Shown: piece after piece, positions 1-64,000 of the stretch
Layout: each line of letters begins with the position of its first letter
Numbering within the stretch: position 1 is the first letter of the stretch
Assembly (NCBI GenBank): GCA_002135175.2
Contig: CP022929.1
Span: 21,231-85,230, forward strand
Reading direction: 5' to 3'
DNA from: Candidatus Spiroplasma holothuricola
GTDB lineage: Bacteria > Bacillota_I > Bacilli_A > Mycoplasmatales > MT37
DNA: 64,000 nucleotides
The notes under the pieces: generated by a model
What the model was told of the DNA's origin: nothing
The model's database searches: none
Seen by the model: the letters and a program-made list of their open reading frames with translations, nothing else
Made by a program: the position numbers and the translations under genes

Positions 1-545
1 AATCAAACAAAAAAAATGCAGATTCATTTCTGGCATTTAAATGATTAAAAAATTATTCATCGAATGTTACTAAACTTTGAATGTTAAATCAAAAACCAAA
101 ATTAGATCTTGAGCTTAATTTTGACCAATTAAAATTTGCCACCAATTTGATTAATAAATTTTCTCAAATTTTTGCTCAAACACAAACTTATGTTTTCTTG
201 AATCTTAAAAAATTGCCTTCAATAACAAAAGTAAATAAAAACGACTTAATTGAATTCACGAATTATTTAGCTGATAATTTCAATACTCCTGTTGCTCTAA
301 ATTGAATAGTTGAAAAACTCAAAAAACTTAATAATTTACTTTCTTCTAAAAAATTCATTGAAGCATTTACCTGAATGCAAAAATTGAAAACTGCTTTACA
401 CATTTTAGGAATTGAGATTGATATTCCTCATTTATCGACTGAAAATTGCCAATTAATTTTGGAATGAGACAAAGAATTAAAACAAAAAAACTTTAAGCAG
501 TCCGACAAAATTCGTTCCTTATTAACTAAAAAAAAATTTTTATAA
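1..545 (+). CDS. cysS: cysteinyl-tRNA synthetase, C-terminal part (5' end lies outside the window)
   Basis: The frame is open from the window edge (phase of position 3), reading TGA as Trp, and ends at TAA 543-545. The C-terminal CysRS-like sequence includes ...ADNFNTPVALNW... and ...KQKNFKQSDKIRSLL. It occupies the conserved Firmicute position upstream of rlmB-sigH-secE-nusG. Confidence 0.7.
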
Positions 546-591
546 AAATAAATTTTATATTTCTTTAACCCTCATCGTAAAATCTAAATTA

Positions 592-1323
592 ATGAAAAAT
601 TGAGTATTTGGAAAGCATGTAATTGAGGCAGTGATTAAATTTCAACCCGGAAGCATCAAAAAAATTTATCTATCTTCCAACAATTCACTTAGAGATCATC
701 CAGAAATAAAAAATTTTATAATTGAAACTTGAGAACATACAAAATTTGAACGTTGATTGCCAAAATTACCTCACCAAAATGCAATTTTAGAACTAGATTT
801 TTGACCATCATATGACATCAACCGATTATGACGAAATGCAATTAAACCCGGTACAAATAAATTAATTTTAATTTTAGATAAGATTCAAAACACTCACAAT
901 TTTGGAGCACTCATTCGAACTGCTCATGCATGTGGTGTTCTCGCGATTATTGCTCCCCAAGATAACCAAGCTCGAATGAACGCCAAAGTAGCTCACGTTT
1001 CTGCCGGTACTTGTTTTTCGACCCCAGTTGTTTTTGTTAAAAATATAAGTCGTGCCATTGCTAAATTAATAACATTAAATTTTTGAATCGTGGCCGCTAC
1101 CCAAAATGCAGAAAATTCTTATTATGAAGGCGATTTTAAAGATCATAATGTTGCTGTTATAGTGGGCAATGAGGGTGAGGGTATTCGTCCCTTAATCATA
1201 AAAAAAGCTGATTTCGTTTACAAAATACCAATGATTGAAATTGAATCTTTGAATGTAGGCGTTGCTGCAGCACTCATGCTTTATGAAATACGTAATAAAC
1301 AAAATTTCTGAAAAAACAATTAG
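592..1323 (+). CDS. rlmB: SpoU/TrmH-family 23S rRNA 2'-O-methyltransferase (RlmB-like)
   Basis: ATG 592 to TAG 1321-1323, with several in-frame TGA codons. SpoU motifs are present: NFGALIRTAHACG, VIVGNEGEGIRP and IPMIEIESLNVGVAAALMLYE. Confidence 0.85.
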
Positions 1324-1873
1324 TGATATTGTTTGAATAGTTCAGACAAAACTTAATCATCAAGCTTATCTTTTTTTGTATAAAGAAATGAGTTCCTGGA
1401 TGAATGCCGTTGTTTGAAAAATTGCCAAAAAATTTCCAACAATTCCCGTGTCCAAAACTGAAATTCATGCTTATAAAGATGTTTCTTTTTTTATTAGTTT
1501 AATGAAATTTGATTTCAATCAAAATATCCCTTTTCCCCAATTTGCAATTCAACAATTGAAATGATTTTTATTCACTCAACTCAGAAAATTCATTACTAAA
1601 AATTATCAAATTTTGAACTACTCATCAAATTTAGATGAAGATAAAATTTTTGTTAAAAAACAATTTAGCACTTTATTAAAAGCAGAAACTGAGTACAACT
1701 TACAATATTATCAACAACTGCTTGATAAAAATGAACGACAAATTTTAAATCTCAAATTACAAAAATATCGAAGCAAAGAAATTGCCGAAATTCTCAAATT
1801 ATCTCCAAAAACAATCGATAATAATTGACAAAAAATTAAAAAAAAATTAAGACAAAATTTAAATTTTAAATAG
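1283..1873 (+). CDS. alternative RNA polymerase sigma factor, SigH/ECF-like (sigma-70 regions 2 and 4)
   Basis: The code-4 ORF ends at TAG 1871-1873. The C-terminal HTH (ERQILNLKLQKYRSKEIAEILKLSPKTIDNNWQKIKKKL) resembles sigma region 4.2. It sits exactly where sigH lies in Bacillus (rlmB-sigH-secE-nusG). The start is uncertain: ATG 1283 overlaps the rlmB 3' end by 41 nt, and ATG 1388 is an alternative. Confidence 0.55.
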
Positions 1874-1957
1874 CATTATTTTCTTTATAAATCATTTGCC
1901 TCCATTTAAAAAGTGTATAATTTTTTTAATAATAATTTAGTGATATTTTCCGTTTCC

Positions 1958-2209
1958 ATGAGTACATTAAACAAATTCAAAAGCAATCTTAACCCAAAAA
2001 AACTTTTACCAAAAATTTGATTTAGTTTGTCAACTTTTTTGCTTTCTTATAGCTACCAATATTCAAAAGTTAAATGACAAAAATTATCAAAAGCTACTAA
2101 ATTGGCAATTCAATTAACAGTTTTTTTTATCGTTTTGGGTTTGCTTTTTTATGGTTATGAAAAATTAAGTATTTGAGTTTTCACCAAATTGAGAATCATT
2201 CCTAGTTAA
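1958..2209 (+). CDS. secE: preprotein translocase subunit SecE
   Basis: An 83-aa code-4 ORF, absent from the track because of internal TGA codons. It has a basic segment (KVKWQKLSKATK) followed by a single TM helix (LAIQLTVFFIVLGLLFYGY) and lies immediately upstream of nusG. Confidence 0.75.
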
Positions 2210-2214
2210 TTAGT

Positions 2215-2805
2215 ATGGAACAAAAACAGGACCAACCAACAGATAGTCAAAACTCTTTTCGCCAAACTGGTTGAGTTTCTTTTCGATTTAAAATTGGCAA
2301 CGATCAAGATTTAATTAATTATTTTCAATCAGAAAATTCACCAATTCTAGGTTATCGTTTTTTTGAATATGAATATGTAAAAGACGAAGTAGTTAAAAAG
2401 AAAAAAATTTGACCAGGAAACGTTTTTGTTCAAATCAAATTAGAAACTGGGAAGTCACCATTTGACACGATTGATTTTATTCGTCATACTCCATATTTTT
2501 TAAGATTTCATAGTTACGTGAAAAATTGAAAAGCAGATCCAATGCTTTTTAGCAACCGTTACATTGAACGAATCGGTAAACAAATTGAAGAACGTTGAAA
2601 TAGAGAAACCAAAAAAATCGATCCAAAAGAAATTAATTTGAAATTAAATGATATTGTTTCGATTCTTGACGGTGTGTTTAGGGGTTATGAAGGAGAAGTT
2701 ATTGGCATTGATTATGAAACTGGAACGATTACTTTGAATGTTGAATTTTTCGGGAGAATAACTCCCGTTAAAGTGGCATTTAATGAATGCAAAAAAATTA
2801 GATAA
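2215..2805 (+). CDS. nusG: transcription termination/antitermination factor NusG
   Basis: A 196-aa code-4 ORF with a C-terminal KOW motif (DIVSILDGVFRGYEGEVIGIDYETGTITLNVEFFGRITPVKV). It keeps the secE-nusG-rplK synteny. Confidence 0.85.
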
Positions 2806-2816
2806 ATAAATAATTC

Positions 2817-3293
2817 GTGAAAAAAATTGTTCGAATCGCTAAATTACAATTTCCTGGAGGAGAGGCTCGACCTGGTCCCAATCTGGCTTCAATTGGAGTC
2901 AATATTAAAGATTTTTGTAATCAATTTAATCAAGGCACACAAGATCGTCAGGGTGAAATTGTTCCAGTTGTAGTTGAAGTTTATAATGACAAAACGTTTT
3001 CCATGACATTTAAAACAACTCCAACATCAATTTTGATCAAAAAATTTGCCAATGTAACGAAAGGTGCCAGTCATGTTCGCAAAGACGTTTGTGGAACACT
3101 TACTGAAGAACAAATTACAGAAATTGCCAAGATAAAGCTTCCGGATTTAAATACTCAAGATTTAGAAAATGCTAAAAAAATTGTCATAGGAACAATGAAA
3201 CAAATGGGTTGCAAAGTTCAAACAAAAGAAGAAGTAAAAGAAGAAGTAAAAGAAGAAGTAAAAGAAGAAAAAAAAGAAGAATCAAATAATTAA
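2817..3293 (+). CDS. rplK: 50S ribosomal protein L11, with a repetitive acidic/basic C-terminal tail
   Basis: GTG start. The L11 N-terminus reads KLQFPGGEARPGPNLASIGVN. About 17 extra C-terminal residues (EEVKEEVKEEVKEEKKEESNN) are present. Confidence 0.95.
   Translation: MKKIVRIAKLQFPGGEARPGPNLASIGVNIKDFCNQFNQGTQDRQGEIVPVVVEVYNDKTFSMTFKTTPTSILIKKFANVTKGASHVRKDVCGTLTEEQITEIAKIKLPDLNTQDLENAKKIVIGTMKQMGCKVQTKEEVKEEVKEEVKEEKKEESNN
3228..3281 (+). repeat. 12-nt in-frame tandem repeat (gaagaagtaaaa x3, plus a degenerate fourth and fifth copy) encoding (EEVK)n at the rplK 3' end
   Basis: Three perfect copies were read directly at 3228-3263. Decayed copies continue to 3281. Confidence 0.9.
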
Positions 3294-3982
3294 TGAACAA
3301 AAGAAGCAAAAAATACAATCAATGGAAAGAACAACATTGTAATGAACAAAATTACAATTTAGAAAATGCACTTGATATTTTGCAAAAAAATAAATTAGAA
3401 AAATTTGATAGTATATTAAATTTAAATTTTTTTTTAAATATTAATCCCAAAAAATCCGAACACAATTTAAAAGGTTTTTATACTTTGCCCCATCCTCCTA
3501 AATTTAGAGAAAAAATAACCGTTTTTACTGATAAAGCAAATAAAGAGGATTTAATAAAAGCAGGAGTTTCAATTGTTGGAGGAAAAGATTTGATTGCTGA
3601 CATTGCTTCATCAAAAAAAATTGATTTTTCTGTTGCTTTAGCAACACCTGAAATTTTGTTATCTTTAAAAAAAATTGCTCCAATATTAGGACCTAAAAAA
3701 TTGATGCCTTCTGCTAAAAATAATACTGTTGCTCTTGATTTGTTTCCGATCATTAAAGAATTTATAAAAGGAAAAAAAAGTTTTTTTAGTGATGGAAGTC
3801 ACAATGTTCATTTTGTTTTAGGAAAATTATCGGAACCAAAACAAAATTTAATTGAAAACTTTAATTATTTACAAAATTTAATCAACAAGATCAAACCCGA
3901 AAACGTTAAAGGTAAATATTTAAAAGCAATTCACTTGTCAGGAACAATGTCACCTAGTTTCAAGTTAATTATTGAAAAATAA
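3293..3982 (+). CDS. rplA: 50S ribosomal protein L1
   Basis: A 229-aa ORF whose start overlaps the rplK stop (TAATG). It has L1-like sequence (...KLMPSAKNNTV..., GKYLKAIHLSGTMSPS) and lies downstream of rplK. Confidence 0.9.
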   Translation: MNKRSKKYNQWKEQHCNEQNYNLENALDILQKNKLEKFDSILNLNFFLNINPKKSEHNLKGFYTLPHPPKFREKITVFTDKANKEDLIKAGVSIVGGKDLIADIASSKKIDFSVALATPEILLSLKKIAPILGPKKLMPSAKNNTVALDLFPIIKEFIKGKKSFFSDGSHNVHFVLGKLSEPKQNLIENFNYLQNLINKIKPENVKGKYLKAIHLSGTMSPSFKLIIEK

Positions 3983-4003
3983 TTAATTTGAAATTACGAA
4001 TAA

Positions 4004-5506
4004 ATGATTAAAAAAACTTTTTTAGTTACGGCTCCACTTTATTACGTTAACAGCAGTCCCCATTTGGGACATCTTTATTCTTCTTTGTTTGCTGATTTTT
4101 TGGCACGATACAAAAAAATGCAAGGTTACCAAGTTTTTTTTGTTATGGGTGCCGATCAGAATGGACAAAAAATTTTAAATGCCAGTCAAGATGCCAACAT
4201 CGGGGTCAAGAAATTTGTAGATAAAAACACAACAAAATTCAAGGAACTATGAAAATTAGCTAATATTGGCTACACTCATTTTGTTGAAACAAGCAGTTTC
4301 AATCATGCTCATTTTGTTCAATTGATGTTTCAAAAATTAAAAGATGATCAACAATTAGATTACAAAAATTATGTAGGTCTTTATTGTGTTCATTGTGAAA
4401 ATTTCCATCCACAAACCAGTAATACAAAATGTCCATTATGTAAACGAGAAATGAAAAAATTTTTAGAAGAAAATTATTTTTTAAAATTTAATCTTAATGC
4501 CCAAAAACAAATCCAAAAATTAATTCTTCAATGACAAAAAAAAGAAAAAACTTTTACTAATCAATTAAAAGATTTTTTTGCTCAACGAAGTTCTAAAGAT
4601 TTTTCGATTACTCGCAAAAATTCACCCTGAGGAATCATGGTTGATTATGATCAGAATCAATTTGCCTATGTTTGATTTGATGCTTTGTTAGGATACATTT
4701 CTGTTCTTAATCCCCAAGAACAAACATTGATTTGAAAAAATTCAAAAACCGAAATTATTCAAATAATTGGTAAAGAGATCATGAAATTTCATTTAATTTA
4801 TTGACCAACTATGTTGATGCGATTGGATTATCGATTACCTAATGATTTTCTGGTTCATGGTTGAATTTTAAAAAATCAAACAAAAATGTCAAAAACAACC
4901 GGAAATACTATTAGTCCTGTCAAAATCATCAACAAATTTGATGCCGATGTTGTACGTTTATATTTGTGTTCGATCATGAATTCAGACAGTGACGTTACTT
5001 TCAACACCAGAGATTTTTACAAATTTTACGAATCATTTGTTGTTGATAATTTAAGCAACTTTCACTTTCGAATCATTACCATGTGCAAAAAATATTTACC
5101 TGATATTCAAAAACAAAAGATTGAAGACTCTCAATCATTAACCAATTTTATGGATGAGTTCATTGAAGAATATCATCAATTTTGAGTAACCAAATCATTT
5201 ACTAAAATTTTCAAACAAATTGACACACTTTTAAACAACGGAAATCAAATGATTAATCATGAAGAACCTTGAAAAATGCATAAACAAAAAAAATACAATG
5301 AACTTACGATGACAATGTTGAAATTGCTCAACATTTTAAAAATTGTTGCCGACCTTCTTAACCCGATTGCTCCTTCAATCAGTAAGCGAATTTATGCTTC
5401 TTTAAATTGTCGCATTATTCATTCAAATTTCTACAAAACTAATGTGAAATTGCAACAATTATCAGATTTAGAAAAAATAACTTATCTTTATGAAAAAGAA
5501 AAATAG
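4004..5506 (+). CDS. metG: methionyl-tRNA synthetase
   Basis: Four track fragments (4004, 4322, 4886, 5276) share one frame. I read the gaps and found only TGA codons. The class I motifs HLGH (SPHLGHLY) and KMSKT are present. Confidence 0.95.
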
Positions 5507-6134
5507 AATATTTTTGACGAACATCAAACACAACGACACAGCCTGTCTTATTCTTTTTGAACAAAATGAAATTAAAAAACGAATCACACAAACATCAATC
5601 AGCATCAACGAAACATTTCAAAATAAAAATAACATTGTTTTAGTTGGAGTCATGAAAGGAGGGCAAAGATTTATGTTTGAACTCATGTCTCATTTAAAAT
5701 TTGATTTTGAAATTGATTTTTTAGGAATCAGTAGTTATATGGGTAACATCAAACCAAAATATGAAAAACCACAACTTAATCTTGAAACATCGATTAATTT
5801 AAAAAATAAAAATGTAATCCTTGTTGATGATATTGTCGAATCTGGTCGAACAATCAACGTGGCAATAGAATATTTAAAAAAACAAAAATGTGCATCTATT
5901 CAAACCGTAGTTTTTGCCAAAAAAGATAATAAACATTATCAATGGAAAAAATCAGTAGAATTTTTTACTTTCAAAGTTGAAAACAAATTTTTAATTGGAT
6001 ATGGTTTTGATTTAAATGATAAATATCGTGATCTTGATTTTGTTTGTTATATTGAATTTGATTCTCTTTGTATGAGGTTTCTGAGCATGTTTTCTGCACT
6101 CAAAAAAAATGTATGTAATTTTTTTTCTTTTTAA
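5490..6134 (+). CDS. hpt: hypoxanthine-guanine phosphoribosyltransferase
   Basis: The PRPP-binding motif VILVDDIVESGRT is present, along with GYGFDLNDKYRDL. The start overlaps the metG 3' end by 17 nt. Confidence 0.85.
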   Translation: MKKKNRIFLTNIKHNDTACLILFEQNEIKKRITQTSISINETFQNKNNIVLVGVMKGGQRFMFELMSHLKFDFEIDFLGISSYMGNIKPKYEKPQLNLETSINLKNKNVILVDDIVESGRTINVAIEYLKKQKCASIQTVVFAKKDNKHYQWKKSVEFFTFKVENKFLIGYGFDLNDKYRDLDFVCYIEFDSLCMRFLSMFSALKKNVCNFFSF

Positions 6135-6161
6135 AATAATTGATAATATAAACTGATAATA

Positions 6162-7895
6162 ATGATTGTTTTTAACAAAATATCCAAAAAAATATTTTTT
6201 ACAGACACTGCTACAATCCAACCAAAATTAATTGTTATTGATTCTGAAACCGAAAATCATTGAAAAAGTAACAATCTTTTTATTGGTTGTTTGATTGCTG
6301 AAAGTTTTTTTCCTCATTCCAAAATTTTTAATTTAAAAATTAACGTAAATTCGATTGATCTTGATTTTCCTGCTACTGAAAATCTAAATTTTGCTGAACT
6401 CAAAAAAAAGTTTGATTTCAATAAAATACAAAACTTTTCAATCAATTGAAAGAATTTTAGTAAACGAAAAATCGTTCTTTTTTTTCGAGATCAAGAGGTG
6501 AACATTGATTATGATTCAATTGATTTGACTGGATTCAAAATTGATCCGAATATTTTTCAACAAATTTCTTTTCAAAATTATTCAACTTACACTAAAAATC
6601 AAACTGAAAAAATACAGAGATTAAGAGTTCAAATCAACAACGAATTAAAGTTATCTAAATCAAATCATCGTGAATTGAATAAAAAGTTGCAATTATTCAA
6701 GTTCGACCCACGGGGTGGAGGTGGATTGCCCTTCTGATTACCACATGGTGAACTCATTAAAAATGAAATTAAAAAAGTGATTCGACAATTGGAAGAAAAA
6801 AATGATTTTATTTTCGTGACAACTCCAGTATTTGCACCCAAACAGTTGTATGAATTAAGTGGTCATCTCACTCACTACAAAAAATATATGTTTCCTTCTT
6901 TAAAAATGGAAAACGAAGAGTTGATGTTGCGGCCGATGACTTGCCCCCAACATTGTTTGATTTTTAATTCAGAAAATCGTTCATATCATGACCTGCCCAT
7001 GCGTATGTCAGAAAATTCATTGCTTTTTCGATTTGAATCCAGCGGCAGTTTGACAGGATTGCAACGAACTCGCCAAATGGAATTAAAAGATGCTCACATT
7101 TTTGTTCAAAGTGAATCAGAAAAAATAAAAAATGAAGTAAAAAATTGTTTTTTAATGACACAAAAAATGTTGAGTATGTTAGAAATCAAAATTTCTAGGA
7201 TTGATCTTTCAATTTGAGATGAAAACATGCTTGATAAGTACTACAATGATCCAAAATTATGAAAAGAAACACAAATAATTCTCAATGAATCTTTGACAGA
7301 AATGAAAGTAGATTTTCAAATAATCAAAGGAGAAGCAGCTTTTTATGGTCCTAAAATTGATTTCCAAATTTTTGATTCATCTGATCATCTAATTACAGTT
7401 TCAACAATTCAACTCGATTTCTTGTTATCTCAAAAATTTAATCTCAAATATCGAACTGACAAGCAAAAAAAATCACTAGATTGAGCCCAACCAATTATTA
7501 TCCATCACGGAATCATTGGTACTTATGAACGTATCTTGTCTGTTTTGTTAGAAAAAAATGATGGTTGATTACCCTTTTGGCTTTCACCACAACAAATCAC
7601 TTTAATAGTTTTCAATAAAAACAAAGAAGTTTTAGAATATAGTCAAAAAGTTTGTCAACTCATTCGTTCATTTGATTTGCGAATTCAAATTGCAAATCTC
7701 GAAAATGATTCTCGAAACAATATAAAAGAAGCTTGAGCAGCAAAGATTCCTCTCCAAATTTTTATTGGACCAAAAGAAATGAAAGAAAAAAAAATAACAT
7801 TTGTTTTTCATCAAAATCATCAAGAAAAAAAAACTGTTTCCGTTTACCAATTTTTGGATTTTTGTCAAAAAAAAAAAGAATTTATTCATAAATAA
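6162..7895 (+). CDS. thrS: threonyl-tRNA synthetase
   Basis: ATG 6162 to TAA 7893-7895 in one frame, with the gaps read through as TGA only. Class II motifs are present: MLRPMTCPQH, FRFESSGSLTGLQRTRQMELKDAHIF and GEAAFYGPKIDF. Confidence 0.92.
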
Positions 7896-7990
7896 ATCAT
7901 TTTTTCTTTTCATGAAATTACAATTTCTCTTTTTTTTCTCAATTTTTAATTCGGAAAATCTATAATTTTTTATATTAATTAAGTTCTCAA

Positions 7991-8620
7991 TTGAAAAAGA
8001 TTAAATTTACCAGAAAATTAAAACCACGAGTTTTATTGAATAATTCAATTCCATTTCTTCAATTTACTGTTATTGATGAAAATGATAAAAATTTGGGCAT
8101 CATGACTAAAGAAGCAGCTTTGCAGTTAGCTGATTCTAAGGAAATGGATTTATTGTGTGTCAACAAAAAACCCACCAACCCTTTGTGTAAAATTTTGGAT
8201 TATGGAAAATTTCAATTTTTGCAAAGCAAAAAATCAAAAAAAAGTAAAAAAAACACAAACACCAGCAACAAAGAAATGAGAATCACTGCCCGAATTGGAA
8301 AGCATGATTTAGCAATTAAATTAAAAAAAATTCGTGAATTTTTAGAGAATGGTAAAAAAGTAAAAATTTCTATGCGTTTACGTGGTCGGGAGGCATATGT
8401 TAAAGATTATGGAAAAGGAACTCTTGATTTAATTATTGAGGAATTAAAAGAGATTTCGGAAATAACTTTTCCTCCTAAATTGTTTAATCGGACTTATAAT
8501 ATGACAATAGCACCGTTTAGTTCTAAAAGTTCTAAAAAAAATGAAAAAAACCAAAACGAAAAGAATCAAAATGAAAACAAAAAAATCAGTGTTGAAAAGA
8601 TTGAAGAAAACAGCAAATAA
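7991..8620 (+). CDS. infC: translation initiation factor IF-3, with a K/N/E-rich C-terminal tail
   Basis: IF-3 core sequences FTVIDENDKNLGIMTKEAALQLADSKEMDLLCV and KEMRITARIGKHDLAIKLKKIREFLENGKKVKISMRLRGRE are present. The start codon is uncertain; the track uses TTG 7991. It keeps the infC-rpmI-rplT order. Confidence 0.9.
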   Translation: MKKIKFTRKLKPRVLLNNSIPFLQFTVIDENDKNLGIMTKEAALQLADSKEMDLLCVNKKPTNPLCKILDYGKFQFLQSKKSKKSKKNTNTSNKEMRITARIGKHDLAIKLKKIREFLENGKKVKISMRLRGREAYVKDYGKGTLDLIIEELKEISEITFPPKLFNRTYNMTIAPFSSKSSKKNEKNQNEKNQNENKKISVEKIEENSK

Positions 8621-8756
8621 TAAATGAGTTCACCGTCAAGCAAATACTTCCCATTTAGCAGCCAGTAAATCAAAAAAACAAAAACAAAGACTGGATCGAC
8701 CAAAACTTACAAAAAAATCAGAGCAAGCACGGCTCATGAAATTGATTAATAATTAA
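8571..8756 (+). CDS. rpmI: 50S ribosomal protein L35
   Basis: A 61-aa code-4 ORF (MKTKKSVLKRLKKTANNKWVHRQANTSHLAASKSKKQKQRL...), missed by the track because of an internal TGA. It lies between infC and rplT and overlaps the infC tail by 50 nt. Confidence 0.85.
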
Positions 8757-8765
8757 TAAAAAATC

Positions 8766-9113
8766 ATGGCAAGAGTAAAGCGAGGGACTACAACACATGC
8801 TCGACATAAAAAATTATTAAAATCAGCCAAAGGTTATGTCGGTTCAAAAAGCAAACTTTATCGTGTTGCTAATGAGCAAAGACTCCATTCGCTATCATAT
8901 GCATATCGCGATCGTAGAACAAAAAAAAGAGATTTCCGTCGGTTATGAATTATCCGACTCAATGCTGCTGCTCGTCAAAACGGAATCAATTATTCTCAAC
9001 TTATTAAACAATTAAATTCCAGCTCAATTCGAATAAATCGGAAAATTTTGGCATTGGTTGCTTGACATTATCCTGAAACCTTTACGTCAATTGTTCAAAA
9101 GGTAAACAAATAA
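8766..9113 (+). CDS. rplT: 50S ribosomal protein L20
   Basis: The sequence [24 protein letters not shown]...[17 protein letters not shown] continues through TGA codons to TAA 9111-9113. Confidence 0.95.
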
Positions 9114-9137
9114 TTTTTTTCTAACATTTAAATCATT

Positions 9138-10256
9138 ATGCTTGAAGAAGTTGTTCTTATTATTGTTGCAATTGCTGTTCCTTTATTCTTAGTTTTTCTA
9201 TTTTTTCTCATTCGATTTTTAAATCAGTCAACAAAAAATCGAAAAAATATTGATAGTGAAATGAATAAAACCTTGCATGAGAATGTGCGTTTTTTAAGAG
9301 ACGAAATCATGAAAATGAAAGAAAATTCAGGAGTTGCTGGTCGAGATTTATCACATATTAAAGAATCAATTACGAAAGTATCTGTTGGACAAAACACTAG
9401 TCGTGAAACAATCAATAACTTACTTCAAAACGTTCATTCACTTCAAGTTGAATTAGGAAAAACAACCATAGAAAACAAAACTTTAAACGAAAATGTGAAT
9501 GCCATCACACAAATTTTCACAAGTAATTATCAACGTGGAGATGCTGGAGAACAAAGCCTTTATTTTATTATTGACAACATGTTTGGACAAGATAATGACA
9601 TTGTTCATAAACAATACCAAATGAAAAACGGTAAATGCCCGGATTTATTTTTAAAATCTTCTGATTTAGGAATTCCGATTGATAGCAAATTTCCTTATGA
9701 TAATTTTCTTGTCTTGCTCAATTCTAAAGAGAACGATGCAGAACACATAAAAAATTTAAAAGCTTTGAAAAAAAATTTGGCTGAACACATCAAAGATGTT
9801 GCCACCAAATATATTTCTCGTGAAGATAATACAGAACAAGTGTTTTTGTATATTCCATCCCAAACACTTTTTGATTTCATTAATTTCAATAAAAAGATGG
9901 AAGATGTCAAAAAACAAGCAATCAGACAAAAAGTGATCTTGACTGCACCCAATAATTTTCCGGCCATTTTGCGTTTAGTTTTACTCCACATCAGAAATAC
10001 AAAAATGCAAAAACATGCCGTGACAATCGTTGACAATATCAAAAAAATGGATGTTGATTTTAAACGATTTGAAGTTCGATGAAATAAATTTGAAAATCGA
10101 ATTAATGGGCTCGTGAATGATACTCATGATTTTGGAATCACAACCAAAAAATTAAAAACACATTTCGAGTGAGCGATTAGTGCCGAAAACAAAATTAAAA
10201 TCGAAAAGAATTCATCAAAAGATTCTGAGTCTAAGTTAGTGTCTCAAGATGAATAA
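9138..10256 (+). CDS. rmuC: DNA recombination protein RmuC
   Basis: An N-terminal TM helix is followed by a coiled coil and an RmuC nuclease-like core (CPDLFLKSSDLGIPIDSKFPYDNF). It extends through TGA 10080-10082 to TAA 10254-10256. Confidence 0.8.
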
Positions 10257-11274
10257 TTGATCAAAATTCATTGGTGAACAAAATAAAAAATTGCAATCAG
10301 CTTTTGATAATTGTGTGACCATCCATGAATTATTTGTTGCCAAAAACTCATTGATTGGAAAAAAATCAAAATTAAACCAGTTATTTGCCAATTTTTCCTC
10401 AAAAGAAAAAAAAACCACCAATCAAGATTGAACTCTTTTTAAAAAAGAAGTTATTGCCAAATTCAACCAAGCAGGCACCAGAATTAACAAAAACGTAGAA
10501 AACAAATTGTTATTTGTTAATAAATTGGATGCAAAAATTAAAAATGAAAATTGAACAAATATTGTTGGAGTAAATCCTCAAATTAAATTAATAGGTTCCC
10601 CTCACCCTTTGGCTTTACTCACTAAAAAAGTTCATCAATTTTTTCAGAAATTCCAATTTATTTATGAACTTGCACCTCAAATCGAGACGGTAAAAAATAA
10701 TTTTGATTTATTGAATGTTGACAAAAATCATCCTTCAAGATTAGCGAGTGATACTTTTTATTTAAATGATGAGACAATTTTAAGAACCCATGCCACTAAT
10801 TTCACTGCTCGCCAATTATTAAAATTCGCCGAAAAAAAAGAAAAAAATTTTTCTTATCATATTGGTAATGTTTTTCGAAACGACACCGATGATGCTACTC
10901 ATAATCAACAGTTTTTACAATTGGATTGTTGCATGATTGGTGAAAACCTTAACTTGTCACATCTCAAATGATTTCTTCGAGAACTTCTCATTTTTTTATT
11001 TGATTCCAAACTAAAAATTCGTTTCCGACTTAATGATTTCCCATTTACCAAACCTTCTATTGAATTGGATATTTGATCACAAACAAAAAGTGAATGATTA
11101 GAGGTTTTAGGTGCCGGTGTGATTCGTTCCACGGTTCTCAAGGCTTGCAAGATTAATGATCCCAAAATCACTGTTCTTGCTTTTGGTGTTGGACTCGACC
11201 GATTAGCAATGATTCTTTATCGAATCGATGATATTCGCTGAATCTACCAAAATAAACTCATTGTTGCAAATTAA
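10249..11274 (+). CDS. pheS: phenylalanyl-tRNA synthetase alpha subunit
   Basis: ATG 10249 overlaps the rmuC end by 8 nt. Motifs HPSRLASDTFYL, ILRTHATN and GAGVIRSTVL...AFGVGLDRLAMILYRIDDIR are present. Stop is TAA 11272-11274. Confidence 0.92.
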
Positions 11275-11276
11275 TT

Positions 11277-13499
11277 ATGAAATTTACACGCCAAGCTCTT
11301 AGACAATTTTTAAACCTCGAAGGTATTAGCAACCAAAAAATTGCCGATAATTTAACTAGTTTAGGTTTTCAAACCAATTTGATAAAAGATTGAACAACTC
11401 TTCATCAAGGATTGAAAATTGCTCAAGTTCTTGATTTTCAACCAATAAAAAATTCTAAAAACAGGCTTGTTCAAATTTTTGCAGGAGAAAAAAAACATCA
11501 ACTAATTTGTGGAGCAGATAATTTTGATAAAGGTGATTATGTGATTTGAGCACCACCTGGTTCGTCACTTCAATCTGGTCGTTTGAAATTAAAAACTAAA
11601 AAATTTGGCAACATTGAATCTCATGGAATGTTGTGTTCTTCTCTTGAATTAGAACTGACTTACATTAAAGATGGGGGAATCATTGTTTTTCAAAAATCAT
11701 TTGATTTTGATCAAATAATAGATTTAAAAAAATTGTTGGAAAATAATGATCAAAACATTTTTGAAATACCAGAATTAAATGATGCAATTTTTGAAACTGA
11801 AACCCATTTTGGAATTCCTGAAGCCCGTTCGATTTTTGGATTAGCTATTTATCTTTCACGCAAATGAAATTTAAAAAAGTTACAAACAGAATTTCTATTT
11901 GAATCGATTCAAAAGCGTCCAAAAACAATCAATTCTTCCCAACAAAATAATCATTTTCAAGCTTCTTTTGTTTTTGATAATGGAGAACTCAATGGAGTTA
12001 ATGGAAATTTGGACCGACTTATGAAAACCTTAAATTTTAAAAGTAAAAATCTGAAAGAATCTTTAATTTTTTATTTAAAGTATTTTTTTAATATTTCGGC
12101 GGAAATAAAATCATTTCGACAAATTAAATCATTAAAAGAAACAGACAACATAATCCAAACAAAAATTGAATCATATTTGACTGAATTTTCTTCAATTTAC
12201 AATGTTCATTATCTTAAATTAGAAAAACCTAGTGTGCAAGAGATTCCCAATGCCGATGTTTACGCCCTGGCTGAATTTAATCTTCAAAAAATAATTTTCC
12301 CTGAACTAAAAATTAATTACAAACGAATGTCCTATGATTTTCACCATCGTTTCAGCAATGAATTGAAATGTCGATTAAAAAATTTGTGTAATCTTATTTC
12401 AAACAACATTAAAGAGGAAGATACACTTAATTTTTTAAAAATTGCTGGTTATGACGTTTCGAAACGTGAAAAAGATTTATACATAATTGCACCAAATTAC
12501 AAACAGGTTCTTTTTCCAGCTGATTTAGTTGAAGACGTTGTTCGTTTTTTAGATGTGAATAAATTGATAGAGAAATCATTATCTCCAATCAATCATTCAC
12601 CCAAAAACATTTTCGTGAACTGAGAACAAAAAATTCGAAACTTCTTTATTCATAAAGGATTTGATGAAGTAAAAATTCCTCTTTTGAATAAAAACGGTAT
12701 TACAAATCCCAACGAATTAAAACAAAATCTAAAACAATCATTTGTATCATATTCAAGAATACTTAGTCATCACATGAATGAAAACCTTTTTACAATTGAT
12801 GATCTTTTTAAGAACACTCAAAAAATTGATGAACACAACATTCATTTGACTTTTGTTTTGCACAAACCCTTAGTGGCATCATCATTCGTACAACAAACGC
12901 CGTTACCAAATTTTCATCTTTTACTCATCATTGTTCGATATCTCTTTTCAACCTTAAATATTCCATCACCTTTAATTAGAATTTCATCAGATAAAACAAA
13001 AATTAATATTAATGCAATTGAAAGAATTGAAAATCAATCAAACATCCAACAAAAGTCTTTCAAAATTCAATACAAAAATGAAACTTTTGGTGAATTAGGT
13101 GAGATTATTGAAGTTAAAAATAAAAATTGTTTAAAACATTATTTTGCAGAAATCAATTTGTCCAAATTATTGTTGTTAACAGATTTTAGTAAAACAAAAT
13201 TTGTTATGCGTTCATCTCAAGAAAATGCTTTTCGTGATTTTTCTTTAGAATTTGAAAAACCAATAAATGAATGACTCGTTACTTCCAATAATGAATATAT
13301 TGAACAATATTCATATATTCATCATAAATTACGGATGTTAGACAAAAAAATAATAAAAATGGAAATTCTAAATTTATACAAAGGAATCATATTAACAGTA
13401 AGATTTTGAAAACAACGAGAACCAAATAAAACTTTAGAAGAATTATTTCGTGACATAGAAACCAATATAGAGGAACATGTTGGTGCTAAAATTAAATAA
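11277..13499 (+). CDS. pheT: phenylalanyl-tRNA synthetase beta subunit
   Basis: A 740-aa code-4 ORF. Track fragments 11583, 12009 and 12684 are all in the frame of ATG 11277. The N-terminal tRNA-binding domain reads ...ICGADNFDKGDYVIWAPPGS...GNIESHGMLCSSLEL. It lies downstream of pheS. Confidence 0.88.
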
Positions 13500-13711
13500 T
13501 GGCAGTCCCGAAGCACCGTACCTCGAAACAAAAAAAAAGATCACGCAGATCGCATTTGGCCTTATCAAAACCAGGGTTGAATATTTGTAGTAACTGTGGC
13601 CAATCAAAATTAAATCATACAGTTTGTAAACATTGTGGCTTTTATAAAAACAAAGAAATAATCGTCAAAAAAGCAAAAAAAACAGAAAAAGATAAAAAAG
13701 AAACAAAGTAA
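13499..13711 (+). CDS. rpmF: 50S ribosomal protein L32 (zinc-ribbon form), with a K-rich tail
   Basis: The sequence MAVPKHRTSKQKKRSRRSH carries CSNC...CKHC. The start overlaps the pheT stop by 1 nt. Confidence 0.92.
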   Translation: MAVPKHRTSKQKKRSRRSHLALSKPGLNICSNCGQSKLNHTVCKHCGFYKNKEIIVKKAKKTEKDKKETK

Positions 13712-14587
13712 ATGTTTTTTCATGAACCGGTTCTTCTTCAGGAATCAATTAAATTTTTAATTACAAACAAAGCTGGTATTTATTGTGATGCTACTTTGGG
13801 ACATGGTGGGCATGCTTTAGAAATATTAAAAAACATTTCTAACAAAGGAATCTTGATTGGTATTGATCAAGATCCAGAAAGTATTAAAATTGCATCTCAA
13901 AGACTCAAAAAAAATAATTCTAATTATCTAATTGTTCACCAAAATTTCGTTCATTTAAATAAAATTTTTCAAGATCATCAAATTTCTCAAGTTGATGGAA
14001 TTATCTTTGATCTTGGATATTCAAGAACTCAAATCAAAAATCCACAAAGAGGGTTTAGTTATAAGTTGAATGGGCCGCTGGATATGCGAATGAATTTAAA
14101 TCAAAAAGAAGATGCTCAATTTATTTTGCGAGAATATGATGTCGAAGAACTCGAATGAATTTTTGTCAATTATGGAGAAGTGAGGTATGGAAAAGTGTTG
14201 GCTCAAGCGATTGTTCATCACCGAGAAATCAAAAACATTGAAACAACTGGAGAATTATTAGAAATTATTAAAAAAGTAGTACCCAAATTATTTTTCAAAA
14301 ATAAAAATCCTTCTCGGCAAGTATTTCAAGCTTTAAGAATTGCAGTTAATAATGAACTTGAATTTTTAAAATCTGCTTTAGTACAATCAATTCAAAATTT
14401 AAAAAAAAATGGCCGACTCGTTGTAATTTCCTACCATTCACTTGAAGACAAGATTGTAAAACAAATCATAAGCGAACTTAATCAAATTAAAATAATTAAC
14501 AAGAATAAAATTATTAAACCTACTCAATCTGAAATTTTGGCAAACCCCTCTGCCCGCAGTGCCAAAATGAGAATTTTTCAAAAATAA
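13712..14587 (+). CDS. rsmH: 16S rRNA (cytosine1402-N4)-methyltransferase RsmH (MraW)
   Basis: Two fragments in the same frame are joined by TGA. Motifs HEPVLLQE, DATLGHGGH and FDLGYS are present. Confidence 0.92.
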
Positions 14588-14590
14588 AAA

Positions 14591-15751
14591 ATGAAATCCA
14601 ATTCATTAAACTTTAAAGAAATCTATGCAATTGCTGATTTTCAACCTCAATACGTTTCTTTGTTTATTTGTATTTATCAAGAATCTCAATTTTTTGTTAT
14701 TTTCAATGAACGATGACCTGTTAATTTCTTCAATGATTCCCAAAAAATTGTTATTAAAAAATGTAGTTTCCTTCTTCGACAACTAATCAAAAAAGCAGAA
14801 CAAGAATTGAACACCAAAATTAAGAAAGTCAGTTACAATCTTGACTCTAACAACATCAAAATTCAAAAACATTTTTACATTCATCAATTTTCAAAGACTG
14901 TTGCATTACAACAAAAAGATATGAACATGGTTTACGATGGATTTAAAACAAATTTGAGAGATGATCTTTATCAAATTTTCTTATCAAAAATAACAAATTT
15001 TCATTTGTTAGATCAAGACAAAATGACAGCATTTCCTCCTTTGGGTGAAGTGACTAAATCAATCAAATTGGAAGGGTTGCATTACAAAGTTCATCGAGAA
15101 AACATTGCATTTTATTTAAAAATTTTCGAACAAGCAAAGATTACTCCTTTTCGGCCAGTGTTGCTTCCATATGCCATATTTATTGGATTGTTCAATTCTC
15201 TCAAAGTAAAAAAATCAGCAGTTATTATATGAAATGAAAATAAATGGCAATTGTATTACTTTGTCAACAAAGTTTTTGTTAAACAATTCTTTTTTCGTAA
15301 ATCATTGTCTTATCTTATTGAGAAAATTCACAAAAAATTTCATTACAAAAAAGAAGATGTTAGAAAGTATTTATTCAATTTTTTAAGCATCAACAAAATT
15401 GAAAAAAATATATTCGAAGCTTTGGGATTACACAATAAATCTCTTCTAGATAAACATGAAGAAATTCGTGTCCTCGTAGACCAATATTTTGCCCAGGTTT
15501 TTGATGAAATGATCTTTTTAATGAAAGATAAAATGGGAGTAAATGTCAATGATGTCAGCTTCAATATTACTGGAGATGTGATGAAAATATCCAATCTTGA
15601 AGAATATTTAAAAAAAATGTATCCAAAATTAAATTTAAAAATCAATTTTCAAAATTTTGTTGGCATCAAAGATTTTCGTGATGTTTTTTTAATTGGGAAT
15701 GCTTATTATCATCATTTAGAAAATAAGCTTATTTATAATGAAAAAATTTAA
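14591..15751 (+). CDS. highly divergent FtsA-position cell-division-cluster protein
   Basis: A 386-aa code-4 ORF (fragments 14807 and 15251 lie in the frame of ATG 14591) sits between rsmH and ftsZ. The assignment rests on position only. I could not recognise canonical actin-fold phosphate motifs. Confidence 0.4.
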
Positions 15752-15765
15752 ATAAAATTTAAGAC

Positions 15766-16977
15766 ATGATTAGTAAAAATCTCCATAATGTCAAAATTAA
15801 AGTCATTGGTGTCGGTGGTGCTGGCTGTAATGCAATCGATCATATGATTGAATCTGGATTAGAAGGTACAGATTTTATTTATGCCAATACAGATACTCAA
15901 GCACTTTTAAGAAATTTAGATGCTGAAAAAATTAATTTAGGTTACAGCTTTCTCAAAGGTTTAGGAGCTGGTGGTGATCAGGAAGTTGGCAAAAAATCAG
16001 CATTACAAAGTGAAAAAGAAATTAAAAAAATTCTTGAAAATACTGATTTATTATTTATTGTTTCTGGATTAGGTGGTGGAACAGGAACAGGAGCAGGACC
16101 AATTATCGCCCGTTTTGCTCAAGAAATGAACATTTTAGTAATTGGTGCTGTAACCAAGCCTTTTACTTTTGAAGGAAAGTATCGGAAAGCTACTGCGAGT
16201 CAAGGGATTGAAATTTTCAAAAAACATACTGATTCATTAATTATTATTTCTAATGATAAGCTTTTAGAATCAAAAGGTCATATTGCAGTTCAAAAATCTT
16301 TCCGAGCAGCCGACGAAAATTTAAAAATGGTAGTGGAAACAATCACTTCTTTAATTGCCATACCTGCCAAAATCAATTTGGATTTTGCGGACATTAAACG
16401 AGTATTTGCCAAAAAAAACAATGTTTTTTTTGGATATGGTTCTGCTAGTGGAAAAACAAAAGTAATCGATGCTACAAAGCAAGCCGTTAGTTCTAAATTA
16501 TTAGAAGCATCTGTCAAAGGCTTAAAAAATGCAATTATTAATTTTACCGGCGGTCAAAATACAACTTTATTTGATATCAATAACAGTATTGAATTTCTTA
16601 AAAAAGAAGCTGGTGCTGATTCCGATATTAATATCATTTTTGGTTTGAAAATTAATAAAGATATGCAGGATAACATTCAAGTAGCAATTATTGGAACTGA
16701 TTTTGATGAATCACAAATTGATTATGCTGATCAACAAGTCATTGAAGAACGCCGTCAAACTCGAAAAGAAGAAACAATTACTGAAGATAAAGAAAAACAA
16801 TCATTTAAAGATAATGAAGAAAAAACGGAAAATGATCATGAAGACGACTCTTTTTCTTCAGATGATGATCAAGAATTTTCAAATAATTCTCAGAATTTGA
16901 ATAAGGATGACGAAGAAGAATCTGACACTGAACCTGAATTTGAAGAATCGGACTTACCCCCGTTCATGAAAGGATAA
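15766..16977 (+). CDS. ftsZ: cell division protein FtsZ, with a long acidic C-terminal linker
   Basis: Tubulin signature GGGTGTGAGP and the GVGGAGCNA motif are present. A ~80-aa D/E-rich tail ends in ...DLPPFMKG. Confidence 0.97.
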   Translation: MISKNLHNVKIKVIGVGGAGCNAIDHMIESGLEGTDFIYANTDTQALLRNLDAEKINLGYSFLKGLGAGGDQEVGKKSALQSEKEIKKILENTDLLFIVSGLGGGTGTGAGPIIARFAQEMNILVIGAVTKPFTFEGKYRKATASQGIEIFKKHTDSLIIISNDKLLESKGHIAVQKSFRAADENLKMVVETITSLIAIPAKINLDFADIKRVFAKKNNVFFGYGSASGKTKVIDATKQAVSSKLLEASVKGLKNAIINFTGGQNTTLFDINNSIEFLKKEAGADSDINIIFGLKINKDMQDNIQVAIIGTDFDESQIDYADQQVIEERRQTRKEETITEDKEKQSFKDNEEKTENDHEDDSFSSDDDQEFSNNSQNLNKDDEEESDTEPEFEESDLPPFMKG

Positions 16978-16980
16978 ACC

Positions 16981-17286
16981 ATGTTTAAAAAGTGATTTCA
17001 AAAAATAAAAACAAAAACAGAAAATGATCATGCTAGACTTGATAATGAAAAAAAACCCTCAACAACAAAAAATTTTCAAAAAATTGAAATAAATAATTAC
17101 AGCGAAGTTGTTTATGTCTTGCGTTTACTGGAACAACAACGAAAAATTATTCTTAGTCTGGTTAATACTTCAGCAACTGAAAGGAGAAGAATTGTTGATT
17201 TTTTAAGTGGCTTTATTTATGCCAAAAAAAGTAGCATCAGATCGTCTGGAAACCACACTTACATTCTCATTCTTGATAGTAAATAA
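16981..17286 (+). CDS. sepF: cell division protein SepF
   Basis: A 101-aa code-4 ORF. The SepF-like core reads EVVYVLRLLEQQRKIILSLVNTSATERRRIVDFLSGFIYA. It lies directly after ftsZ. Confidence 0.75.
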
Positions 17287-17289
17287 AGA

Positions 17290-19992
17290 ATGAATTCCAA
17301 AAAACTCAATATTTTTGATTCTGGCTTTTCAATTCATGCAGAATTGAAAACTAAAGAAAAAAAATGACAAGAACATTGAAAAAAAATTCAATTGGTTTGT
17401 CAGATTCAAAACCGCAAAAAACCTAAAAAAGTTTTTTTAAGTGGCCCACCGTATGCCAATGGTGATATTCATATTGGTCATGCTTTGAACAAAATTTTGA
17501 AAGATTTTGTTTTGCGATTTTATGCGTTTCAAGGATATGCAGTCGAGTATAAGCCCGGTTGAGATATGCACGGATTACCAATTGCCACCGAAATTATTAA
17601 ACGAAATCCTGAACTTATGAAATCAAAAAATGTACAATTTCGTGATGCATGCTTGAAATACGGGATGAATCAAGTAAAAAAACAAACCGAACAATTTGAG
17701 AGATTGGGTTTATTAATTGATTTTAAAAATCGTTATCTTTCTAGTGATCCAGAATACATTGTTCATCAATTAAAGATATTTTCTAATTTTGTTAAGAAAG
17801 GACTTGTTCAAAGATCTTTAAAGCCTGTTTTTTGATCTTGAAGTAGTGAAACTGCATTAGCCGAAACTGAAATTATTTATCAAAATGTGAATAACAATTC
17901 ACTTTTTTTTCTCTTTCCAATTCAACACTCTTCAAATTTACCTGATTTTGTAAATTCCTTTTTCGTCGTTTGGACAACAGCTATTTGAACGATTCCGGAA
18001 AACAAACTATTGGCTATCGATCAAAACCAAGAATATGTGCAAGTAAAATGAAACAATAAAAAAATTATCATCTCTCAATCAGCTTATAAAAAATATGAAA
18101 TTTTTAAAAATTTAAAAATTTTAAATACCATTTCAGGAAAAAGATTATTAAAGATAACCTATCGTCATTGTTATCTTCAAAACGAAAGTATCGTTGTTCA
18201 TTCCGATCATGTCAAACAATCTGCTGGAACCGGAATTGTTCATATTGCACCTGCTTTTGGAATCGATGATTTTGCTTTAGCTAAAAAACACAAAATTGAT
18301 TTTGAAGTAGCAATCAATGAAAAAGGTTTTTTTAATCAATCAGCCAACGATAAAAATTTAGTCAATGTTTTTTATAAAAAATCAGAGCCACAAATCATTG
18401 AACAAATAAAACAAAATTCTCATTTTTTTCAAGAATCAACAATCGAACATAGTTATCCTTTTGATTGAAGAACAAAAAAACCTGTTTTTTATCGTGCCAC
18501 CTCTCAATGATATCTAGTTCAACTTCCACAAAAATCTCATTTAATTAATAAATGAGAACCCAAATGAGGAAAAAAAAGAATCAATGATAGTCTTGCTGCC
18601 AGAAATGAATGATGTATTTCTCGACAACGTACTTGGGGCGTGCCAATTCCGGCTTTTCAAACAAATGACGGCAAAATTATTTTAAATAATGAGTTGATTG
18701 ATGTTGTTATTGAAAAAATCAAAAAATTCAAAACTGATCAAATTTGATGAACAGAAAAATTGGACAATTTAATTCATAAAACGTTAATTGATAAATATCA
18801 AATAAAAAACCGTGTATTTGAAACAATGGATGTTTGATTTGATTCGGGGATTGCAGCTGAATATAATTATTTTCAAAATAACCAAAAAATTGATTTTATT
18901 TGAGAAGGCAATGATCAATTTCGAGGTTGGTATAGTTCCCTTTCAATTCTCTCTTTATCAGCTCCAACACTCAACATTGGAAAAGCTTTAATTCATGGAT
19001 TTGTCAATGATGAAAAAGGATTCAAGATGTCTAAATCTGAAAAAAATACAATTGATCCAAACGAAGTTTGTTCTCAATTTGGGGCAGACATCATTCGAAT
19101 GTGAGTCGTTAACAGTGATTATTATGGAGATATAAAATTTGGACCCAACATCATTAAAACAATCACCCAAATGTATCTCAAAACCAGGAATACGATTCGT
19201 TTTTTAATTAATAATTTAGTTGATTTTATTCCTGAAAAACACCATCAAAAAAATCTTACTGATTTGGATTTATTAATTTTGAGTGATTTTGACGAGCTCA
19301 TTAAAAGCTATACAGAAAATTTTTCACAACAACAATTTCATCAAGCCTGAATCAATTTCTTTAAGTTTCTCAACCTCGATCTTTCTAATTTTTATTTCGA
19401 TTTTGCCAAAGGATTTATTTATTCATGTTCATCTGAAGATTTAAGAAGGAGACAAATTCAAACAGTATTTAGTATTTTGTTAGAGAAAATAATTATTTTA
19501 ATAGCACCAATAATTCCTCATACAACCGAAGAGGCTTACACATTTATAAAATTTGACAAAGGTCGAAAAAAATTGTCATCAATTCATCTTGAACAATGAC
19601 CCAAACAAACTTTTGATACTCATTTTGTCAATTCTCGAACCAAAAAATATTTGAATAAATATAAAAATTTTTTACAAAATTTAAAAGAAGAATTTTCGAA
19701 AATTTTAGATCAAAAAAAGAAAAATAAAGAAATTAAAAGATCACAAGAATTAAGTATTTCCATTGAAATTAATTCTGAAACTTATTCTGATTTAGATTTT
19801 GATAAAGAATTTTTAGTTGATTTTTTAAAAATTCATAGTTTAAAAAAAATTAATCTTGTTCAAAAAAATAAGCCATTTATTTTTTTTACAGAAATAGAAA
19901 ATTTGCAAGGAACGATTTGTCCCCGATGTTATCGACTTATTCAAAAAACAAATAAAATACTTTGTAATCAATGTCACGTTCAAACAACCTAG
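17290..19992 (+). CDS. ileS: isoleucyl-tRNA synthetase
   Basis: A 900-aa code-4 ORF that I read through completely; it contains many TGA codons and no TAA or TAG. Motifs [21 protein letters not shown] (W = TGA) and KMSKS are present, plus a C-terminal CPRC...CNQC zinc finger. Confidence 0.95.
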
Positions 19993-20453
19993 AAAGTGTT
20001 TTTTTCCCCAAAAAACCAAAAACAAAATTTTTATTTTTTTGTTTAGGATTATTGCTTTTTTCAATTTTACAGCTCATAAAATCAATTGTTTTGTCAGAAA
20101 ACACAAATCTAGTGGTTAACAAGAATTTTCGTTTTTTACCTTTCATTCAATTTACTGATATTGTTTCTTATCTAGTGTTTTGTTCGATCTTTTTTTTGAT
20201 TTTTTTCTTTATATTTTTGTTTATCAATCAAAAATTTTTAGCAGGAATTTTAATTTTGTATTTAGCATCAGCCATGAGTAACTTCATTGATAATTTCACA
20301 CATGATGGAACTGTTGATTATTTTCAATTAGAACTCTTCAACTGAAAAGCATTATTCTTCAATTTAGATGACATTTTCATATTCGTTTCTTTCCTCATTT
20401 TATTTATTTGAATCATTCGAAAATTTTTTTCATATTATCGTGTCAATTCATAA
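19971..20453 (+). CDS. lspA: lipoprotein signal peptidase (signal peptidase II)
   Basis: A multi-TM protein with the motif NFIDNFTHDGTVDYF. It extends through two TGA codons to TAA 20451-20453 and overlaps the ileS end by 22 nt. Confidence 0.8.
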
Positions 20454-21312
20454 TCGATTTTTTCAGGTGCAAACATTTGAAGTGGGATTATCAGCTTCAT
20501 CATTTCTCAATTCCAAGATTAAATCTGATGATCTTGTCAAATTTTTTTTCACCAAAAAAACAGTTTATTTAAATTTTGTTTCCATTAGTGGTAATCAAAT
20601 TTTGAAGAATCGTGACTTAGTTCAAATTTTTTTATTAGAAAATGAAAAAACTTTTTTTAACAATGAATCAAAATTAAAAATTATTCACTCAGAAAATGAT
20701 TTTTTTATTATTGAAAAGTCTTCGGGAGTTAATTCTGTTATTGATACAAATAATCTACAAAATAACGTTCATTATTTGTTGAATGAATTTCTTCAATTAT
20801 CAGAAACTACTTCCTTGCTTTTTGCTGTTCACCGGCTTGATAAACTTACTTCTGGATTAATGATTGTGGCGAAAACCTTGAACGCATCTAAACAGTTGAT
20901 TCAACTGTTTAAAGATAAACAAATTGAAAAGAAATATTGAGCAATCGTGGCTGGTCATTTTGATAAAAAAGAATTTATTATTTCGGCACCATTGAAATCA
21001 ACAGGGAAAAATAAACAAGCATTAATTGGTTTTGCTGGCCGAAAAGCACTAACAAAATTTAAAATTATTAAAGAAACTAAAAACTTATCCTTGTTAGAAT
21101 GTCAACCAATTACTGGTAGAACCCACCAAATTAGAAGTCATTTAAAATTTGTCAATCATCCAGTAATCAATGATCATATTTATGGAGGCAAAAAAGCAAA
21201 TTTTATTTTTTTGCATTCTTTTCAGATTTCCTTCAAAGATTGAAATTCAAAAAATAAAATGAATTTTTATTCTAGTTTTCCAAAAAAATTTCAAAACAAA
21301 TTAAATGTTTAA
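20368..21312 (+). CDS. rluD: RluA/RluD-family 23S rRNA pseudouridine synthase
   Basis: Motifs HRLDKLTSGLMIVAK and GRTHQIRSHL are present, and the lspA-rluD synteny is kept. The true start is probably downstream of the lspA stop, near 20440. Stop is TAA 21310-21312. Confidence 0.85.
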
Positions 21313-21368
21313 AATTCTTTCAAAATAAGTTAAAAAATTTTATTTAAAATAAATTTATAAAAATGTTT

Positions 21369-21399
21369 TTGATAAACTTTGGAAGTTTTCAAATTTTTT
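21369..21399 (+). terminator. possible weak intrinsic terminator after rluD
   Basis: An imperfect inverted repeat (ttgataaactt / aagttttcaa) with a 3-nt loop is followed by a T6 run. The stem is all A/T-rich, so it is weak. Confidence 0.3.
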
Positions 21400-21475
21400 A
21401 TTTTTCAATTTTTATAACTATCAAAAACACTAATATAACTTATATAATTAATTTATATCTTCTACCTATTCTCTA

Positions 21476-22405
21476 ATGAATAAATCAATCGACAAGAAAT
21501 CTAAAATCATTATTTCCCAAATGGTGAACAAAAGTCTTAAAAATACTCCTTTTTTTGCAGTAATTTTAACTATAATTGGTAGCTTAGCTTTTTTCTTTGT
21601 TTTAGTTGCTGCTATTGTCCCCCCTGACGAAATCAAAGCATCAAACTTCAATTACGTTTCTCTTCCTGCAGTTATTTTTGCTAATAATTCTCAAAGCGTT
21701 TTTCATGGGCAAGTTTGAAGAATTTTCACTTTTTTCTTAATTGAAAACGTTTCAGGTATTTTTGCAATAATTACATTTATTTTGTTGCTCTTGTTTGTTT
21801 TCATACCTGCAGGTTACAATCATGAATTAATCATGGGTTCTAAAAAAACAGCCTTGATTTTGATTCCTTCTGTTTTAATGATCGGTCTTCTTCAAGTTGG
21901 ATTGACAAATAATGCCGTAGTTTATTATTTTGGAATTCAAAATTTGAGTTGAATTCTTTTAGGTAGTCTGATTTTCATTTATTTATTTAAAGAAACCGAA
22001 AATAGTCAACTCAAACTAACTCTTCGGCCAATTATTTTAAAAATTTTTGTTTTCTCAATAATTTTTGAGGTATTGAGAGTGCAAGGTATTAGTGATATTC
22101 TCAATAATAAAGCAAATATAACAAACAACCCATTATTAAATTTTCAAATTTATTATTTTCTTTTTCCTTTGATGGGAATGTTTTTTGGTTTTTTGGGTTC
22201 ATTTTTCTTTGAATTAAAAAATTTAGATAATTTGTCAATATATTTTTTAATTGGAATAGCTATTATTACTTTTCTCGTTGCCATTTATTTTGTTATTTTA
22301 AATTTTATGGATCTACCTCTTTTCCCAAGCAATAGCCCCTTTTCTTTTAGGAACATTAAACGTATTTTTAATAGTTTCATTTCTTCGAGTTCGGGATCGG
22401 GATAA
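21476..22405 (+). CDS. polytopic integral membrane protein, unknown function
   Basis: A 309-aa code-4 ORF (fragments 21476 and 22073 share a frame) with at least six hydrophobic segments. Confidence 0.6.
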
Positions 22406-22415
22406 TCAACTTCAG

Positions 22416-23321
22416 TTAGTGCTTATAATTGATTTTTGCAAATTTAATCATTTCTTCTTCTCCGTGTTTTTCAATTAATTTATTTAGTTGATCTTTAGAT
22501 CAAAATCCTGCTCCTAACAAAATTTTAGTCTTTAATTTGTTACCAATTTTTTCAATTTCTTGAAGATAAATAAATCGACTAATAACAGAAGCAGCGGCAA
22601 CACCAATATAAGAATCCTCGGCTTTAGGGAATAGATGAATATTTCCTTGATATTTTCAATTTCATTTATTTATATATCTGTTTAAGATGTTATTTTTTAT
22701 AAATCCATCAATGACAAAGTCTTTAGTTTTCACTAAATTTTCTTGCATTTGAAAATCATTTGCCTGCTTGATTAAATCAATATAGGCTTCACAAATTATT
22801 TCTTTTAAATTTTGGTCATTATTTTTTTTTTTATAAAATTCTGTATTGCTAATGATTTTCGTGAATATGCATTTGTTGTTTTCCAAAATCTTTTTTGCAA
22901 TTTCACAAATATTCTTGTCATTCATTTTTTTTGAATCTCTAATTTTTAAAGTTTTAAATTCTTGTTTATTTTTTGGATTTGTTAAAATCAAAGTTACGAC
23001 AATAGGACCAAAAAAGTCACCCACACCTGATTCGTCACCTGCTCAATAAACTTTTCATTGTGGCAAATACAGCTCCTTATTTTCTGAATTATTTATTTTC
23101 GTTGTTTCAATAATTTTTTCTTTCATTAATCAATTTAAAATGATATTAATGTTATTATCTTTTCCTTGTAAAACTAATTTTTTAGTGTCATATAAATTCA
23201 ATGTAACTTTTTTAATTTTTGTGGTTTTATATTCACAAAATTTAGTTTTTTTGATTTCAAAATCTTTAATTAGATTTAAAATCTTTGTATATTCAGAAGG
23301 ATTTAGAGCAAAACTTTTCAA
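22416..23321 (-). CDS. rnhC: ribonuclease HIII
   Basis: A 301-aa code-4 ORF. Its fragments (tops at 23321 and 23024) share a frame. The motif GDESGVGDFFGPIVV is present, together with ...KAEDSYIGVAAASVISR. Confidence 0.85.
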
Positions 23322-23367
23322 TTTAGAAAACTTAAATTTAGGAAAGATTTAAAAAAATATTTTTATC

Positions 23368-24231
23368 ATGGATTCATTTTTTATTTTTTTATTGTGTTCG
23401 ATTTTATTGATGCAAACTCTATTATTTTTAATTCTAACCAAATCGGTTAAATTACTTTACATTTTAGCTGTCTCTTTAATAATGGCTGGAATGAGTCTCA
23501 TTTTGTGGACTCCTGCACTTAAACCCTTGGGTAGAATTTTGGGTGTTACAATCATAAAAGCTTCATCAGAAGACTTAAAAACTTTTTTTGTGCTTTTTTT
23601 TCATAATGAACTCTTAATTCGAATATTGTTTTTGACAATATTTTTATTTATAGGTATTATTTTTATAAGCATTTTTAATGCTTTTGTTCTTTCTGAAAAA
23701 TTTAGTAGAGACATTTTTTACGGTCGTTTCAAAAATTTTTTCGTTAAGGCTTTTTTTGGTTCATCATTTTTCTTATTTTTATTTATTTTCATAGGTTCGT
23801 CTTTTTTTCTTACTTATGAAAACAAGTTTCCCGAAAGTTTTAAAAAAAATCCAATAACAAAATTTGCTGAAACAAAAAGTGTTATGTTTGACTTGAAAAC
23901 ACCAAATTTAGATTTAAAAACAATTATAAATTTTGGAGAACTGTATGAAAAAATCTCCACAAATGAAGAAAAAATCAAGTTCATTCAAAAAGTATACAAC
24001 ATTGCAAAAAATATATTGTCAGATAGTAGATTTTTAGAAATTAAAAAATCTAAACCACATAACAACCTGTCATTGGAAAACATTCTTAAAGAATTGAAAA
24101 AAACAAGCAGTACAGCCTACTCACAAGTAGATGTAATCTTACCAAAAATCAAAACCACGTTAGTAATTAAAATTAAAAACTTGTTTGAAAATGAAAAAAT
24201 TAAATGACTTATTCCTCAACACACTGCATAA
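23368..24231 (+). CDS. membrane protein, unknown function (N-terminal polytopic half, soluble K/E-rich C-terminal half)
   Basis: A 287-aa ORF extended through TGA 24205-24207 to TAA 24229-24231. Confidence 0.6.
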
Positions 24232-24247
24232 AATTTTTTTCAATTAG

Positions 24248-25069
24248 TTGAGACAAAAAATCATTCTCCCCATCAAGCCAAATAAAAGTCTTGGCCAAAA
24301 TTTTTTAAATTCTTCTTTAGAAACAAAAAGAATTTTTGAATCATTTAATTTGCCAACAAAATCCAAAATCTTGGAAATCGGTGCTGGTCTCGGTGCTTTA
24401 ACTGATTTTTTGATTACTGAAAATAATTCTGTTATTGCAGTTGAAAAAGATCCAAATATTTACAAATTTTTATTGAAAAAATATCAGAAAAAATCAAATT
24501 TAAAAATTTTTCAAGAAGATATTTTAAATTTTAAAATTGCTCTAAATCTTTCCAACAACAAATATATTGTTGTTGGAAATCTTCCTTTTTCTCATTGTGT
24601 CCCCATTCTTAAATGATGTCTAAATAATCATCAACATTTTTCTGATTTGTATTTATCTTTTCCTCAATCTATTGCTGAAAAAATAATCAATAGCAAAAAA
24701 AATAACACCTTACAATCATTATGTAACTTGTATTATGAAACTACTTTTTTGATTAATGTGAAACCAATTTATTTTTCCCCTAAGCCCAAAATCCTCATTA
24801 CTTTTTTACATTTCAAAATTTTAAAAAACAAAATAAAGATTGAAGATAAGCAAGAATTTGAATCATTTTTGTATGATATTTTCAAATATAAAAGAAAAAA
24901 AATATTGAATAATTCTGAATTCATAAAATGAATTAGTCGAGAAGACCTCATTAAATTTTTTAAAGAAATTAATTTAAATCTTCAGATCAGAGCTGAAAAT
25001 CTCCCATTAGAAACATTGGTGAAACTTTTTAAAAAAATCAATTTTTTTAAAAATAAACAAAATAAATAA
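24248..25069 (+). CDS. rsmA: 16S rRNA (adenine1518/1519-N6)-dimethyltransferase RsmA/KsgA
   Basis: TTG start. Motifs SLGQNFL, EIGAGLGALT and VVGNLPF are present. Two fragments are joined by TGA. Confidence 0.9.
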
Positions 25070-25095
25070 AGCAACATTCAATTATATTAAATTTT

Positions 25096-25413
25096 GTGAT
25101 CAACAGAGTTTACTTAATTGGAAATATTCTTCAAGAACCAGAACTAATTTCTTCCACGAAAAAAAACAATGAAATTAAATTATATAAATTTTCCTTAATT
25201 TTAAAAAGACCTCATTTAGGCTCCGACTCAAAATATCAAAAAGATGAATTCATTATTCAAACTTACGACTTCAATATAAAAAGATATCTACCTTTTTTAA
25301 AGAAAAATTTTCTATTAGCTGTTGAGGGCAGATTAATTAATGAATCCAATAATATAACAATTTTTGGTGACTATTTTATTTTTTTAGGTACTTTTTTTAA
25401 AAAAAATAATTAA
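25096..25413 (+). CDS. short SSB-family (OB-fold) single-stranded DNA-binding protein-like
   Basis: GTG start. The N-terminus MINRVYLIGNILQEPEL is typical of SSB. It is only 105 aa and lacks an acidic C-terminal tail. Confidence 0.55.
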   Translation: MINRVYLIGNILQEPELISSTKKNNEIKLYKFSLILKRPHLGSDSKYQKDEFIIQTYDFNIKRYLPFLKKNFLLAVEGRLINESNNITIFGDYFIFLGTFFKKNN

Positions 25414-25436
25414 TGCCATGTTAAAATTTTTTTAAT

Positions 25437-26078
25437 ATGACATTGGTGAAGGTTTTTTTCACATTTCCCATTTTTATCATTTTTTTTCTTTCATTTTTTT
25501 TAAAAAAAAAAAAATTTAAAAAGAGTCCTCGAAACTTTACTGAAGAAAAAAGATACAAATGAACAAAAAGATACTCTCGTTATTTACTCTGAATTAATGG
25601 ACAAAAATTTAAATTAATTAATTCAGATTTGTGAGATGCTGGTTCGGGAATTGTTTTTGTCAAAACCAATAGTTTTGTTTTGCCCTTGTTCATTGCCAAA
25701 GAAAATAATTTTGAAAAACAATCACCATTTATTTTCGCTTTCTCTGATAAAAAAATTGTAAAAAATAAATTTTTAATTGATTTTTATTCATTTCTCAAAC
25801 CACTTTATTTGGATTCTTTTTCAAAAGAATCATCAGACGAATGAATTGAAAAAATTAAAATCCCTCGAATGATTTTCTATTTTTATGATGAATTCAATAG
25901 TGACAATATAAAAAAAATGTTATTTTTAGCCTCAAGTGCATATTCTAAAATTATTTTTACCGAATCAGATTGTAGTCATAAAAGAAAATTATTAATTTTG
26001 AAAGAGAAAATTTCTCCATCACAAATCGTCAATTTGGATTTAAAATTTTTGGAAGAAAAAATAAGAAAAATGAAATGA
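25437..26078 (+). CDS. hypothetical N-terminally membrane-anchored protein
   Basis: A 213-aa code-4 ORF that I read through completely. An N-terminal TM helix is followed by a K-rich stretch encoded by an A13 run. Confidence 0.55.
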
Positions 26079-27370
26079 ATAAATTAATTCAAGAAATAAT
26101 TTTAAAAAAAAATTCCAATCAAGCACTTACTCAAGAAGAAATTGATTTAGTTGTCAAACTAATTCATGAAAAAAAACTTTCAGATGAAATGATAGGAAAA
26201 TTTCTTAAATCAATTCAAAAAAATCAATTCAATGATGCTGAAACTATTTTTTTTTTCGACAGTATCTATCAAAGAAGTCAAAAAATCGAAGTCAAAAAAA
26301 ACGCAAGCTTAACCTTAGACAAACATTCAACTGGGGGTATCGGTGATAAGACAACATTGGTTCTAATGCCATTATTAGCTTACTTTGGTGTAAAAACATA
26401 TAAACTTTCAGGTGTTCGTTTAGGGTATACAGGCGGTACAATCGACAAATTGTTTTCTTTTCCAAAAATAAAATTAAATTATTCCAGAGAAGAAATATTT
26501 AAAGAAACAACAAAAAATGATTCTTTGATTTGTCATACAATGTCTGATGTTTGTGAAATCGAAAAAAAACTTTATCATTTAAGAACAAAAACAAACACAA
26601 CTAAATCTGTTGATTTAATTGTTAATAGCATATTAATTAAGAAAATTTTATTTCAAAACGATATTCTTGTTCTTGACGTAAAGGTTGGTAAAGGTTCTTT
26701 GTTTCAAAATACAAAAGACATTGAAAGATTTGTTCATTTAACTGAAATTATTTGTAAAAAATACAAAAGAAAATGTATTATTATTTATTCAAACATGAAT
26801 CAACCATTAGGAAAAGCTGTAGGGAACAAAATTGAAGTTTTCGAGTCAATGGATGTTTTGGCTGGCAAAGGACCCAGCGATGTAGTAGAACTAGTTACTG
26901 AGTTATGTGCCCATAGCTTATTACAAATCAAAAAGTTTAAAAATTTAGTTGAAACCAAAGCCAAAATTAAAAAAGTCATAGCCTCAGGCAAAGTCATGCC
27001 ATTTTTTAAAGCATTAATTGAAAACCAAGGTGGAGAATGAGATGCTTTATTTTTAAATCGAAAATTAAAAGTAAAACATAAAATTACATTGAAAAGTTCC
27101 AAAAAAGGCTATTTCTATTTCAAGAATGCTGAAAAAATTGGTCATTTTTTAAATGAAATAAGTCTCAATAACAAAAATGTTTTGGATTTTGATGCTGGAA
27201 TTTACTTTTTAAAAAAAAATAATGATCCCGTAGCTAAAGGTGAAGATTTATTCATTTTTTACACAAACAAAAACGATATTCAAAAGTTAAAAACAAAAAC
27301 TCAAAACTTTTTTGAAATTATTGAGCAACCAAAATCTTCAGAACCTTTAATTTTTAAAAAAATTTCCTAA
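26075..27370 (+). CDS. pdp: pyrimidine-nucleoside (thymidine) phosphorylase
   Basis: A 431-aa ORF with the motif DKHSTGGIGDKTT, plus SGVRLGYTGGTIDKL. Fragments 26075 and 27089 share a frame. Confidence 0.9.
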
Positions 27371-28593
27371 ATTTTTCTTTCAATTTCAAATTCTCGAATA
27401 ATTTTGATTATAATTTCTCCCGGTACTTTTAGTTCCTTTTTCAATTTTCTTGTTATTTCATCAGCAATTTTTTCAGTTTGATAATCATTTACTTTCGTAG
27501 AATCAACAAAAACTCGAATCACTCTCCCTGATTTAACGGCATAACTTTCTTTAACACCAGATATTGATTTGCATGTTAGCTCGATCGTTTTCATTCTTTT
27601 CAAATAATCTTCTTGCACATTGTCTCTTGCTCCTTCTCTAGCAGCAGAAATAGTATCAGCGGCTTGGACTAAGTATGAATAAATATTGTTCGGTTTTTCA
27701 TCACCATGATGGGAAGCAATAATATTAATGATTGTGTTATTTTCTTGATTTCTTTCAGCAATTTCAACTCCTAATTGAACATGAGTTTTATTAATTTCAA
27801 AACTAATTGATTTTCCAATATCGTGAAGTAGGCCTCCTCGGATGGCAATTTTTGTATCTAATTCCAATTCCTCAGCCAATGCTCCAGCAATTTTTGCTAC
27901 TTCAATTGAATGGACAAGCACATTTTGTGCATAACTTGTTCTGTACTTTAATGTTCCAAGGCTTTTTAAAATTTCTTCTTTGAAATCAAAAATATTCAAC
28001 TCATTAGCTATTTTTTTCCCTGTTTCCAAAATAATTATGTTAATATTTCTTTCCTCGCTTTTCAAAAAATCTTCAATTTTTTGAGGTTGAATTCGTCCAT
28101 CTTCAATTAATTTTTTCATTGCTCTTTGAGCAATTTCTCTTCTCACTGGATTAAATGAAGAAAATCTGATTGTGTTGGAACCATTTTCCATAATCAAATC
28201 AACACCTGACTTTTCTTCAAAAGTTTTTATATTTCGTCCATCTTTTCCAATAATCTTCCCTTTTAATTTTGAATCACCTAGATCAATTTTAGTAATAGTT
28301 TTACTTGCCAAAAAAGTACCTGAATAACGTTCAATAGCAGTAGCTAAAATTTTGTTTGCTTGTTCTTTAATTTTTTCCTCAGTTTGATTTTGTAAATTTT
28401 TTAGTTCTCTTGCTAATAATTCATTGTATTTTTTTTCAATATTTTTAATCAACAATTCTCGAGCTTTTTCTTCACTCAATCCACTCAATTTTTCTAAGCT
28501 CAAAATGAGTTGAGCTTGCATGTCTTTTGTTTTTTGAATTTCTTCTTTAAGAATGTTGGCTAAAGTGTCTTTTTCGTTATTGTTTTCTATCAT
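27367..28593 (-). CDS. rny: ribonuclease Y (KH + HD domains) without a recognisable N-terminal membrane helix
   Basis: The KH motif GKIIGKDGRNIKTFEEKSGVDLI and the HD motifs HSIEVAKIAG...LLHDIGK...ASHHGD are present. An in-frame TAA lies 2 codons upstream of the ATG. Confidence 0.9.
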   Translation of the reverse strand: MIENNNEKDTLANILKEEIQKTKDMQAQLILSLEKLSGLSEEKARELLIKNIEKKYNELLARELKNLQNQTEEKIKEQANKILATAIERYSGTFLASKTITKIDLGDSKLKGKIIGKDGRNIKTFEEKSGVDLIMENGSNTIRFSSFNPVRREIAQRAMKKLIEDGRIQPQKIEDFLKSEERNINIIILETGKKIANELNIFDFKEEILKSLGTLKYRTSYAQNVLVHSIEVAKIAGALAEELELDTKIAIRGGLLHDIGKSISFEINKTHVQLGVEIAERNQENNTIINIIASHHGDEKPNNIYSYLVQAADTISAAREGARDNVQEDYLKRMKTIELTCKSISGVKESYAVKSGRVIRVFVDSTKVNDYQTEKIADEITRKLKKELKVPGEIIIKIIREFEIERKI

Positions 28594-28665
28594 TATTAAT
28601 TAAAAATTAAATGAGATTATTAATCCCATTTACAAAATTTTTTTTAATAAAAAAATAAATTTTTA

Positions 28666-29646
28666 TTATTTCTCTTTATAAGAATTTTTTATTTGTAAAA
28701 AAAGTTCTTTGGTTAGTTTTGGATTGTTATCAAGATAGAGTTTACTTTTCTCAATACCACAATCCAGTCTTTGTTCATTATATCAAATTCAATTCCCCTT
28801 CTTTTTTAATATATTTTCTTGGATGCCTAACTCCAAAATTTCTCTTTTTAATGACATGCCCTCACCAAAATAAAAATTGAGGAAATCGAATCGAAATGGA
28901 GTTCCTTGTTTGTTTTTCACTGTTCTTACTTGTGAACAAACTCCTATTTCTTGATCGTTTTTTGTTATTTTCCCTTTTCTTCGCAAACCAATTCTTAAAG
29001 AGGCATAAAAACGTAATGCATTGCCCCCAGATGTGATTTCTGGATTACCGAACATAATTTTCAATTTATCTCGCAATTGGTTAATAAAAATCACAGTTAC
29101 GTTCTTTTCTGAAAGCAAATAATTAATTTTTCTCAAGGCTTTTGACATAATTCGAGCTTGTAATCCCATTAAAATTTTTTCCATGCTTCCTTTTTTTTCA
29201 TCTTCCGGTAAAAGTGCAGCCACAGAATCCAGAACAATCAATGAAAATTTTTGACTTGAAATTAGTTCAATGATAATATTGAATGTTTCTTCAGCATTTT
29301 TAGTATTGAATAAAGCTAATTTTTCCAAATTTACACCCAACATTTTCATGTATTTCATATCGACAGTTCTCTCAATATCAAAAAAAGCCACATTTCGTTC
29401 ATCAGATTTTTGCATTTCAGCAATGGCATGTATTGCTAAAGTTGTTTTTCCGGTTGCTGGTTGCCCAAAAATTTCAACGATTCTTTTTTTAGGATAACCA
29501 TTACCACCAATAAGTCGATCTAAAACAAGGCTACCAGAAGAAAAAAATTTTTTTTCATCACATTGTTCAGCAAGAATCGTTGTATTATATTTTTTTACTA
29601 TTTCCTGCAAAAACTTTTGCATTTCACAGTTATCTTTTTTATTCAC
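28666..29646 (-). CDS. recA: recombinase RecA (divergent)
   Basis: The Walker A motif GQPATGKTT is present, along with LIVLDSVAALLP and FINQLRDK...GNPEITSGGNALRFYAS. It extends through two TGA codons to TAA 28666-28668. The start is GTG 29646, or alternatively ATG 7 codons downstream (Met-8 of the listed ORF). Confidence 0.9.
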
Positions 29647-29688
29647 AACATAATAGTATTAACAAAAACCTGAAAATATCCTTTTTTT

Positions 29689-29996
29689 AAAGGAACAAAA
29701 CTAATTCAATAAGCCAGCTTTTGTTTAAGCTAATTATTTATCTATTCAATTGAAATTGAATTTTGCCTTAAATTTTTATTCTTCTCAGCAAATGCCGCTA
29801 CCTTAATTTGCGTTGCTCGCTTGTGGAAGTTTACCGCGTTTCACATTACTCGTCTCTGTGGCACTAGTCATCATTTTTCAATGTTCCCAATTTCTTGAGA
29901 CACAAACACTACTAACATTACAGTTAGTGCGAGGCCGGACTTTCCTCTAGTAACATATGGTCACCAGCAATTAGCATAAATTAGCCTTGTTCCTTT
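29689..29996 (-). ncRNA. rnpB: RNase P RNA (type B, Firmicute/Mollicute-like)
   Basis: The minus strand carries the hallmark AGAGGAAAGTCCGGCCTCGCAC. The 3' conserved segment ...AAAAGCTGGCTTAT... is also present. The terminal P1 pairing is AAAGGAACAAGG / TTTTGTTCCTTT. The ends are approximate. Confidence 0.85.
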
Positions 29997-30002
29997 AATA
30001 TT

Positions 30003-30725
30003 TTACTTTTTTTTACTAAATGCAACAAGTGTATTCAAACCAAGTTTAAACATTTTTTCAGTTCCTTTTACACGATCATCAAAATTGGTTTCTTTGTTAT
30101 TTTTAAAACCAATATTATCGGAAATCATCAGAATAGCTCCTGTTTTACATTTCAAAATCTTACCAATTGAAAACAAGACAGCCGTTTCCATGTCAGTCAA
30201 GGAAAATTTTCCGTTTTCTGTATGTTCTTTGATCGTTTTTAAGTCGGCATAAAAATTATTTGAACTGTAAACATCAGCAATGATTATTTTTTGTTTGGTT
30301 TGTTCGGCAACATTAATTATTTTTTGAAACAGTTCCGGGGTTGGAAAGTTGTCTCGATTTTGTTTTCAATTATTTTTTTCAAAATCGGGTTGGAAACTTG
30401 CTGATTGAACAATTGCCAAATCAAAAATGTCGAATTTGTGACTTAAATTTCCCGCTGTTCCTGTTCGAATAATTACTTGAACATCGTACTCACGAATCAA
30501 TTCAATTGCATAAATCTCCATTGAAGGTATACCCATGCCGGAGGTGGCCAAACTCACTCTTAATCCTTTATAAATTCCTGTATAAATGTAGTTCAATCTA
30601 TTAGAATTGACTAATTCAGGATTTTCTAAGAAGGTTTCTGCAGCCCATTTGGTTCTTTCAGGATTTCCACTGATGAGAATATAAGGACTTATTTTTTTTT
30701 TAGGGGTGTTGATGTGTCGTGACAC
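30003..30725 (-). CDS. deoD: purine nucleoside phosphorylase DeoD-type
   Basis: A 240-aa code-4 ORF whose two fragments share a frame. Sequences ILISGNPERT, ATSGMGIPSMEIYAIEL, RTGTAGN and TDMETAVLF are present. Confidence 0.88.
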
Positions 30726-31042
30726 TATTTTTCTTCTAATTTATTTAACCGTTGAATAATATCCATGTTACTTAGACCTTTATCTTGCAAATCTCCCAAT
30801 TCTTTTTTAACAATTTGATTATGGTTTTCTAAAACCTTAATTCTTTTTTCTAAAAATTCAATTCTTTGATCTTTTTCAGTAATTTGTTTATTTCTTTCTT
30901 TATTAATCACTTCTCAACTTTCATAATCTTTTTTAATGAGATCGAGAAAAAAATCAACTTGATTTACATCGTAACCTTTAATGTTGATCGTGAATTTTTT
31001 TTCGAGAATATCTTCGTTGGTTAAATTTACTTTTAATTTCAT
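30725..31042 (-). CDS. DivIVA/GpsB-domain protein
   Basis: A 105-aa code-4 ORF. The N-terminus reads FTINIKGYDVNQVDFFLDLIKKDYESW and is followed by a coiled coil. Its stop overlaps the deoD GTG by 1 nt. Confidence 0.7.
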
Positions 31043-31129
31043 AACAATTTTCTAAAGGATTTCAAAGGTGTTTGTACTCAAAAATCAATCTTCACGAAAA
31101 AGATATTTATTTGAAGTGAATGTAACTCA

Positions 31130-31414
31130 CTATTTTACAGTTGCTGCAATATCTTCTTTTAATTTCTTGCTTGGTTTGAATTTCATAACAAACTTTGCAG
31201 GAATTGTAATTGGCTTTCCTGTCTGTAAATTAATTCCTTTTCGAGCTGCTCGATGAACAATCGAAAATGTTCCAACACCAGCCACTTTAAAAACCTTGTC
31301 AGCTTTTAAAGCCATAATCATTGAAGCAAAAATTGTGTCATAAGCACGCTCTGTGTCTTTTCGACTCATTTCTAGCTTTTTAGATAACATGTCAATAAAC
31401 TCAATTTTTTTCAT
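31130..31414 (-). CDS. hup: HU-family DNA-binding protein, copy 2
   Basis: A 94-aa protein with an HU fold pattern (...GVGTFSIVHRAARKGINLQTGKPITIPAKFVMKFKPSKKLK). It shares 86 of 94 residues with the upstream copy. Confidence 0.9.
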   Translation of the reverse strand: MKKIEFIDMLSKKLEMSRKDTERAYDTIFASMIMALKADKVFKVAGVGTFSIVHRAARKGINLQTGKPITIPAKFVMKFKPSKKLKEDIAATVK

Positions 31415-31418
31415 AGAT

Positions 31419-31703
31419 CTACTTTACAGTTGCTGCAATATCATCTTTTAATTTCTTGCTTGCTTTGAATTTCATAACAAATTTTGCAGGAATTGTAATT
31501 GGTTTTCTTGTTTGTAAATTAATTCCTTTTCGTGTTGCTCGATGAACAATCGAAAATGTTCCAACACCAGCTACTTTGAAAACCTTGTCTTCTTTTAGAG
31601 CTGTAATCAATGAAGCAAAAATTGTGTCATAAGCACGTTCTGTGTCTTTTCGACTCATTTCTAGCTTTTTAGCTAACATGTCAATAAATTCAATTTTTTT
31701 CAA
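31419..31703 (-). CDS. hup: HU-family DNA-binding protein, copy 1
   Basis: A 94-aa tandem paralog of 31130-31414, separated from it by 4 nt. Confidence 0.9.
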   Translation of the reverse strand: MKKIEFIDMLAKKLEMSRKDTERAYDTIFASLITALKEDKVFKVAGVGTFSIVHRATRKGINLQTRKPITIPAKFVMKFKASKKLKDDIAATVK

Positions 31704-31752
31704 TTTGTTTTTCTGTCCTGTATTTTTTTTATATCAGTTAATTTGCGAATTT

Positions 31753-33429
31753 TTACTTTTTTTGCACTTTTTTTTTAATTTTTTTTAAAAAACTATTGAT
31801 ACCATCACGTTTATTTGCACTCAAAAAACAAAGTTCTTTATCTTTTATGTAACTTAAAAATTGTTTCATTTGTTTCTTTTTCACTTTTAAATCACGAACA
31901 ATGTCTATTTTATTTCCAATAATGATTATTGGAATCTCATGATCTTTAGCTATTCTTACAATTTTTTTATCTTGTTCTACAAATTCACTTGCCAAATCAA
32001 TAACCAAAACCAATAAATCAATTGACTTTAATTTTCTTTCAATTTGTCTTTCAGATTCTTTTTCAATGATACTTTTATTTTTACTTTTTCTTCTCAAGCC
32101 AGCACTGTCATAAAAAATATATTTATTATTACCTCAGATCATTTCTTTGACAACTAAATTTGTTGTTGTGTTGGGAATACTACTGACAATTGACTGATTT
32201 AAACCGATGATTTGATTAAATAGGGTTGATTTTCCAGCATTTGTTCGCCCGGCAAATAATATTTTGTATTCATTTTTCGGAATTCAATCATTCTTGAATT
32301 CTTTTTTGAACAATCTTTTCAAGATCATGTCTTTGAGTGCAGTTAAGTCATTTTTTCTTCGAGCTGATATGTACAAAATGTTTTTTGTCGGTGCTTTTTT
32401 TCATTTTTTTGCAGAATCTTTATCGAATTGTTGATCAATTTTGTTGACCAAAAAAATCATTTCTTTTGTTTTTCTTTTTAGATATTGAAAAACGTAGTTC
32501 TCCAAAATTTGATGTGATTCTCTGTGATCAACAACAAATAAGATCAAGTCAGCTTTATCAATTCAAATTTTTGTTCTTTCATCAATATCTTTTTGTCAGA
32601 TTGATTTTTCTTCATTTTCAACTCCTCCACTATCTATTAATTGGAATTCAATGTCATTTCATTTTAATTTTTCTGCGAACCAATCTCTTGTTGTATGCAT
32701 TTGCTTTGATGTGATCACGACTCTTTTTCCAATCAAATTGTTAAATAAGGTTGATTTTCCGGCATTGGTTGGTCCTACAATTAAAACATTAAAAATTTTG
32801 TCAAGATTTGTTCGAATTATTTTTATGATTTTATTGACAATTTCTTCAACAGTCATGTGCTCGTTACGGATATAGTGAGCATCAGGAACTCTCGTTAGAG
32901 CACCAAATTTTCTTGTTTTTTCCATTTTGTTGGTTTCATTAATGATCTTTTTTCAATCTTTTTCGGTTTTTTGTTCACTAGTAAAAATTTTTAATTTTCT
33001 TTGAACTTGTGTTTTGGCATTAACATCTAAAAAAAATTTGATGTCAGCATCTGGGGCAATGATTGTCGTCGTGTCACGGCCAACCAATAAATAACTTTTC
33101 CTGCTAATAATTTTTTGACAAATCTGAGTAATTTTTTCACGAATGCGTTTGTCCAAAGCAATATTTTTTGCCATTTGTTCAATCGAAAAAGTTTGTAATT
33201 TATCTTCTTTTAACTTTAATTCTTTTTCATCTGTGACCCGAAAATCATCAATTTCTCTTTTTTTTAAATTTTTTAATTCAATTTTTTGTTCAATCAAATA
33301 CAAAGCAAACAATCGATAAAAAAGTCCTGTATCTAGAAAATTAATTTTTAATCTTTCAGCGACCAACCGGCCACAAACTGTTTTACCTGACCCTGTGGGT
33401 CCATCAATTGCAACCAAAATTTGTTTCAT
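31753..33429 (-). CDS. der: single 558-codon ORF fusing cytidylate kinase (N-terminal) to the double-GTPase Der/EngA (C-terminal)
   Basis: The Cmk part has IDGPTGSGKT, GRDTTTII and the tail ...TRVPDAHYIRNEHMTVEEIVNKIIKII. It runs straight into Der: GD1 has GPTNAGKS and DSGG; GD2 has GRTNAGKS, DSAG and GNKID. I read every codon from 32955 to 32098 and found only TGA, with no TAA or TAG. Confidence 0.85.
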
Positions 33430-33433
33430 TTAC

Positions 33434-34099
33434 TTATTCTCCAGATGTCAATAATAAAATAAAAAGACAAATAACAAGAAAAAACAAAGAAACTAAACAA
33501 CTTCAAAACAATCATTTTGTTTTTTTTTTTCTGATATTTTTTCAAAAATCAATACTATTTTCTCGAGCTTCAATTTTTTTTTGAGTAGAAATGATGTCTT
33601 GAAAAACATTTTTTTCATCAAAAAAAGAATCGTTAATATGTTTTGCTTTTTCTGATATTTTGTATTTTTGTTCCATCATCAAATTATACTTTTCATCAAT
33701 CTGATTTCGATTTTTTTCAATTACTTCAATTTGCTTATTAATTAAATCTTCATTTGCAAAGTCAGGAACGAAATCAGCAATTTGCGTTTTTTTGTCACTA
33801 TGACCTCGAAGTTTTCCCTCGATTTTGCTTTCAGCATCATTTAATTCTTCTCTGAATTTGTCTAGATTGCTGTCTTCTTTTGCTTGTTCAACGTCAATTA
33901 GATTGCTAAAATCACCAAAAATTGCAGTTGCTTTTAAACCGGCTAAAACAAAAATTTTGTCATCAATCTTGTCAACCTTTGATTGAAAATGATTAATTTT
34001 GGCAAAATTCTCTTTTTTGAGTTGTAAAACCTTTATTTCTTGGTCAACTCTTTCCCTTAATTTGGCATATTTTTCAATTCTATTGTTTATTTTTCCCAT
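33434..34099 (-). CDS. coiled-coil protein with a C-terminal transmembrane anchor, unknown function
   Basis: A 221-aa code-4 ORF that is K/E/D-rich and helical. After three TGA codons it ends in the hydrophobic tail SCLVSLFFLVICLFILLLT. Confidence 0.55.
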
Positions 34100-34662
34100 A
34101 GGAAATGGCTAAAATTCATTCTTTTTCTTCTTATTAAAAAAGTAATAAAAACGACTATTCCTAATTTTAATGTATTAAGCAACAAAACAATTAAAAGTTT
34201 AATATCAAAATTTCCCGGGTTAAGATCCTTGTAATTCCACAACTTAAATAAATCGAAAATTCCGGCAATAAGGAAGATAGAGAATGTAAGGGAAATAATT
34301 CCATACAAAAGAGAAAAAAGACAAAATATAAAGTATTTTCATTTTTTATTTTTATTTTTATTTTCTTTTTGAAATAATAAACGTAAAAGTAAAATGACAC
34401 CTCCCACTCATATAACAAAAAAAAACATTTCAATAACTGTCGTTTGTGGTTCGTGTCCATGACTAATAAAATCGATAAGTGGTGCTAGACCAGCAGCAAT
34501 GAGTAGGGTTTTTGATTTAACAATTCCAATTAGACAAAGTAAAACTATTAATCCAAATTCAAATTTCAGTTCATAAACTGACAAACCTCCCTCATTAATT
34601 GGCAGTAGCACTCTAAAACCAAACATGTTGACCACCACAAAAAGGGCAAGGATCACAGGCAC
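34087..34662 (-). CDS. small polytopic membrane protein, unknown function
   Basis: Fragments with tops at 34662 and 34308 share a frame and are joined by TGA codons. The start is uncertain: GTG 34662, or upstream GTG 34758. Confidence 0.5.
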
Positions 34663-34889
34663 AATTACAATCGTCTCAATTAGATTACGATTTTTCTCAA
34701 AACCATAATGGCTTTTTTTTTGAAATCTACGATTTCAAATTTTCTTGCTAAAAGTCACTATTGTACTTTTGTCTTATTCGTTTTCAAATTCATATTCATT
34801 AATCTAGGTTTGGATTCACTATTGTTTAAATATATTTTGCCTGATTTTAAAATATTTTTGAAAAAATTTTTAGTTAAAATGTCATTATC

Positions 34890-35396
34890 ATGGAACAGAC
34901 AAACAAAGATATCTATGAAATTTTAATTGAAATTCCCAAAAACTCTGCTGTTAAGTATGAATATGATAAAAAAAGCGAATCCATTCATGTTGATCGTTTT
35001 CTTCATGGAACAAATGTTTATCCAGGAAATTACGGATTCTTCCCCAACACTATAGAAGATGATGGTGATCCTCTTGATGTAATTGTCATTTCTACCCATC
35101 CAGTTATGTCTGGTTCAACAATGAAAATTAGAATAATCGGAGCTCTTGACATGGATGATGAAAATAAACAAGACACGAAAATTCTTGGTATTTTTACTGG
35201 TGATCCTTTTTACAATAAAATTTTCAACTATACTGATTTACCTGAGATTTTACTTGCCCAAATTGTTGATTTTTTCCAAAATTATAAAAATTTAGAAAAC
35301 AAAAAAGTAGTTATTAAAGATTGATCCTCAGCCGGAAACGCAAAGAGAATCGTTGCTGCTTCTCGTAGTCGTTTTCTTCAACAAAAAACTTGTTAA
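34890..35396 (+). CDS. ppa: inorganic pyrophosphatase (family I)
   Basis: Sequences IEIPKNSAVKYEYDK, YPGNYGFFPNT and DGDPLDVIV are present. It extends through TGA to TAA 35394-35396. Confidence 0.92.
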
Positions 35397-37072
35397 TGAA
35401 TATTTGTTGAAATTAAATTAACGGCAATTAAAGGTAATATTTTTTTTTCTTTGTAAACAAAGTCACCTACTTTGTTGATAATGATATTTTCTAATTTTTT
35501 GTGTTCAAATGCTTGTGTGTTTAAAAACATTGCACCATTTTCCAGGACGATCTTTTCCAATTCTCGATAAAAATGAGATTGTTTTTTCAAAGTAAAACAA
35601 CCACGAGAAATAATAATTGGTGATTTGATGATTTTTTTGGTTGTTTCTGAAATATTGATGGAAATTCCAATAATTCCATTTTTCATCATCATTTGTCGAT
35701 TGTTCAAAATTTGAAAATCTTCTTCTGAACTTTTATCCTCACCAATATAGACAGCTCGAATTTCCGGCATTTCTTTTTTTTGAATTATTCCATTTTTCAT
35801 CATTAATTGATCACCATTTTTGCAAACAAAAACATTTTTTTCGGGTATTCCTACTTTTTCAGCAGTTTTTCCGTGAATTCGTAACATTCGGTATTCACCG
35901 TGTATTGGCATAAAGTATTTGGGTTTGAGCAATGTGATCATTAATTTTTGTTCTTCTTGATTGGCATGACCACTGGTATGAATTCGATTGAAGGGACTGT
36001 CTAATTCAACTTGAATTTTTTTCTTTCTCAATTTATTGATCAAATTCTCCAATCGATAGTGATTTCCTGGAATGGCTCGAGAAGAAAAAATCAAAATATC
36101 TTTTTCACCAGCTTTGATGTTTTTATGAATATTATCAGCAATTTTTGACACCGCCGATAACTCTTCTCCTTGAGAACCAGTACAAATAACAATAACTTTT
36201 TCGGGTGGATATTTTTCAATCTCATTTGATTCAATAAATGTCCCTTTTTTTAATTCCAAATATTTTCTTGCCCGAACAATATCAATAATATTCTTGATGG
36301 TTATTCCTAAAACAGCAATTTTTCGTTTTGCCTCTTGGGCAACCATGATCACTTCATAAATTCGATCCACATTTGATGCAAACGTTGCAATTAAAATTCG
36401 CTTATTTTGATGAATAATAAAGTTCTTGATATTTTCAATTACTTCTCTTTCTGTAAAGTTCAATTGGTTAATTTCTGAATTTGTTGAATCCGACAGCATC
36501 AAAGTAACACCTTGTTTACAAATTTTTTGAATTCTTTCAAAATTTGTTTTTTTCCCCAAAGGAGTCAAATCAATCTTGAAGTCTCCTGTTGTCAAAACAG
36601 TGCCATTGGGAGTTTTTACAAAAATTCCAAAGGAATTAGGAATTGAGTGTGTCACTTGAAAAAAAGAAACTTCAAAATATTTTGTTTTGATCACATCTGT
36701 TTCCTTGTATTCATTTAATTTTCATTTTTTCTTCACCTTATTCTTTTTCAACTTCAATTTAATCAAATCACTTGCCAAAGGCGGAGCATAAATGTTGGGT
36801 ATGTTTATTTTTTGAAGTAAAAAAGGAATTCCACCAATATGATCTTCATGACCATGAGTAATAAACAAAGCCTTTATTTTGCTAGCATTTTGTACTAAAT
36901 AATCATAATCTGGAATGATAATTTCAACTCCGAGTAAATTTTTACCAGCGAATTTAATCCCTGCATCAATCAAAATTATTTCGTCGTTGTGTTCAATGCA
37001 ATAAGTGTTTTTTCCAACTTCTGATAGACCACCCAAGGCCATAATTTTGGTTGTAAATTCAATGTTTGACAT
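35393..37072 (-). CDS. rnj: ribonuclease J
   Basis: A 559-aa code-4 ORF with a metallo-beta-lactamase motif ([10 protein letters not shown]) and a beta-CASP region (...[10 protein letters not shown]...). Its two fragments share a frame. Confidence 0.92.
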
Positions 37073-37278
37073 GTAATTAATTTGTTATGATTCTTTTTTT
37101 ATTTTAAAACAAAAACCACAGCAAACCAATCAAACCATGATTAAATATTTAATTTTTAATTAAATTTTTTAGTTTTCTTCTTTAACTTTTGAATTAGCTT
37201 AAAATTTTAACTAAATAAAAAACTACTTTTTTGTTAAATCAGAATTAGTTTAACATCACAAATTAATTTATTTATTTT

Positions 37279-38448
37279 ATGAAGATAATCACGGGAAAAC
37301 TTAAGAACCACACAATCAATCCCAAAAAAAATATAAATTTTTCTCCAATTTCTTCTTACCTCCGAGAGGTTATTTTTGATGTTTTTAATTCAATTTGAAG
37401 TTGGGAAAATAAGGATATTATTGACTTATTTGCTGGGACAGGAATTTTAGGATTTGAAGCTTTATCAAGAGGATGTAAATTCGTTTATTTCAATGATATT
37501 AATAAAAAAAACATTGATAATATTAATTTATTTTCAAAAGATAAATTAGAAAACAATCAATATTCAGCTGATAATTTGCCTTACAAACAATTTTTACTGA
37601 AACTAAAACAAAGCAAAATAAAAGTTGATCTTGTTTTTATTGATCCTCCTTTCAAATCTCCAGAAATGATTGAAAATGCGATGTCCTATTTAGCTAAAAA
37701 TCATATTGTTAAATACGGAGGGTTTGCAATTGTTGTTAGTAAAAATTTTGTCGAAGTTAGTGATTCTAATTGAATAGTTGTCAGAAACAAAAAATATGGT
37801 CAAAAAATTTTCACACTTTGAAAATTTAGAAAAGAAGAAAAAATAATATTGGCTCGTTCAAAATCAAAATTTCTGCTTATTTCCGGAGCAAGTGGGGTTG
37901 GGAAAAGTAAAATTATTGCTGAATTAATAGCTGATCAGAGTTTGAATTTAGCCTACTCTGTTTCTTCAACAACAAGAAAAAAGAGAGAAATTGAAATCAA
38001 TCAAAAAAATTATTTCTTTGTTTCTCTTAACGATTTTCAAAAGATTAAAAATGAAGAAGGATTCCTTGAGTATGCTAAATTTAACAATCATTTTTATGGA
38101 ACTTCTAAGGAATATGTTAACAATTTAATGGTCCAAGAAAAAAACGTCCTCCTTGAGACGGAACTTATCGGAGCCGAGATTTTAAAAAAAAAGTTAGTAC
38201 CAATTTACTGAATTTACATCTTACCTCCGAGAATTGAAAAATTAAAATTTCGTCTTGAAAAAAGAAAAACAGAAAACAAAAACGATCAAGAGCACAGAAT
38301 TAAAAAATCAATTAATGAAATCAAGTATGTTTTAGAAAATAAACCATTTGATTTTTGTATTATTAATGAAGAAATCAAAGACTCTGTCGCTCAAATCAAA
38401 ACATTTTTGTTGAAAAAATCTTTTGATTGAAAAGTTCCAAAATCTTAA
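37279..38448 (+). CDS. gmk: single 389-codon ORF fusing 16S rRNA m2G966 methyltransferase RsmD (N-terminal) to guanylate kinase (C-terminal)
   Basis: The RsmD part has DLFAGTGILGFEALSRG and the motif VFIDPPF. The Gmk part has the P-loop ISGASGVGKS, plus SSTTRKKRE and YGTSKEY. I read the junction at 37771-37851 codon by codon and found no TAA or TAG in frame. The TAA at 37844-37846 is out of frame. Confidence 0.8.
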
Positions 38449-38453
38449 ATAAA

Positions 38454-39164
38454 ATGAAATTTGAAGTTTTTTCAAAGTCAAAAACAGGCATAAACAAGCT
38501 CCTTAATCAAGACAGCATTGTTTTTGGACAAAATTCTTTTCATCAAAGTTTATTTGCTATTGCTGATGGTGTGGGAACTTATCGTAGCTCTCAAACTGCA
38601 TCTCGAATTGCTTGTGATTATCTGTATAAATCTTTTTTAAAACATGATCTTGAAAAATGATCTCAAGAAGAAATTTCTAATTGAATTAAAAATTTGATTC
38701 AAAAAGATCTTCAAAAACAATTTCAAAAAATTCCCGAAAAAATTGCAACAACAATTTCTTTTGCGATTTTTATGAAAAAAAAAATTTATATTGTTCATGT
38801 TGGTGATACTAGAATTTATCAAAAAAAAGAGTTTTCCTCTACTCTATTTCAATTAACAAGAGATCACAGTTCTCATCAAAATCAAATTAATAAAATATCT
38901 TGAACACAAGGATCCAATTTTCTCGATAATTCCTTGGGTAATACTAGCAATTGTTTTATTGATGAAATGTTTTTACCGCTTGAAAAGGGCATTTTTCTTT
39001 TCACTACGGATGGGCTTCATGATTTTGTTCCTATCCCCAAAATGAATGAAATTCTTAATCACAAAAACCTATCCATTGATGAAAAAATTCAAACTATTTT
39101 TAATCATGCAATTTTTCAAGGATCAGGTGATGATGCAACAATGATTTTTGTCAATTTAACTTAA
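38454..39164 (+). CDS. prpC: PP2C-family Ser/Thr protein phosphatase
   Basis: Sequences AIADGVGT, VHVGDTRIY, FTTDGLHD and GSGDDATMIFV are present. Three fragments share one frame. Confidence 0.85.
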
Positions 39165-39174
39165 AATTAAAAAA

Positions 39175-40206
39175 ATGGATACAAACATCGGCAAAATTTT
39201 TAAAGAACGCTATGAAATTATTGGTGAACTTTCTCATGGTGGTTCATCACATATTTATGTGGGTCAAGATTTAACACTCAATCGCAAAATCATTATTAAA
39301 ATTTTTCTTCCCCAAATTTTTTCAAGTATTAAAAATGAAGATTTATTTTTAAATGAAGTTCAAATCACCAGTCGCCTCGTTCACAAAAATATTGTTAAAA
39401 TTTTTGATTTTTTTAAATTTCAAAACAAACTTTGTTTAATTTTGGAATATGTGCAAGGACCAACTCTCCGTGATTTGATTGATCAAAATCAAGAGTTTAA
39501 CGAAAAAAAAATCGCCAATATTTTTGAACAGTTATTGACTGCTGTGGAATTTGCTCATTCGAAAAACATTGTTCATCGAGATTTAAAACCTGAAAATATC
39601 ATCATTCTTCAGAACAACAAAGTAAAAATTTTAGATTTTGGGATTTCAATTGATCGTACTTATTTAACTCAGAAAGCTGAGTTACAATTGATTGGCAGTG
39701 CCAAATATATTGCTCCTGAAGTTGTTGCTAATCAAATATACACTGTGCAAAGTGACATTTATTCAATCGGTATCATTCTTTACGAAGTTTTATTGGGACA
39801 ACCGCCATTTGATAATGAAAGTTTAGTTTTATTGATGAAAAAACATCTTTATGAACGCATAATTAGAGTACGTGAATATAATCGAAACATCAGTCAACAA
39901 ATGGAAAATATTGTTATTTTAGCAACGGCCAAAAATCCTGAAGAAAGATACATATCAATTGAGCAAATGATAGTTGATTTTAATTATTTGTTAGTCATTC
40001 ATGATCAACCAAAACCAATTTTTTTAAAAAATGAAATTTATCGTGGAGAAATTAGTAATCAGATTTTAATCGACGAAAGTTCAAAATCAATCAATGCCTT
40101 TTGATTGGAAAAAAGATTTTTTTTTCTTCTCTCGATTTTTTTGTTGACACTTTTTTTGTTTTTTTTAGTGATTGTTGTTTTTTTATATTCAAAACAAATT
40201 AATTAA
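39175..40206 (+). CDS. prkC: Hanks-type Ser/Thr protein kinase with a C-terminal TM helix and no PASTA domains
   Basis: Sequences HRDLKPENI, ILDFG and APE (KYIAPEV) are present. After TGA 40102-40104 the ORF continues into the hydrophobic segment FFFLLSIFLLTLFLFFLVIVVFLY and stops at TAA 40204-40206. Confidence 0.9.
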
Positions 40207-40279
40207 TAGCCAATTCATAATGTTATTCTTAAGATTGTCAAGTCGTTTAAAATAACAGCTTATATACACAAAAAAAATA

Positions 40280-40516
40280 ATGTCAAAACTCAAAAAAATA
40301 ATAATTCTAATTTTCGTCTGCTCTTTTTTAATATTTTCGGGAGCGCTTAGTATTTTCTTGGTGAATAAAGAAGCTTTGAGAGTTGAAGAATCAAGAAAGG
40401 CAAGCCTCATATTCAAAACATCGTCAGCAAACATCGTTAAAACAACAAGAAAATATCAAAAAAAGCTGATGGATTACATGAACCAACAAACTGAAACACC
40501 AACCCACCAAACTTAA
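40280..40516 (+). CDS. small (78 aa) N-terminally anchored membrane protein
   Basis: An ORF with an N-terminal TM helix (IIILIFVCSFLIFSGALSIFLV) and a polar tail. Confidence 0.45.
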   Translation: MSKLKKIIILIFVCSFLIFSGALSIFLVNKEALRVEESRKASLIFKTSSANIVKTTRKYQKKLMDYMNQQTETPTHQT

Positions 40517-40522
40517 CCTAAA

Positions 40523-40663
40523 ATGAAAAACAATAAAACACGAACGAACCTAACCAGAATAATTTTTACCTTTCTGTTGGGTGTCATGGCAATAATCCCA
40601 ATATTTACACTCGATAACTATAATCCTCAAATCCAATCTTATTCCACAAATTCACTCAAATAA
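40523..40663 (+). CDS. small (46 aa) membrane protein
   Basis: The ORF runs from ATG 40523 to TAA 40661-40663. It has a basic N-terminus followed by a TM helix (IIFTFLLGVMAIIPIF). It is below the track size cut-off. Confidence 0.35.
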   Translation: MKNNKTRTNLTRIIFTFLLGVMAIIPIFTLDNYNPQIQSYSTNSLK

Positions 40664-40848
40664 ACAAGATAAATTTCATCTTTTTTGACTTTAAAGATTA
40701 AAATGGCTTTGTAAATTTTCTTTTTTTTGAATTTTTAGTTGAAAATTTTTTTTAAAAAACTTTTCAAAAAAAGAATGATTTTAAATTTTTTGATTAAATT
40801 AAATTTTTAGTACTTTTAACTAAAAAATTAGGTTTCAAAAAACCTATA

Positions 40849-43800
40849 ATGAACAAAAAAAAAATTTTTAAATTTATTACAAGCTTGGTGACTGTTGGGA
40901 CAATTTTTACGGGAACCACAGTTTTTATTTTTAGTTCACGATCCTTCTTTCTCAATCAAAATTTGTTTGATTCAATTAATTCAAATTTGATTAAACAAGA
41001 AGTCAATTTTAAATCGTTTCAAAATTTTAAAAAAATTTTTATGAAAGTTATTGAAAATTATGAAAAATTTAAAGTTGTTGATGAATTTAAATATTTAGAA
41101 CAATTTAATTTAAAAAACAAAGAAGATTTTCAAAAATTGAACAACAAAATTGACTTAATAATTAAGTATGTAAATAATAATGAAGACAAAAATAAAGATG
41201 ATCTCATTAAATTACCACAATCAGAACAAGAAGAATTGGCAAATTTTTTGAACAGTTTATTTAAAAAATCTACTGTGAATGGATCAACTTCAAACTCCCA
41301 TCCCAAAATATGAATTAATGAATTAATCAGTATTTTTTCGGAAAAAATTGATAAAGCTGAATTTGAAATAAATATTCAAAAGTTAATTACTAAGTTTGTT
41401 GCTGAAAAAATTACATCTAAAATTTCAGTTTTTATGAATTTTAGTGATTTTTTTATGAAGTTAAAAATAACAAAGTTAAATATGACACTACCCAGTAATT
41501 TCAACTATGAAAAATTTTTGAAAATTTTCAGAAAAAGTGATGACTCCATTGGAGAATTTGAATATGAAATAGACGAAATGAAACTAAATAAATTAACAAA
41601 TAAAATGATTAAAATATTTTTTTTATATGATTTTTCCGAATTTAAAAAAGTTATTTCAAAATTAAAAAACGAATGAGATCAAATATTAATTTTAAAAATA
41701 ACTTTAACTGAAAATGATTTGAGTGAAGCTTTCAAATATATTGAAGAAATAGAAGATGAAGAAAACAAAAGTGGCAAAATCACAGAATTAAATACAATTT
41801 TAGACCCAATTACTTATAGTCAATTAATGTCATGATACAAAAAAAATAATGCTCTTTCAACGGATTACATAATCGATACAGATGTAATTGAAAGATTAGA
41901 TAATGTTAGTCTTAATGCCGTAAATAAATTAAATTTGACTACTTTTCTCAATAAAATTAAAGAATTTAAAAAAATCGATAAACAAAAAATTTTGATAAAA
42001 ACAATCACCGATGCTGTCATTGGTGATCTCATCAGTTACGTCGAAACACTAAATCCAACATCCAAACAAAAATTAATTACGAATCTAAATACAAATTTAT
42101 CAAATGATCTAACATATGCATCATTAATTCGGCTTTTAGATACACAAAATAACTATGCAACAAATAATGAAGTTATTAAAAATTTGACCGACATTGAATT
42201 AATTAAATGAGACAATCTCAATCTAACTGATTTTAAAGCCCAAATTCAAAGTTGAAAAGATGAAGAAGAAAAACGCACAACTTTAAAAGAAACACTTAAT
42301 GATGCAAATTTAGCTGAATTATTGCAATATGTCGAATCATTAGATGAATCAATAAAAACAACATTAATCAATGATCTTGATTTAAAACTAGGTGACAGTC
42401 GAACATATGCTAAATTAATCCAACTTTTTGGCGAAGATAATAATTATCAAATAAATAATGATGCGATTGATGTATTAACAGGCAATGATTTGGATATTTG
42501 AGACACGTTCGACTTAACAAACTTTAAGATAAAAATTGATGAACACAAAAATCAAAAAACACTTACAATTGAGCTGGAAAAAGATGGAATAATTGAATTA
42601 ATAAAATTTTTTGAAAAATGAGAAGACAAAAGTGCCAAAGAGAATGAATTGGATGTAATCCTTGGAAATAATGTTAGTTATTTGAATCTAAAAGGTCTTT
42701 TTGACTCAACGGATTGAACTGTTGATGAAAATGTGATAAATGCACTTTCTGGTGATAGTTTAGATAAATGAGATGGACTTGATTTAACCAATTTCAAAGC
42801 AAAAATTCAAGAATGAAAAGATGAATATGAAAAACAGACAATCTTAAAAGAAACAATCAATGAAGCTGGATTGTCGACATTGTTGGCATATGTTGAATCA
42901 TTAAGTGACACTGCAAAAGCAACATTAATTAACACTTTAAATTTAACACTTGGAGATGAACAAACATATGCAAAATTAATTCAACTTTTAAATGTGGACA
43001 TCAATTATCAAGCAAATGAAGTCATTATTAAAGCTTTGACAGGAGATGAACTAACAAAATGAGATAACTTAGATCTAACTGAATTCAAAGCCAAAATTGA
43101 AACACATAAAAAACAAACAGCACTGAAAAAGAAATTAAAGGACGATGGAGAAATTGCTGGATTAATTAAAAATTTTCAAGAGTTTTTCAATGATAATCAA
43201 GAAAAAATCGATGAATTAAATGGTACTTTGAACAATGGTTTAACTTACAATGATTTATTGAACTTATTTACCAAAAATTCTGATGACACGTACTCATTGA
43301 ATGAACTAGCAATCTTTTCTTTAGAGGGAGAAGAATTGACCAAATGAAACGATTTGGATTTAATCAATTTCAAAGCAAAAATTAATGAACAGAAAAAACA
43401 ACAAACACTCAAAGAGAAGCTAGAAAATGCAGACTTAAAGGAATTATTGAAGTTTTTCGAAATTTGAGACGAAAAGGTAACCAAAAAAAGTGAGTTGGAT
43501 ACAGCTCTTGGAGAGAGTATTAGTTATTCAGATATGATAGGTCTTTTTGATTCAGTAGATTGAACTGTTGATGAAAATGTGATAAATGCACTTTCTGGTG
43601 AAAGTTTAACTAAATGAGATGGACTTGATTTAACCAATTTCAAAGCAAAAATTCAAGAATGAAAAGATGAAGAAGAAAAACGCACAACTTTAAAAGAAAC
43701 ACTTAATGATGCAAATTTAGCTGAATTATTGATTTCATTTGAAAGTTGAAATATCAACGATAAAAGCGAAAAAATAACAATGTTAGATAACTTGCTTGGT

Positions 43801-44718
43801 GACGACATCACTTATATAAATCTGAAAAGTTTTTTAAATGCAGAAAATTGAACTGTTAATGAAAACGTGATAAATGAGCTTTCTGGTGATAGTTTAGATA
43901 AATGAGATGGACTTGATTTGACTAATTTTAAAACGAAACTTACGGAATATGCAGTATCAAAAAAAAGAATACTATTAATCATAGAGACGAAGAAATTGAA
44001 AGATAAAATTGAACTCTTTCAAAGATTATTGATTCAAAAAAAAGATGGATATGAAGCTGCACAAACACAAATCAATAATGCATTACCAGAAGGTTTGACC
44101 TTTGAAGATTTGAAAAGTCTGTTTGCAATTGATGGAGATTCTGGCTTTTCAATATTAAAAGAAAATGAAATTAATCAATTGATGGGGAACGATTTGGACA
44201 AGTGAACTGGTCTAAATGGACAAGCAATCATTGATATCATAAATACCTATGATCAGGGAGTGGATAAAGTTGCTCCAGCTTATTATGATCAGATTGATAA
44301 TTTAATTGATTTTGAAGAATTAAAAACAACGTTAAAACAAAATAAAAATACCGAACAAATTGCCAAAATTGATTCCATGAAAATAATCAAAACAGTGATT
44401 GGCATCGACCATCTCTATGAAAAAGTAGTGTGAACATACTTGTTAGATGGGAAAATTTTTAAATTCTGGGTGACTATCGTTGTAGGAAATTTTAAAACGT
44501 TCAATGTCAATAAAAATTACACAGAACTTTGATTCCAACAGGGTGAACTGGATGATCTGGAAAACATTGACACAATTTTGGAAACAAGTGTGATAGATAT
44601 CAACAGACCAAGACCAGAAGCAAACAAAATGAAAAATTGACCTGATGTGAAAAAATACATTGACATAAATTTAAAAAACAAAATGAATCGTTATTTTTTT
44701 GACACATCTCCTGCATAA
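40849..44718 (+). CDS. 1289-aa membrane-anchored/secreted tandem-repeat protein (candidate surface protein)
   Basis: Five track fragments (40849, 41434, 41935, 42871, 43918) all share one frame and are joined by TGA codons. The stop is TAA 44716-44718. The N-terminal hydrophobic anchor reads FKFITSLVTVGTIFTGTTVFIF. About 8 units of ~95 aa each end in ...L(S/T)G(D/E)xLxKW(D/N)xLDLTxFKAKI. Confidence 0.85.
41930..44205 (+). repeat. in-frame tandem repeat array with a period of about 270-290 nt and about 8 units of two alternating subtypes
   Basis: The LDLTxFK motif recurs near 41935, 42215, 42505, 42785, 43070, 43355, 43625 and 43915. An exact 72-nt repeat occurs at 42253-42324 and 43660-43731. 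A ~114-nt near-identical repeat occurs at 42713-42826 and 43558-43671, with a third diverged copy at 43849-43930. Confidence 0.9.
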
Positions 44719-44970
44719 TCTTATTATTGAAAAGGATTATTTTTGAGATACGAATGAGAAATGACTGATAAATTCAAAAAACCCTTGACTTCTAAACGAT
44801 TTTTGATTGCATTAAAAGTATCAAATATTTTTCATATTATTAAGTATTGTTGATTAATTCAATAATGACTTCTTATTGGTTTGTTCCAATAAAATGAGTT
44901 TTTGATAATAAAAAATTATCGACTTCAGATGATAATTAATGGTTGATTTTGTGGCAAAATGATTAAGATT

Positions 44971-45046
44971 GGACACTTAACTCAGTTGGTAGAGTATCTG
45001 ACTCTTAATCAGAAAGTCACAGGTTCGAATCCTGTAGTGTCCACCA
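44971..45046 (+). tRNA. trnK: tRNA-Lys (anticodon CTT), CCA encoded
   Basis: The cloverleaf folds by hand. The acceptor stem is GGACACT/AGTGTCC, the D stem ACTC/GAGT and the anticodon stem TCTGA/TCAGA. The anticodon loop is CTCTTAA. The T arm is ACAGG-TTCGAAT-CCTGT. A T-run follows. Confidence 0.95.
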
Positions 45047-45279
45047 TTTTTTCATAAAATTAAAACAAATTGTTCAACCTTATAACTTGATTGAATGATG
45101 ATGGAATTAAATGAAAAAATCATTGAGAATAGTGCTTGTTTTATAATTAAAGTTAATGATTTTTGCCAAAACTGATTTGGTAAATAACGCTAAGTTTTTG
45201 TAAAAAATAACTTTGATTCGGGTGAGATGTTTAAGTTAAAACAAGTAGCTGATGATTGAATCAAATTTATTGATTCACT

Positions 45280-46791
45280 TTAAAGTGGAATATCATAGGG
45301 AAGAATTTCCAGTTTTTTATTATCGATATTACCTCGTTTTGAGAAAATAGAGCTAACACCGATTTGACCAAACAACATTAAGAAAATTGTATAAAACTTA
45401 AAAACAACTCGTTTGTCAGCTACTTCATTGGTCAGATCGAATGTGGTCAACCCAACATTACCAAGAGCAGAACTGAAATAGAATAAGTAGTCTGTTGTGG
45501 TCTTGGCAGTATCAGTTACACCAGTTGTTTTATTAATGATGCTGAAAGCAAACAGGCTGATAATTGTTCCAAATAAAATCATAATTAAACTTAAAATGAC
45601 TGTGCTTTGGGCGTTTTCCACAACAGTAGCACTAATCGAACGACGCTTAATAATAATATTATGTTTTCGATCGCGAGCAAGCAAAACTGCCAAAATCACT
45701 AATCCAAATGCTGTTGTTTTAATACCTCCTCCAGTCGATAACGGTGAAGTTCCAATAAACATGAGGGCAGTGATAACGAGACGAGAAGCTTCACTAAAAT
45801 AAGTTCCAATATCAACCGTAGAGAATCCGGCCGAACGGGCAGACATAACGTTGAAAACTACTGCCAAAAATAATGGCTGGTTAGAGGCATCAGTAGTAAT
45901 GCCTTTTTTGGTGGCTTCAAAAATAAAAACCACGGCAATTCCAAAAAATGCTAATAAAAAATAAATAGTAAGGACAAATTTCTCAAAAAAATAATTTTTG
46001 GGAAGAATGTTGCTGGCATTTGGAGCAATGAATTTTTTTTTCAAATAATCTCATATATTAAGAAAAATTGGAAAACCAATACCTCCAAGAACAAAAAGAA
46101 CAATGAAAACAATTTGAATTCCAAAAAAATTAGCAAATGGTATTAATGAAGTTCCACCCGTAAAAATATCGAAACCAGAATTATTTGTTGCTGAAACTGA
46201 ATGAAACACGGCATGTCAGGCACTTGTTCAAAAATCTAGTGAATATTTTTCATGAAGAACACTATTGTCTCAAGTGTTGAAAAAAAAAATGAAAAAAAAG
46301 AACAAAAAACCAATAAATTCAATGAGCAATAAAAAGTAAAAACTGACGACAAGCATTCTTCTTACTTTATTCGATGAAAAACTGCCTCCACGTTCATAAC
46401 TTTGTTCATTGAAATCAATGTAACGACCACCAATATTGAAAAAATAAAGAACAAATTGAAACAAACTAATTTTGAAAAATAGAAGCCCAACTCCCCCAAT
46501 GATCATTAAAAAAAGAATGATCACTTGTCCGATTTCGGTCATCGTGCCACCAATATCATAAGTTGTTAAACCGGTATTAGAAGCAGCAGAAACAACCAGA
46601 TAAAGATTATTTATAAAATTAGCATCTTTAACACTTGTTCCATTTCAAGCAAAAGGTGCAAGAAAAATGAGGGCAAAAAAAATAAGAACTAACCCATAAG
46701 TCAGTCAAACTCTCAAGCCTGTTGCTCAATGACCCAAAAAAAAGTTTTGCCATTTGTTAAAAAATCAACTCAACCACAAACGAGATTTCAT
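45280..46791 (-). CDS. ktrB: Ktr/Trk-type potassium uptake membrane subunit (KtrB/TrkH)
   Basis: A 503-aa code-4 ORF whose fragments share a frame. Repeated pore-loop motifs are present: NTGLTT, NSGFD, RSAGFST and PLSTGGGIKT. Confidence 0.88.
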
Positions 46792-46916
46792 TTTTTTCGA
46801 TCTTTATATTCTTTAAACAGTTTAAACTGAACAAATGGAAAAAATTATTTTATATTCTAAACAATAGTATAAATAAAATAGTAATAAAGAACTAATCATA
46901 TATCAAAAAATTAATA

Positions 46917-47567
46917 ATGGATAAAATTTTTGTTTTGGGTATTGGACAACTAGGACAAGAAGTTGCTAAATACTTAATTTATTATGGAAAATCAATCATT
47001 CTGATTGATAAGAATGAAGAAAAACTCAAAAATTTTCAAAAATTAAATGCTAGTATTGCTGTTCTCAATAGTGAAAATATTGATGCTCTTCGTGAACTAG
47101 AAATTAGAGAAAACGACCGAGTTTTTGTATCCATGGGTGAAAACATTGGGAGTTCAATCATTACCACCCAAAACTTGATTGATCTGGGAATTAAAAATAT
47201 TTTTGTTCGGGTAATTGATAAAAGACATGAAAAAATTATTAAATCTTTAGGAATTAAAAATACAATTCGTCCTTATAAAGTTGCAGCCAAACAATTGATT
47301 TACAAACTTATAAACGACATTGATGCTCTTCCTTTTGGTGATTCAAAACATTTAATTGTTAATTTAATCAACAATAAAATTAAAAAATTACAAATTAAAG
47401 ACATCAAAATAAATATTAAAAATTTTCAAATAATCTTAGTTCGTCCAAACAATAAAGACGATTCTTTCATTCCGAATGGAGAAACCAAAATTGATATTGG
47501 TGATAAAGTAACAATTTTGACTTCAATTGACCAAGTAAAAGATGTCAACAAACTATTTTTAAAATAA
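46917..47567 (+). CDS. ktrA: Ktr/Trk potassium uptake peripheral subunit (RCK/TrkA-N domain)
   Basis: A Rossmann motif (VLGIGQLGQEVAKYL) and an RCK_C-like C-terminus are present. It is divergent from ktrB. Confidence 0.88.
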   Translation: MDKIFVLGIGQLGQEVAKYLIYYGKSIILIDKNEEKLKNFQKLNASIAVLNSENIDALRELEIRENDRVFVSMGENIGSSIITTQNLIDLGIKNIFVRVIDKRHEKIIKSLGIKNTIRPYKVAAKQLIYKLINDIDALPFGDSKHLIVNLINNKIKKLQIKDIKINIKNFQIILVRPNNKDDSFIPNGETKIDIGDKVTILTSIDQVKDVNKLFLK

Positions 47568-47577
47568 TTGGCAAAAA

Positions 47578-49083
47578 TTAGTTGTTGATGGGACGTAACG
47601 TTGGAAACAAAATCACGTCTTTAATTGATTCAGTATTTGTAAAAAACATAATCAACCGATCAACTCCAAGACCCATACCACCCGTTGGAGGTAAACCATA
47701 AGCCAAGGCTTCGAGATATTCTTCATCGAGTTCGTTTGCTTCTTCATTTCCTTGGATGCGTTCAGCTAATTGCTTTTCCAATCTTTGACGTTGATCAATT
47801 GGATCGTTTAATTCAGAGAAAGCATTAGCATACTCATCTCCAACAATGAAAAGTTCAAATCGTTCCGTGAAATTTGGATTGGTTGAAGAACGTTTAGCAA
47901 AAGGAGAAATCTCAATTGGATAATTGTAAATAAATGTTGGTTGAGTTAGTTCTGGTTGAACTAAAAATTCAAAAAAACGATTCAAAACATGACCAATTGT
48001 TTGATCAAATTTGTCTAATGGAACTTTGTTTTTTTGAGCTAGTTTTTGGGCTTCAGCAAAACTTTTTATTTCGTCAAAATTCACTTGAGTGAACTTTTGA
48101 ACAGCATCAATCATTGTCATCTGGACAAAGGGTACTGACAAATCAATTTGATTTTGTTTGAAGGTAAATTTTCGAGTGTGAAAAATCTGATCGGCAATTT
48201 CTGTGATCAATTTTTCTGTGAGCGACATCATTGTTTTGATGTTGCCATAAGCTTGATAAACTTCCAAAATTGTAAATTCAGGATTGTGACGGGGAGATAA
48301 ACCTTCATTGCGAAAAACGCGACCAATTTCAAAAACTCGATTGAAACCACCAACAACTAATTTTTTGAGATAAAGTTCTGGGGCAACTCGTAAATAAAGA
48401 TTAATATCAAGTGCTCGGTGATGAGTGACAAAAGGTTTGGCTGCTGCTCCTCCAAGAACACTTTGCAAAATGGGAGTGGTTACCTCTAAATAATTTTGAG
48501 TCACTAAATAATGACGAATAAAATCAATAATTTGTGATCGTAATTGAAATCGTTGTCGTGCTTCGTTGTTCATTAATAAATCTAAATAACGTTTTCGATA
48601 CTTTAATTCTTGATCTTTTAAACCATGAAATTTATCAGGCAATGGGAGCAAAGCCTTAACTAACAAGCAAGCCTTTTCTACTTCAATGGTTAGTTCACCT
48701 GTATGTGTTTTCATTAATTGACCAGATTCAATACCGATGATGTCGCCTCGATCTCAAGTTTTAGCGGTTGCAAACATTTGGGGATTATGAATGGCATTGA
48801 TCAAAAGTTGAATTTTTACTCCTTGATCGATTAGTTGGAAAAACATAATTTTGCCCAGATGTCTAATTTGAATGATGCGACCGGCAGTATGAACATTCAA
48901 TTTTGTCTGTGTCGAGTCTGTTAAAGATTGATTTTTATTTTGATGAACAATTTTCCCAATTTCTTGACGAGGAAAAAAAGAATTCAGAAAAGGATTCTTA
49001 TTTTTAGCAATTAATTGCTCCAATTTTTGACGACGAACTTGTTCTTCGGAAAGATTGTTTTTGGGTTGGGAATTATTTTTCAT
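47578..49083 (-). CDS. lysS: lysyl-tRNA synthetase (class II)
   Basis: A 501-aa ORF whose two fragments share a frame. Sequences RYLDLLMN, FRNEGLSPRHNPEFT and GGMGLGVDRLIMF are present. Confidence 0.95.
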
Positions 49084-49087
49084 GGAT

Positions 49088-51259
49088 CTAAATTTCTAGT
49101 TTATTAATTGATAATTTATTTTCATTTCTGTCAATTTTCATCACCTTTCCATCTTTGAATCGAATCACGGTGTCGGCAATTTGAGAAAATTTTTCATTGT
49201 GAGTAATGAGAATAATTGTCGTTTTGTAACGTCGTTGAATCATTAATAAAGTTTTTAATACTTTTCGTGACATCTTCTGATCAAGTGCTCCAGTAGGTTC
49301 GTCACAGAAAAGAAGATCGGGGTTTTTGGCAATAGCTCGAGCAATTGAAAAACGTTGTTGTTGTCCTCCTGATAGTTGGTAAGAATAAGAATCTGCCAAA
49401 TCACTAATTTCTAAAATATCCATTAATTCATCAATAGGAATAGTTTTTTTGTCAGTTGAAGCAAGATAAGCTCCAATCTCAATATTTTCCCGAGCAGTTA
49501 AGTTTTGGAGAAGATTATAACTTTGGAAAATAATTCCCACATAATGACGGCGGAAATTTGTTAATGCAGAATTATCCATCATTGTTAAGTTTTGACCAGA
49601 AACAAGAACATCACCTGTATCTGCTAAATCAATCCCCGACATCACATTTAATAAAGTTGTTTTACCTGAACCTGAAGGACCAAGAATAACCACAAATTCA
49701 CCCTTCTTAATTTTCAAATTAACATTGTGAAAAACTTTTGTGACGACTCGTTCCACAAGATAATATTTGGAAATGTTTTCTAATTCAATAATGTATTTTT
49801 CTGGAGAAGGATCAAGAGAAGTAACCAATAATTGTTCATTAATTTTATTAGATTTTTTCTTTTGACGATAACGGAGAGTTTTATATTGTCTTAAATTTCA
49901 ATTGTATTCATTGTTGTTTTTGATCAGAGAATCATAAAGTTCAGGATTATCGTAGTTGTGGTAATTAAATCTTTTGATTTTGTCTTTTTGATATCATCAA
50001 AAAAATAATTTGGAATTAATAAATTTTTTCAATGATGTTCACACATTCAAAAAAACAGAAGGTGTTTCGGGAATTGCATCTTGAAATTTAATCAAATTAA
50101 AGAATGATTTTTGAATCACAAATTTAGGAACACCCTTCAAAGAACTAGCCAAAGGCAAAGTACTAAAATCAAGCTTTTTAATCTTAATTTGATAAAGTTT
50201 GAGCTTTGCAATTTTGACAAAGTGTTTAACAAAATATTTGTATAAAAAATCATAGTCATTGAAATAATTTAAATTCAAAAATATAACTCGATTTTTTTCA
50301 GTGCTCCCGGTTGGATATTTGGTGAGTGAAGAATTAACTGGCAGAAAATAAAAATCAAAATTCAAATTAAATCACAAAGAAATATTAAGAGATTTTTTTG
50401 ATTTCAATTCTGGTAAAAACGATTGATTTAAAATGAACTGAATCGGAATTGACTTAGTTGGATAGATTTCAGATATTGAATTTATTTTTTGAACAACAAT
50501 TTCGGGAGAAAGCTTCACTGAAACAAAGGGTTGAGGAAAAAGTGTTGAGAATTCAATCAAACGACGTGAAGCAGTTAAAAATTGTAATTTGTCATTTACA
50601 ACTTTGATAATCATGGCAAAATGGGCTAAAACTTTGTTGGCAAATGAAGTTGATCATAACAAGTAAGAAAAACTTCAAACTTGAACAAATGAATCACGAT
50701 TCATTGAAATTGGTTTAGTAGTTAACAAAGAAGTAACGGGAATAAAAAAGAAATCTTGTTGGGGAATAACAAAAAAAGCAATAGAAAGATCTCTTTGGGA
50801 ATCTTTTTTAAAAATAAGTAGGACTTCTTTGGGTTTGACATCTTGACGAGTTGATTTATGAACTTTCAAAATTCGTTGGGGATTTTTTTGCGGAAACAAA
50901 ATTTTTGTTTGCGAAATGTTTCGAAAAATTAATTGATGATCTTTAATGCTTTGACCAAAGGAAAGTGGATAAAAAAATAACAAAGTTTTACCCGGTTTAA
51001 AAAATTTTGAAAACTTTTTCAAGTAATAAGCAAAAGAATCATAAAAAGTGGATTGCGTTACTGCAGTCGGCAGGAAAAAAAATTGAATTTGATTATCAAA
51101 TGTTCCAGCCAAAGGCTGAGATTTTAAAACAGAAGTGACAGGTAAAAAGACAAAAATTTTATTGGCAGGGTGAAAAAAAGCAATATTTAACGGAAAGACC
51201 GAATTTTTGAACAGAATTAAGTTCAGAACTTTTTTTGATGGAGATTTAGAAGCAACCAT
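49088..51259 (-). CDS. ABC transporter ATP-binding protein (MacB/LolD-like ATPase) with a ~480-aa N-terminal extension
   Basis: Four track fragments (tops 51259, 50614, 50365, 49828) are in one frame. I read all the junctions and found only TGA codons. The C-terminal ATPase has [17 protein letters not shown] and LLFCDEPT. The N-terminal region has an internal repeat: [36 protein letters not shown] versus [37 protein letters not shown]. Confidence 0.85.
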
Positions 51260-51279
51260 AAAATTAATAAAAAAACAAT

Positions 51280-51543
51280 TTAATGAGAATTATTACTGTT
51301 TGATTTAAGTGCTGGAGTTGATTTGGTTGGATTCGTAGTTGGAGATGATTTCACTTCTAATGAACGAATTTTTAAAGTAGTCATGATTCGGGCAATTTGT
51401 TTACGGATTTTACCAACATCAGCATAATTAGTTTTTTGACCGGAATGAATCTGAAAACGAACAACAAACAATTGACCACGAAGATCAGTTAACTGTTGTT
51501 TTAGTTCAGTGATTGTGAATTTAGATAAATCTTTATTTTTCAA
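51280..51543 (-). CDS. rpmC: 50S ribosomal protein L29, with an S/T/N/P-rich C-terminal tail
   Basis: The sequence contains ...ELKQQLTDLRGQLFVVRFQIHSGQ...KIRKQIARIMT. The probable TTG start at 51543 overlaps the rplP end; the track start at 51570 is likely too long. Confidence 0.85.
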   Translation of the reverse strand: MKNKDLSKFTITELKQQLTDLRGQLFVVRFQIHSGQKTNYADVGKIRKQIARIMTTLKIRSLEVKSSPTTNPTKSTPALKSNSNNSH

Positions 51544-51961
51544 GGGCAGGGAAATCAGCACGAGAGACAAAGCGTCATTTTAAAGGAAGTTTGTTACCAG
51601 CAGCACGAATTGCTTCTTGTGCTTTTTCTTTGCTAATGCCACTAATTTCATAAATAATTGTCCCCGTTTTAGCCACGGCTACTCACTTATCAACACTTCC
51701 TTTTCCAGAACCCATTCGTACTTGTGTGGGTTTAGCTGTCTTAGCAAAATGAGGAAAAATACGAATTCACATTTTTCCAGTTTTTTTTATATATTTCATT
51801 AAAGCAATTCGACCAGCTTCAATTTGATTGCTCGTGATTCAATTTCCTTCTTTTGCTTGCAAACCATACTCACCAAAATCAAGTCGTTTACAACCTTTAG
51901 CTTTGCCAGTGTATTTAACACGATGCGGTTTTTTTCAAATGGTTTTTCGAGGTATTAACAT
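51533..51961 (-). CDS. rplP: 50S ribosomal protein L16
   Basis: A code-4 ORF absent from the track. It begins MLIPRKTIWKKPHRVKYTGKAKG and contains ...RMGSGKGSVDKWVAV.... Confidence 0.92.
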
Positions 51962-51967
51962 AATAAC

Positions 51968-52621
51968 TTATTCATTATGATCTAAAAAATAGGTGGTTGG
52001 TTTGTAAATTCAAACTTTGACTCCAATTTGGCCATAATTCGTTTTGGAAATGGCAAAACCATAGTTCATTCTTACTTTCAATGTTGACAAAGGTAATGCT
52101 CCAAAAGCTTGAACCGATCGTCGAGCAATATCTGCTCCATTCAAACGACCGGAAATAATAATTTTCATTCCATGAACACCCAACCGCTTACCAGTTCGAA
52201 TTGCTTTTTGTTGGATCAAACGATAATTTTCTCGATTAACAATTCTTTTAGCAATGTCTTGAGCAACGATTTGGGCATTCAAACCAGCATTCCGCTCTTC
52301 AATTACTTCGATTTTAATTTTGTACTGACGATTTTTCAAAGCTTTTTGGGCTCATTCTGTAATTCGTTTTAAATTTTTTCCTTGTTGTCCCAAAATTGGT
52401 CCCAATCGAGAAGAATGAATGTAAATATTGATCACATCTCCATAACGATGGATTTCGATTTTGGCAATAAATGCCGAAGGTAATTTTTGATTGAACATCC
52501 TCCGCAAAATTACCGACTCTTTTATTCACAAGGCTTCTTTGTTCTTGGGAGCAATTCACTGAGAATCTCATTGCTGATTAATGCCGATGCGGAGCGCGGT
52601 TGGAATGATTTTTTGTCCCAT
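51968..52621 (-). CDS. rpsC: 30S ribosomal protein S3
   Basis: The sequence starts MGQKIIPTALRIGINQQWDSQW and contains the KH region ...GKNLKRITEW... plus GRLNGADIARR. The code-4 ORF ends at TAA 51968-51970. Confidence 0.95.
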
Positions 52622-52622
52622 A

Positions 52623-53099
52623 TTATGCTTTTAATTCTAATTGTTTTTGTTTTGGAATTGAGATTGATTTGGTTTGATTTTTTTTGAGGATTTGATTATT
52701 CTTTTTTTGAGAAACGGAATCAGAAGTAGTTGTTGAAAGGTCATCATTAATTTGTAATTTTAAATAAACATGAGAGGCTCGTTTTCAAATAGGAAAAGTG
52801 ACTCCTTTCGCTCGTGGCCGAGATCGTTTTAATTTGTAACTTTCACCAACAATAAATAAAGCAATTGATAATTTTTCAAAACTCACTTTATTATTGACGG
52901 CGGCATTAGCAACGGCTGAACGAATTAATTTGCTGATGGCTGGAGCAGAACGTTGAGTTAAATTACTGAGAATAGCCAAAGCTTCTCGAATCGATTTGTA
53001 GCGGACCAAATCAACAATCAAACGAACCTTACGAGGGGTGATGGGCAAGTTGTGTAAAACAGCCGAAACAAATTGAGTTTTATTTTTTCTTTCCACCAT
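52623..53099 (-). CDS. rplV: 50S ribosomal protein L22, with a ~45-aa C-terminal extension
   Basis: The L22 core reads ...[27 protein letters not shown]... . It reads through TGA 52785-52787 into a polar tail and ends at TAA 52623-52625. Confidence 0.92.
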
Positions 53100-53346
53100 G
53101 ACCAAAAAATCTACGAGTAGGAGAAAACTCTCCTAATTTATGTCCAACCATATCTTCAGTAACAAACACTGATAAGTGAGTTTTTCCATTATGAACACCA
53201 AAAGTTAATCCAACAAATTCAGGGAAAATTGTTGATCGACGTGATCAAGTTTTGATTGATTTTTTCTTTTCTTGATCACGCATCGTCATCACTTTTTTTC
53301 AAAGTGATGGTTGAACATAAGGACCTTTTTTTAACGAACGACTCAT
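53080..53346 (-). CDS. rpsS: 30S ribosomal protein S19
   Basis: An 88-aa code-4 ORF absent from the track. It begins [19 protein letters not shown] and contains ...[29 protein letters not shown]. Confidence 0.92.
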
Positions 53347-53370
53347 TATTTTATCTTCTTATTTTATCCT

Positions 53371-54219
53371 TTATCTGATTGTTTGTCGGCGACGAATAAT
53401 TAGTTTTGATGAGAACTTTTTACGGTTTCGGGTTTTGACACCGTAGGCTATTTTTCCTCATTTCGTTTTTGGTGATTTATGACCAATTGGTGCTTTTCCT
53501 TCTCCACCACCATGAGGATGATCACAACGATTCATGGCCGCCCCTCGAACTGATGGACGTTTGCCTCGTCAACGATTTCGACCAGCTTTTCCAATTTTGA
53601 CAAGACGATTATCTTCATTACCAACGGATCCAATTGTGGCTCCACAATCTTGCAAAATTTTTCTTGTTTCTCCAGAACTAAGTTTAACAATCATGTATTT
53701 TTTTGTATCATCAAGTCCAAGAAGCTGAACACCTGTTCCAGCTGAACGAGCCATCACTCCTCCTTGGCCGGGTCGTAATTCAAGATTGTGGACAATCATT
53801 CCTTCAGGAATATGCTTCAATGGCATAGAGTTCCCGATTTGGGGATCAATTTCATCAGTACTGCTGAGAATTTTTTGACCAATTTTTAAACCAGAAGGAG
53901 CAAGAATATATCTTCGTTGGCCATCAGCATAAAGAATAAGTGAAATAAAAGCATTGCGATTGGGATCGTATTCAAAGGTCTTTACTATTCCAGGAATATT
54001 AAATTTATTTCTTCTAAAATCAATGATTCGATATTTTTTGCGAGATCCTCCACCACGATGGCGAACACTAATTTGCCCAGTTTTGTCACGACCAGATTTT
54101 TTTTTGAGGTTACGTAACAAAGAAGCAGTGGGACGATCTTTAGTTAATGTTTTTTGATAATTAATCAAAATCGTGTCTCTTGACGAGTTGTTAATCGGGC
54201 GAAGTTTACGAACTGGCAT
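53371..54219 (-). CDS. rplB: 50S ribosomal protein L2
   Basis: A 282-aa ORF with ...[12 protein letters not shown].. and [30 protein letters not shown] read through it codon by codon. Confidence 0.97.
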
Positions 54220-54224
54220 AATAA

Positions 54225-54683
54225 TTATTTATTTTTATCTTTTTTTGGTGTTGCTGAAGAGGTTAAATCAGCTGCTTCAATCTTAGTCAATTTGGCAACT
54301 CGATCTTGAATTCGGGTGAAAAATCCTTTTTTAACTGGGGCAATACTTGTTGATTTGATATCGGGAACAATTGGTTGACCAGTAGTTTTTTGAGCTTGGT
54401 TAGGATTAAGAAACTCAAATTTTTGTCCGGGAACAAGAGTAATGATTGCTTTTTTATAACGTTTTGTTTTTCCAGAATATCGCCCAATTCGTCGTGGTCT
54501 CCCAAATTGTCGCATCACATTGACAGAAGCAACTTTATATCCAAAAATTGATTCAAATACTTGTTTAATTTGTGGTTTGTTGGCTTTTCAATCAACAATA
54601 AAAACAATCTGTTGATGTTGTTCCATTAATTTATTGGATTTTTCAGTAACAACGATTCGGCGGAAAATTTGGGGATTAATCAT
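54225..54683 (-). CDS. rplW: 50S ribosomal protein L23, with a ~55-aa C-terminal extension
   Basis: The ATG overlaps the rplD stop. The L23 core reads ..VTEKSNKLMEQHQQIVFIVDWKANKPQIKQVFESIFGYKV.., followed by a long polar tail. Confidence 0.9.
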
Positions 54684-55417
54684 TATCGAACAGAAAAGCG
54701 AGCTTCGAGAGCATCCAAAGAAGGTCGATCTAAAATCAGTTTTTCAGCATGAATTAAATCACAAATTCGTAAATGAGCAAAAGATGTTGCCTTATGATTA
54801 GTCAAGTTAGCAAAACTTAATTTTCAATTTTTATGAACTTGGTCAAGAGCAATCAAAACTAATCCTTTTTTGTAACCAGGGTGGAGTTTGGCACAAATTT
54901 CTAATCAAGATTTAGTTTTTGGTCGATCAATTGATGGCAAATCAACAACTAAAATTTTATTGGCTTCATAAAGCATTGAAAGACAAGAAAGCAATGCTCG
55001 TTGTTTTTCTTTTTTGTTCATTTTTTTTGAATAATTTTCTTTTCCAGTTGGACCAAAAGTAATACCACCTCCTCGTCAAATTGGTGAACGAATTGAACCA
55101 GCTCGAGCACGACCTGTTCCTTTTTGACGTCATGGTTTTCGACCACCACCGGAAACCTCACCTCGCGTTTTTGTTTTTTTTGAACTTTGACGGGCATTGG
55201 CTAACTCTGTAGTCATTGCACGACTAATTAATAAATCATGACGAGGAGTATTTCAAATTGCAGGATTGAGATTAATTTCGGCTATTTTTTTACTTTGGTG
55301 ATCAAAAACAGAAACTGAACATTTTTTAACTGGTGTGCTGATTGATGTTGGGTTGGTTTTTGGTGTTGGAGTTTTAATCACAATTTTTTTTTCAGTTTTA
55401 CTAGGGAGTTTTGTCAT
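54683..55417 (-). CDS. rplD: 50S ribosomal protein L4, with a ~30-aa K/T/P-rich N-terminal extension
   Basis: A code-4 ORF absent from the track, containing ...[35 protein letters not shown].... The exact start is uncertain. Confidence 0.9.
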
Positions 55418-55419
55418 AA

Positions 55420-56199
55420 TTAGTTATTTTCTGGTGTCAGTGACGAATCTTTTTGTTCTGTTTTTGGTTCGGATGATGTTTGATTGGTTTTGGTTGGTGA
55501 AGAATTTGGCTGAGGGTTACTTTTGGAAAAAAAACTTGCTGTATTAAACATGATGGCTGGCTTTAATGTTTTAGGTTGATTGGTTGATTCACAAATTTTG
55601 ATTCAGTTTTTGGGAAAACCAGGAACCGTTCCCCGAACTGCAACAATTCGTTCTTCGGGAATCAAATGAATAACTTCCATGTTTTTAGTTGTCACTCTGA
55701 CATTACCCATTCGTCCAGGTAGTGGTTGTCCTTTTCAAATTTTGTCGGGTTTTGATAAACCAACTGAACCAGGAGCCCGGTGATGTTTTGAACCGTGGGT
55801 CATTGGACCACGAGAAAAATTGTGACGCTTAATTACTCCAGCTGTTCCTTTTCCTTTGGAAGTGGCTGTGATATCGACATACATTCCGGGTACTAGATGA
55901 GTAATCGGTAATTCATCTCCGACTTTTAAATCGGTTGTCGTTAACATTTCCGAACAAAAATCAACACGATCAATTTTGGCTTTTTTAAAATGATGAATTT
56001 GTGGTTTTTTTAAATTAGTTCGAGCATTTTCAATGGCTGTTGCCACTTGGACGGCATCATATCCATCTTTTTTTTTAGTTTTAATTTGAGCAATGAAATT
56101 TGGATGAACTTGTAAAAAAGTAACCGGGATCATTTCCCCGTTTTCGGTGAACAATTGATGCATCATCATTTTTCGAGCAAGAAGCATTTTTCTTTTCAT
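55420..56199 (-). CDS. rplC: 50S ribosomal protein L3, with a ~50-aa polar C-terminal extension
   Basis: The sequence contains ...ITATSKGKGTAGVIKRHNFSRGPMTHGSKHHRAPGS... and continues through TGA 55735-55737 to TAA 55420-55422. Confidence 0.95.
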
Positions 56200-56211
56200 A
56201 ATGAATAAAAA

Positions 56212-56517
56212 TTAGACTGTCTTCACTGATAAATTGACACTCGATGCTAGTTGCATATGTTGTAATTGATCAATTGTTTTTAAATTAGGATGCAAAACAA
56301 TTAGTCGTTTGTGTGTTTTTTGTTCGAAATGTTCTTGTGAATCTTTGTGCCGAAAAACACCTCGAAGAACTGTATAAAGTCTTCGCCGAGTTGGTAAGGG
56401 GATTGGTCCCCGAAACGTTGAACCAGATGCACGGGCAATTTCAATAATTTTTCGTGCTGATTCATCAACGATTTTATGCTCATAACCTCAAATTAAAATT
56501 TCCATTTTAGCAATCAT
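56212..56517 (-). CDS. rpsJ: 30S ribosomal protein S10
   Basis: A code-4 ORF; the 60-aa ORF the track lists at 56301-56483 is out of frame relative to it. The sequence is MIAKMEILIWGYEHKIVDESARKIIEIARASGSTFRGPIPLPTRRRLYTVLRGVFRHKDSQEHFEQKTHKRLI.... Confidence 0.93.
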
Positions 56518-56551
56518 AATAATAAAAAAACAAATTATTAAACTTCATTAA

Positions 56552-56560
56552 ATTTTATCA
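56552..56560 (-). promoter_or_regulatory. candidate extended -10 element (TGATAAAAT) for the S10 operon
   Basis: Read on the minus strand about 35 nt upstream of the rpsJ ATG and just downstream of the terminator at 56611-56643. Confidence 0.3.
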
Positions 56561-56610
56561 TGTAAAAAACAAGAATTTAAGTGAGAGTAATAGTAAAAAT
56601 GAACCTTTTA

Positions 56611-56643
56611 ACAAAAAAAAGCCCCCGAAAAAAATTCAGGGGC
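56611..56643 (-). terminator. rho-independent terminator (GC stem GCCCC...GGGGC followed by T8 on the minus strand)
   Basis: The minus strand reads GCCCCTGAATTTTTTTCGGGGGC followed by TTTTTTTT. It is the only GC-rich hairpin in this intergenic region and lies about 65 nt after the small-ORF stop. Confidence 0.8.
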
Positions 56644-56706
56644 AGTTATAAGGAAAAGTTAACACTGTTCAATAAAAACAATGATTGGACTAATCCAGTC
56701 TAATAA

Positions 56707-56817
56707 CTAACAACAGCTGCTTGTCTTATGACAATTACATTTTTGAGAACAAGTCTCAGAACTGCATGTAAGAACGCAAGTTCTACATTGGCAACTACAA
56801 TTTTTTGTTTGTGACAT
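56707..56817 (-). CDS. 36-aa cysteine-rich small protein (10 Cys; metallothionein-like pattern)
   Basis: The minus-strand ORF is ATG TCA CAA ... TGT TGT TAG = MSQTKNCSCQCRTCVLTCSSETCSQKCNCHKTSSCC. An AGAAAGG Shine-Dalgarno sequence lies 6 nt upstream; an alternative ATG sits 2 codons upstream at 56823. A TATAAT box lies at 56856-56861, and the terminator follows at 56611-56643. It is below the track size cut-off. Confidence 0.55.
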   Translation of the reverse strand: MSQTKNCSCQCRTCVLTCSSETCSQKCNCHKTSSCC

Positions 56818-56855
56818 GGACATCCTTTCTGCTAGGAATTAACCTAACATAAAAA

Positions 56856-56861
56856 ATTATA
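56856..56861 (-). promoter_or_regulatory. consensus -10 box (TATAAT) upstream of the Cys-rich small ORF
   Basis: The minus strand reads ...TTTTTATATATAATTTTTTATG.... The box lies 45-50 nt downstream of the rpoC stop and about 38 nt upstream of the ATG. I found no convincing -35 element. Confidence 0.4.
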
Positions 56862-56905
56862 TATAAAAATTATTCTTTTCTATAAAAGATCAAAAAAAAC
56901 GTAAA

Positions 56906-59900
56906 TTACGTGCTTAAATGCTTTTTTCAGGGACTTTTTTCGTGGGGATTGATCTTTTCACCCTGCTCATTGGTGATTCAATTTTCTGGAAAAATACTGC
57001 CCGTTCCAACTGGAATCATGTTTCCAACAATAACATTTTCTTTCAAACCATAAAGCTCATCGGTTCGATTTTCAAGAACCGCCCGAATTAAAACTTGAGT
57101 TGTTCCTTGGAAACTGGCAGCCGAAAGGAAAGAAAAGGTTTTTGATGCCCGGGCTTTTGTTCCTTTGATTAATGATCGATGTTTGATTGGTTTTTGTTTG
57201 TTGGCGATTAATTTAGCATTAATTTGATCGATTCGATATTTTGTTTCTTCTTCGCCAATTGTGTAGTTTGAATCACCAGGATCAATAATGAAATTGATTG
57301 AAAGAATTTTTCGGACAATAATTTCAATGTATTTGTCAGCTAGTTCAATTCCTTGTAAATAATAAACTTTTTGGACTTCTTCGATGATGTAATCAGCAAC
57401 AATATTTTGATCTCTGGTAATATCCAATAATTCCTTTAAGTTGGCAACTCCTTCGGTCAAAAATGTTCCAAAAACAACTTGATCACCAACGGCAACGTTC
57501 ATCACTGATTTAGCTGGTGTGGGGATAATTTTTTCACCATTTTCCGTTTCGACATGAATATTAAATTTCTGATTATCAACTTCAATCACCTTAGTCACCT
57601 CGCCTTTCACTTGAGAAAGTAAAGCAATGTTTTTTTTCGGACTAATTACATCAAATAATTGAATTACTCGGGGCAATCCTTGAGTAATGTCACTGGCATC
57701 GGAAACACCACCAGTGTGAAATGTTCTCATTGTTAATTGTGTTGCTGGTTCACCAATTGATTGAGCAGCTAATATTCCAATTGCTTGGCCACGATTAATT
57801 AGTTTGTTTTTGGCCAAGTCCAAACCAAAACATTTTTGGCAAGAACCTCGTGGTTCAGCACACGTCAAAATTGAACGAATTTTTACTTCTGGAACTCGAG
57901 CCAGATCAATGGCTGCTGCTTCTTTTTTGCCGATAATTTTTCCTTTGGCAAGAATTTCTTGGCCATTGGCATCAACAATCGCGGCCGCTGTTATTCGACT
58001 GTAAACTCGTGTTCCCAAACTAATCATTTCACTATTCAATTTTTTGTAAACAATCGCCCGAATAATAAATCCTTTTTTGGTCCGACAGTCATCACTGGTG
58101 ATGTAAAAATCATGGGCAACATCAATTAATCTTCGCGTAAGATAACCAGAGTCTGCTGTTTTTAATGCTGTGTCAACCATTCCTTTTCGAGCTCCATACG
58201 TTGAAATGAAGAATTCCAAATAATCCAAACCATCAGTTAATGATGATTTAATTGGTGTTTCAATAATGTGTCCCCGGGTATTCACCATCAATCCCCGCAT
58301 CCCAACTAATTGAGTAAGATTCGAAAGACTTCCCCGGGCTCCGGAATCAACCATTGAATAAATTGAATGATGTAAATCACCTTGAATGAATTGTTTTTCC
58401 AGTTCTTTTTCCACTTTTTCTTTAACAGAAGTTCATTCTTGAATTCGTTGAATTCGGGCTTCAGTTTTGGTAATTCCACCCAAATTATAAATTTCTTTTA
58501 ATTTCAACAAACGGATCTCGGTTTCAGCAAATAAACTTTCTTTTTTCGTTTTATAAGAATTCAAATCAAAGAAAGAAATTGATGTTCCTGAGCGAGTTGA
58601 ATATTTAAATCCAAGATCTTTCAGTTTGTCGAGTACTTCCACGGTTGCCGATTCACCTTTTTCTTCAAATAATTTATGAACGATGTCGGAAAGAACACTT
58701 TTTGAAATTGCGGGAGCAACCTTGATTTCCTTGATTACTGAATTCAAATTACTATCTAGTGGATAAAACTTTATTGGTTCTTTTCAGTTGGCATTGGCAA
58801 TATAAGGGAAATCATTACCAAAAATTTTATTAAAAATTACTTTACCGACTGTTGTTTGAAAAAATCCTGATTGTTTAATTAAGTTTGGTTTATTCAATGA
58901 GGAAGCCAATAAAAAGATTGGTGTGTGCAGATCAATTTTTCCACTATGATAAGTCATTTCCGCAAATTCTGGGGTCACGTAATAAGAACCAGCCAAAGGC
59001 TTATCAAATTCTTCCGACGTCAAATAATAAATTCCCAAAATCATGTCTTGTGATGGAATGACGATCAATTGTCCGTTTCGTGGATTCAAAAGATTGTGAT
59101 TACTCATAATAATTTCTTTAACTTCTTGTTTTGCAACTTCGGTGAGTGGTAGATAAACTGACATTCGATCACCATCAAAGTCAGCATTAAAAGCCGTCGT
59201 TACCAATGGATGCAATTGAATCGCTTTTCCTCGAGTTAAACGAGGAAAGAAACCTTGAATTCCGAGTCGATGTAAAGTTGGTGCTCGATTCAAGAGCAAA
59301 GGATAACCTTTCACTAATTCTTCGAGAATGTCTCAAATAATTGGTTCTTGTTCGTCAACAATTTTTTCAGCAGCTTTTTTATTGACAGCTAATTCTCTTT
59401 TTAGTAACTTTCCAATAATCATTGCTCGAAAAAGAACAACGGCAATATCACGAGGTAATCCACATTCATTTAATTTTAATTGAGGACCACCAACAATGAC
59501 TGAACCAGCAGAATAATCGATTCTTTTACCAAGAAGATTTGATCGAAATCTTCCAGTTTTTCCTTTGAGATTTTCGGCAATTGAACGGGTGTTTCCATCA
59601 TTAGGATCAATCATTCGTTTTCCGCGGTTGGCTAAATCTTTATCAAAAAGAACATCGGCCGCTTCTTGAACTAAGGCTCGTAATTGATTGACCATGAATA
59701 ACGGTGAGAATTTTTCTTGATGTTTTTGCAAACGATTTTTTCGAATAATCAATTCATTGTACAATTTATTGATCCCAGAAGTGGCAAATCGCCCCCCTTC
59801 TAGATGAACAATTGGTCGTAATTCTGGGGGAAGAACGGGGATGGTTCGAGTTGTCATTCATTCTAATTTTTGTCCTGTTCGATAAAAGTTGTTCAGTAAT

Positions 59901-60709
59901 TTCAAGCGTCTTTGATCAGAATTGCTTTGTTCGTGTTGAATCTTAGTTTTTGATAATCGTTTTTTCAAACGCTCAATTTCTCCAGTTAGATCAATTGATT
60001 TTAGTAATTGCTCAATGGCTGAGCCTCCTGTTTCTAATTTAAAAAAGCTTGATTCATTAATGAAGTGAATGAATTCTTCAAGAAAAAAAGTAGCATTTTC
60101 TCCTGATTCTAGTTCAAAAAGAAAAGTATCGGCCTCCATTCGCTCAGGAGTACCGGAAGCAAATCGATCACGAGTTTTGACGATTAATTTTCGCAACAAT
60201 TCTTTTGTTCGAATCATTTGTTTTGTTTCTTGAGTGGCAACACTGTATTGAAAGTCAATGATTTCTCCAATTTTGATGTCTGGATCTTGATCATTTTCAA
60301 CGACAGCATAAGCTTTGTATTGAATCAATTGTTCTAAATTTGATTGATCAATCGCCAACACAATTGAGACGGGAGAAGGAATTGTTCGGTAAAACCAAAC
60401 GTGAACAATCGGATCATGCAATTCAATGTGTCCTAATCGGCGTCGACGAACAATGCTTTCAGTAACAAGAACACCACAAGAATTACAAACTTTTCCTTTA
60501 TATTTAATTCGCCGATATTTTCCACAAGCACATTCGTTATCTTTAACTGGACCAAAAATTTTTTCACAGAAAAGTCCAGAAGGAACTGGCTTTTCACTTT
60601 TGTAATTAATCGTTTCGGCTTTCGTTACTTCACCAAACGATCATGAGCGAATGGTTGTGTCATTAGCAAGACCGATTCGAAGAGAAAATTGATTAAATGG
60701 TTTTTTCAT
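56906..60709 (-). CDS. rpoC: DNA-directed RNA polymerase beta' subunit
   Basis: A 1267-aa code-4 ORF. All six track fragments share a frame. It starts at ATG 60709 ([23 protein letters not shown]...). It contains the zinc-binding CACGKY...CNSCGV and the catalytic NADFDGD. It extends 24 codons past the track end to TAA 56906-56908. Confidence 0.97.
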
Positions 60710-60711
60710 GT

Positions 60712-63700
60712 TTAGCGAGGCGAACGTGCTGTTGAATATTGTGACGTTTGTTTTTCTTCTTCTTCAGATGGAGTCTTTGGTTCGTTTTCAATGATTTCCA
60801 AATTCAAACAAAGAGAACGCATTTCTGACATTAAGACATTGAATGATTCAGGAAAGTAATTGTAATCAATTATTCGTGGTTTATCATTAATCAACATTTG
60901 ATAAATGGCATTACGACCTTTGATGTCATCCGACTTGATTGTTAATAATTCTCGCAAATTGTAAGCTGCTCCATAAGATTCCAGCGCTCAAACTTCCATT
61001 TCTCCAAAACGTTGCCCACCATTTTTGGCTTTTCCTTTGAGGGGTTGTTGTGTGACAAGTGTATAAGGACCAATTTCTCGAGAATGAATTTTGCTTTCCA
61101 CCATGTGTGATAATTTCATGTAATAAATTAAGCCAATTGCAATTGGTTGGTCAAATTTTTCACCAGTTTCACCATCATAAAGAATTTCTTTTCCGGTCGG
61201 AGAATGACCAGCTTTTTTCATAATTTCTTGTAATTGTTCGGAATTGGGCCCAATAAAGACAGGACAAGCAATTTTTATTCCTAATTTTTTGGCAGCATAA
61301 CCAAAATGCATTTCCAACAATTGACCAACATTCATTCGTGAAGGAACACCAAGTGGATTAATCATAATATCAAGTGAACGCCCATCTTTCATATAAGGCA
61401 TACTGTTTCGAGGAAGAATTCGTGAAACAACTCCTTTGTTTCCATGACGAGAAGCTAATTTGTCTCCTTCTTTGATTGGAATTTTTTTGGCAATAAAAAT
61501 TTTAATCACTTCAATCACTTCGGAAGAAAGAGTCTCTTTCAGATCTTTTTCCCGATAATGCTTAATGTCTTGAACAATTCCATGCATTCCTGTTGGAACA
61601 ACTAAGGAATTATTTTCTGCCGGTTGTTCTCGACCTTTAAATAATTGATTCAAAAGAATATCTTCTGGTGTTCGTTGACCTTTGTCTTTTGGTGTCACTT
61701 TTCCAACAAGAATATCTCCAGGTCCAACTTCTGAACCTAATAAAACGATTCCTTTTGAATCAAGTAAGCGCCGGGCTTTTTCACTGGCATTAACCACTTC
61801 AGACGTAAATTCTTCATCTCCTAATTTAGTTCTCATTCGCCGAATTTCGTATTCTTCGACATGAAGAGAAGTGAAAACATCATCAACCACCAATCGATCA
61901 CTAATGATTAAGGCATCTTCGTAATTAAATCCTTTTCATGTGGTAAATCCTACCAAAAGATCTTGACCAAGAGCCAATTCTCCTTTTTCAATTGAAGAAC
62001 CATCAGCAAGAATATCATTAGTCTTTACTTGGTCGCCTTTTTCAACAAACACTCGATGAAAGAGGGCCGTTCGTTGATTTGAGGGCAAGAAATTCGATGT
62101 ATTATAGTTTTTTAAGCTCCCTTCTTTTGTTTTTAAAGTGATGTGATCACTATCAGCATAAACAATTTCTCCATCATATTCGGAAACAATTGAAAAGCCA
62201 GAATCACGAGCAATTTGTTTTTCGACACCAGTACCAACGATTGGGGAATGGGGATCAATTAAGGGGACGGCTTGTTTTTGCATATTTGCTCCCATCAATG
62301 CTCGATTGGCATCATTATTTTCCAAAAAAGGAATAGCTGCTGCTGAAACAGAAAACATTTGCGATGGTGAATATGTTAAGTATTCAACATCATTGGCATC
62401 AACTTCAATTAGTTGATCCCGGAAATAAACAGTGATTTTTTTAGAAGTAAATGATCCATCAGAATTAATACGAGTTGTTGGGGGGGCAATCACAACACTC
62501 ATTTCTTCCAAAGTTGAAAGATATTGGACTTCTCCAATGACTTTGCCATTAATCACTTTTCAATATGGTGTTTCAATAAATTTTCACTTATTGATCGAAG
62601 CAAAGTAAGAAAGATTAGAAATCAATCCAATGTTAGGACCTTCTGGTGTTTCGATTGGACAAATTTTTCCTAGGTAAGAGTAATGAACGTCACGAACATT
62701 AGTTGAAGCATTTGCTCTTTTTAAACCACCTTCACCAAGAACTGTGATTCGACGTTTGTTCGATAATTCAGTTAAAGGGTTTGTTTGATCAAAAAATTGA
62801 GAAAGAGGAGAAACATTAAAAAAATCACGAATATTATTAGCTAATGGTCCGAAATTGATTAAAGAAACAATCCGGTGATTGTATTTTGATGAAAGCATAT
62901 CATTAATTTTTCGATTAGTTTCATCAATGATTTTTTTCAAACCGATTCGAAATTGATCTTCCATCAATTCTTCAATCAAATGAATGTTTCGGTTGCCAAG
63001 ACTATCAATATCATCGACTTTTCCAATATCATAACTCAAGTTTAAAACATGAGAGATGATTCCCATCATGTCAGGAACAGTAAGTGTTTCGTCTTGACAT
63101 TTAGGATCCACTCCAAAAACCTTGACAACTTTTGTCCGTGTCTTGTTATCAGCAAAAACTTTAACCATTTGCAATCGATCAGTTCCTGAAATAAGTGTTC
63201 GATCATAAGCCAGAGTAACAAGACAATTATCATTTTTTAAAAATTGATCAAGTTTTCTGATTTGTTTTTTACCAATTCAAGTTCCTTTTGAAAAAACAAT
63301 CTTTTTTGTTTTGTGATCAATTAAATCTTCGGCCAAAATTCGTTCATAAAGTAAATTACCAAGAAAAAGTTTTTGATTAACCTTGTAACGGCCAACATCT
63401 GAAAGAAAAAACTTTTGACGACTGAAAAAAGAATCAATGAGGATTTGATATTTTGATTCAACGGAAATGTTGATGTTTTCAAATAATTTGGCATAGATTG
63501 TTTTGATTGCATCATCTTTTTTGGGCTGATAGTTGATACTTGCATATGAATTAACAATTTCGTCAGCTTCATTGAAAAAATCTCGTGCATATTCTTCACT
63601 AAAACCGAAAAGAGTGAAAATATTGCTAACTAAAATATTGTGAGTTTTTGATTTGTCAATCAAAATTTCAAATGTTGGAATAAATTCATAAACTTGTCCA

Positions 63701-64000
63701 ACTCGACGTCGATTGACTCGGGTTAAAAAGTCAATTCATGTCCCTTGTTTTGGGATGATTTCTGCTTTATAGGTTTCATATTCAGAAGTACTTGACGAAA
63801 CACTCGAAAAAACTCCAGGAGAACGAACGAGTTGAAGAACAACAACTTTTTCCACACCATTGATCAGAAATGTTCCTTTTTTAGAAATTTGAGGATAACT
63901 TCCAAAATAAAGTTCTTCAACTTTGCGTAATTGAAAATTGAAATAAAGAGTTTCAGTAACTTGTTTGGTAATTTCAAAACTTAAAATCAATGATTCTCTT
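60712..64000 (-). CDS. rpoB: DNA-directed RNA polymerase beta subunit (N-terminus lies outside the window)
   Basis: Six track fragments share one frame. Motifs include ...[10 protein letters not shown]..., [10 protein letters not shown] and PEGPNIGLI. The stop is TAA 60712-60714, 2 nt before the rpoC ATG. Confidence 0.97.

Follow-up and report, generated by a model that had tools for sequence, protein, structure and literature searches.

The gene at 40849-44718 (+) of the window (the whole stretch of 64,000 nucleotides that was analysed) is a real gene of 1289 residues in a poorly known mycoplasma-like bacterium, and its product is almost certainly an N-terminally anchored, extracellular, modular protein. 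The reading that we prefer, with a probability of about 0.6, is a lineage-specific cell-surface protein of a wall-less mollicute, whose ten helical modules form a stalk at the interface with the host, the array having grown by old duplication with occasional conversion. Open frame, hydrophobic segment, ten units, confident unit model, lack of known relatives, conversion tracts and synteny break are observations; that the protein is surface-exposed and rod-shaped, acts on the host or varies in size is inferred.

A single gene in genetic code 4

Under code 4 the region is a single 1289-aa ORF with 23 TGA codons, 1 TGG and no TAA or TAG inside; at the given base composition, the chance of an open frame of 3870 nt is ~7.5e-37. 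The product (149.6 kDa, pI 4.8 (4.78), without Cys) is identical in length and sequence to the database entry P0001, which bears out the initial annotation of one code-4 gene. Its count of five separate ORFs was inexact, since code 11 splits the frame into 7 ORFs, each 40 aa or longer and in frame. Reading TGA as Trp is also required by housekeeping genes of the window, with 7 TGA codons in rpoC and 19 in ileS.

Ten repeat units with a conserved hydrophobic core

The unit HMM detected 10 tandem units of 90-102 aa between aa 184 and 1146 (nt 41398-44286), where about eight had been counted before; the first unit scored E = 3e-8 (2.9e-8) and the other nine 1e-28 to 1e-37. As the units start at aa 184, the non-repeat N-terminal region is only ~150 aa long (~aa 31-183), and not ~360 aa as proposed. 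Nor do two subtypes alternate: we distinguished at least three, which follow one another as x, x, A', A, B, A, C, B, B', x, with no strict alternation (Table 1).

In each core unit (2-8) the Trp of the motif L-x-G-x-x-L-x-K-W-D-x-L-D-L-T-N-F-K-A-K-I is encoded by TGA. The pattern W-[DNT]-x-[LF]-[DN] was found 8 times with the Trp encoded by TGA in 8/8, in agreement with the TGA-encoded Trp already described. Every invariant or near-invariant position of the unit is taken by a core residue of hydrophobic or aromatic character (L, I, Y, W, F), and these are kept across 28 units in three genes; such conservation is more in keeping with a structural module than with an enzyme.

Table 1. Coordinates of the gene, its parts and neighbouring features in the window
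Feature	Position	Strand	Remarks
Whole gene	40849..44718	+	1289 codons and TAA stop, code 4
Two tiny ORFs	40280..40663	+	78 aa and 46 aa, one hydrophobic segment each; between prkC and the 1289-aa gene
Upstream spacer	40664..40848	+	15% GC; 8 A/T runs reaching 6 nt or more, longest 8 nt
A10 tract	40855..40864	+	codons 3-6; encodes the Lys triplet (K-K-K) in the n-region of the signal
Hydrophobic anchor or signal segment	40873..40938	+	~aa 9-30; preceded by MNKKKIFK (four Lys); no lipobox Cys
Non-repeat N-terminal region	40939..41397	+	aa 31-183; collinear with P0003 N-terminus, 27% identity
Units 0 and 1	41398..42003	+	aa 184-285, 286-385; degenerate edge units without the conserved Trp; E = 2.9e-8, 1e-28
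Core units 2-4	within 42004..43986	+	aa 386-481, 482-578, 579-668; subtypes A', A, B
Core units 5-8	within 42004..43986	+	aa 669-765, 766-860, 861-950, 951-1046; subtypes A, C, B, B'
Unit 9	43987..44286	+	aa 1047-1146; degenerate distal unit; E = 1.7e-29
Exact 72-nt repeat, copy 1	42253..42324	+	unit 2/3 junction
Exact 72-nt repeat, copy 2	43660..43731	+	unit 7/8 junction; offset 1407 nt = 469 codons
Near-identical tract	42712..42825	+	unit 4; exact blocks of 44 nt and 61 nt
Copy of the unit 4 tract	43558-43671	+	unit 7; offset 846 nt = 282 codons
41-nt exact copy of the unit 4 tract	43879-43919	+	unit 8
Non-repeat C-terminal domain	44287..44715	+	aa 1147-1289; collinear with P0003 C-terminus, 19% identity
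tRNA-Lys(CTT)	44971..45046	+	253 nt downstream of the gene, in the same synteny break

Predicted structure of the unit

Structure prediction on one repeat unit, which the initial annotation had proposed, returned a confident model: with AlphaFold2 (pLDDT 88.3, pTM 0.75) the ~95-aa unit is predicted as a compact bundle of six helices with a short beta bridge. When three units were modelled together, units 7-8 reached pLDDT 85-95 and helices of 28 and 39 residues bridged the units, the orientation of the modules relative to each other being uncertain (pTM 0.58). The models are thus of compact six-helix units with joining helices of 28-39 residues, not of a continuous coiled coil. Foldseek returned nothing at E <= 0.001, either for the unit model against PDB and BFVD or for the model of three units plus C-terminal domain against PDB.

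HEAT, ARM and TPR solenoids likewise consist of helical repeats in tandem around a conserved hydrophobic core, but their building block is a helical hairpin of 34-47 aa, whereas the present unit has ~95 aa, six helices and a short beta bridge. The Pfam HEAT_2 match (E = 0.016) reached 15.9 bits and so stayed below the threshold of 27.7. On the grounds of this score, the unit size and the lack of a solenoid match by Foldseek at E <= 0.001, we ruled out membership of these families.

An orphan family with three paralogues

The whole protein, single units and the paralogues were each submitted to family searches. No match above threshold was obtained in Pfam, NCBIfam, PHROGs or PDB sequences and, Foldseek being equally empty (PDB, BFVD), the earlier view that the repeat belongs to no nameable family was upheld. 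Matches to HEAT_2, XendoU and SUS1 were discarded as sub-threshold noise. With regard to spiroplasma adhesin repeats (ScARP/SARP1), there was no Pfam match at E <= 1 to spiroplasma or mycoplasma adhesin families.

Searched against 1.84 billion (1.84e9) representative proteins, the unit profile matched three only, P0001, P0002 and P0003. By tblastn nothing was found in 72,556 plasmids or in a phage collection, and a scan of GTDB species genomes with P0001 gave no relative in that collection, from which the source genome is absent. A degenerate DNA pattern for K-W(TGA)-D-x-L-D-L-T-N-F-K gave one chance match in JGI metagenomes (L003, 17% GC), without similarity.

P0003 has the same plan as P0001, with anchor, repeats (15 units) and C-terminal domain. 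In P0002 these modules occur with no anchor, together with a different C-terminal domain of 380 aa and a segment resembling the FtsZ tail; the module is therefore not strictly tied to membrane anchoring. P0001 shares 90 identical residues in a row with P0002 and 53 with P0003, despite termini of the paralogues that are only 19-27% identical. These stretches of protein identity suggest that segments have been exchanged between the paralogues.

An old array overlaid by a few recent tracts

Most unit pairs share ~47-67% nt identity and the synonymous sites of most units are largely randomised; at the scale of the unit, Tandem Repeats Finder reported no array. For most pairs, codon identity at conserved residues is only ~50-60%, as against 92% for units 4 and 7. 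Because of this low codon identity we consider most units to be old, with a few recent conversion tracts overlying them, both inside the gene and, to judge by protein identity, from one paralogue to another.

In the range of 41-72 nt there are only four exact tracts (72, 61, 44 and 41 nt), at offsets of 846, 1134 and 1407 nt. The exact 72-nt repeat reported by the initial annotation was confirmed (0 mismatches; 0 expected in shuffles). The three ~110-nt segments that it listed are also real, although their coordinates need a shift of 1-2 nt: when segment 42713-42826 is compared with its copies, identity is 96.5% for the one at +846 nt and 92.7% (82 nt compared) for the one at +1134 nt. As all offsets are multiples of 3, deletion or duplication between tracts would stay in frame.

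These tracts speak for an alternative in which the protein would be a size- and phase-variable antigen or adhesin, its repeat number changing at high frequency through RecA-dependent recombination or slippage and its expression being switched by homopolymers or the A10 tract. The presence of recA within the window and the near-identical units common to the paralogues point the same way. However, the array is not homogenised. The description of the repeats as substrates of slippage or recA-driven expansion was weakened: old units as divergent as these are poor slippage substrates, and exact tracts are limited to four. Homogeneous in-frame tandem repeats and a lipobox Cys, the hallmarks of the Vsp/Vlp/Vsa/Vaa lipoproteins, were both lacking. 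Vaa is a lipoprotein; the present protein, having no Cys, is none and in this departs from the classical variable antigens. It stays a candidate, as in the earlier designation, for a size-variable surface protein. The LspA pathway exists (lspA at 19971-20453 of the window, PF01252) yet cannot act on a protein with zero Cys.

Homopolymers bear on the same alternative. The spacer 40664-40848, in which the promoter presumably lies, contains two T8, one A7 and several A6/T6 tracts, with A/T runs ~3-fold denser than in other spacers (43/kb versus a mean of 15/kb); a scan of its + strand for the sigma-70 consensus gave no match. The A10 tract resembles the poly-A switch of Mycoplasma hominis vaa (PMC524362), and loss or gain of one A would truncate the protein. 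But the A10 tract is not distinctive in this genome: many housekeeping genes, among them prpC, prkC, trkH and those for ribosomal proteins, contain homopolymers of 9-13 nt. Runs of 8-10 nt are frequent in spacers, and the longest run of this spacer (8) is equalled or exceeded elsewhere. Given equal or longer tracts in housekeeping genes, we did not take a homopolymer phase switch to be a specific feature of the locus; of the initial proposal the tracts themselves remained, and a role as promoter switch found no specific support. High-frequency variation is the least improbable of the alternatives, while being an unlikely one.

Anchor, topology and terminal domains

The protein has one hydrophobic segment, N-terminal, at ~aa 9-30, as the initial annotation had it. 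Together with the positive-inside rule, this segment predicts an N-in, C-out topology; by this rule, ~97% of the protein would lie outside, following the segment after four Lys. The repeats are acidic, with 176 Asp+Glu against 116 Lys+Arg and a pI of ~4.6. The C-terminal domain was modelled with low confidence (pLDDT 40-65) as helices and a four-strand beta meander and had no family or fold match (Pfam; Foldseek against PDB). Cystatin- and NTF2-like Foldseek matches of this domain were dropped, being weak and obtained with a low-confidence model.

The N-terminus, with a Lys-rich n-region and then ~22 hydrophobic residues, is also signal-peptide-like. If it were cleaved, the protein could be a secreted or shed effector, the repeats serving as carrier or spacer for a released C-terminal binding or toxin-like domain. 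The C-terminal domain does differ from the repeats, and P0003 has it at the corresponding position; the anchorless P0002, with its other C-terminal domain, suggests modules joined to varied cargo. Against this, neither a signal peptidase I site nor its gene was identified, the C-terminal domain is without a match to any family or fold, and many mollicutes leave signal-like segments uncleaved. We regard a released effector as improbable.

Locus, synteny and organism

The synteny break that carries the gene lies after prkC. In five relatives the recA...rsmD/gmk-prpC-prkC block is kept and prkC is followed by rsgA, pepP and era, or by nusB; a counterpart of the gene after prkC is absent in 5/5 of them. 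GC and GC3 of the gene equal those of its neighbours and we therefore rejected recent horizontal transfer. The locus, accessory-looking to the initial annotation, is thus accessory in the sense of lineage-specific and not in that of recently imported. The two tiny ORFs upstream had no family match.

The organism is a deep-branching mollicute. Of the relatives identified, the coral symbiont Ca. Oceanoplasma callogorgiae (CP125803) is the nearest, with a PrkC 53% identical, and this points to a host-associated lineage. A scan of GTDB species genomes with RpoC gave chance 8-mer matches only, at 37-42% identity and of no taxonomic value.

In Mycoplasma pneumoniae, prpC-prkC regulates cytadherence and cytoskeletal proteins. 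The position of the gene next to prpC and prkC, as well as the very long, helical product rich in K, E, D, L and N, could therefore suggest a protein tethered to the membrane inside the cell, as scaffold or part of the cytoskeleton, in the manner of the helical HMW2-type proteins of that species. Yet this adjacency to prkC is conserved in 0/5 relatives, the four Lys before the hydrophobic segment place the bulk of the protein outside, and compact bundles are predicted in place of a single continuous coiled coil, which makes such a role very unlikely. Hardly credible is the absence of any functional gene, through assembly artefact (collapsed or chimeric repeats) or decay of the ORF: the source is apparently a draft assembly (contigs of 143,947 and 280,592 bp), repeats are error-prone in assembly and P0002, with its FtsZ-tail-like segment, looks chimeric, but the frame of 3870 nt is intact, core residues are conserved across the family, the structure is predicted with confidence and most units are too divergent in DNA for assembler collapse.

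Comparison with known systems

By analogy, the closest counterparts are the Lmp, Vaa and Vmp proteins of M. hominis and the ASAPs. Lmp1-4 and Vmp (PMC524362) are likewise longer than 1200 aa, mainly helical and provided with an N-terminal signal or anchor; as here, they have a non-repeat C-terminal region, contain intragenic repeats of a few hundred bp (~500 bp in lmp, 270-306 bp here) and form a small multigene family. They differ in near-continuous coiled coils predicted for Lmp/Vmp (compact six-helix units modelled here) and in a size variation of Lmp that is documented between isolates (PMC524362), whereas none is documented for the 1289-aa protein. No similarity to Lmp/Vmp appeared in the profile libraries (Pfam, NCBIfam), and the matches in the large protein databases were limited to P0001 and its two paralogues.

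Vaa (PMC524362) is built, like the present protein, from modules of ~100-110 aa of several types in varied order and number; its mosaics suggest cassette exchange by recombination, as in the present family, and its 5' coding poly-A tract has a parallel in A10. Vaa is, however, smaller (28-72 kDa with 1-5 cassettes, versus 150 kDa, 10 units and no Cys), and its phase and size variation were shown experimentally (PMC524362), whereas A10 here is no odder than the housekeeping tracts. We found no sequence similarity between Vaa and the present protein.

ASAPs are acidic modular surface proteins recently described in a related symbiont, Abyssoplasma scotoplanesicola, a relative of the Oceanoplasmataceae (bioRxiv 10.64898/2026.08.10.742674). 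They are likewise unannotated, lineage-specific, membrane-associated and of low pI (3.9-5.3; 4.8 here, also with no family match), contain repeated structural modules (70-292 aa; ~95 aa here), and some of them, like our protein, are limited to a TM or signal peptide at the N-terminus. The part predicted to be extracellular is 75-99% in ASAPs, while by the positive-inside rule ~97% would lie outside here. Both are paralogous families that apparently diversify by local recombination, in the same broad clade of marine-type reduced mollicutes. Most ASAP groups, in contrast, combine a signal peptide with a C-terminal TM, where the present protein has the N-terminal segment only. ASAPs occupy 27.6% of a genome of 35.4% GC and cluster near defence islands, whereas here, at 29% GC, three genes are known and P0001 lies beside prpC-prkC. 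We compare the two by their descriptions; the unit profile matched nothing beyond the three paralogues.

Proposed mechanism and significance

In the preferred reading of a modular surface stalk, the Lys-rich N-terminus and the hydrophobic segment would place the protein in the membrane N-in, C-out, the segment being either an anchor that stays uncleaved or a signal peptide, and would leave the remaining ~1260 residues outside the cell. Each of the ten ~95-aa modules would fold as a small helical bundle whose last long helix continues into the next module, and the array would therefore be an extended, semi-rigid stalk, holding the ~140-aa C-terminal domain away from the membrane. The product is probably such a long surface stalk at the host interface and, by analogy with the systems above, a function in adhesion or as a coat is likely; the latter could be acidic or act as a spacer layer, and Ca2+ may have a modulating effect. 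The array would have grown via ancient duplication of units and then divergence, with occasional homologous recombination or gene conversion between units and among the three paralogues, which over evolutionary time may shift unit order, unit number and epitopes.

A bolder proposal, which we put forward as speculative, is that the ~95-aa unit represents a fold and domain family not seen before, which arose in one lineage of uncultured, host-associated mollicutes, and that the three paralogues form a recombination-driven cassette system varying the stalk. Modules would be copied among the long anchored gene P0001, the anchored 15-unit gene P0003 and the anchorless, donor-like P0002, so as to vary stalk length and epitopes at the animal-symbiont interface, and this variation would have evolved independently of the Mycoplasma and Ureaplasma systems.

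The scope of these findings is one protein family in one organism and they address no long-standing general question. Large, repetitive, lineage-specific surface proteins are nevertheless the main host interface of wall-less bacteria and next to nothing is known of them beyond cultured pathogens; the identified members of the deep-branching mollicute group to which this organism belongs are symbionts of marine invertebrates. The module, predicted with confidence and without relatives in sequence or structure, is a candidate new domain, found in a three-gene family with clear traces of segment exchange. Its defined in-frame recombination points make size variation directly testable by long reads. 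Such variation, if true, would extend cassette-type surface variation to symbiotic mollicutes; without it, the 1289-aa protein would still be a useful example of an orphan structural repeat.

Repeat units and relatives of P0001

The initial annotation had counted about 8 tandem units of two alternating subtypes in P0001, the product of the repeat gene, behind a ~360-aa unique region following the anchor. The unit profile (A1) detected instead 10 consecutive units and, since these start at aa 184 (nt 41398), the unique N-terminal part is restricted to aa 31-183. Three subtypes could be told apart, following one another as A', A, B, A, C, B, B'. Conservation was best in the central units, with degenerate ones at the edges (0, 1 and 9), and nearly every conserved column holds a hydrophobic or aromatic residue (L, I, Y, W, F). 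The Trp assigned to every unit boundary is always encoded by TGA, as claimed, but is conserved in 8 of the 10 units only.

As already noted from the sequence, the unit matches no nameable repeat family: searches of Pfam, NCBIfam, PHROGs and PDB sequences gave no match, and exhaustive HMMER comparison of the unit profile with 1.84 billion representatives retrieved only P0001 and its two paralogues outside the window, P0003 and P0002. No relatives were detected in GTDB species genomes, JGI metagenomes, plasmids or phages. P0003 (1747 aa, 15 units, on a 280,592-bp NCBI contig) follows the same plan as P0001, with a K-rich N-terminus, a hydrophobic segment, an N-terminal region, the repeats and a C-terminal domain ending in YFF; identity between the two is only 27% in the N-terminal and 19% in the C-terminal region. 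P0002 (709 aa, 3 units, on a contig equal in length to that of P0001) lacks the hydrophobic N-terminus and carries an unrelated C-terminal part of ~380 aa. The P0002 linker EETITEDNGQKTENDHEDDSSSDDDQEF is very similar to the acidic tail, EETITEDKEKQSFKDNEEKTENDHEDDSFSSDDDQEF, at the C-terminus of the FtsZ encoded in this genome, and because of this resemblance P0002 looks chimeric, composed of repeat units, an FtsZ-tail piece and an unrelated domain.

Structure prediction on a single unit, using AlphaFold2 and the 10-unit alignment, gave a confident model (pLDDT 88.3, pTM 0.75) of six helices and a short beta bridge. In a model of units 7-9 with the C-terminus (overall pTM 0.58), units 7-8 reached pLDDT 85-95 and predicted helices of 28 and 39 residues pass between adjacent units, while the C-terminal ~120 residues were modelled with low confidence (pLDDT 40-65) as helices and a four-strand beta meander. 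Foldseek returned no match at E <= 0.001 for either model in the PDB or for the unit model in BFVD.

Positions of the features discussed (nt of the window unless aa of P0001 is stated; exact repeats are all those of at least 20 nt in the repeat gene)
Feature	Position	Strand	Offset or source
Repeat gene	40849-44718	+	
A10 tract	40855-40864		
Sole hydrophobic window	aa 9-30		
Repeat region	41398-44286		
Unit 0	aa 184-285		unit profile
Unit 1	aa 286-385		unit profile
Unit 2	aa 386-481		unit profile
Unit 3	aa 482-578		unit profile
Unit 4	aa 579-668		unit profile
Unit 5	aa 669-765		unit profile
Unit 6	aa 766-860		unit profile
Unit 7	aa 861-950		unit profile
Unit 8	aa 951-1046		unit profile
Unit 9	aa 1047-1146		unit profile
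Exact repeat, 72 nt	42253-42324 and 43660-43731		1407 nt
Exact repeat, 61 nt			846 nt
Exact repeat, 44 nt			846 nt
Exact repeat, 41 nt			1134 nt
Exact repeat, 21 nt			288 nt
L11 gene	2814-3293	+	
12-nt tandem repeat in L11 gene	3224-3269		
ftsZ	15766-16977		
lspA	19971-20453		
recA	28666-29622		
First HU gene	31130-31414	-	
Second HU gene	31419-31679	-	
rsmD-gmk fusion	37279-38448	+	
prkC	39175-40206	+	
Putative tiny ORF, 78 aa	40280-40516	+	
Putative tiny ORF, 46 aa	40523-40663	+	
tRNA-Lys(CTT)	44971-45046	+	
723-aa ORF	49088-51259	-	

Dynamics of the repeat array

The exact 72-nt repeat was recovered as described (0 expected by chance), and corresponds to junction 2/3 of the units copied onto junction 7/8. 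The near-identical ~110-nt segments are equally real, with 96.5% identity at offset +846 nt and 92.7% at +1134 nt, although their coordinates had been placed 1-2 nt off. All exact-repeat offsets are divisible by 3. Most unit pairs shared ~47-67% nucleotide identity and, at identical residues, ~50-60% codon identity; synonymous sites are therefore largely randomised. Codon identity was 92% for units 4/7 and 77-78% for pairs 4/8 and 7/8. In comparison with P0002, unit 6 of P0001 matched unit 0 at 99% identity and unit 7 matched unit 1 at 94%; although the termini differ greatly, P0001 has an uninterrupted stretch of 90 identical residues in common with P0002 and one of 53 with P0003. recA is located in the window. 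These identities point to an array that is old and diverged, on which a few recent events of conversion or recombination, some intragenic and some between the genes, have been superimposed. They are not what a homogenised array under rapid slippage would leave, and TRF detected no array on the scale of the unit.

Homopolymers in the 185-nt upstream spacer had also been pointed out. The spacer does contain 8 A/T runs of 6 nt or more, a density of 43/kb where other spacers average 15/kb, but its longest measures 8 nt, and runs of 8-10 nt are found in other spacers. In the repeat gene itself, an A10 tract overlooked in that reading occupies codons 3-6 (ATG AAC AAA AAA AAA ATT): with A11 translation would end after 7 codons and with A9 after 82, recalling the poly-A switch of vaa. 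A/T tracts of 9-13 nt occur as well inside prpC (among them an A10 tract at 38775), prkC, trkH, ribosomal-protein genes and others, and Lys runs written with AAA yield them automatically in this genome. The tracts are thus possible mutational weak points and do not speak for a switch. In our estimation P0001 is unlikely to vary in size or phase at high frequency, and its variability is only weakly supported.

Topology and reading frame

P0001 has a mass of 149.6 kDa and a pI of 4.78, with 176 Asp+Glu versus 116 Lys+Arg within the repeats. The only hydrophobic window follows MNKKKIFK, and by the positive-inside rule the protein would be oriented N-in, C-out. As P0001 contains no Cys it cannot be a lipoprotein; lspA is encoded in the window. 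A role of P0001 as secreted carrier or effector is improbable, and as intracellular scaffold very improbable.

Under code 4 (TGA read as Trp) the gene is, as proposed, one open frame of 1289 codons, with 23 TGA, 1 TGG and neither TAA nor TAG, whereas code 11 breaks it into 7 in-frame ORFs of at least 40 aa and not five. At the window base composition (GC 29.4%), a frame of this kind would stay open by chance with a probability of ~7.5e-37. TGA as Trp is also required by housekeeping genes (7 TGA in rpoC, 19 in ileS), and exactly the same product is contained in the public protein collection. The observed feature is real, and a more exact account of its anatomy can now be given; that it is an artefact or a pseudogene is very unlikely.

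Organism and genomic context

The best non-self matches of RpoC, at 53-56% identity, came from assemblies of which some have contigs of 0.45-0.68 Mb; Mycoplasma sp. ex Biomphalaria followed at 44%. PrkC shared 53% identity with its counterpart in CP125803.1, the record of Ca. Oceanoplasma callogorgiae, which lives as a symbiont in a deep-sea coral and is placed in the proposed family Oceanoplasmataceae (PMC11535214). Where their loci reach, relatives keep recA, divIVA, HU, cmk/der, two unknown genes, ppa, rnj, rsmD-gmk, prpC and prkC. Downstream of prkC they carry rsgA, pepP and era, or nusB and nfo; the window has two tiny hydrophobic ORFs, the repeat gene, tRNA-Lys(CTT) and, on the opposite strand, trkH. 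The repeat gene therefore lies at a synteny break, with no positional counterpart in these relatives. Its GC (26.6%) and GC3 (20.2%) are those of its neighbours, and so it is native and not recently imported.

Several further observations concern this region. The two putative tiny ORFs, with one hydrophobic segment each, had neither a family match nor a counterpart in relatives. At the synteny break, directly 3' of the repeat gene, lies tRNA-Lys(CTT), the sole tRNA of the 64-kb window. In PrkC the kinase domain is accompanied by a hydrophobic segment at the C-terminus, with no PASTA domain matched in the Pfam scan; rsgA, which comes after prkC in three relatives (L008-L010), is missing here. 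Two tandem HU genes (PF00216) have exact 20-36-nt tracts in common, and relatives have one HU gene only at the corresponding position. An rsmD-like methyltransferase (PF03602) and a guanylate kinase (PF00625) are fused in a single 389-aa ORF, a fusion kept in relatives L007-L011. Elsewhere, the ribosomal protein L11 gene seemingly has a non-ATG start, and the tandem 12-nt repeat at its end encodes (EEVK)n, an acidic C-terminal extension. In the 723-aa ORF an ABC ATPase domain is confined to the last ~215 residues, preceded by ~480 residues with no family match.

Discussion

We propose, with a probability of roughly 0.6, that P0001 is a surface-anchored, acidic modular stalk which would display, at the interface with the host, a distinct C-terminal domain. 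Its array would evolve through duplication and divergence of units, overlaid by sporadic conversion among the three paralogues. The closest counterparts in function and architecture are the large helical membrane proteins Lmp/Vmp and the cassette-built adhesin Vaa of M. hominis (PMC524362); by lineage and properties, P0001 comes nearest to the acidic modular surface proteins (ASAPs) of Ca. Abyssoplasma scotoplanesicola (bioRxiv 10.64898/2026.08.10.742674), a likeness which, for all of these, is one of description and not of demonstrated homology. Of the operational characters of ASAPs, P0001 shares low pI, lack of annotation and modular build, and by its predicted topology it would likewise be mostly extracellular. 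It is neither a lipoprotein nor built of homogeneous repeats, both of them characters of the classical variable antigens.

P0001 thus represents an orphan sequence family, possibly with a new fold, within the large repetitive surface proteins of mollicutes. An orphan repetitive surface protein is what a specialist would expect in a mollicute; this one is worth following up for its lack of sequence or structural relatives, its confident unit model and the mosaicism between its paralogues.

What the first reader, a model, noticed from the sequence alone, without database searches (positions are those of the whole stretch)
56611..56905. Stand-alone 36-codon, 28%-cysteine ORF with its own -10 box, RBS and terminator between rpoC and the S10 operon
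The ~300-nt spacer between rpoC and rpsJ is not empty. On the minus strand I read a TATAAT box (56856-56861) and an AGAAAGG RBS. These precede an ORF encoding MSQTKNCSCQCRTCVLTCSSETCSQKCNCHKTSSCC, which has 10 Cys in 36 residues arranged as CxCxCxxC, CxC and a terminal CC. The strongest GC-stem/T8 intrinsic terminator in the window follows at 56611-56643.

The ORF is noticeably less AT-rich than its flanks. Cysteine is normally rare in Mollicute proteomes, and CxC/CxxC/CC clustering is the hallmark of metallothioneins and other metal- or redox-buffering peptides.

A discrete transcription unit placed between two of the most highly expressed operons suggests strong expression. I know of no described metallothionein-like peptide in mycoplasmas. 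Alternatives are a Cys-rich RiPP-like or toxin peptide, although no maturase lies nearby, or a structured small RNA. The TGT/ACA-rich sequence does form short hairpins such as TGTAGAAC-TTGC-GTTCTTACA.
Basis: partly seen in the sequence, partly recalled or inferred. Interest (0 to 1): 0.78.

Follow-up and report, generated by a model that had tools for sequence, protein, structure and literature searches.

The report
Conserved unannotated metallothionein-like mini-gene
A 36-codon gene that is 28% cysteine, sitting between the RNA-polymerase and ribosomal-protein operons of a tiny marine mollicute genome, is real and conserved in at least five related symbiont lineages, has never been annotated, and most likely encodes a metallothionein-like metal- or redox-buffering peptide.

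Summary
The spacer holds a TATAAT box, an AAAGGA ribosome-binding site, and a 36-codon ORF with 10 Cys. It also holds the strongest terminator of the 64-kb window.

The decisive evidence is comparative. Five further lineages of reduced-genome marine mollicutes (S10 56-69% identical) carry their own 29-36-codon, 30-34%-Cys ORF at the same place and on the same strand. Each has a terminator, and four have a perfect Shine-Dalgarno. There is no nucleotide similarity between lineages.

- Cys codons are fully phase-locked: 9-12 in frame against 0-1 out of frame.
- Three members are alignable, with dN/dS about 0.25 and TGT/TGC switches at conserved Cys columns.
- Neighbouring genes in this clade almost never have a Shine-Dalgarno.
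- No gene caller, Pfam, NCBIfam, PDB or Rfam model recognises the family.

So this is a conserved, unannotated protein-coding gene. It is not an sRNA, and it is not a leader peptide, because the downstream gene varies and is sometimes convergent. No RiPP maturase was found in the sequence examined.

Composition and motifs match the descriptive criteria for metallothioneins, most like short fungal Cu-thioneins. There is no homology to any known MT family, and metal binding is untested.

The parts
56856..56861 (-). -10 promoter box TATAAT of the small gene, with no recognisable -35
   Evidence: Read directly from the sequence. The consensus scan did not list it because the -35 hexamer is poor. 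Analogous -10 boxes, several of the extended TGn type, precede the sORF in L028, L032, L034 and L037 (read from the upstream sequences printed).
56823..56828 (-). Shine-Dalgarno AAAGGA, 5 nt upstream of the ATG at 56817
   Evidence: This is the only SD-like motif found upstream of any of 52 long ORFs or 9 named genes tested in the window.
56707..56817 (-). 36-codon ORF plus TAG stop: MSQTKNCSCQCRTCVLTCSSETCSQKCNCHKTSSCC (10 Cys, 28%). An alternative in-frame ATG at 56823 gives 38 aa
   Evidence: All 10 in-frame TGY triplets are in phase, against 1 and 0 in the other two phases. GC is 35.1%, the level of coding sequence. Syntenic counterparts occur in five other lineages.
56644..56706 (-). 3' untranslated region with two small hairpins. 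In the predicted fold it pairs with the SD/start region
   Evidence: z = -3.1 without the terminator. This pairing is not consistently seen in relatives.
56613..56643 (-). Intrinsic terminator: 9-bp GC-rich stem (6 G-C pairs), 5-nt loop, then T8
   Evidence: It is the strongest hairpin plus T-run in the 64-kb window, -15.6 against -8.6 kcal/mol. All five relatives have a comparable terminator 56-92 nt after the sORF stop.
56892..56911 (-). Context: short AT-rich palindrome (ACGTA-ATT-TACGT) overlapping the rpoC stop codon, followed by T8. It may be a weak terminator of rpoBC, which would make the small gene an independent unit
   Evidence: Read by eye. The terminator scan did not report it because it has fewer than 3 G-C pairs. 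Inference only.
56552..56560 (-). Context: TGATAAAAT, an extended -10-like box between the terminator and rpsJ. This suggests the S10 operon has its own promoter and is not read through from the small gene
   Evidence: Read by eye. Inference only.

Best explanation
**What it is.** The spacer holds a real, independently expressed protein-coding gene for a 36-residue, 28%-Cys cytoplasmic peptide. It belongs to a previously unannotated family of 29-36-residue, 28-34%-Cys peptides conserved just downstream of rpoC (or rpoC-rpiB) in reduced-genome marine mollicutes.

**Shown:**
- The gene architecture: a -10 box, an unusually strong Shine-Dalgarno, a short ORF and a strong terminator.
- Recurrence of that architecture at the same position and on the same strand in six lineages, without nucleotide conservation.
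- Phase-locked Cys codons.
- Purifying selection in the alignable members.

**Inferred:**
- The peptide works like a single-domain metallothionein.
- Its 9-12 thiolates (CxC, CC, CxxC) wrap around several metal ions, folding only on binding. By analogy this would be about 6-8 Cu(I) or 3-4 Zn(II)/Cd(II).
- It would thereby buffer or detoxify metal, and secondarily scavenge oxidants, in a cell that has about 360-400 genes and few other defences.
For: **Synteny and architecture**
- sORFs of 29-36 codons with 9-12 Cys lie on the rpoC strand, directly after rpoC or rpoC-rpiB, in L028, L029-31, L032-33, L034 and L037.
- All are followed by a terminator of -12.5 to -19 kcal/mol.
- Five of six have a canonical SD, although clade genes almost never do: 0/52 and 0/9 in the window; 0/7, 0/7, 0/7, 3/12 and 0/6 in relatives.

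**Coding signature**
- TGY triplets number 9-12 in frame against 0-1 in each other phase.
- blastn finds no meaningful nucleotide similarity between lineages: only short matches, none at the syntenic spacer.
- L032, L034 and L037 align beyond composition (z = 3.9-6.2).
- In that trio pS is 0.63 to above 1, pN is 0.25-0.35 and dN/dS is about 0.25. Of 8-9 conserved Cys columns, 2-3 switch between TGT and TGC per pair.
- ORF GC equals coding GC.

**Background**
- No frame with at least 8 Cys per 30 residues occurs in 243 kb of non-clade loci.

**MT-like descriptors**
- 28-34% Cys, 0-1 aromatic residues and 0-1 His.
- Rich in Ser, Lys, Asn and Thr (81% of residues are C, S, K, N or T).
- CxC is the commonest Cys motif overall. 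L032's motif counts are identical to those of yeast Cup1.
- The length equals one MT domain.

**Precedent**
- MymT of M. tuberculosis was also found as a small non-annotated Cys-rich ORF (PMC7558416).
Against: - Metal binding is untested.
- There is no homology to any sequence-defined MT family or solved MT.
- Similarity to Cup1 and Neurospora MT is essentially compositional. The best z-scores are 2.9 and 2.6 over 12 tests.
- The window peptide itself is not alignable to the other members beyond composition (z < 1). Its family membership therefore rests on synteny, architecture and composition.
- No metalloregulator or metal transporter was seen next to the gene, and the promoter looks constitutive.
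- No expression data could be examined.
- AlphaFold gives no confident fold (pLDDT 63). This is uninformative.
- One lineage (L035/36) could not be scored because the contigs end.
Confidence: 0.55

Rival explanations
1. The peptide is a thiol redox buffer, sacrificial antioxidant or cysteine/sulfur reserve, with no specific metal-cluster function. It would stand in for low-molecular-weight thiols in a cell with almost no biosynthesis.
For: It shares the compositional evidence of the main reading. The clade paper describes genomes with essentially no amino-acid or cofactor synthesis (PMC11535214). Metallothioneins are themselves described as oxidant scavengers (PMC7558416).
Against: Conserved Cys spacing in the alignable trio and dominance of CxC/CC motifs suggest cluster geometry rather than mere thiol count. 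Nothing here distinguishes the two readings, and they are not mutually exclusive.
Confidence: 0.15
2. The peptide is a small zinc-dependent partner of RNA polymerase or the ribosome, or a zinc chaperone or reservoir for their Zn sites. Its conserved position next to rpoC would then reflect function.
For: It always lies immediately after the rpoBC(-rpiB) unit and near the S10 operon, even though the downstream neighbour changes. It has very strong translation and termination signals.
Against: A Cys content of 30% or more far exceeds any Zn-ribbon. There is no similarity to any known RNAP or ribosomal protein family. Sequence order is poorly conserved between lineages, which is unusual for a subunit with a fixed docking surface. 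Gene order in reduced genomes is often merely ancestral.
Confidence: 0.08
3. The peptide is a precursor of a ribosomally synthesised, post-translationally modified peptide (ranthipeptide/SCIFF-like, thiazole/oxazole-type or thiopeptide-like), or a secreted disulfide-rich toxin.
For: The window peptide is 61% Cys, Ser and Thr, which resembles RiPP core peptides (sequence).
Against: - Cys residues start at position 3-9, so there is no room for a leader or signal peptide.
- No precursor model in NCBIfam or Pfam matches.
- None of the called genes in the related loci carries a radical-SAM, YcaO or lanthipeptide-synthetase domain, though one neighbour (365 aa, L029-31) has no Pfam match.
- Of nine larger unidentified window proteins tested, seven are housekeeping and two have no family match.
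- The genomes have about 360-400 genes, and the clade paper's account of their capabilities lists no such enzymes.
Confidence: 0.07
4. The ORF is a cysteine-sensing regulatory sORF. Ribosomes would stall on the Cys codons when Cys-tRNA is scarce and so control a downstream gene, as with the polycysteine attenuators of mycobacteria.
For: In the window the sORF lies upstream of, and co-directional with, the S10 operon, with a terminator in between. There is a precedent in bioRxiv 10.1101/834739.
Against: - The downstream gene differs in every lineage: rpsJ, an HTH gene, a 365-aa unknown, and in three lineages a convergent uvrC.
- The spacer has no G-run that could pair with the terminator's GCCCC arm to form an antiterminator (read).
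- An extended -10-like box follows the terminator (read by eye).
- The Cys residues are interspersed, not consecutive.
Confidence: 0.06
5. The unit is a structured small RNA whose ORF is incidental.
For: The window transcript folds better than all 200 shuffles, with z = -4.9 including the terminator and -3.1 without it. Some relatives also fold well, with z = -2.9 and -4.0.
Against: - No Rfam family matches.
- There is no nucleotide conservation between lineages.
- The 5'UTR+ORF segments have unremarkable z-scores of -1.6 to +1.1.
- The predicted architectures differ between lineages.
- Phase-locked Cys codons, intact frames, SD motifs and dN/dS of about 0.25 are not expected of a non-coding RNA.

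A dual-function RNA is not excluded.
Confidence: 0.04

Closest known systems
Short fungal copper-metallothioneins (yeast Cup1, PDB 1aqs/1aqr; Neurospora crassa MT, PDB 1t2y)
   Same: Both are single-domain peptides of 25-53 residues with 23-28% Cys (28-34% here), dominated by CxC motifs. Both have no or almost no aromatic residues and are rich in Ser, Asn and Lys. L032 has exactly Cup1's motif counts: CxC 4, CC 1, CxxC 1, CxxxC 2. The recalled reference sequences were verified against the PDB.
   Different: There is no demonstrable homology. The best z-scores are 2.9 and 2.6 among 12 comparisons, and the window peptide gives z = 1.4 and -0.5. The host is bacterial rather than fungal, metal preference is unknown, and no metal-inducible promoter or regulator was identified.
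MymT, the copper-binding metallothionein of Mycobacterium tuberculosis
   Same: It is a bacterial, cytoplasmic, roughly 5-kDa Cys-rich peptide that was discovered as a small non-annotated ORF and is lineage-restricted (PMC7558416).
   Different: The review calls MymT a 4.9-kDa protein; from my own knowledge it is about 53 aa with a lower Cys fraction. It is copper-inducible. The peptides were not compared directly with a MymT sequence. Whether Pfam or NCBIfam hold a MymT model was not checked, and neither library gave any hit. Nothing is known here about induction.
SmtA/BmtA bacterial metallothioneins (Pfam Metallothio_Pro, PDB 1jjd)
   Same: They are bacterial Cys-rich metal-buffering proteins with a thiolate cluster (PMC7558416).
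   Different: SmtA contains a zinc-finger-like fold (PMC7558416); from my own knowledge it also has His ligands and aromatic residues and is about 55 aa long. None of the six peptides matches any Pfam family at E up to 10, and the profile finds no PDB chain. This is therefore not a member of that family.
Polycysteine leaderless sORF attenuators of mycobacteria
   Same: They are unannotated, very short, Cys-rich ORFs found upstream of operons (bioRxiv 10.1101/834739).
   Different: Those sORFs are leaderless, have consecutive Cys codons, precede cysteine-metabolism operons, and act through ribosome stalling that unmasks the next gene's RBS. Here the ORF has a 5'UTR with a strong SD and its own terminator, the Cys residues are interspersed, and the downstream gene is variable or convergent.

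Membership tests
Metallothionein superfamily (descriptive definition: small, Cys-rich, metal-thiolate clusters) | Low molecular mass (below about 10 kDa) | tested here: met
   The peptides are 29-36 residues long, about 3-4 kDa.
Metallothionein superfamily (descriptive definition: small, Cys-rich, metal-thiolate clusters) | High Cys content with CxC, CC and CxxC motifs, and few or no aromatic residues | tested here: met
   Cys is 28-34%. Each peptide has CxC 3-4, CC 1-5 and CxxC 1-3, with 0-1 aromatic residues and 0-1 His.
Metallothionein superfamily (descriptive definition: small, Cys-rich, metal-thiolate clusters) | Binds several metal ions in thiolate clusters | not testable with these tools
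   This needs ESI-MS, ICP-MS or NMR on a metal-loaded peptide. AlphaFold without metals gives pLDDT 63 and no confident fold.
Sequence-defined MT families (Pfam metallothionein families including Metallothio_Pro/SmtA; NCBIfam naming models; solved MTs) | Significant match to a family profile or to a solved MT sequence | tested here: not met
   There are no Pfam and no NCBIfam hits at E up to 10 for any of the six peptides. The family profile matches no PDB chain at E up to 10.
RiPP precursor peptides (SCIFF/ranthipeptide, TOMM/LAP, thiopeptide, lanthipeptide) | N-terminal leader followed by a core peptide | tested here: not met
   The first Cys is at residue 3-9 and total length is 29-36 aa, so there is no room for a leader.
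RiPP precursor peptides (SCIFF/ranthipeptide, TOMM/LAP, thiopeptide, lanthipeptide) | Maturase gene (radical SAM, YcaO, LanB/C/M) in the neighbourhood | tested here: not met
   Neighbours are rpoC, rpiB, uvrC, rpsJ, an HTH_3 gene and a 365-aa protein with no Pfam hit. Of nine larger unidentified window proteins tested, seven are housekeeping and two have no family match. Only about 64 kb of the window genome was visible.
Leader-peptide / polycysteine sORF attenuators | Co-directional regulated gene immediately downstream, conserved with the sORF | tested here: not met
   The downstream gene differs in every lineage and is a convergent uvrC in three of them. A strong terminator follows every sORF.
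Leader-peptide / polycysteine sORF attenuators | Alternative RNA structure linking ribosome position to a terminator or RBS | tested here: not met
   Nothing in the window's spacer is complementary to the terminator's GCCCC arm (read). Predicted folds differ between lineages.
Structured small RNA (any Rfam family) | Match to a covariance model, or conserved sequence or structure among relatives | tested here: not met
   No Rfam hit reaches threshold. There is no nucleotide similarity and no shared fold.
New family proposed here: 'rpoC-downstream Cys-rich sORF' of marine reduced-genome mollicutes | 29-36 codons, at least 28% Cys, same strand, directly after rpoC or rpoC-rpiB, with its own terminator | tested here: met
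   The window and five other lineages meet this. The window peptide shares synteny, architecture and composition with the others, but not residue order (z < 1).

The most novel reading that the evidence does not exclude
This would be the first metallothionein-like protein family of Mollicutes and one of the smallest bacterial ones. It is kept under purifying selection in symbionts with only about 360-400 genes, and it is given the only strong Shine-Dalgarno and the strongest terminator in its neighbourhood. That would imply a highly expressed, near-essential function, such as the cell's main buffer for Cu or Zn (or for thiol redox) inside marine invertebrate tissue, possibly feeding the zinc sites of RNA polymerase and ribosomal proteins encoded next to it. 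It would also show that minimal-genome gene counts systematically miss such mini-genes.
Probability: 0.3. Interest if true: 0.8.

Novelty: new variant of a known kind. Interest (0 to 1): 0.68.

Why it matters
These symbionts have some of the smallest genomes of any cellular organisms, about 0.4-0.6 Mb. Every retained gene is therefore informative about what a minimal cell in an animal host needs.

A conserved mini-gene that no gene caller has ever produced shows that the published gene inventories are incomplete. No match was found among 5.8 billion protein clusters or among 1.84 billion representative proteins. It has no Pfam, NCBIfam or PDB relatives.

If the peptide is a metallothionein, it is a new sequence family of bacterial MTs and the first in Mollicutes. 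It would point to metal or oxidant stress as a selective force in deep-sea and coral symbioses.

The finding is directly testable. The peptide is short enough to synthesise, and public metatranscriptomes of one host already exist.

The contrast between an SD-less genome and this one SD-led gene is also a useful natural experiment on translation initiation.

Tried and rejected
**Searches that led nowhere**
2. A protein search with the RpoC C-terminus gave best hits of 44-50% identity. The two closest contigs have rpoC followed by rpsL or by unrelated genes, so they say nothing about this spacer.
3. Exact look-ups of the peptide and of two window proteins found nothing on record.
4. Searches for called homologues of the peptide all gave zero hits: exhaustive HMMER with the window peptide, and a word-index search with the six-member alignment (after refusals).
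5. The JGI metagenome scan with the trio alignment gave 176 pattern matches, none confirmed. The same scan with the window's S10 found only relatives at 53% identity or less, outside the clade. The six-way alignment was too loose for pattern building.
6. Rfam gave nothing at the gathering threshold or at E up to 10; only sub-threshold hits driven by the terminator appeared.
7. AlphaFold2 on the single peptide gave pLDDT 63 and is uninformative. An alignment-based run was not possible because sequences from outside the window may not be submitted.
8. Strain-level comparison of L029, L030 and L031 showed only three differences, all outside the ORF. That is too few to test selection.
9. My own dinucleotide-shuffle script hung. 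The folding tool replaced it.
10. The listing of cluster members returned no organism names.

**Readings considered and rejected**
- Ribosomal protein L36 or another Zn-ribbon r-protein: rejected by eye; the family scans also gave no hit.
- Type I toxin: the peptide is not hydrophobic.
- Secreted defensin-like peptide: there is no signal peptide.
Full report
**1. The observation**

On the minus strand the window reads rpoB-rpoC (rpoC at 56906-60811), then a 388-nt spacer, then rpsJ (56212-56517), rplC, rplD and onwards. TGA is read as Trp and overall GC is 29.4%.

- TATAAT at 56861-56856.
- AGAAAGG at 56830-56824, with the AAAGGA core 5 nt before the ATG at 56817.
- A 36-codon ORF ending in TAG at 56709-56707, encoding MSQTKNCSCQCRTCVLTCSSETCSQKCNCHKTSSCC. 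An in-frame ATG at 56823 would add 'MS'.
- A 9-bp GC-rich hairpin at 56643-56621, followed by T8.

The hairpin is the strongest hairpin plus T-run in the whole window, at -15.6 kcal/mol against -8.6 for the runner-up. The ORF's GC (35.1%) is that of coding DNA (rpsJ 35.6%, rpoC 35.8%), while the surrounding spacer is 20-22%.

**2. Is it more than chance?**

Taken alone, not overwhelmingly. With only TAA and TAG as stops, a 43-codon open frame in a 300-nt spacer is not rare. The ORF has the highest Cys density of the 1530 frames in the window, but a clearly non-coding frame antisense to rpsJ reaches 9 Cys in 36.

No curated RNA family matches, and no protein family matches. The transcript folds better than shuffles, with z = -4.9 including the terminator and -3.1 without it, and the SD/start region pairs with the 3'UTR. 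A structured RNA was therefore a serious rival at this stage.

**3. Finding relatives**

The window genome and its close relatives are not in the collections:
- Exact look-ups failed.
- The genome scan with S10 returned only distant phyla.
- The best RpoC matches were 44-50% identical and have a different gene order.

A protein search with S10 did find a small clade of 12 proteins at 42-69% identity. I retrieved contigs for six of them.

Five show rpoC and rpsJ on one strand with variable cargo in between:
- An HTH_3 gene in L028.
- A 365-aa unknown in L029-31.
- rpiB plus a convergent uvrC in L032-33, L034 and L037.

As in the window, their S10 operon stops after rpmC.

Contig sizes (439-446 kb for L029-31) and sample tags fit 'Ca. 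Oceanoplasma callogorgiae' (446,099 bp, 31% GC). The same paper lists 'Ca. Spiroplasma holothuricola' (29.5% GC) as a close relative, and the window's 29.4% GC fits that (PMC11535214). These organism assignments are inferences. The clade itself is a tool result.

**4. The key result**

In every scorable relative, the most Cys-dense frame of the locus lies on the rpoC strand, directly after rpoC or rpoC-rpiB, in a stretch where no gene had been called:

| Locus | Peptide | Length and Cys |
|---|---|---|
| Window | MSQTKNCSCQCRTCVLTCSSETCSQKCNCHKTSSCC | 36 aa, 10 Cys |
| L028 | MAILFNNKCSNDTNNSCCNNCKNNNCCSCNCCNCCC | 36 aa, 12 Cys |
| L029-31 | MKNKTSCSCNKCSCSSCCCTATGKCQCTNC | 30 aa, 10 Cys |
| L032-33 | MSCSSKCNCCGCSSKKDCKCSSDCKDCNCKK | 31 aa, 10 Cys |
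| L034 | MKTYGKCSCCSSCEKSCTCCSSCKGCTCK | 29 aa, 10 Cys |
| L037 | MSSYNKCNCCSCSKVNCSCPTDCTKCDCKH | 30 aa, 9 Cys |

- Each is followed 56-92 nt later by a terminator of -12.5 to -19 kcal/mol with a T5-T8 run.
- -10 boxes, several of the extended TGn type, are visible upstream of the sORF in L028, L032, L034 and L037 (read by eye).
- blastn finds no meaningful nucleotide similarity to the window spacer: only short matches, none at the syntenic spacer.
- In 243 kb of 58 unrelated loci, no frame reaches 8 Cys per 30 residues.
- L035/36 could not be scored, because the contigs end 340-417 nt beyond uvrC.
- L038/39 is a 63%-GC organism outside the clade.

**5. Coding or RNA?**

The evidence favours coding.
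- TGY triplets are fully phase-locked in all six lineages, with 9-12 in frame against 0-1 in each other phase.
- L032, L034 and L037 are alignable beyond composition, with z = 3.9-6.2 against composition-preserving shuffles.
- In that trio synonymous sites are saturated (pS 0.63 to above 1) while pN is 0.25-0.35, giving dN/dS of about 0.25. Of 8-9 conserved Cys columns, 2-3 switch between TGT and TGC per pair.
- The 5'UTR+ORF RNAs do not fold unusually well (z = -1.6 to +1.1).
- Whole transcripts give mixed z-scores (-0.9 to -4.0) with different architectures.
- Strain-level variation (L029, L030, L031) is too sparse to add anything: three changes, all outside the ORF.

**6. An unexpected extra: the Shine-Dalgarno**

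Genes in this clade essentially lack Shine-Dalgarno motifs. In the window, none of 52 long ORFs and none of 9 named genes has one. In the relatives the counts are 0/7, 0/7, 0/7, 3/12 and 0/6.

The sORF, in contrast, has a canonical SD in five of six lineages: AAAGGA, AAGGAG, AGGAGGT twice, and GGGAGGT. Together with the strongest terminator of the window, this marks a sharply defined and probably strongly translated unit. Why this one gene keeps an SD is unexplained.

**7. What it is not**

- **Not a leader or attenuator.** The downstream gene differs in every lineage and is convergent in three. A strong terminator always follows. The window spacer has nothing complementary to the terminator's GCCCC arm. 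The polycysteine attenuators of mycobacteria, by contrast, are leaderless, have consecutive Cys codons, and precede cysteine-metabolism operons (bioRxiv 10.1101/834739).
- **Probably not a RiPP precursor.** There is no room for a leader, no precursor model matches, and no maturase-type domain was seen among the called neighbours, one of which has no Pfam match. Of nine larger unidentified window proteins tested, seven are housekeeping and two have no family match. The rest of the genome was not visible.
- **Not a member of any sequence-defined metallothionein family or solved MT**.

**8. What it most likely is**

Pooled composition is C 32%, S 17%, K 13%, N 11.5% and T 8%, with about 1.5% aromatic residues. 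Each peptide has 3-4 CxC, 1-5 CC and 1-3 CxxC motifs, 0-1 His, and no signal peptide. Its length equals a single metallothionein domain.

These are the descriptive criteria of the MT superfamily: small, Cys-rich, multiple metals in thiolate clusters, folding on metal binding (PMC7558416).

The nearest look-alikes are short fungal Cu-thioneins. I verified my recalled Cup1 and Neurospora MT sequences against PDB 1aqs and 1t2y. L032 has exactly Cup1's motif counts. The similarity is nevertheless class-level, not homology: the best z-scores are 2.9 and 2.6 in 12 tests.

MymT of M. tuberculosis is a precedent for a bacterial MT discovered as a non-annotated sORF.

By analogy with known MTs, I infer a cytoplasmic peptide whose 9-12 thiolates bind about 6-8 Cu(I) or 3-4 Zn(II)/Cd(II). 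It would buffer or detoxify metal and secondarily scavenge oxidants. Metal binding, expression and phenotype are all untested. AlphaFold without metals is uninformative (pLDDT 63).

**9. Novelty**

- No gene caller has produced a member of the family. There are no hits among 1.84 billion representatives with the window peptide, and none among 5.8 billion clusters with the family alignment.
- JGI metagenomes hold none detectable.
- The clade paper mentions neither cysteine nor metallothionein.
- A full-text search for metallothionein plus mollicutes returned only papers that, judged from their titles and abstracts, concern host genes or are unrelated.

I rate this as a new variant of a known kind. 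It is a new, non-homologous sequence family that fits the metallothionein description, and the first such family in Mollicutes.

**10. Caveats**

- The window peptide cannot be aligned to the others beyond composition (z < 1). Its membership in the family rests on synteny, architecture, length and composition. Independent origin at the same spot is conceivable but unparsimonious.
- Only six lineages were sampled, and no closer relative of the window organism was available.
- I rate the gene's reality at about 0.9 and the MT-like mechanism at about 0.5-0.55.

Noticed in passing
window 56823-56828 compared with all other gene starts; L028-L037: Genes of this clade, including ribosomal-protein genes, almost never have a Shine-Dalgarno motif. 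The counts are 0/52 and 0/9 in the window, and 0/7, 0/7, 0/7, 3/12 and 0/6 in relatives. The Cys-rich sORF has a canonical one in 5 of 6 lineages. The reason is unexplained.
   Followed up: yes
window 49088-51570 (-); L034:10788-12303; L035:6920-8417: The S10 operon ends after rpmC (L29). It is followed by a large gene, which is 723 aa in the window and an ABC-transporter ATPase in relatives, instead of rpsQ-rplN and the rest. This is a shared rearrangement of the clade.
   Followed up: partly
window 56518-56905; L028:2190-3001; L029:1233-3001; L032:598-3001; L034:3517-6001: rpoC is followed within 0.4-2.5 kb by rpsJ, with no rpsL-rpsG-fusA-tuf between them. The interval is a variable-cargo spot: an HTH_3 gene, a 365-aa protein with no Pfam hit, or rpiB plus a convergent uvrC.
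   Followed up: partly
window 56216-56377 (+): The frame antisense to rpsJ has 8-9 Cys per 30-36 residues. This shows that chance Cys-rich frames do arise in this TGT/ACA-rich DNA. I used it as a negative control.
   Followed up: yes
window 56644-56850 (-); L029:1276-1427; L037:4017-4197: In the predicted folds of the window and L029 transcripts, the SD/start region pairs with the 3'UTR. The L037 3'UTR contains ACCUCCU, which is anti-SD-like. The stop codon often sits inside a hairpin. This may be translational control or mRNA stabilisation, but it is not consistent across lineages.
   Followed up: partly
window 31130-31414 and 31419-31703 (-): Two tandem 94-aa paralogues (MKKIEFIDMLSKKLEMSRKDTERAYDTIF...) look like HU/IHF-type DNA-binding proteins by eye. 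A duplicated gene is unusual in so small a genome.
   Followed up: no
window 37279-38448 (+): A single 389-aa protein combines an RsmD-like methyltransferase domain (Cons_hypoth95) with guanylate kinase, so it is a gene fusion.
   Followed up: no
window 40849-44718 (+): A 1289-aa protein has an N-terminal hydrophobic segment and several long internal repeats (...WDGLDLTNFKAKIQEWKDE...). It may be a surface protein. It was not included in the family scan.
   Followed up: no
window 29705-29982 (-): The class B RNase P RNA hit spans only 278 nt yet covers model positions 1-365. The ribozyme appears markedly shortened.
   Followed up: no
window 14591-15751 (+) and 21476-22405 (+): Two proteins, of 386 aa and 309 aa (the latter clearly multi-pass membrane by eye), have no Pfam match at E of 0.001 or better.
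   Followed up: no
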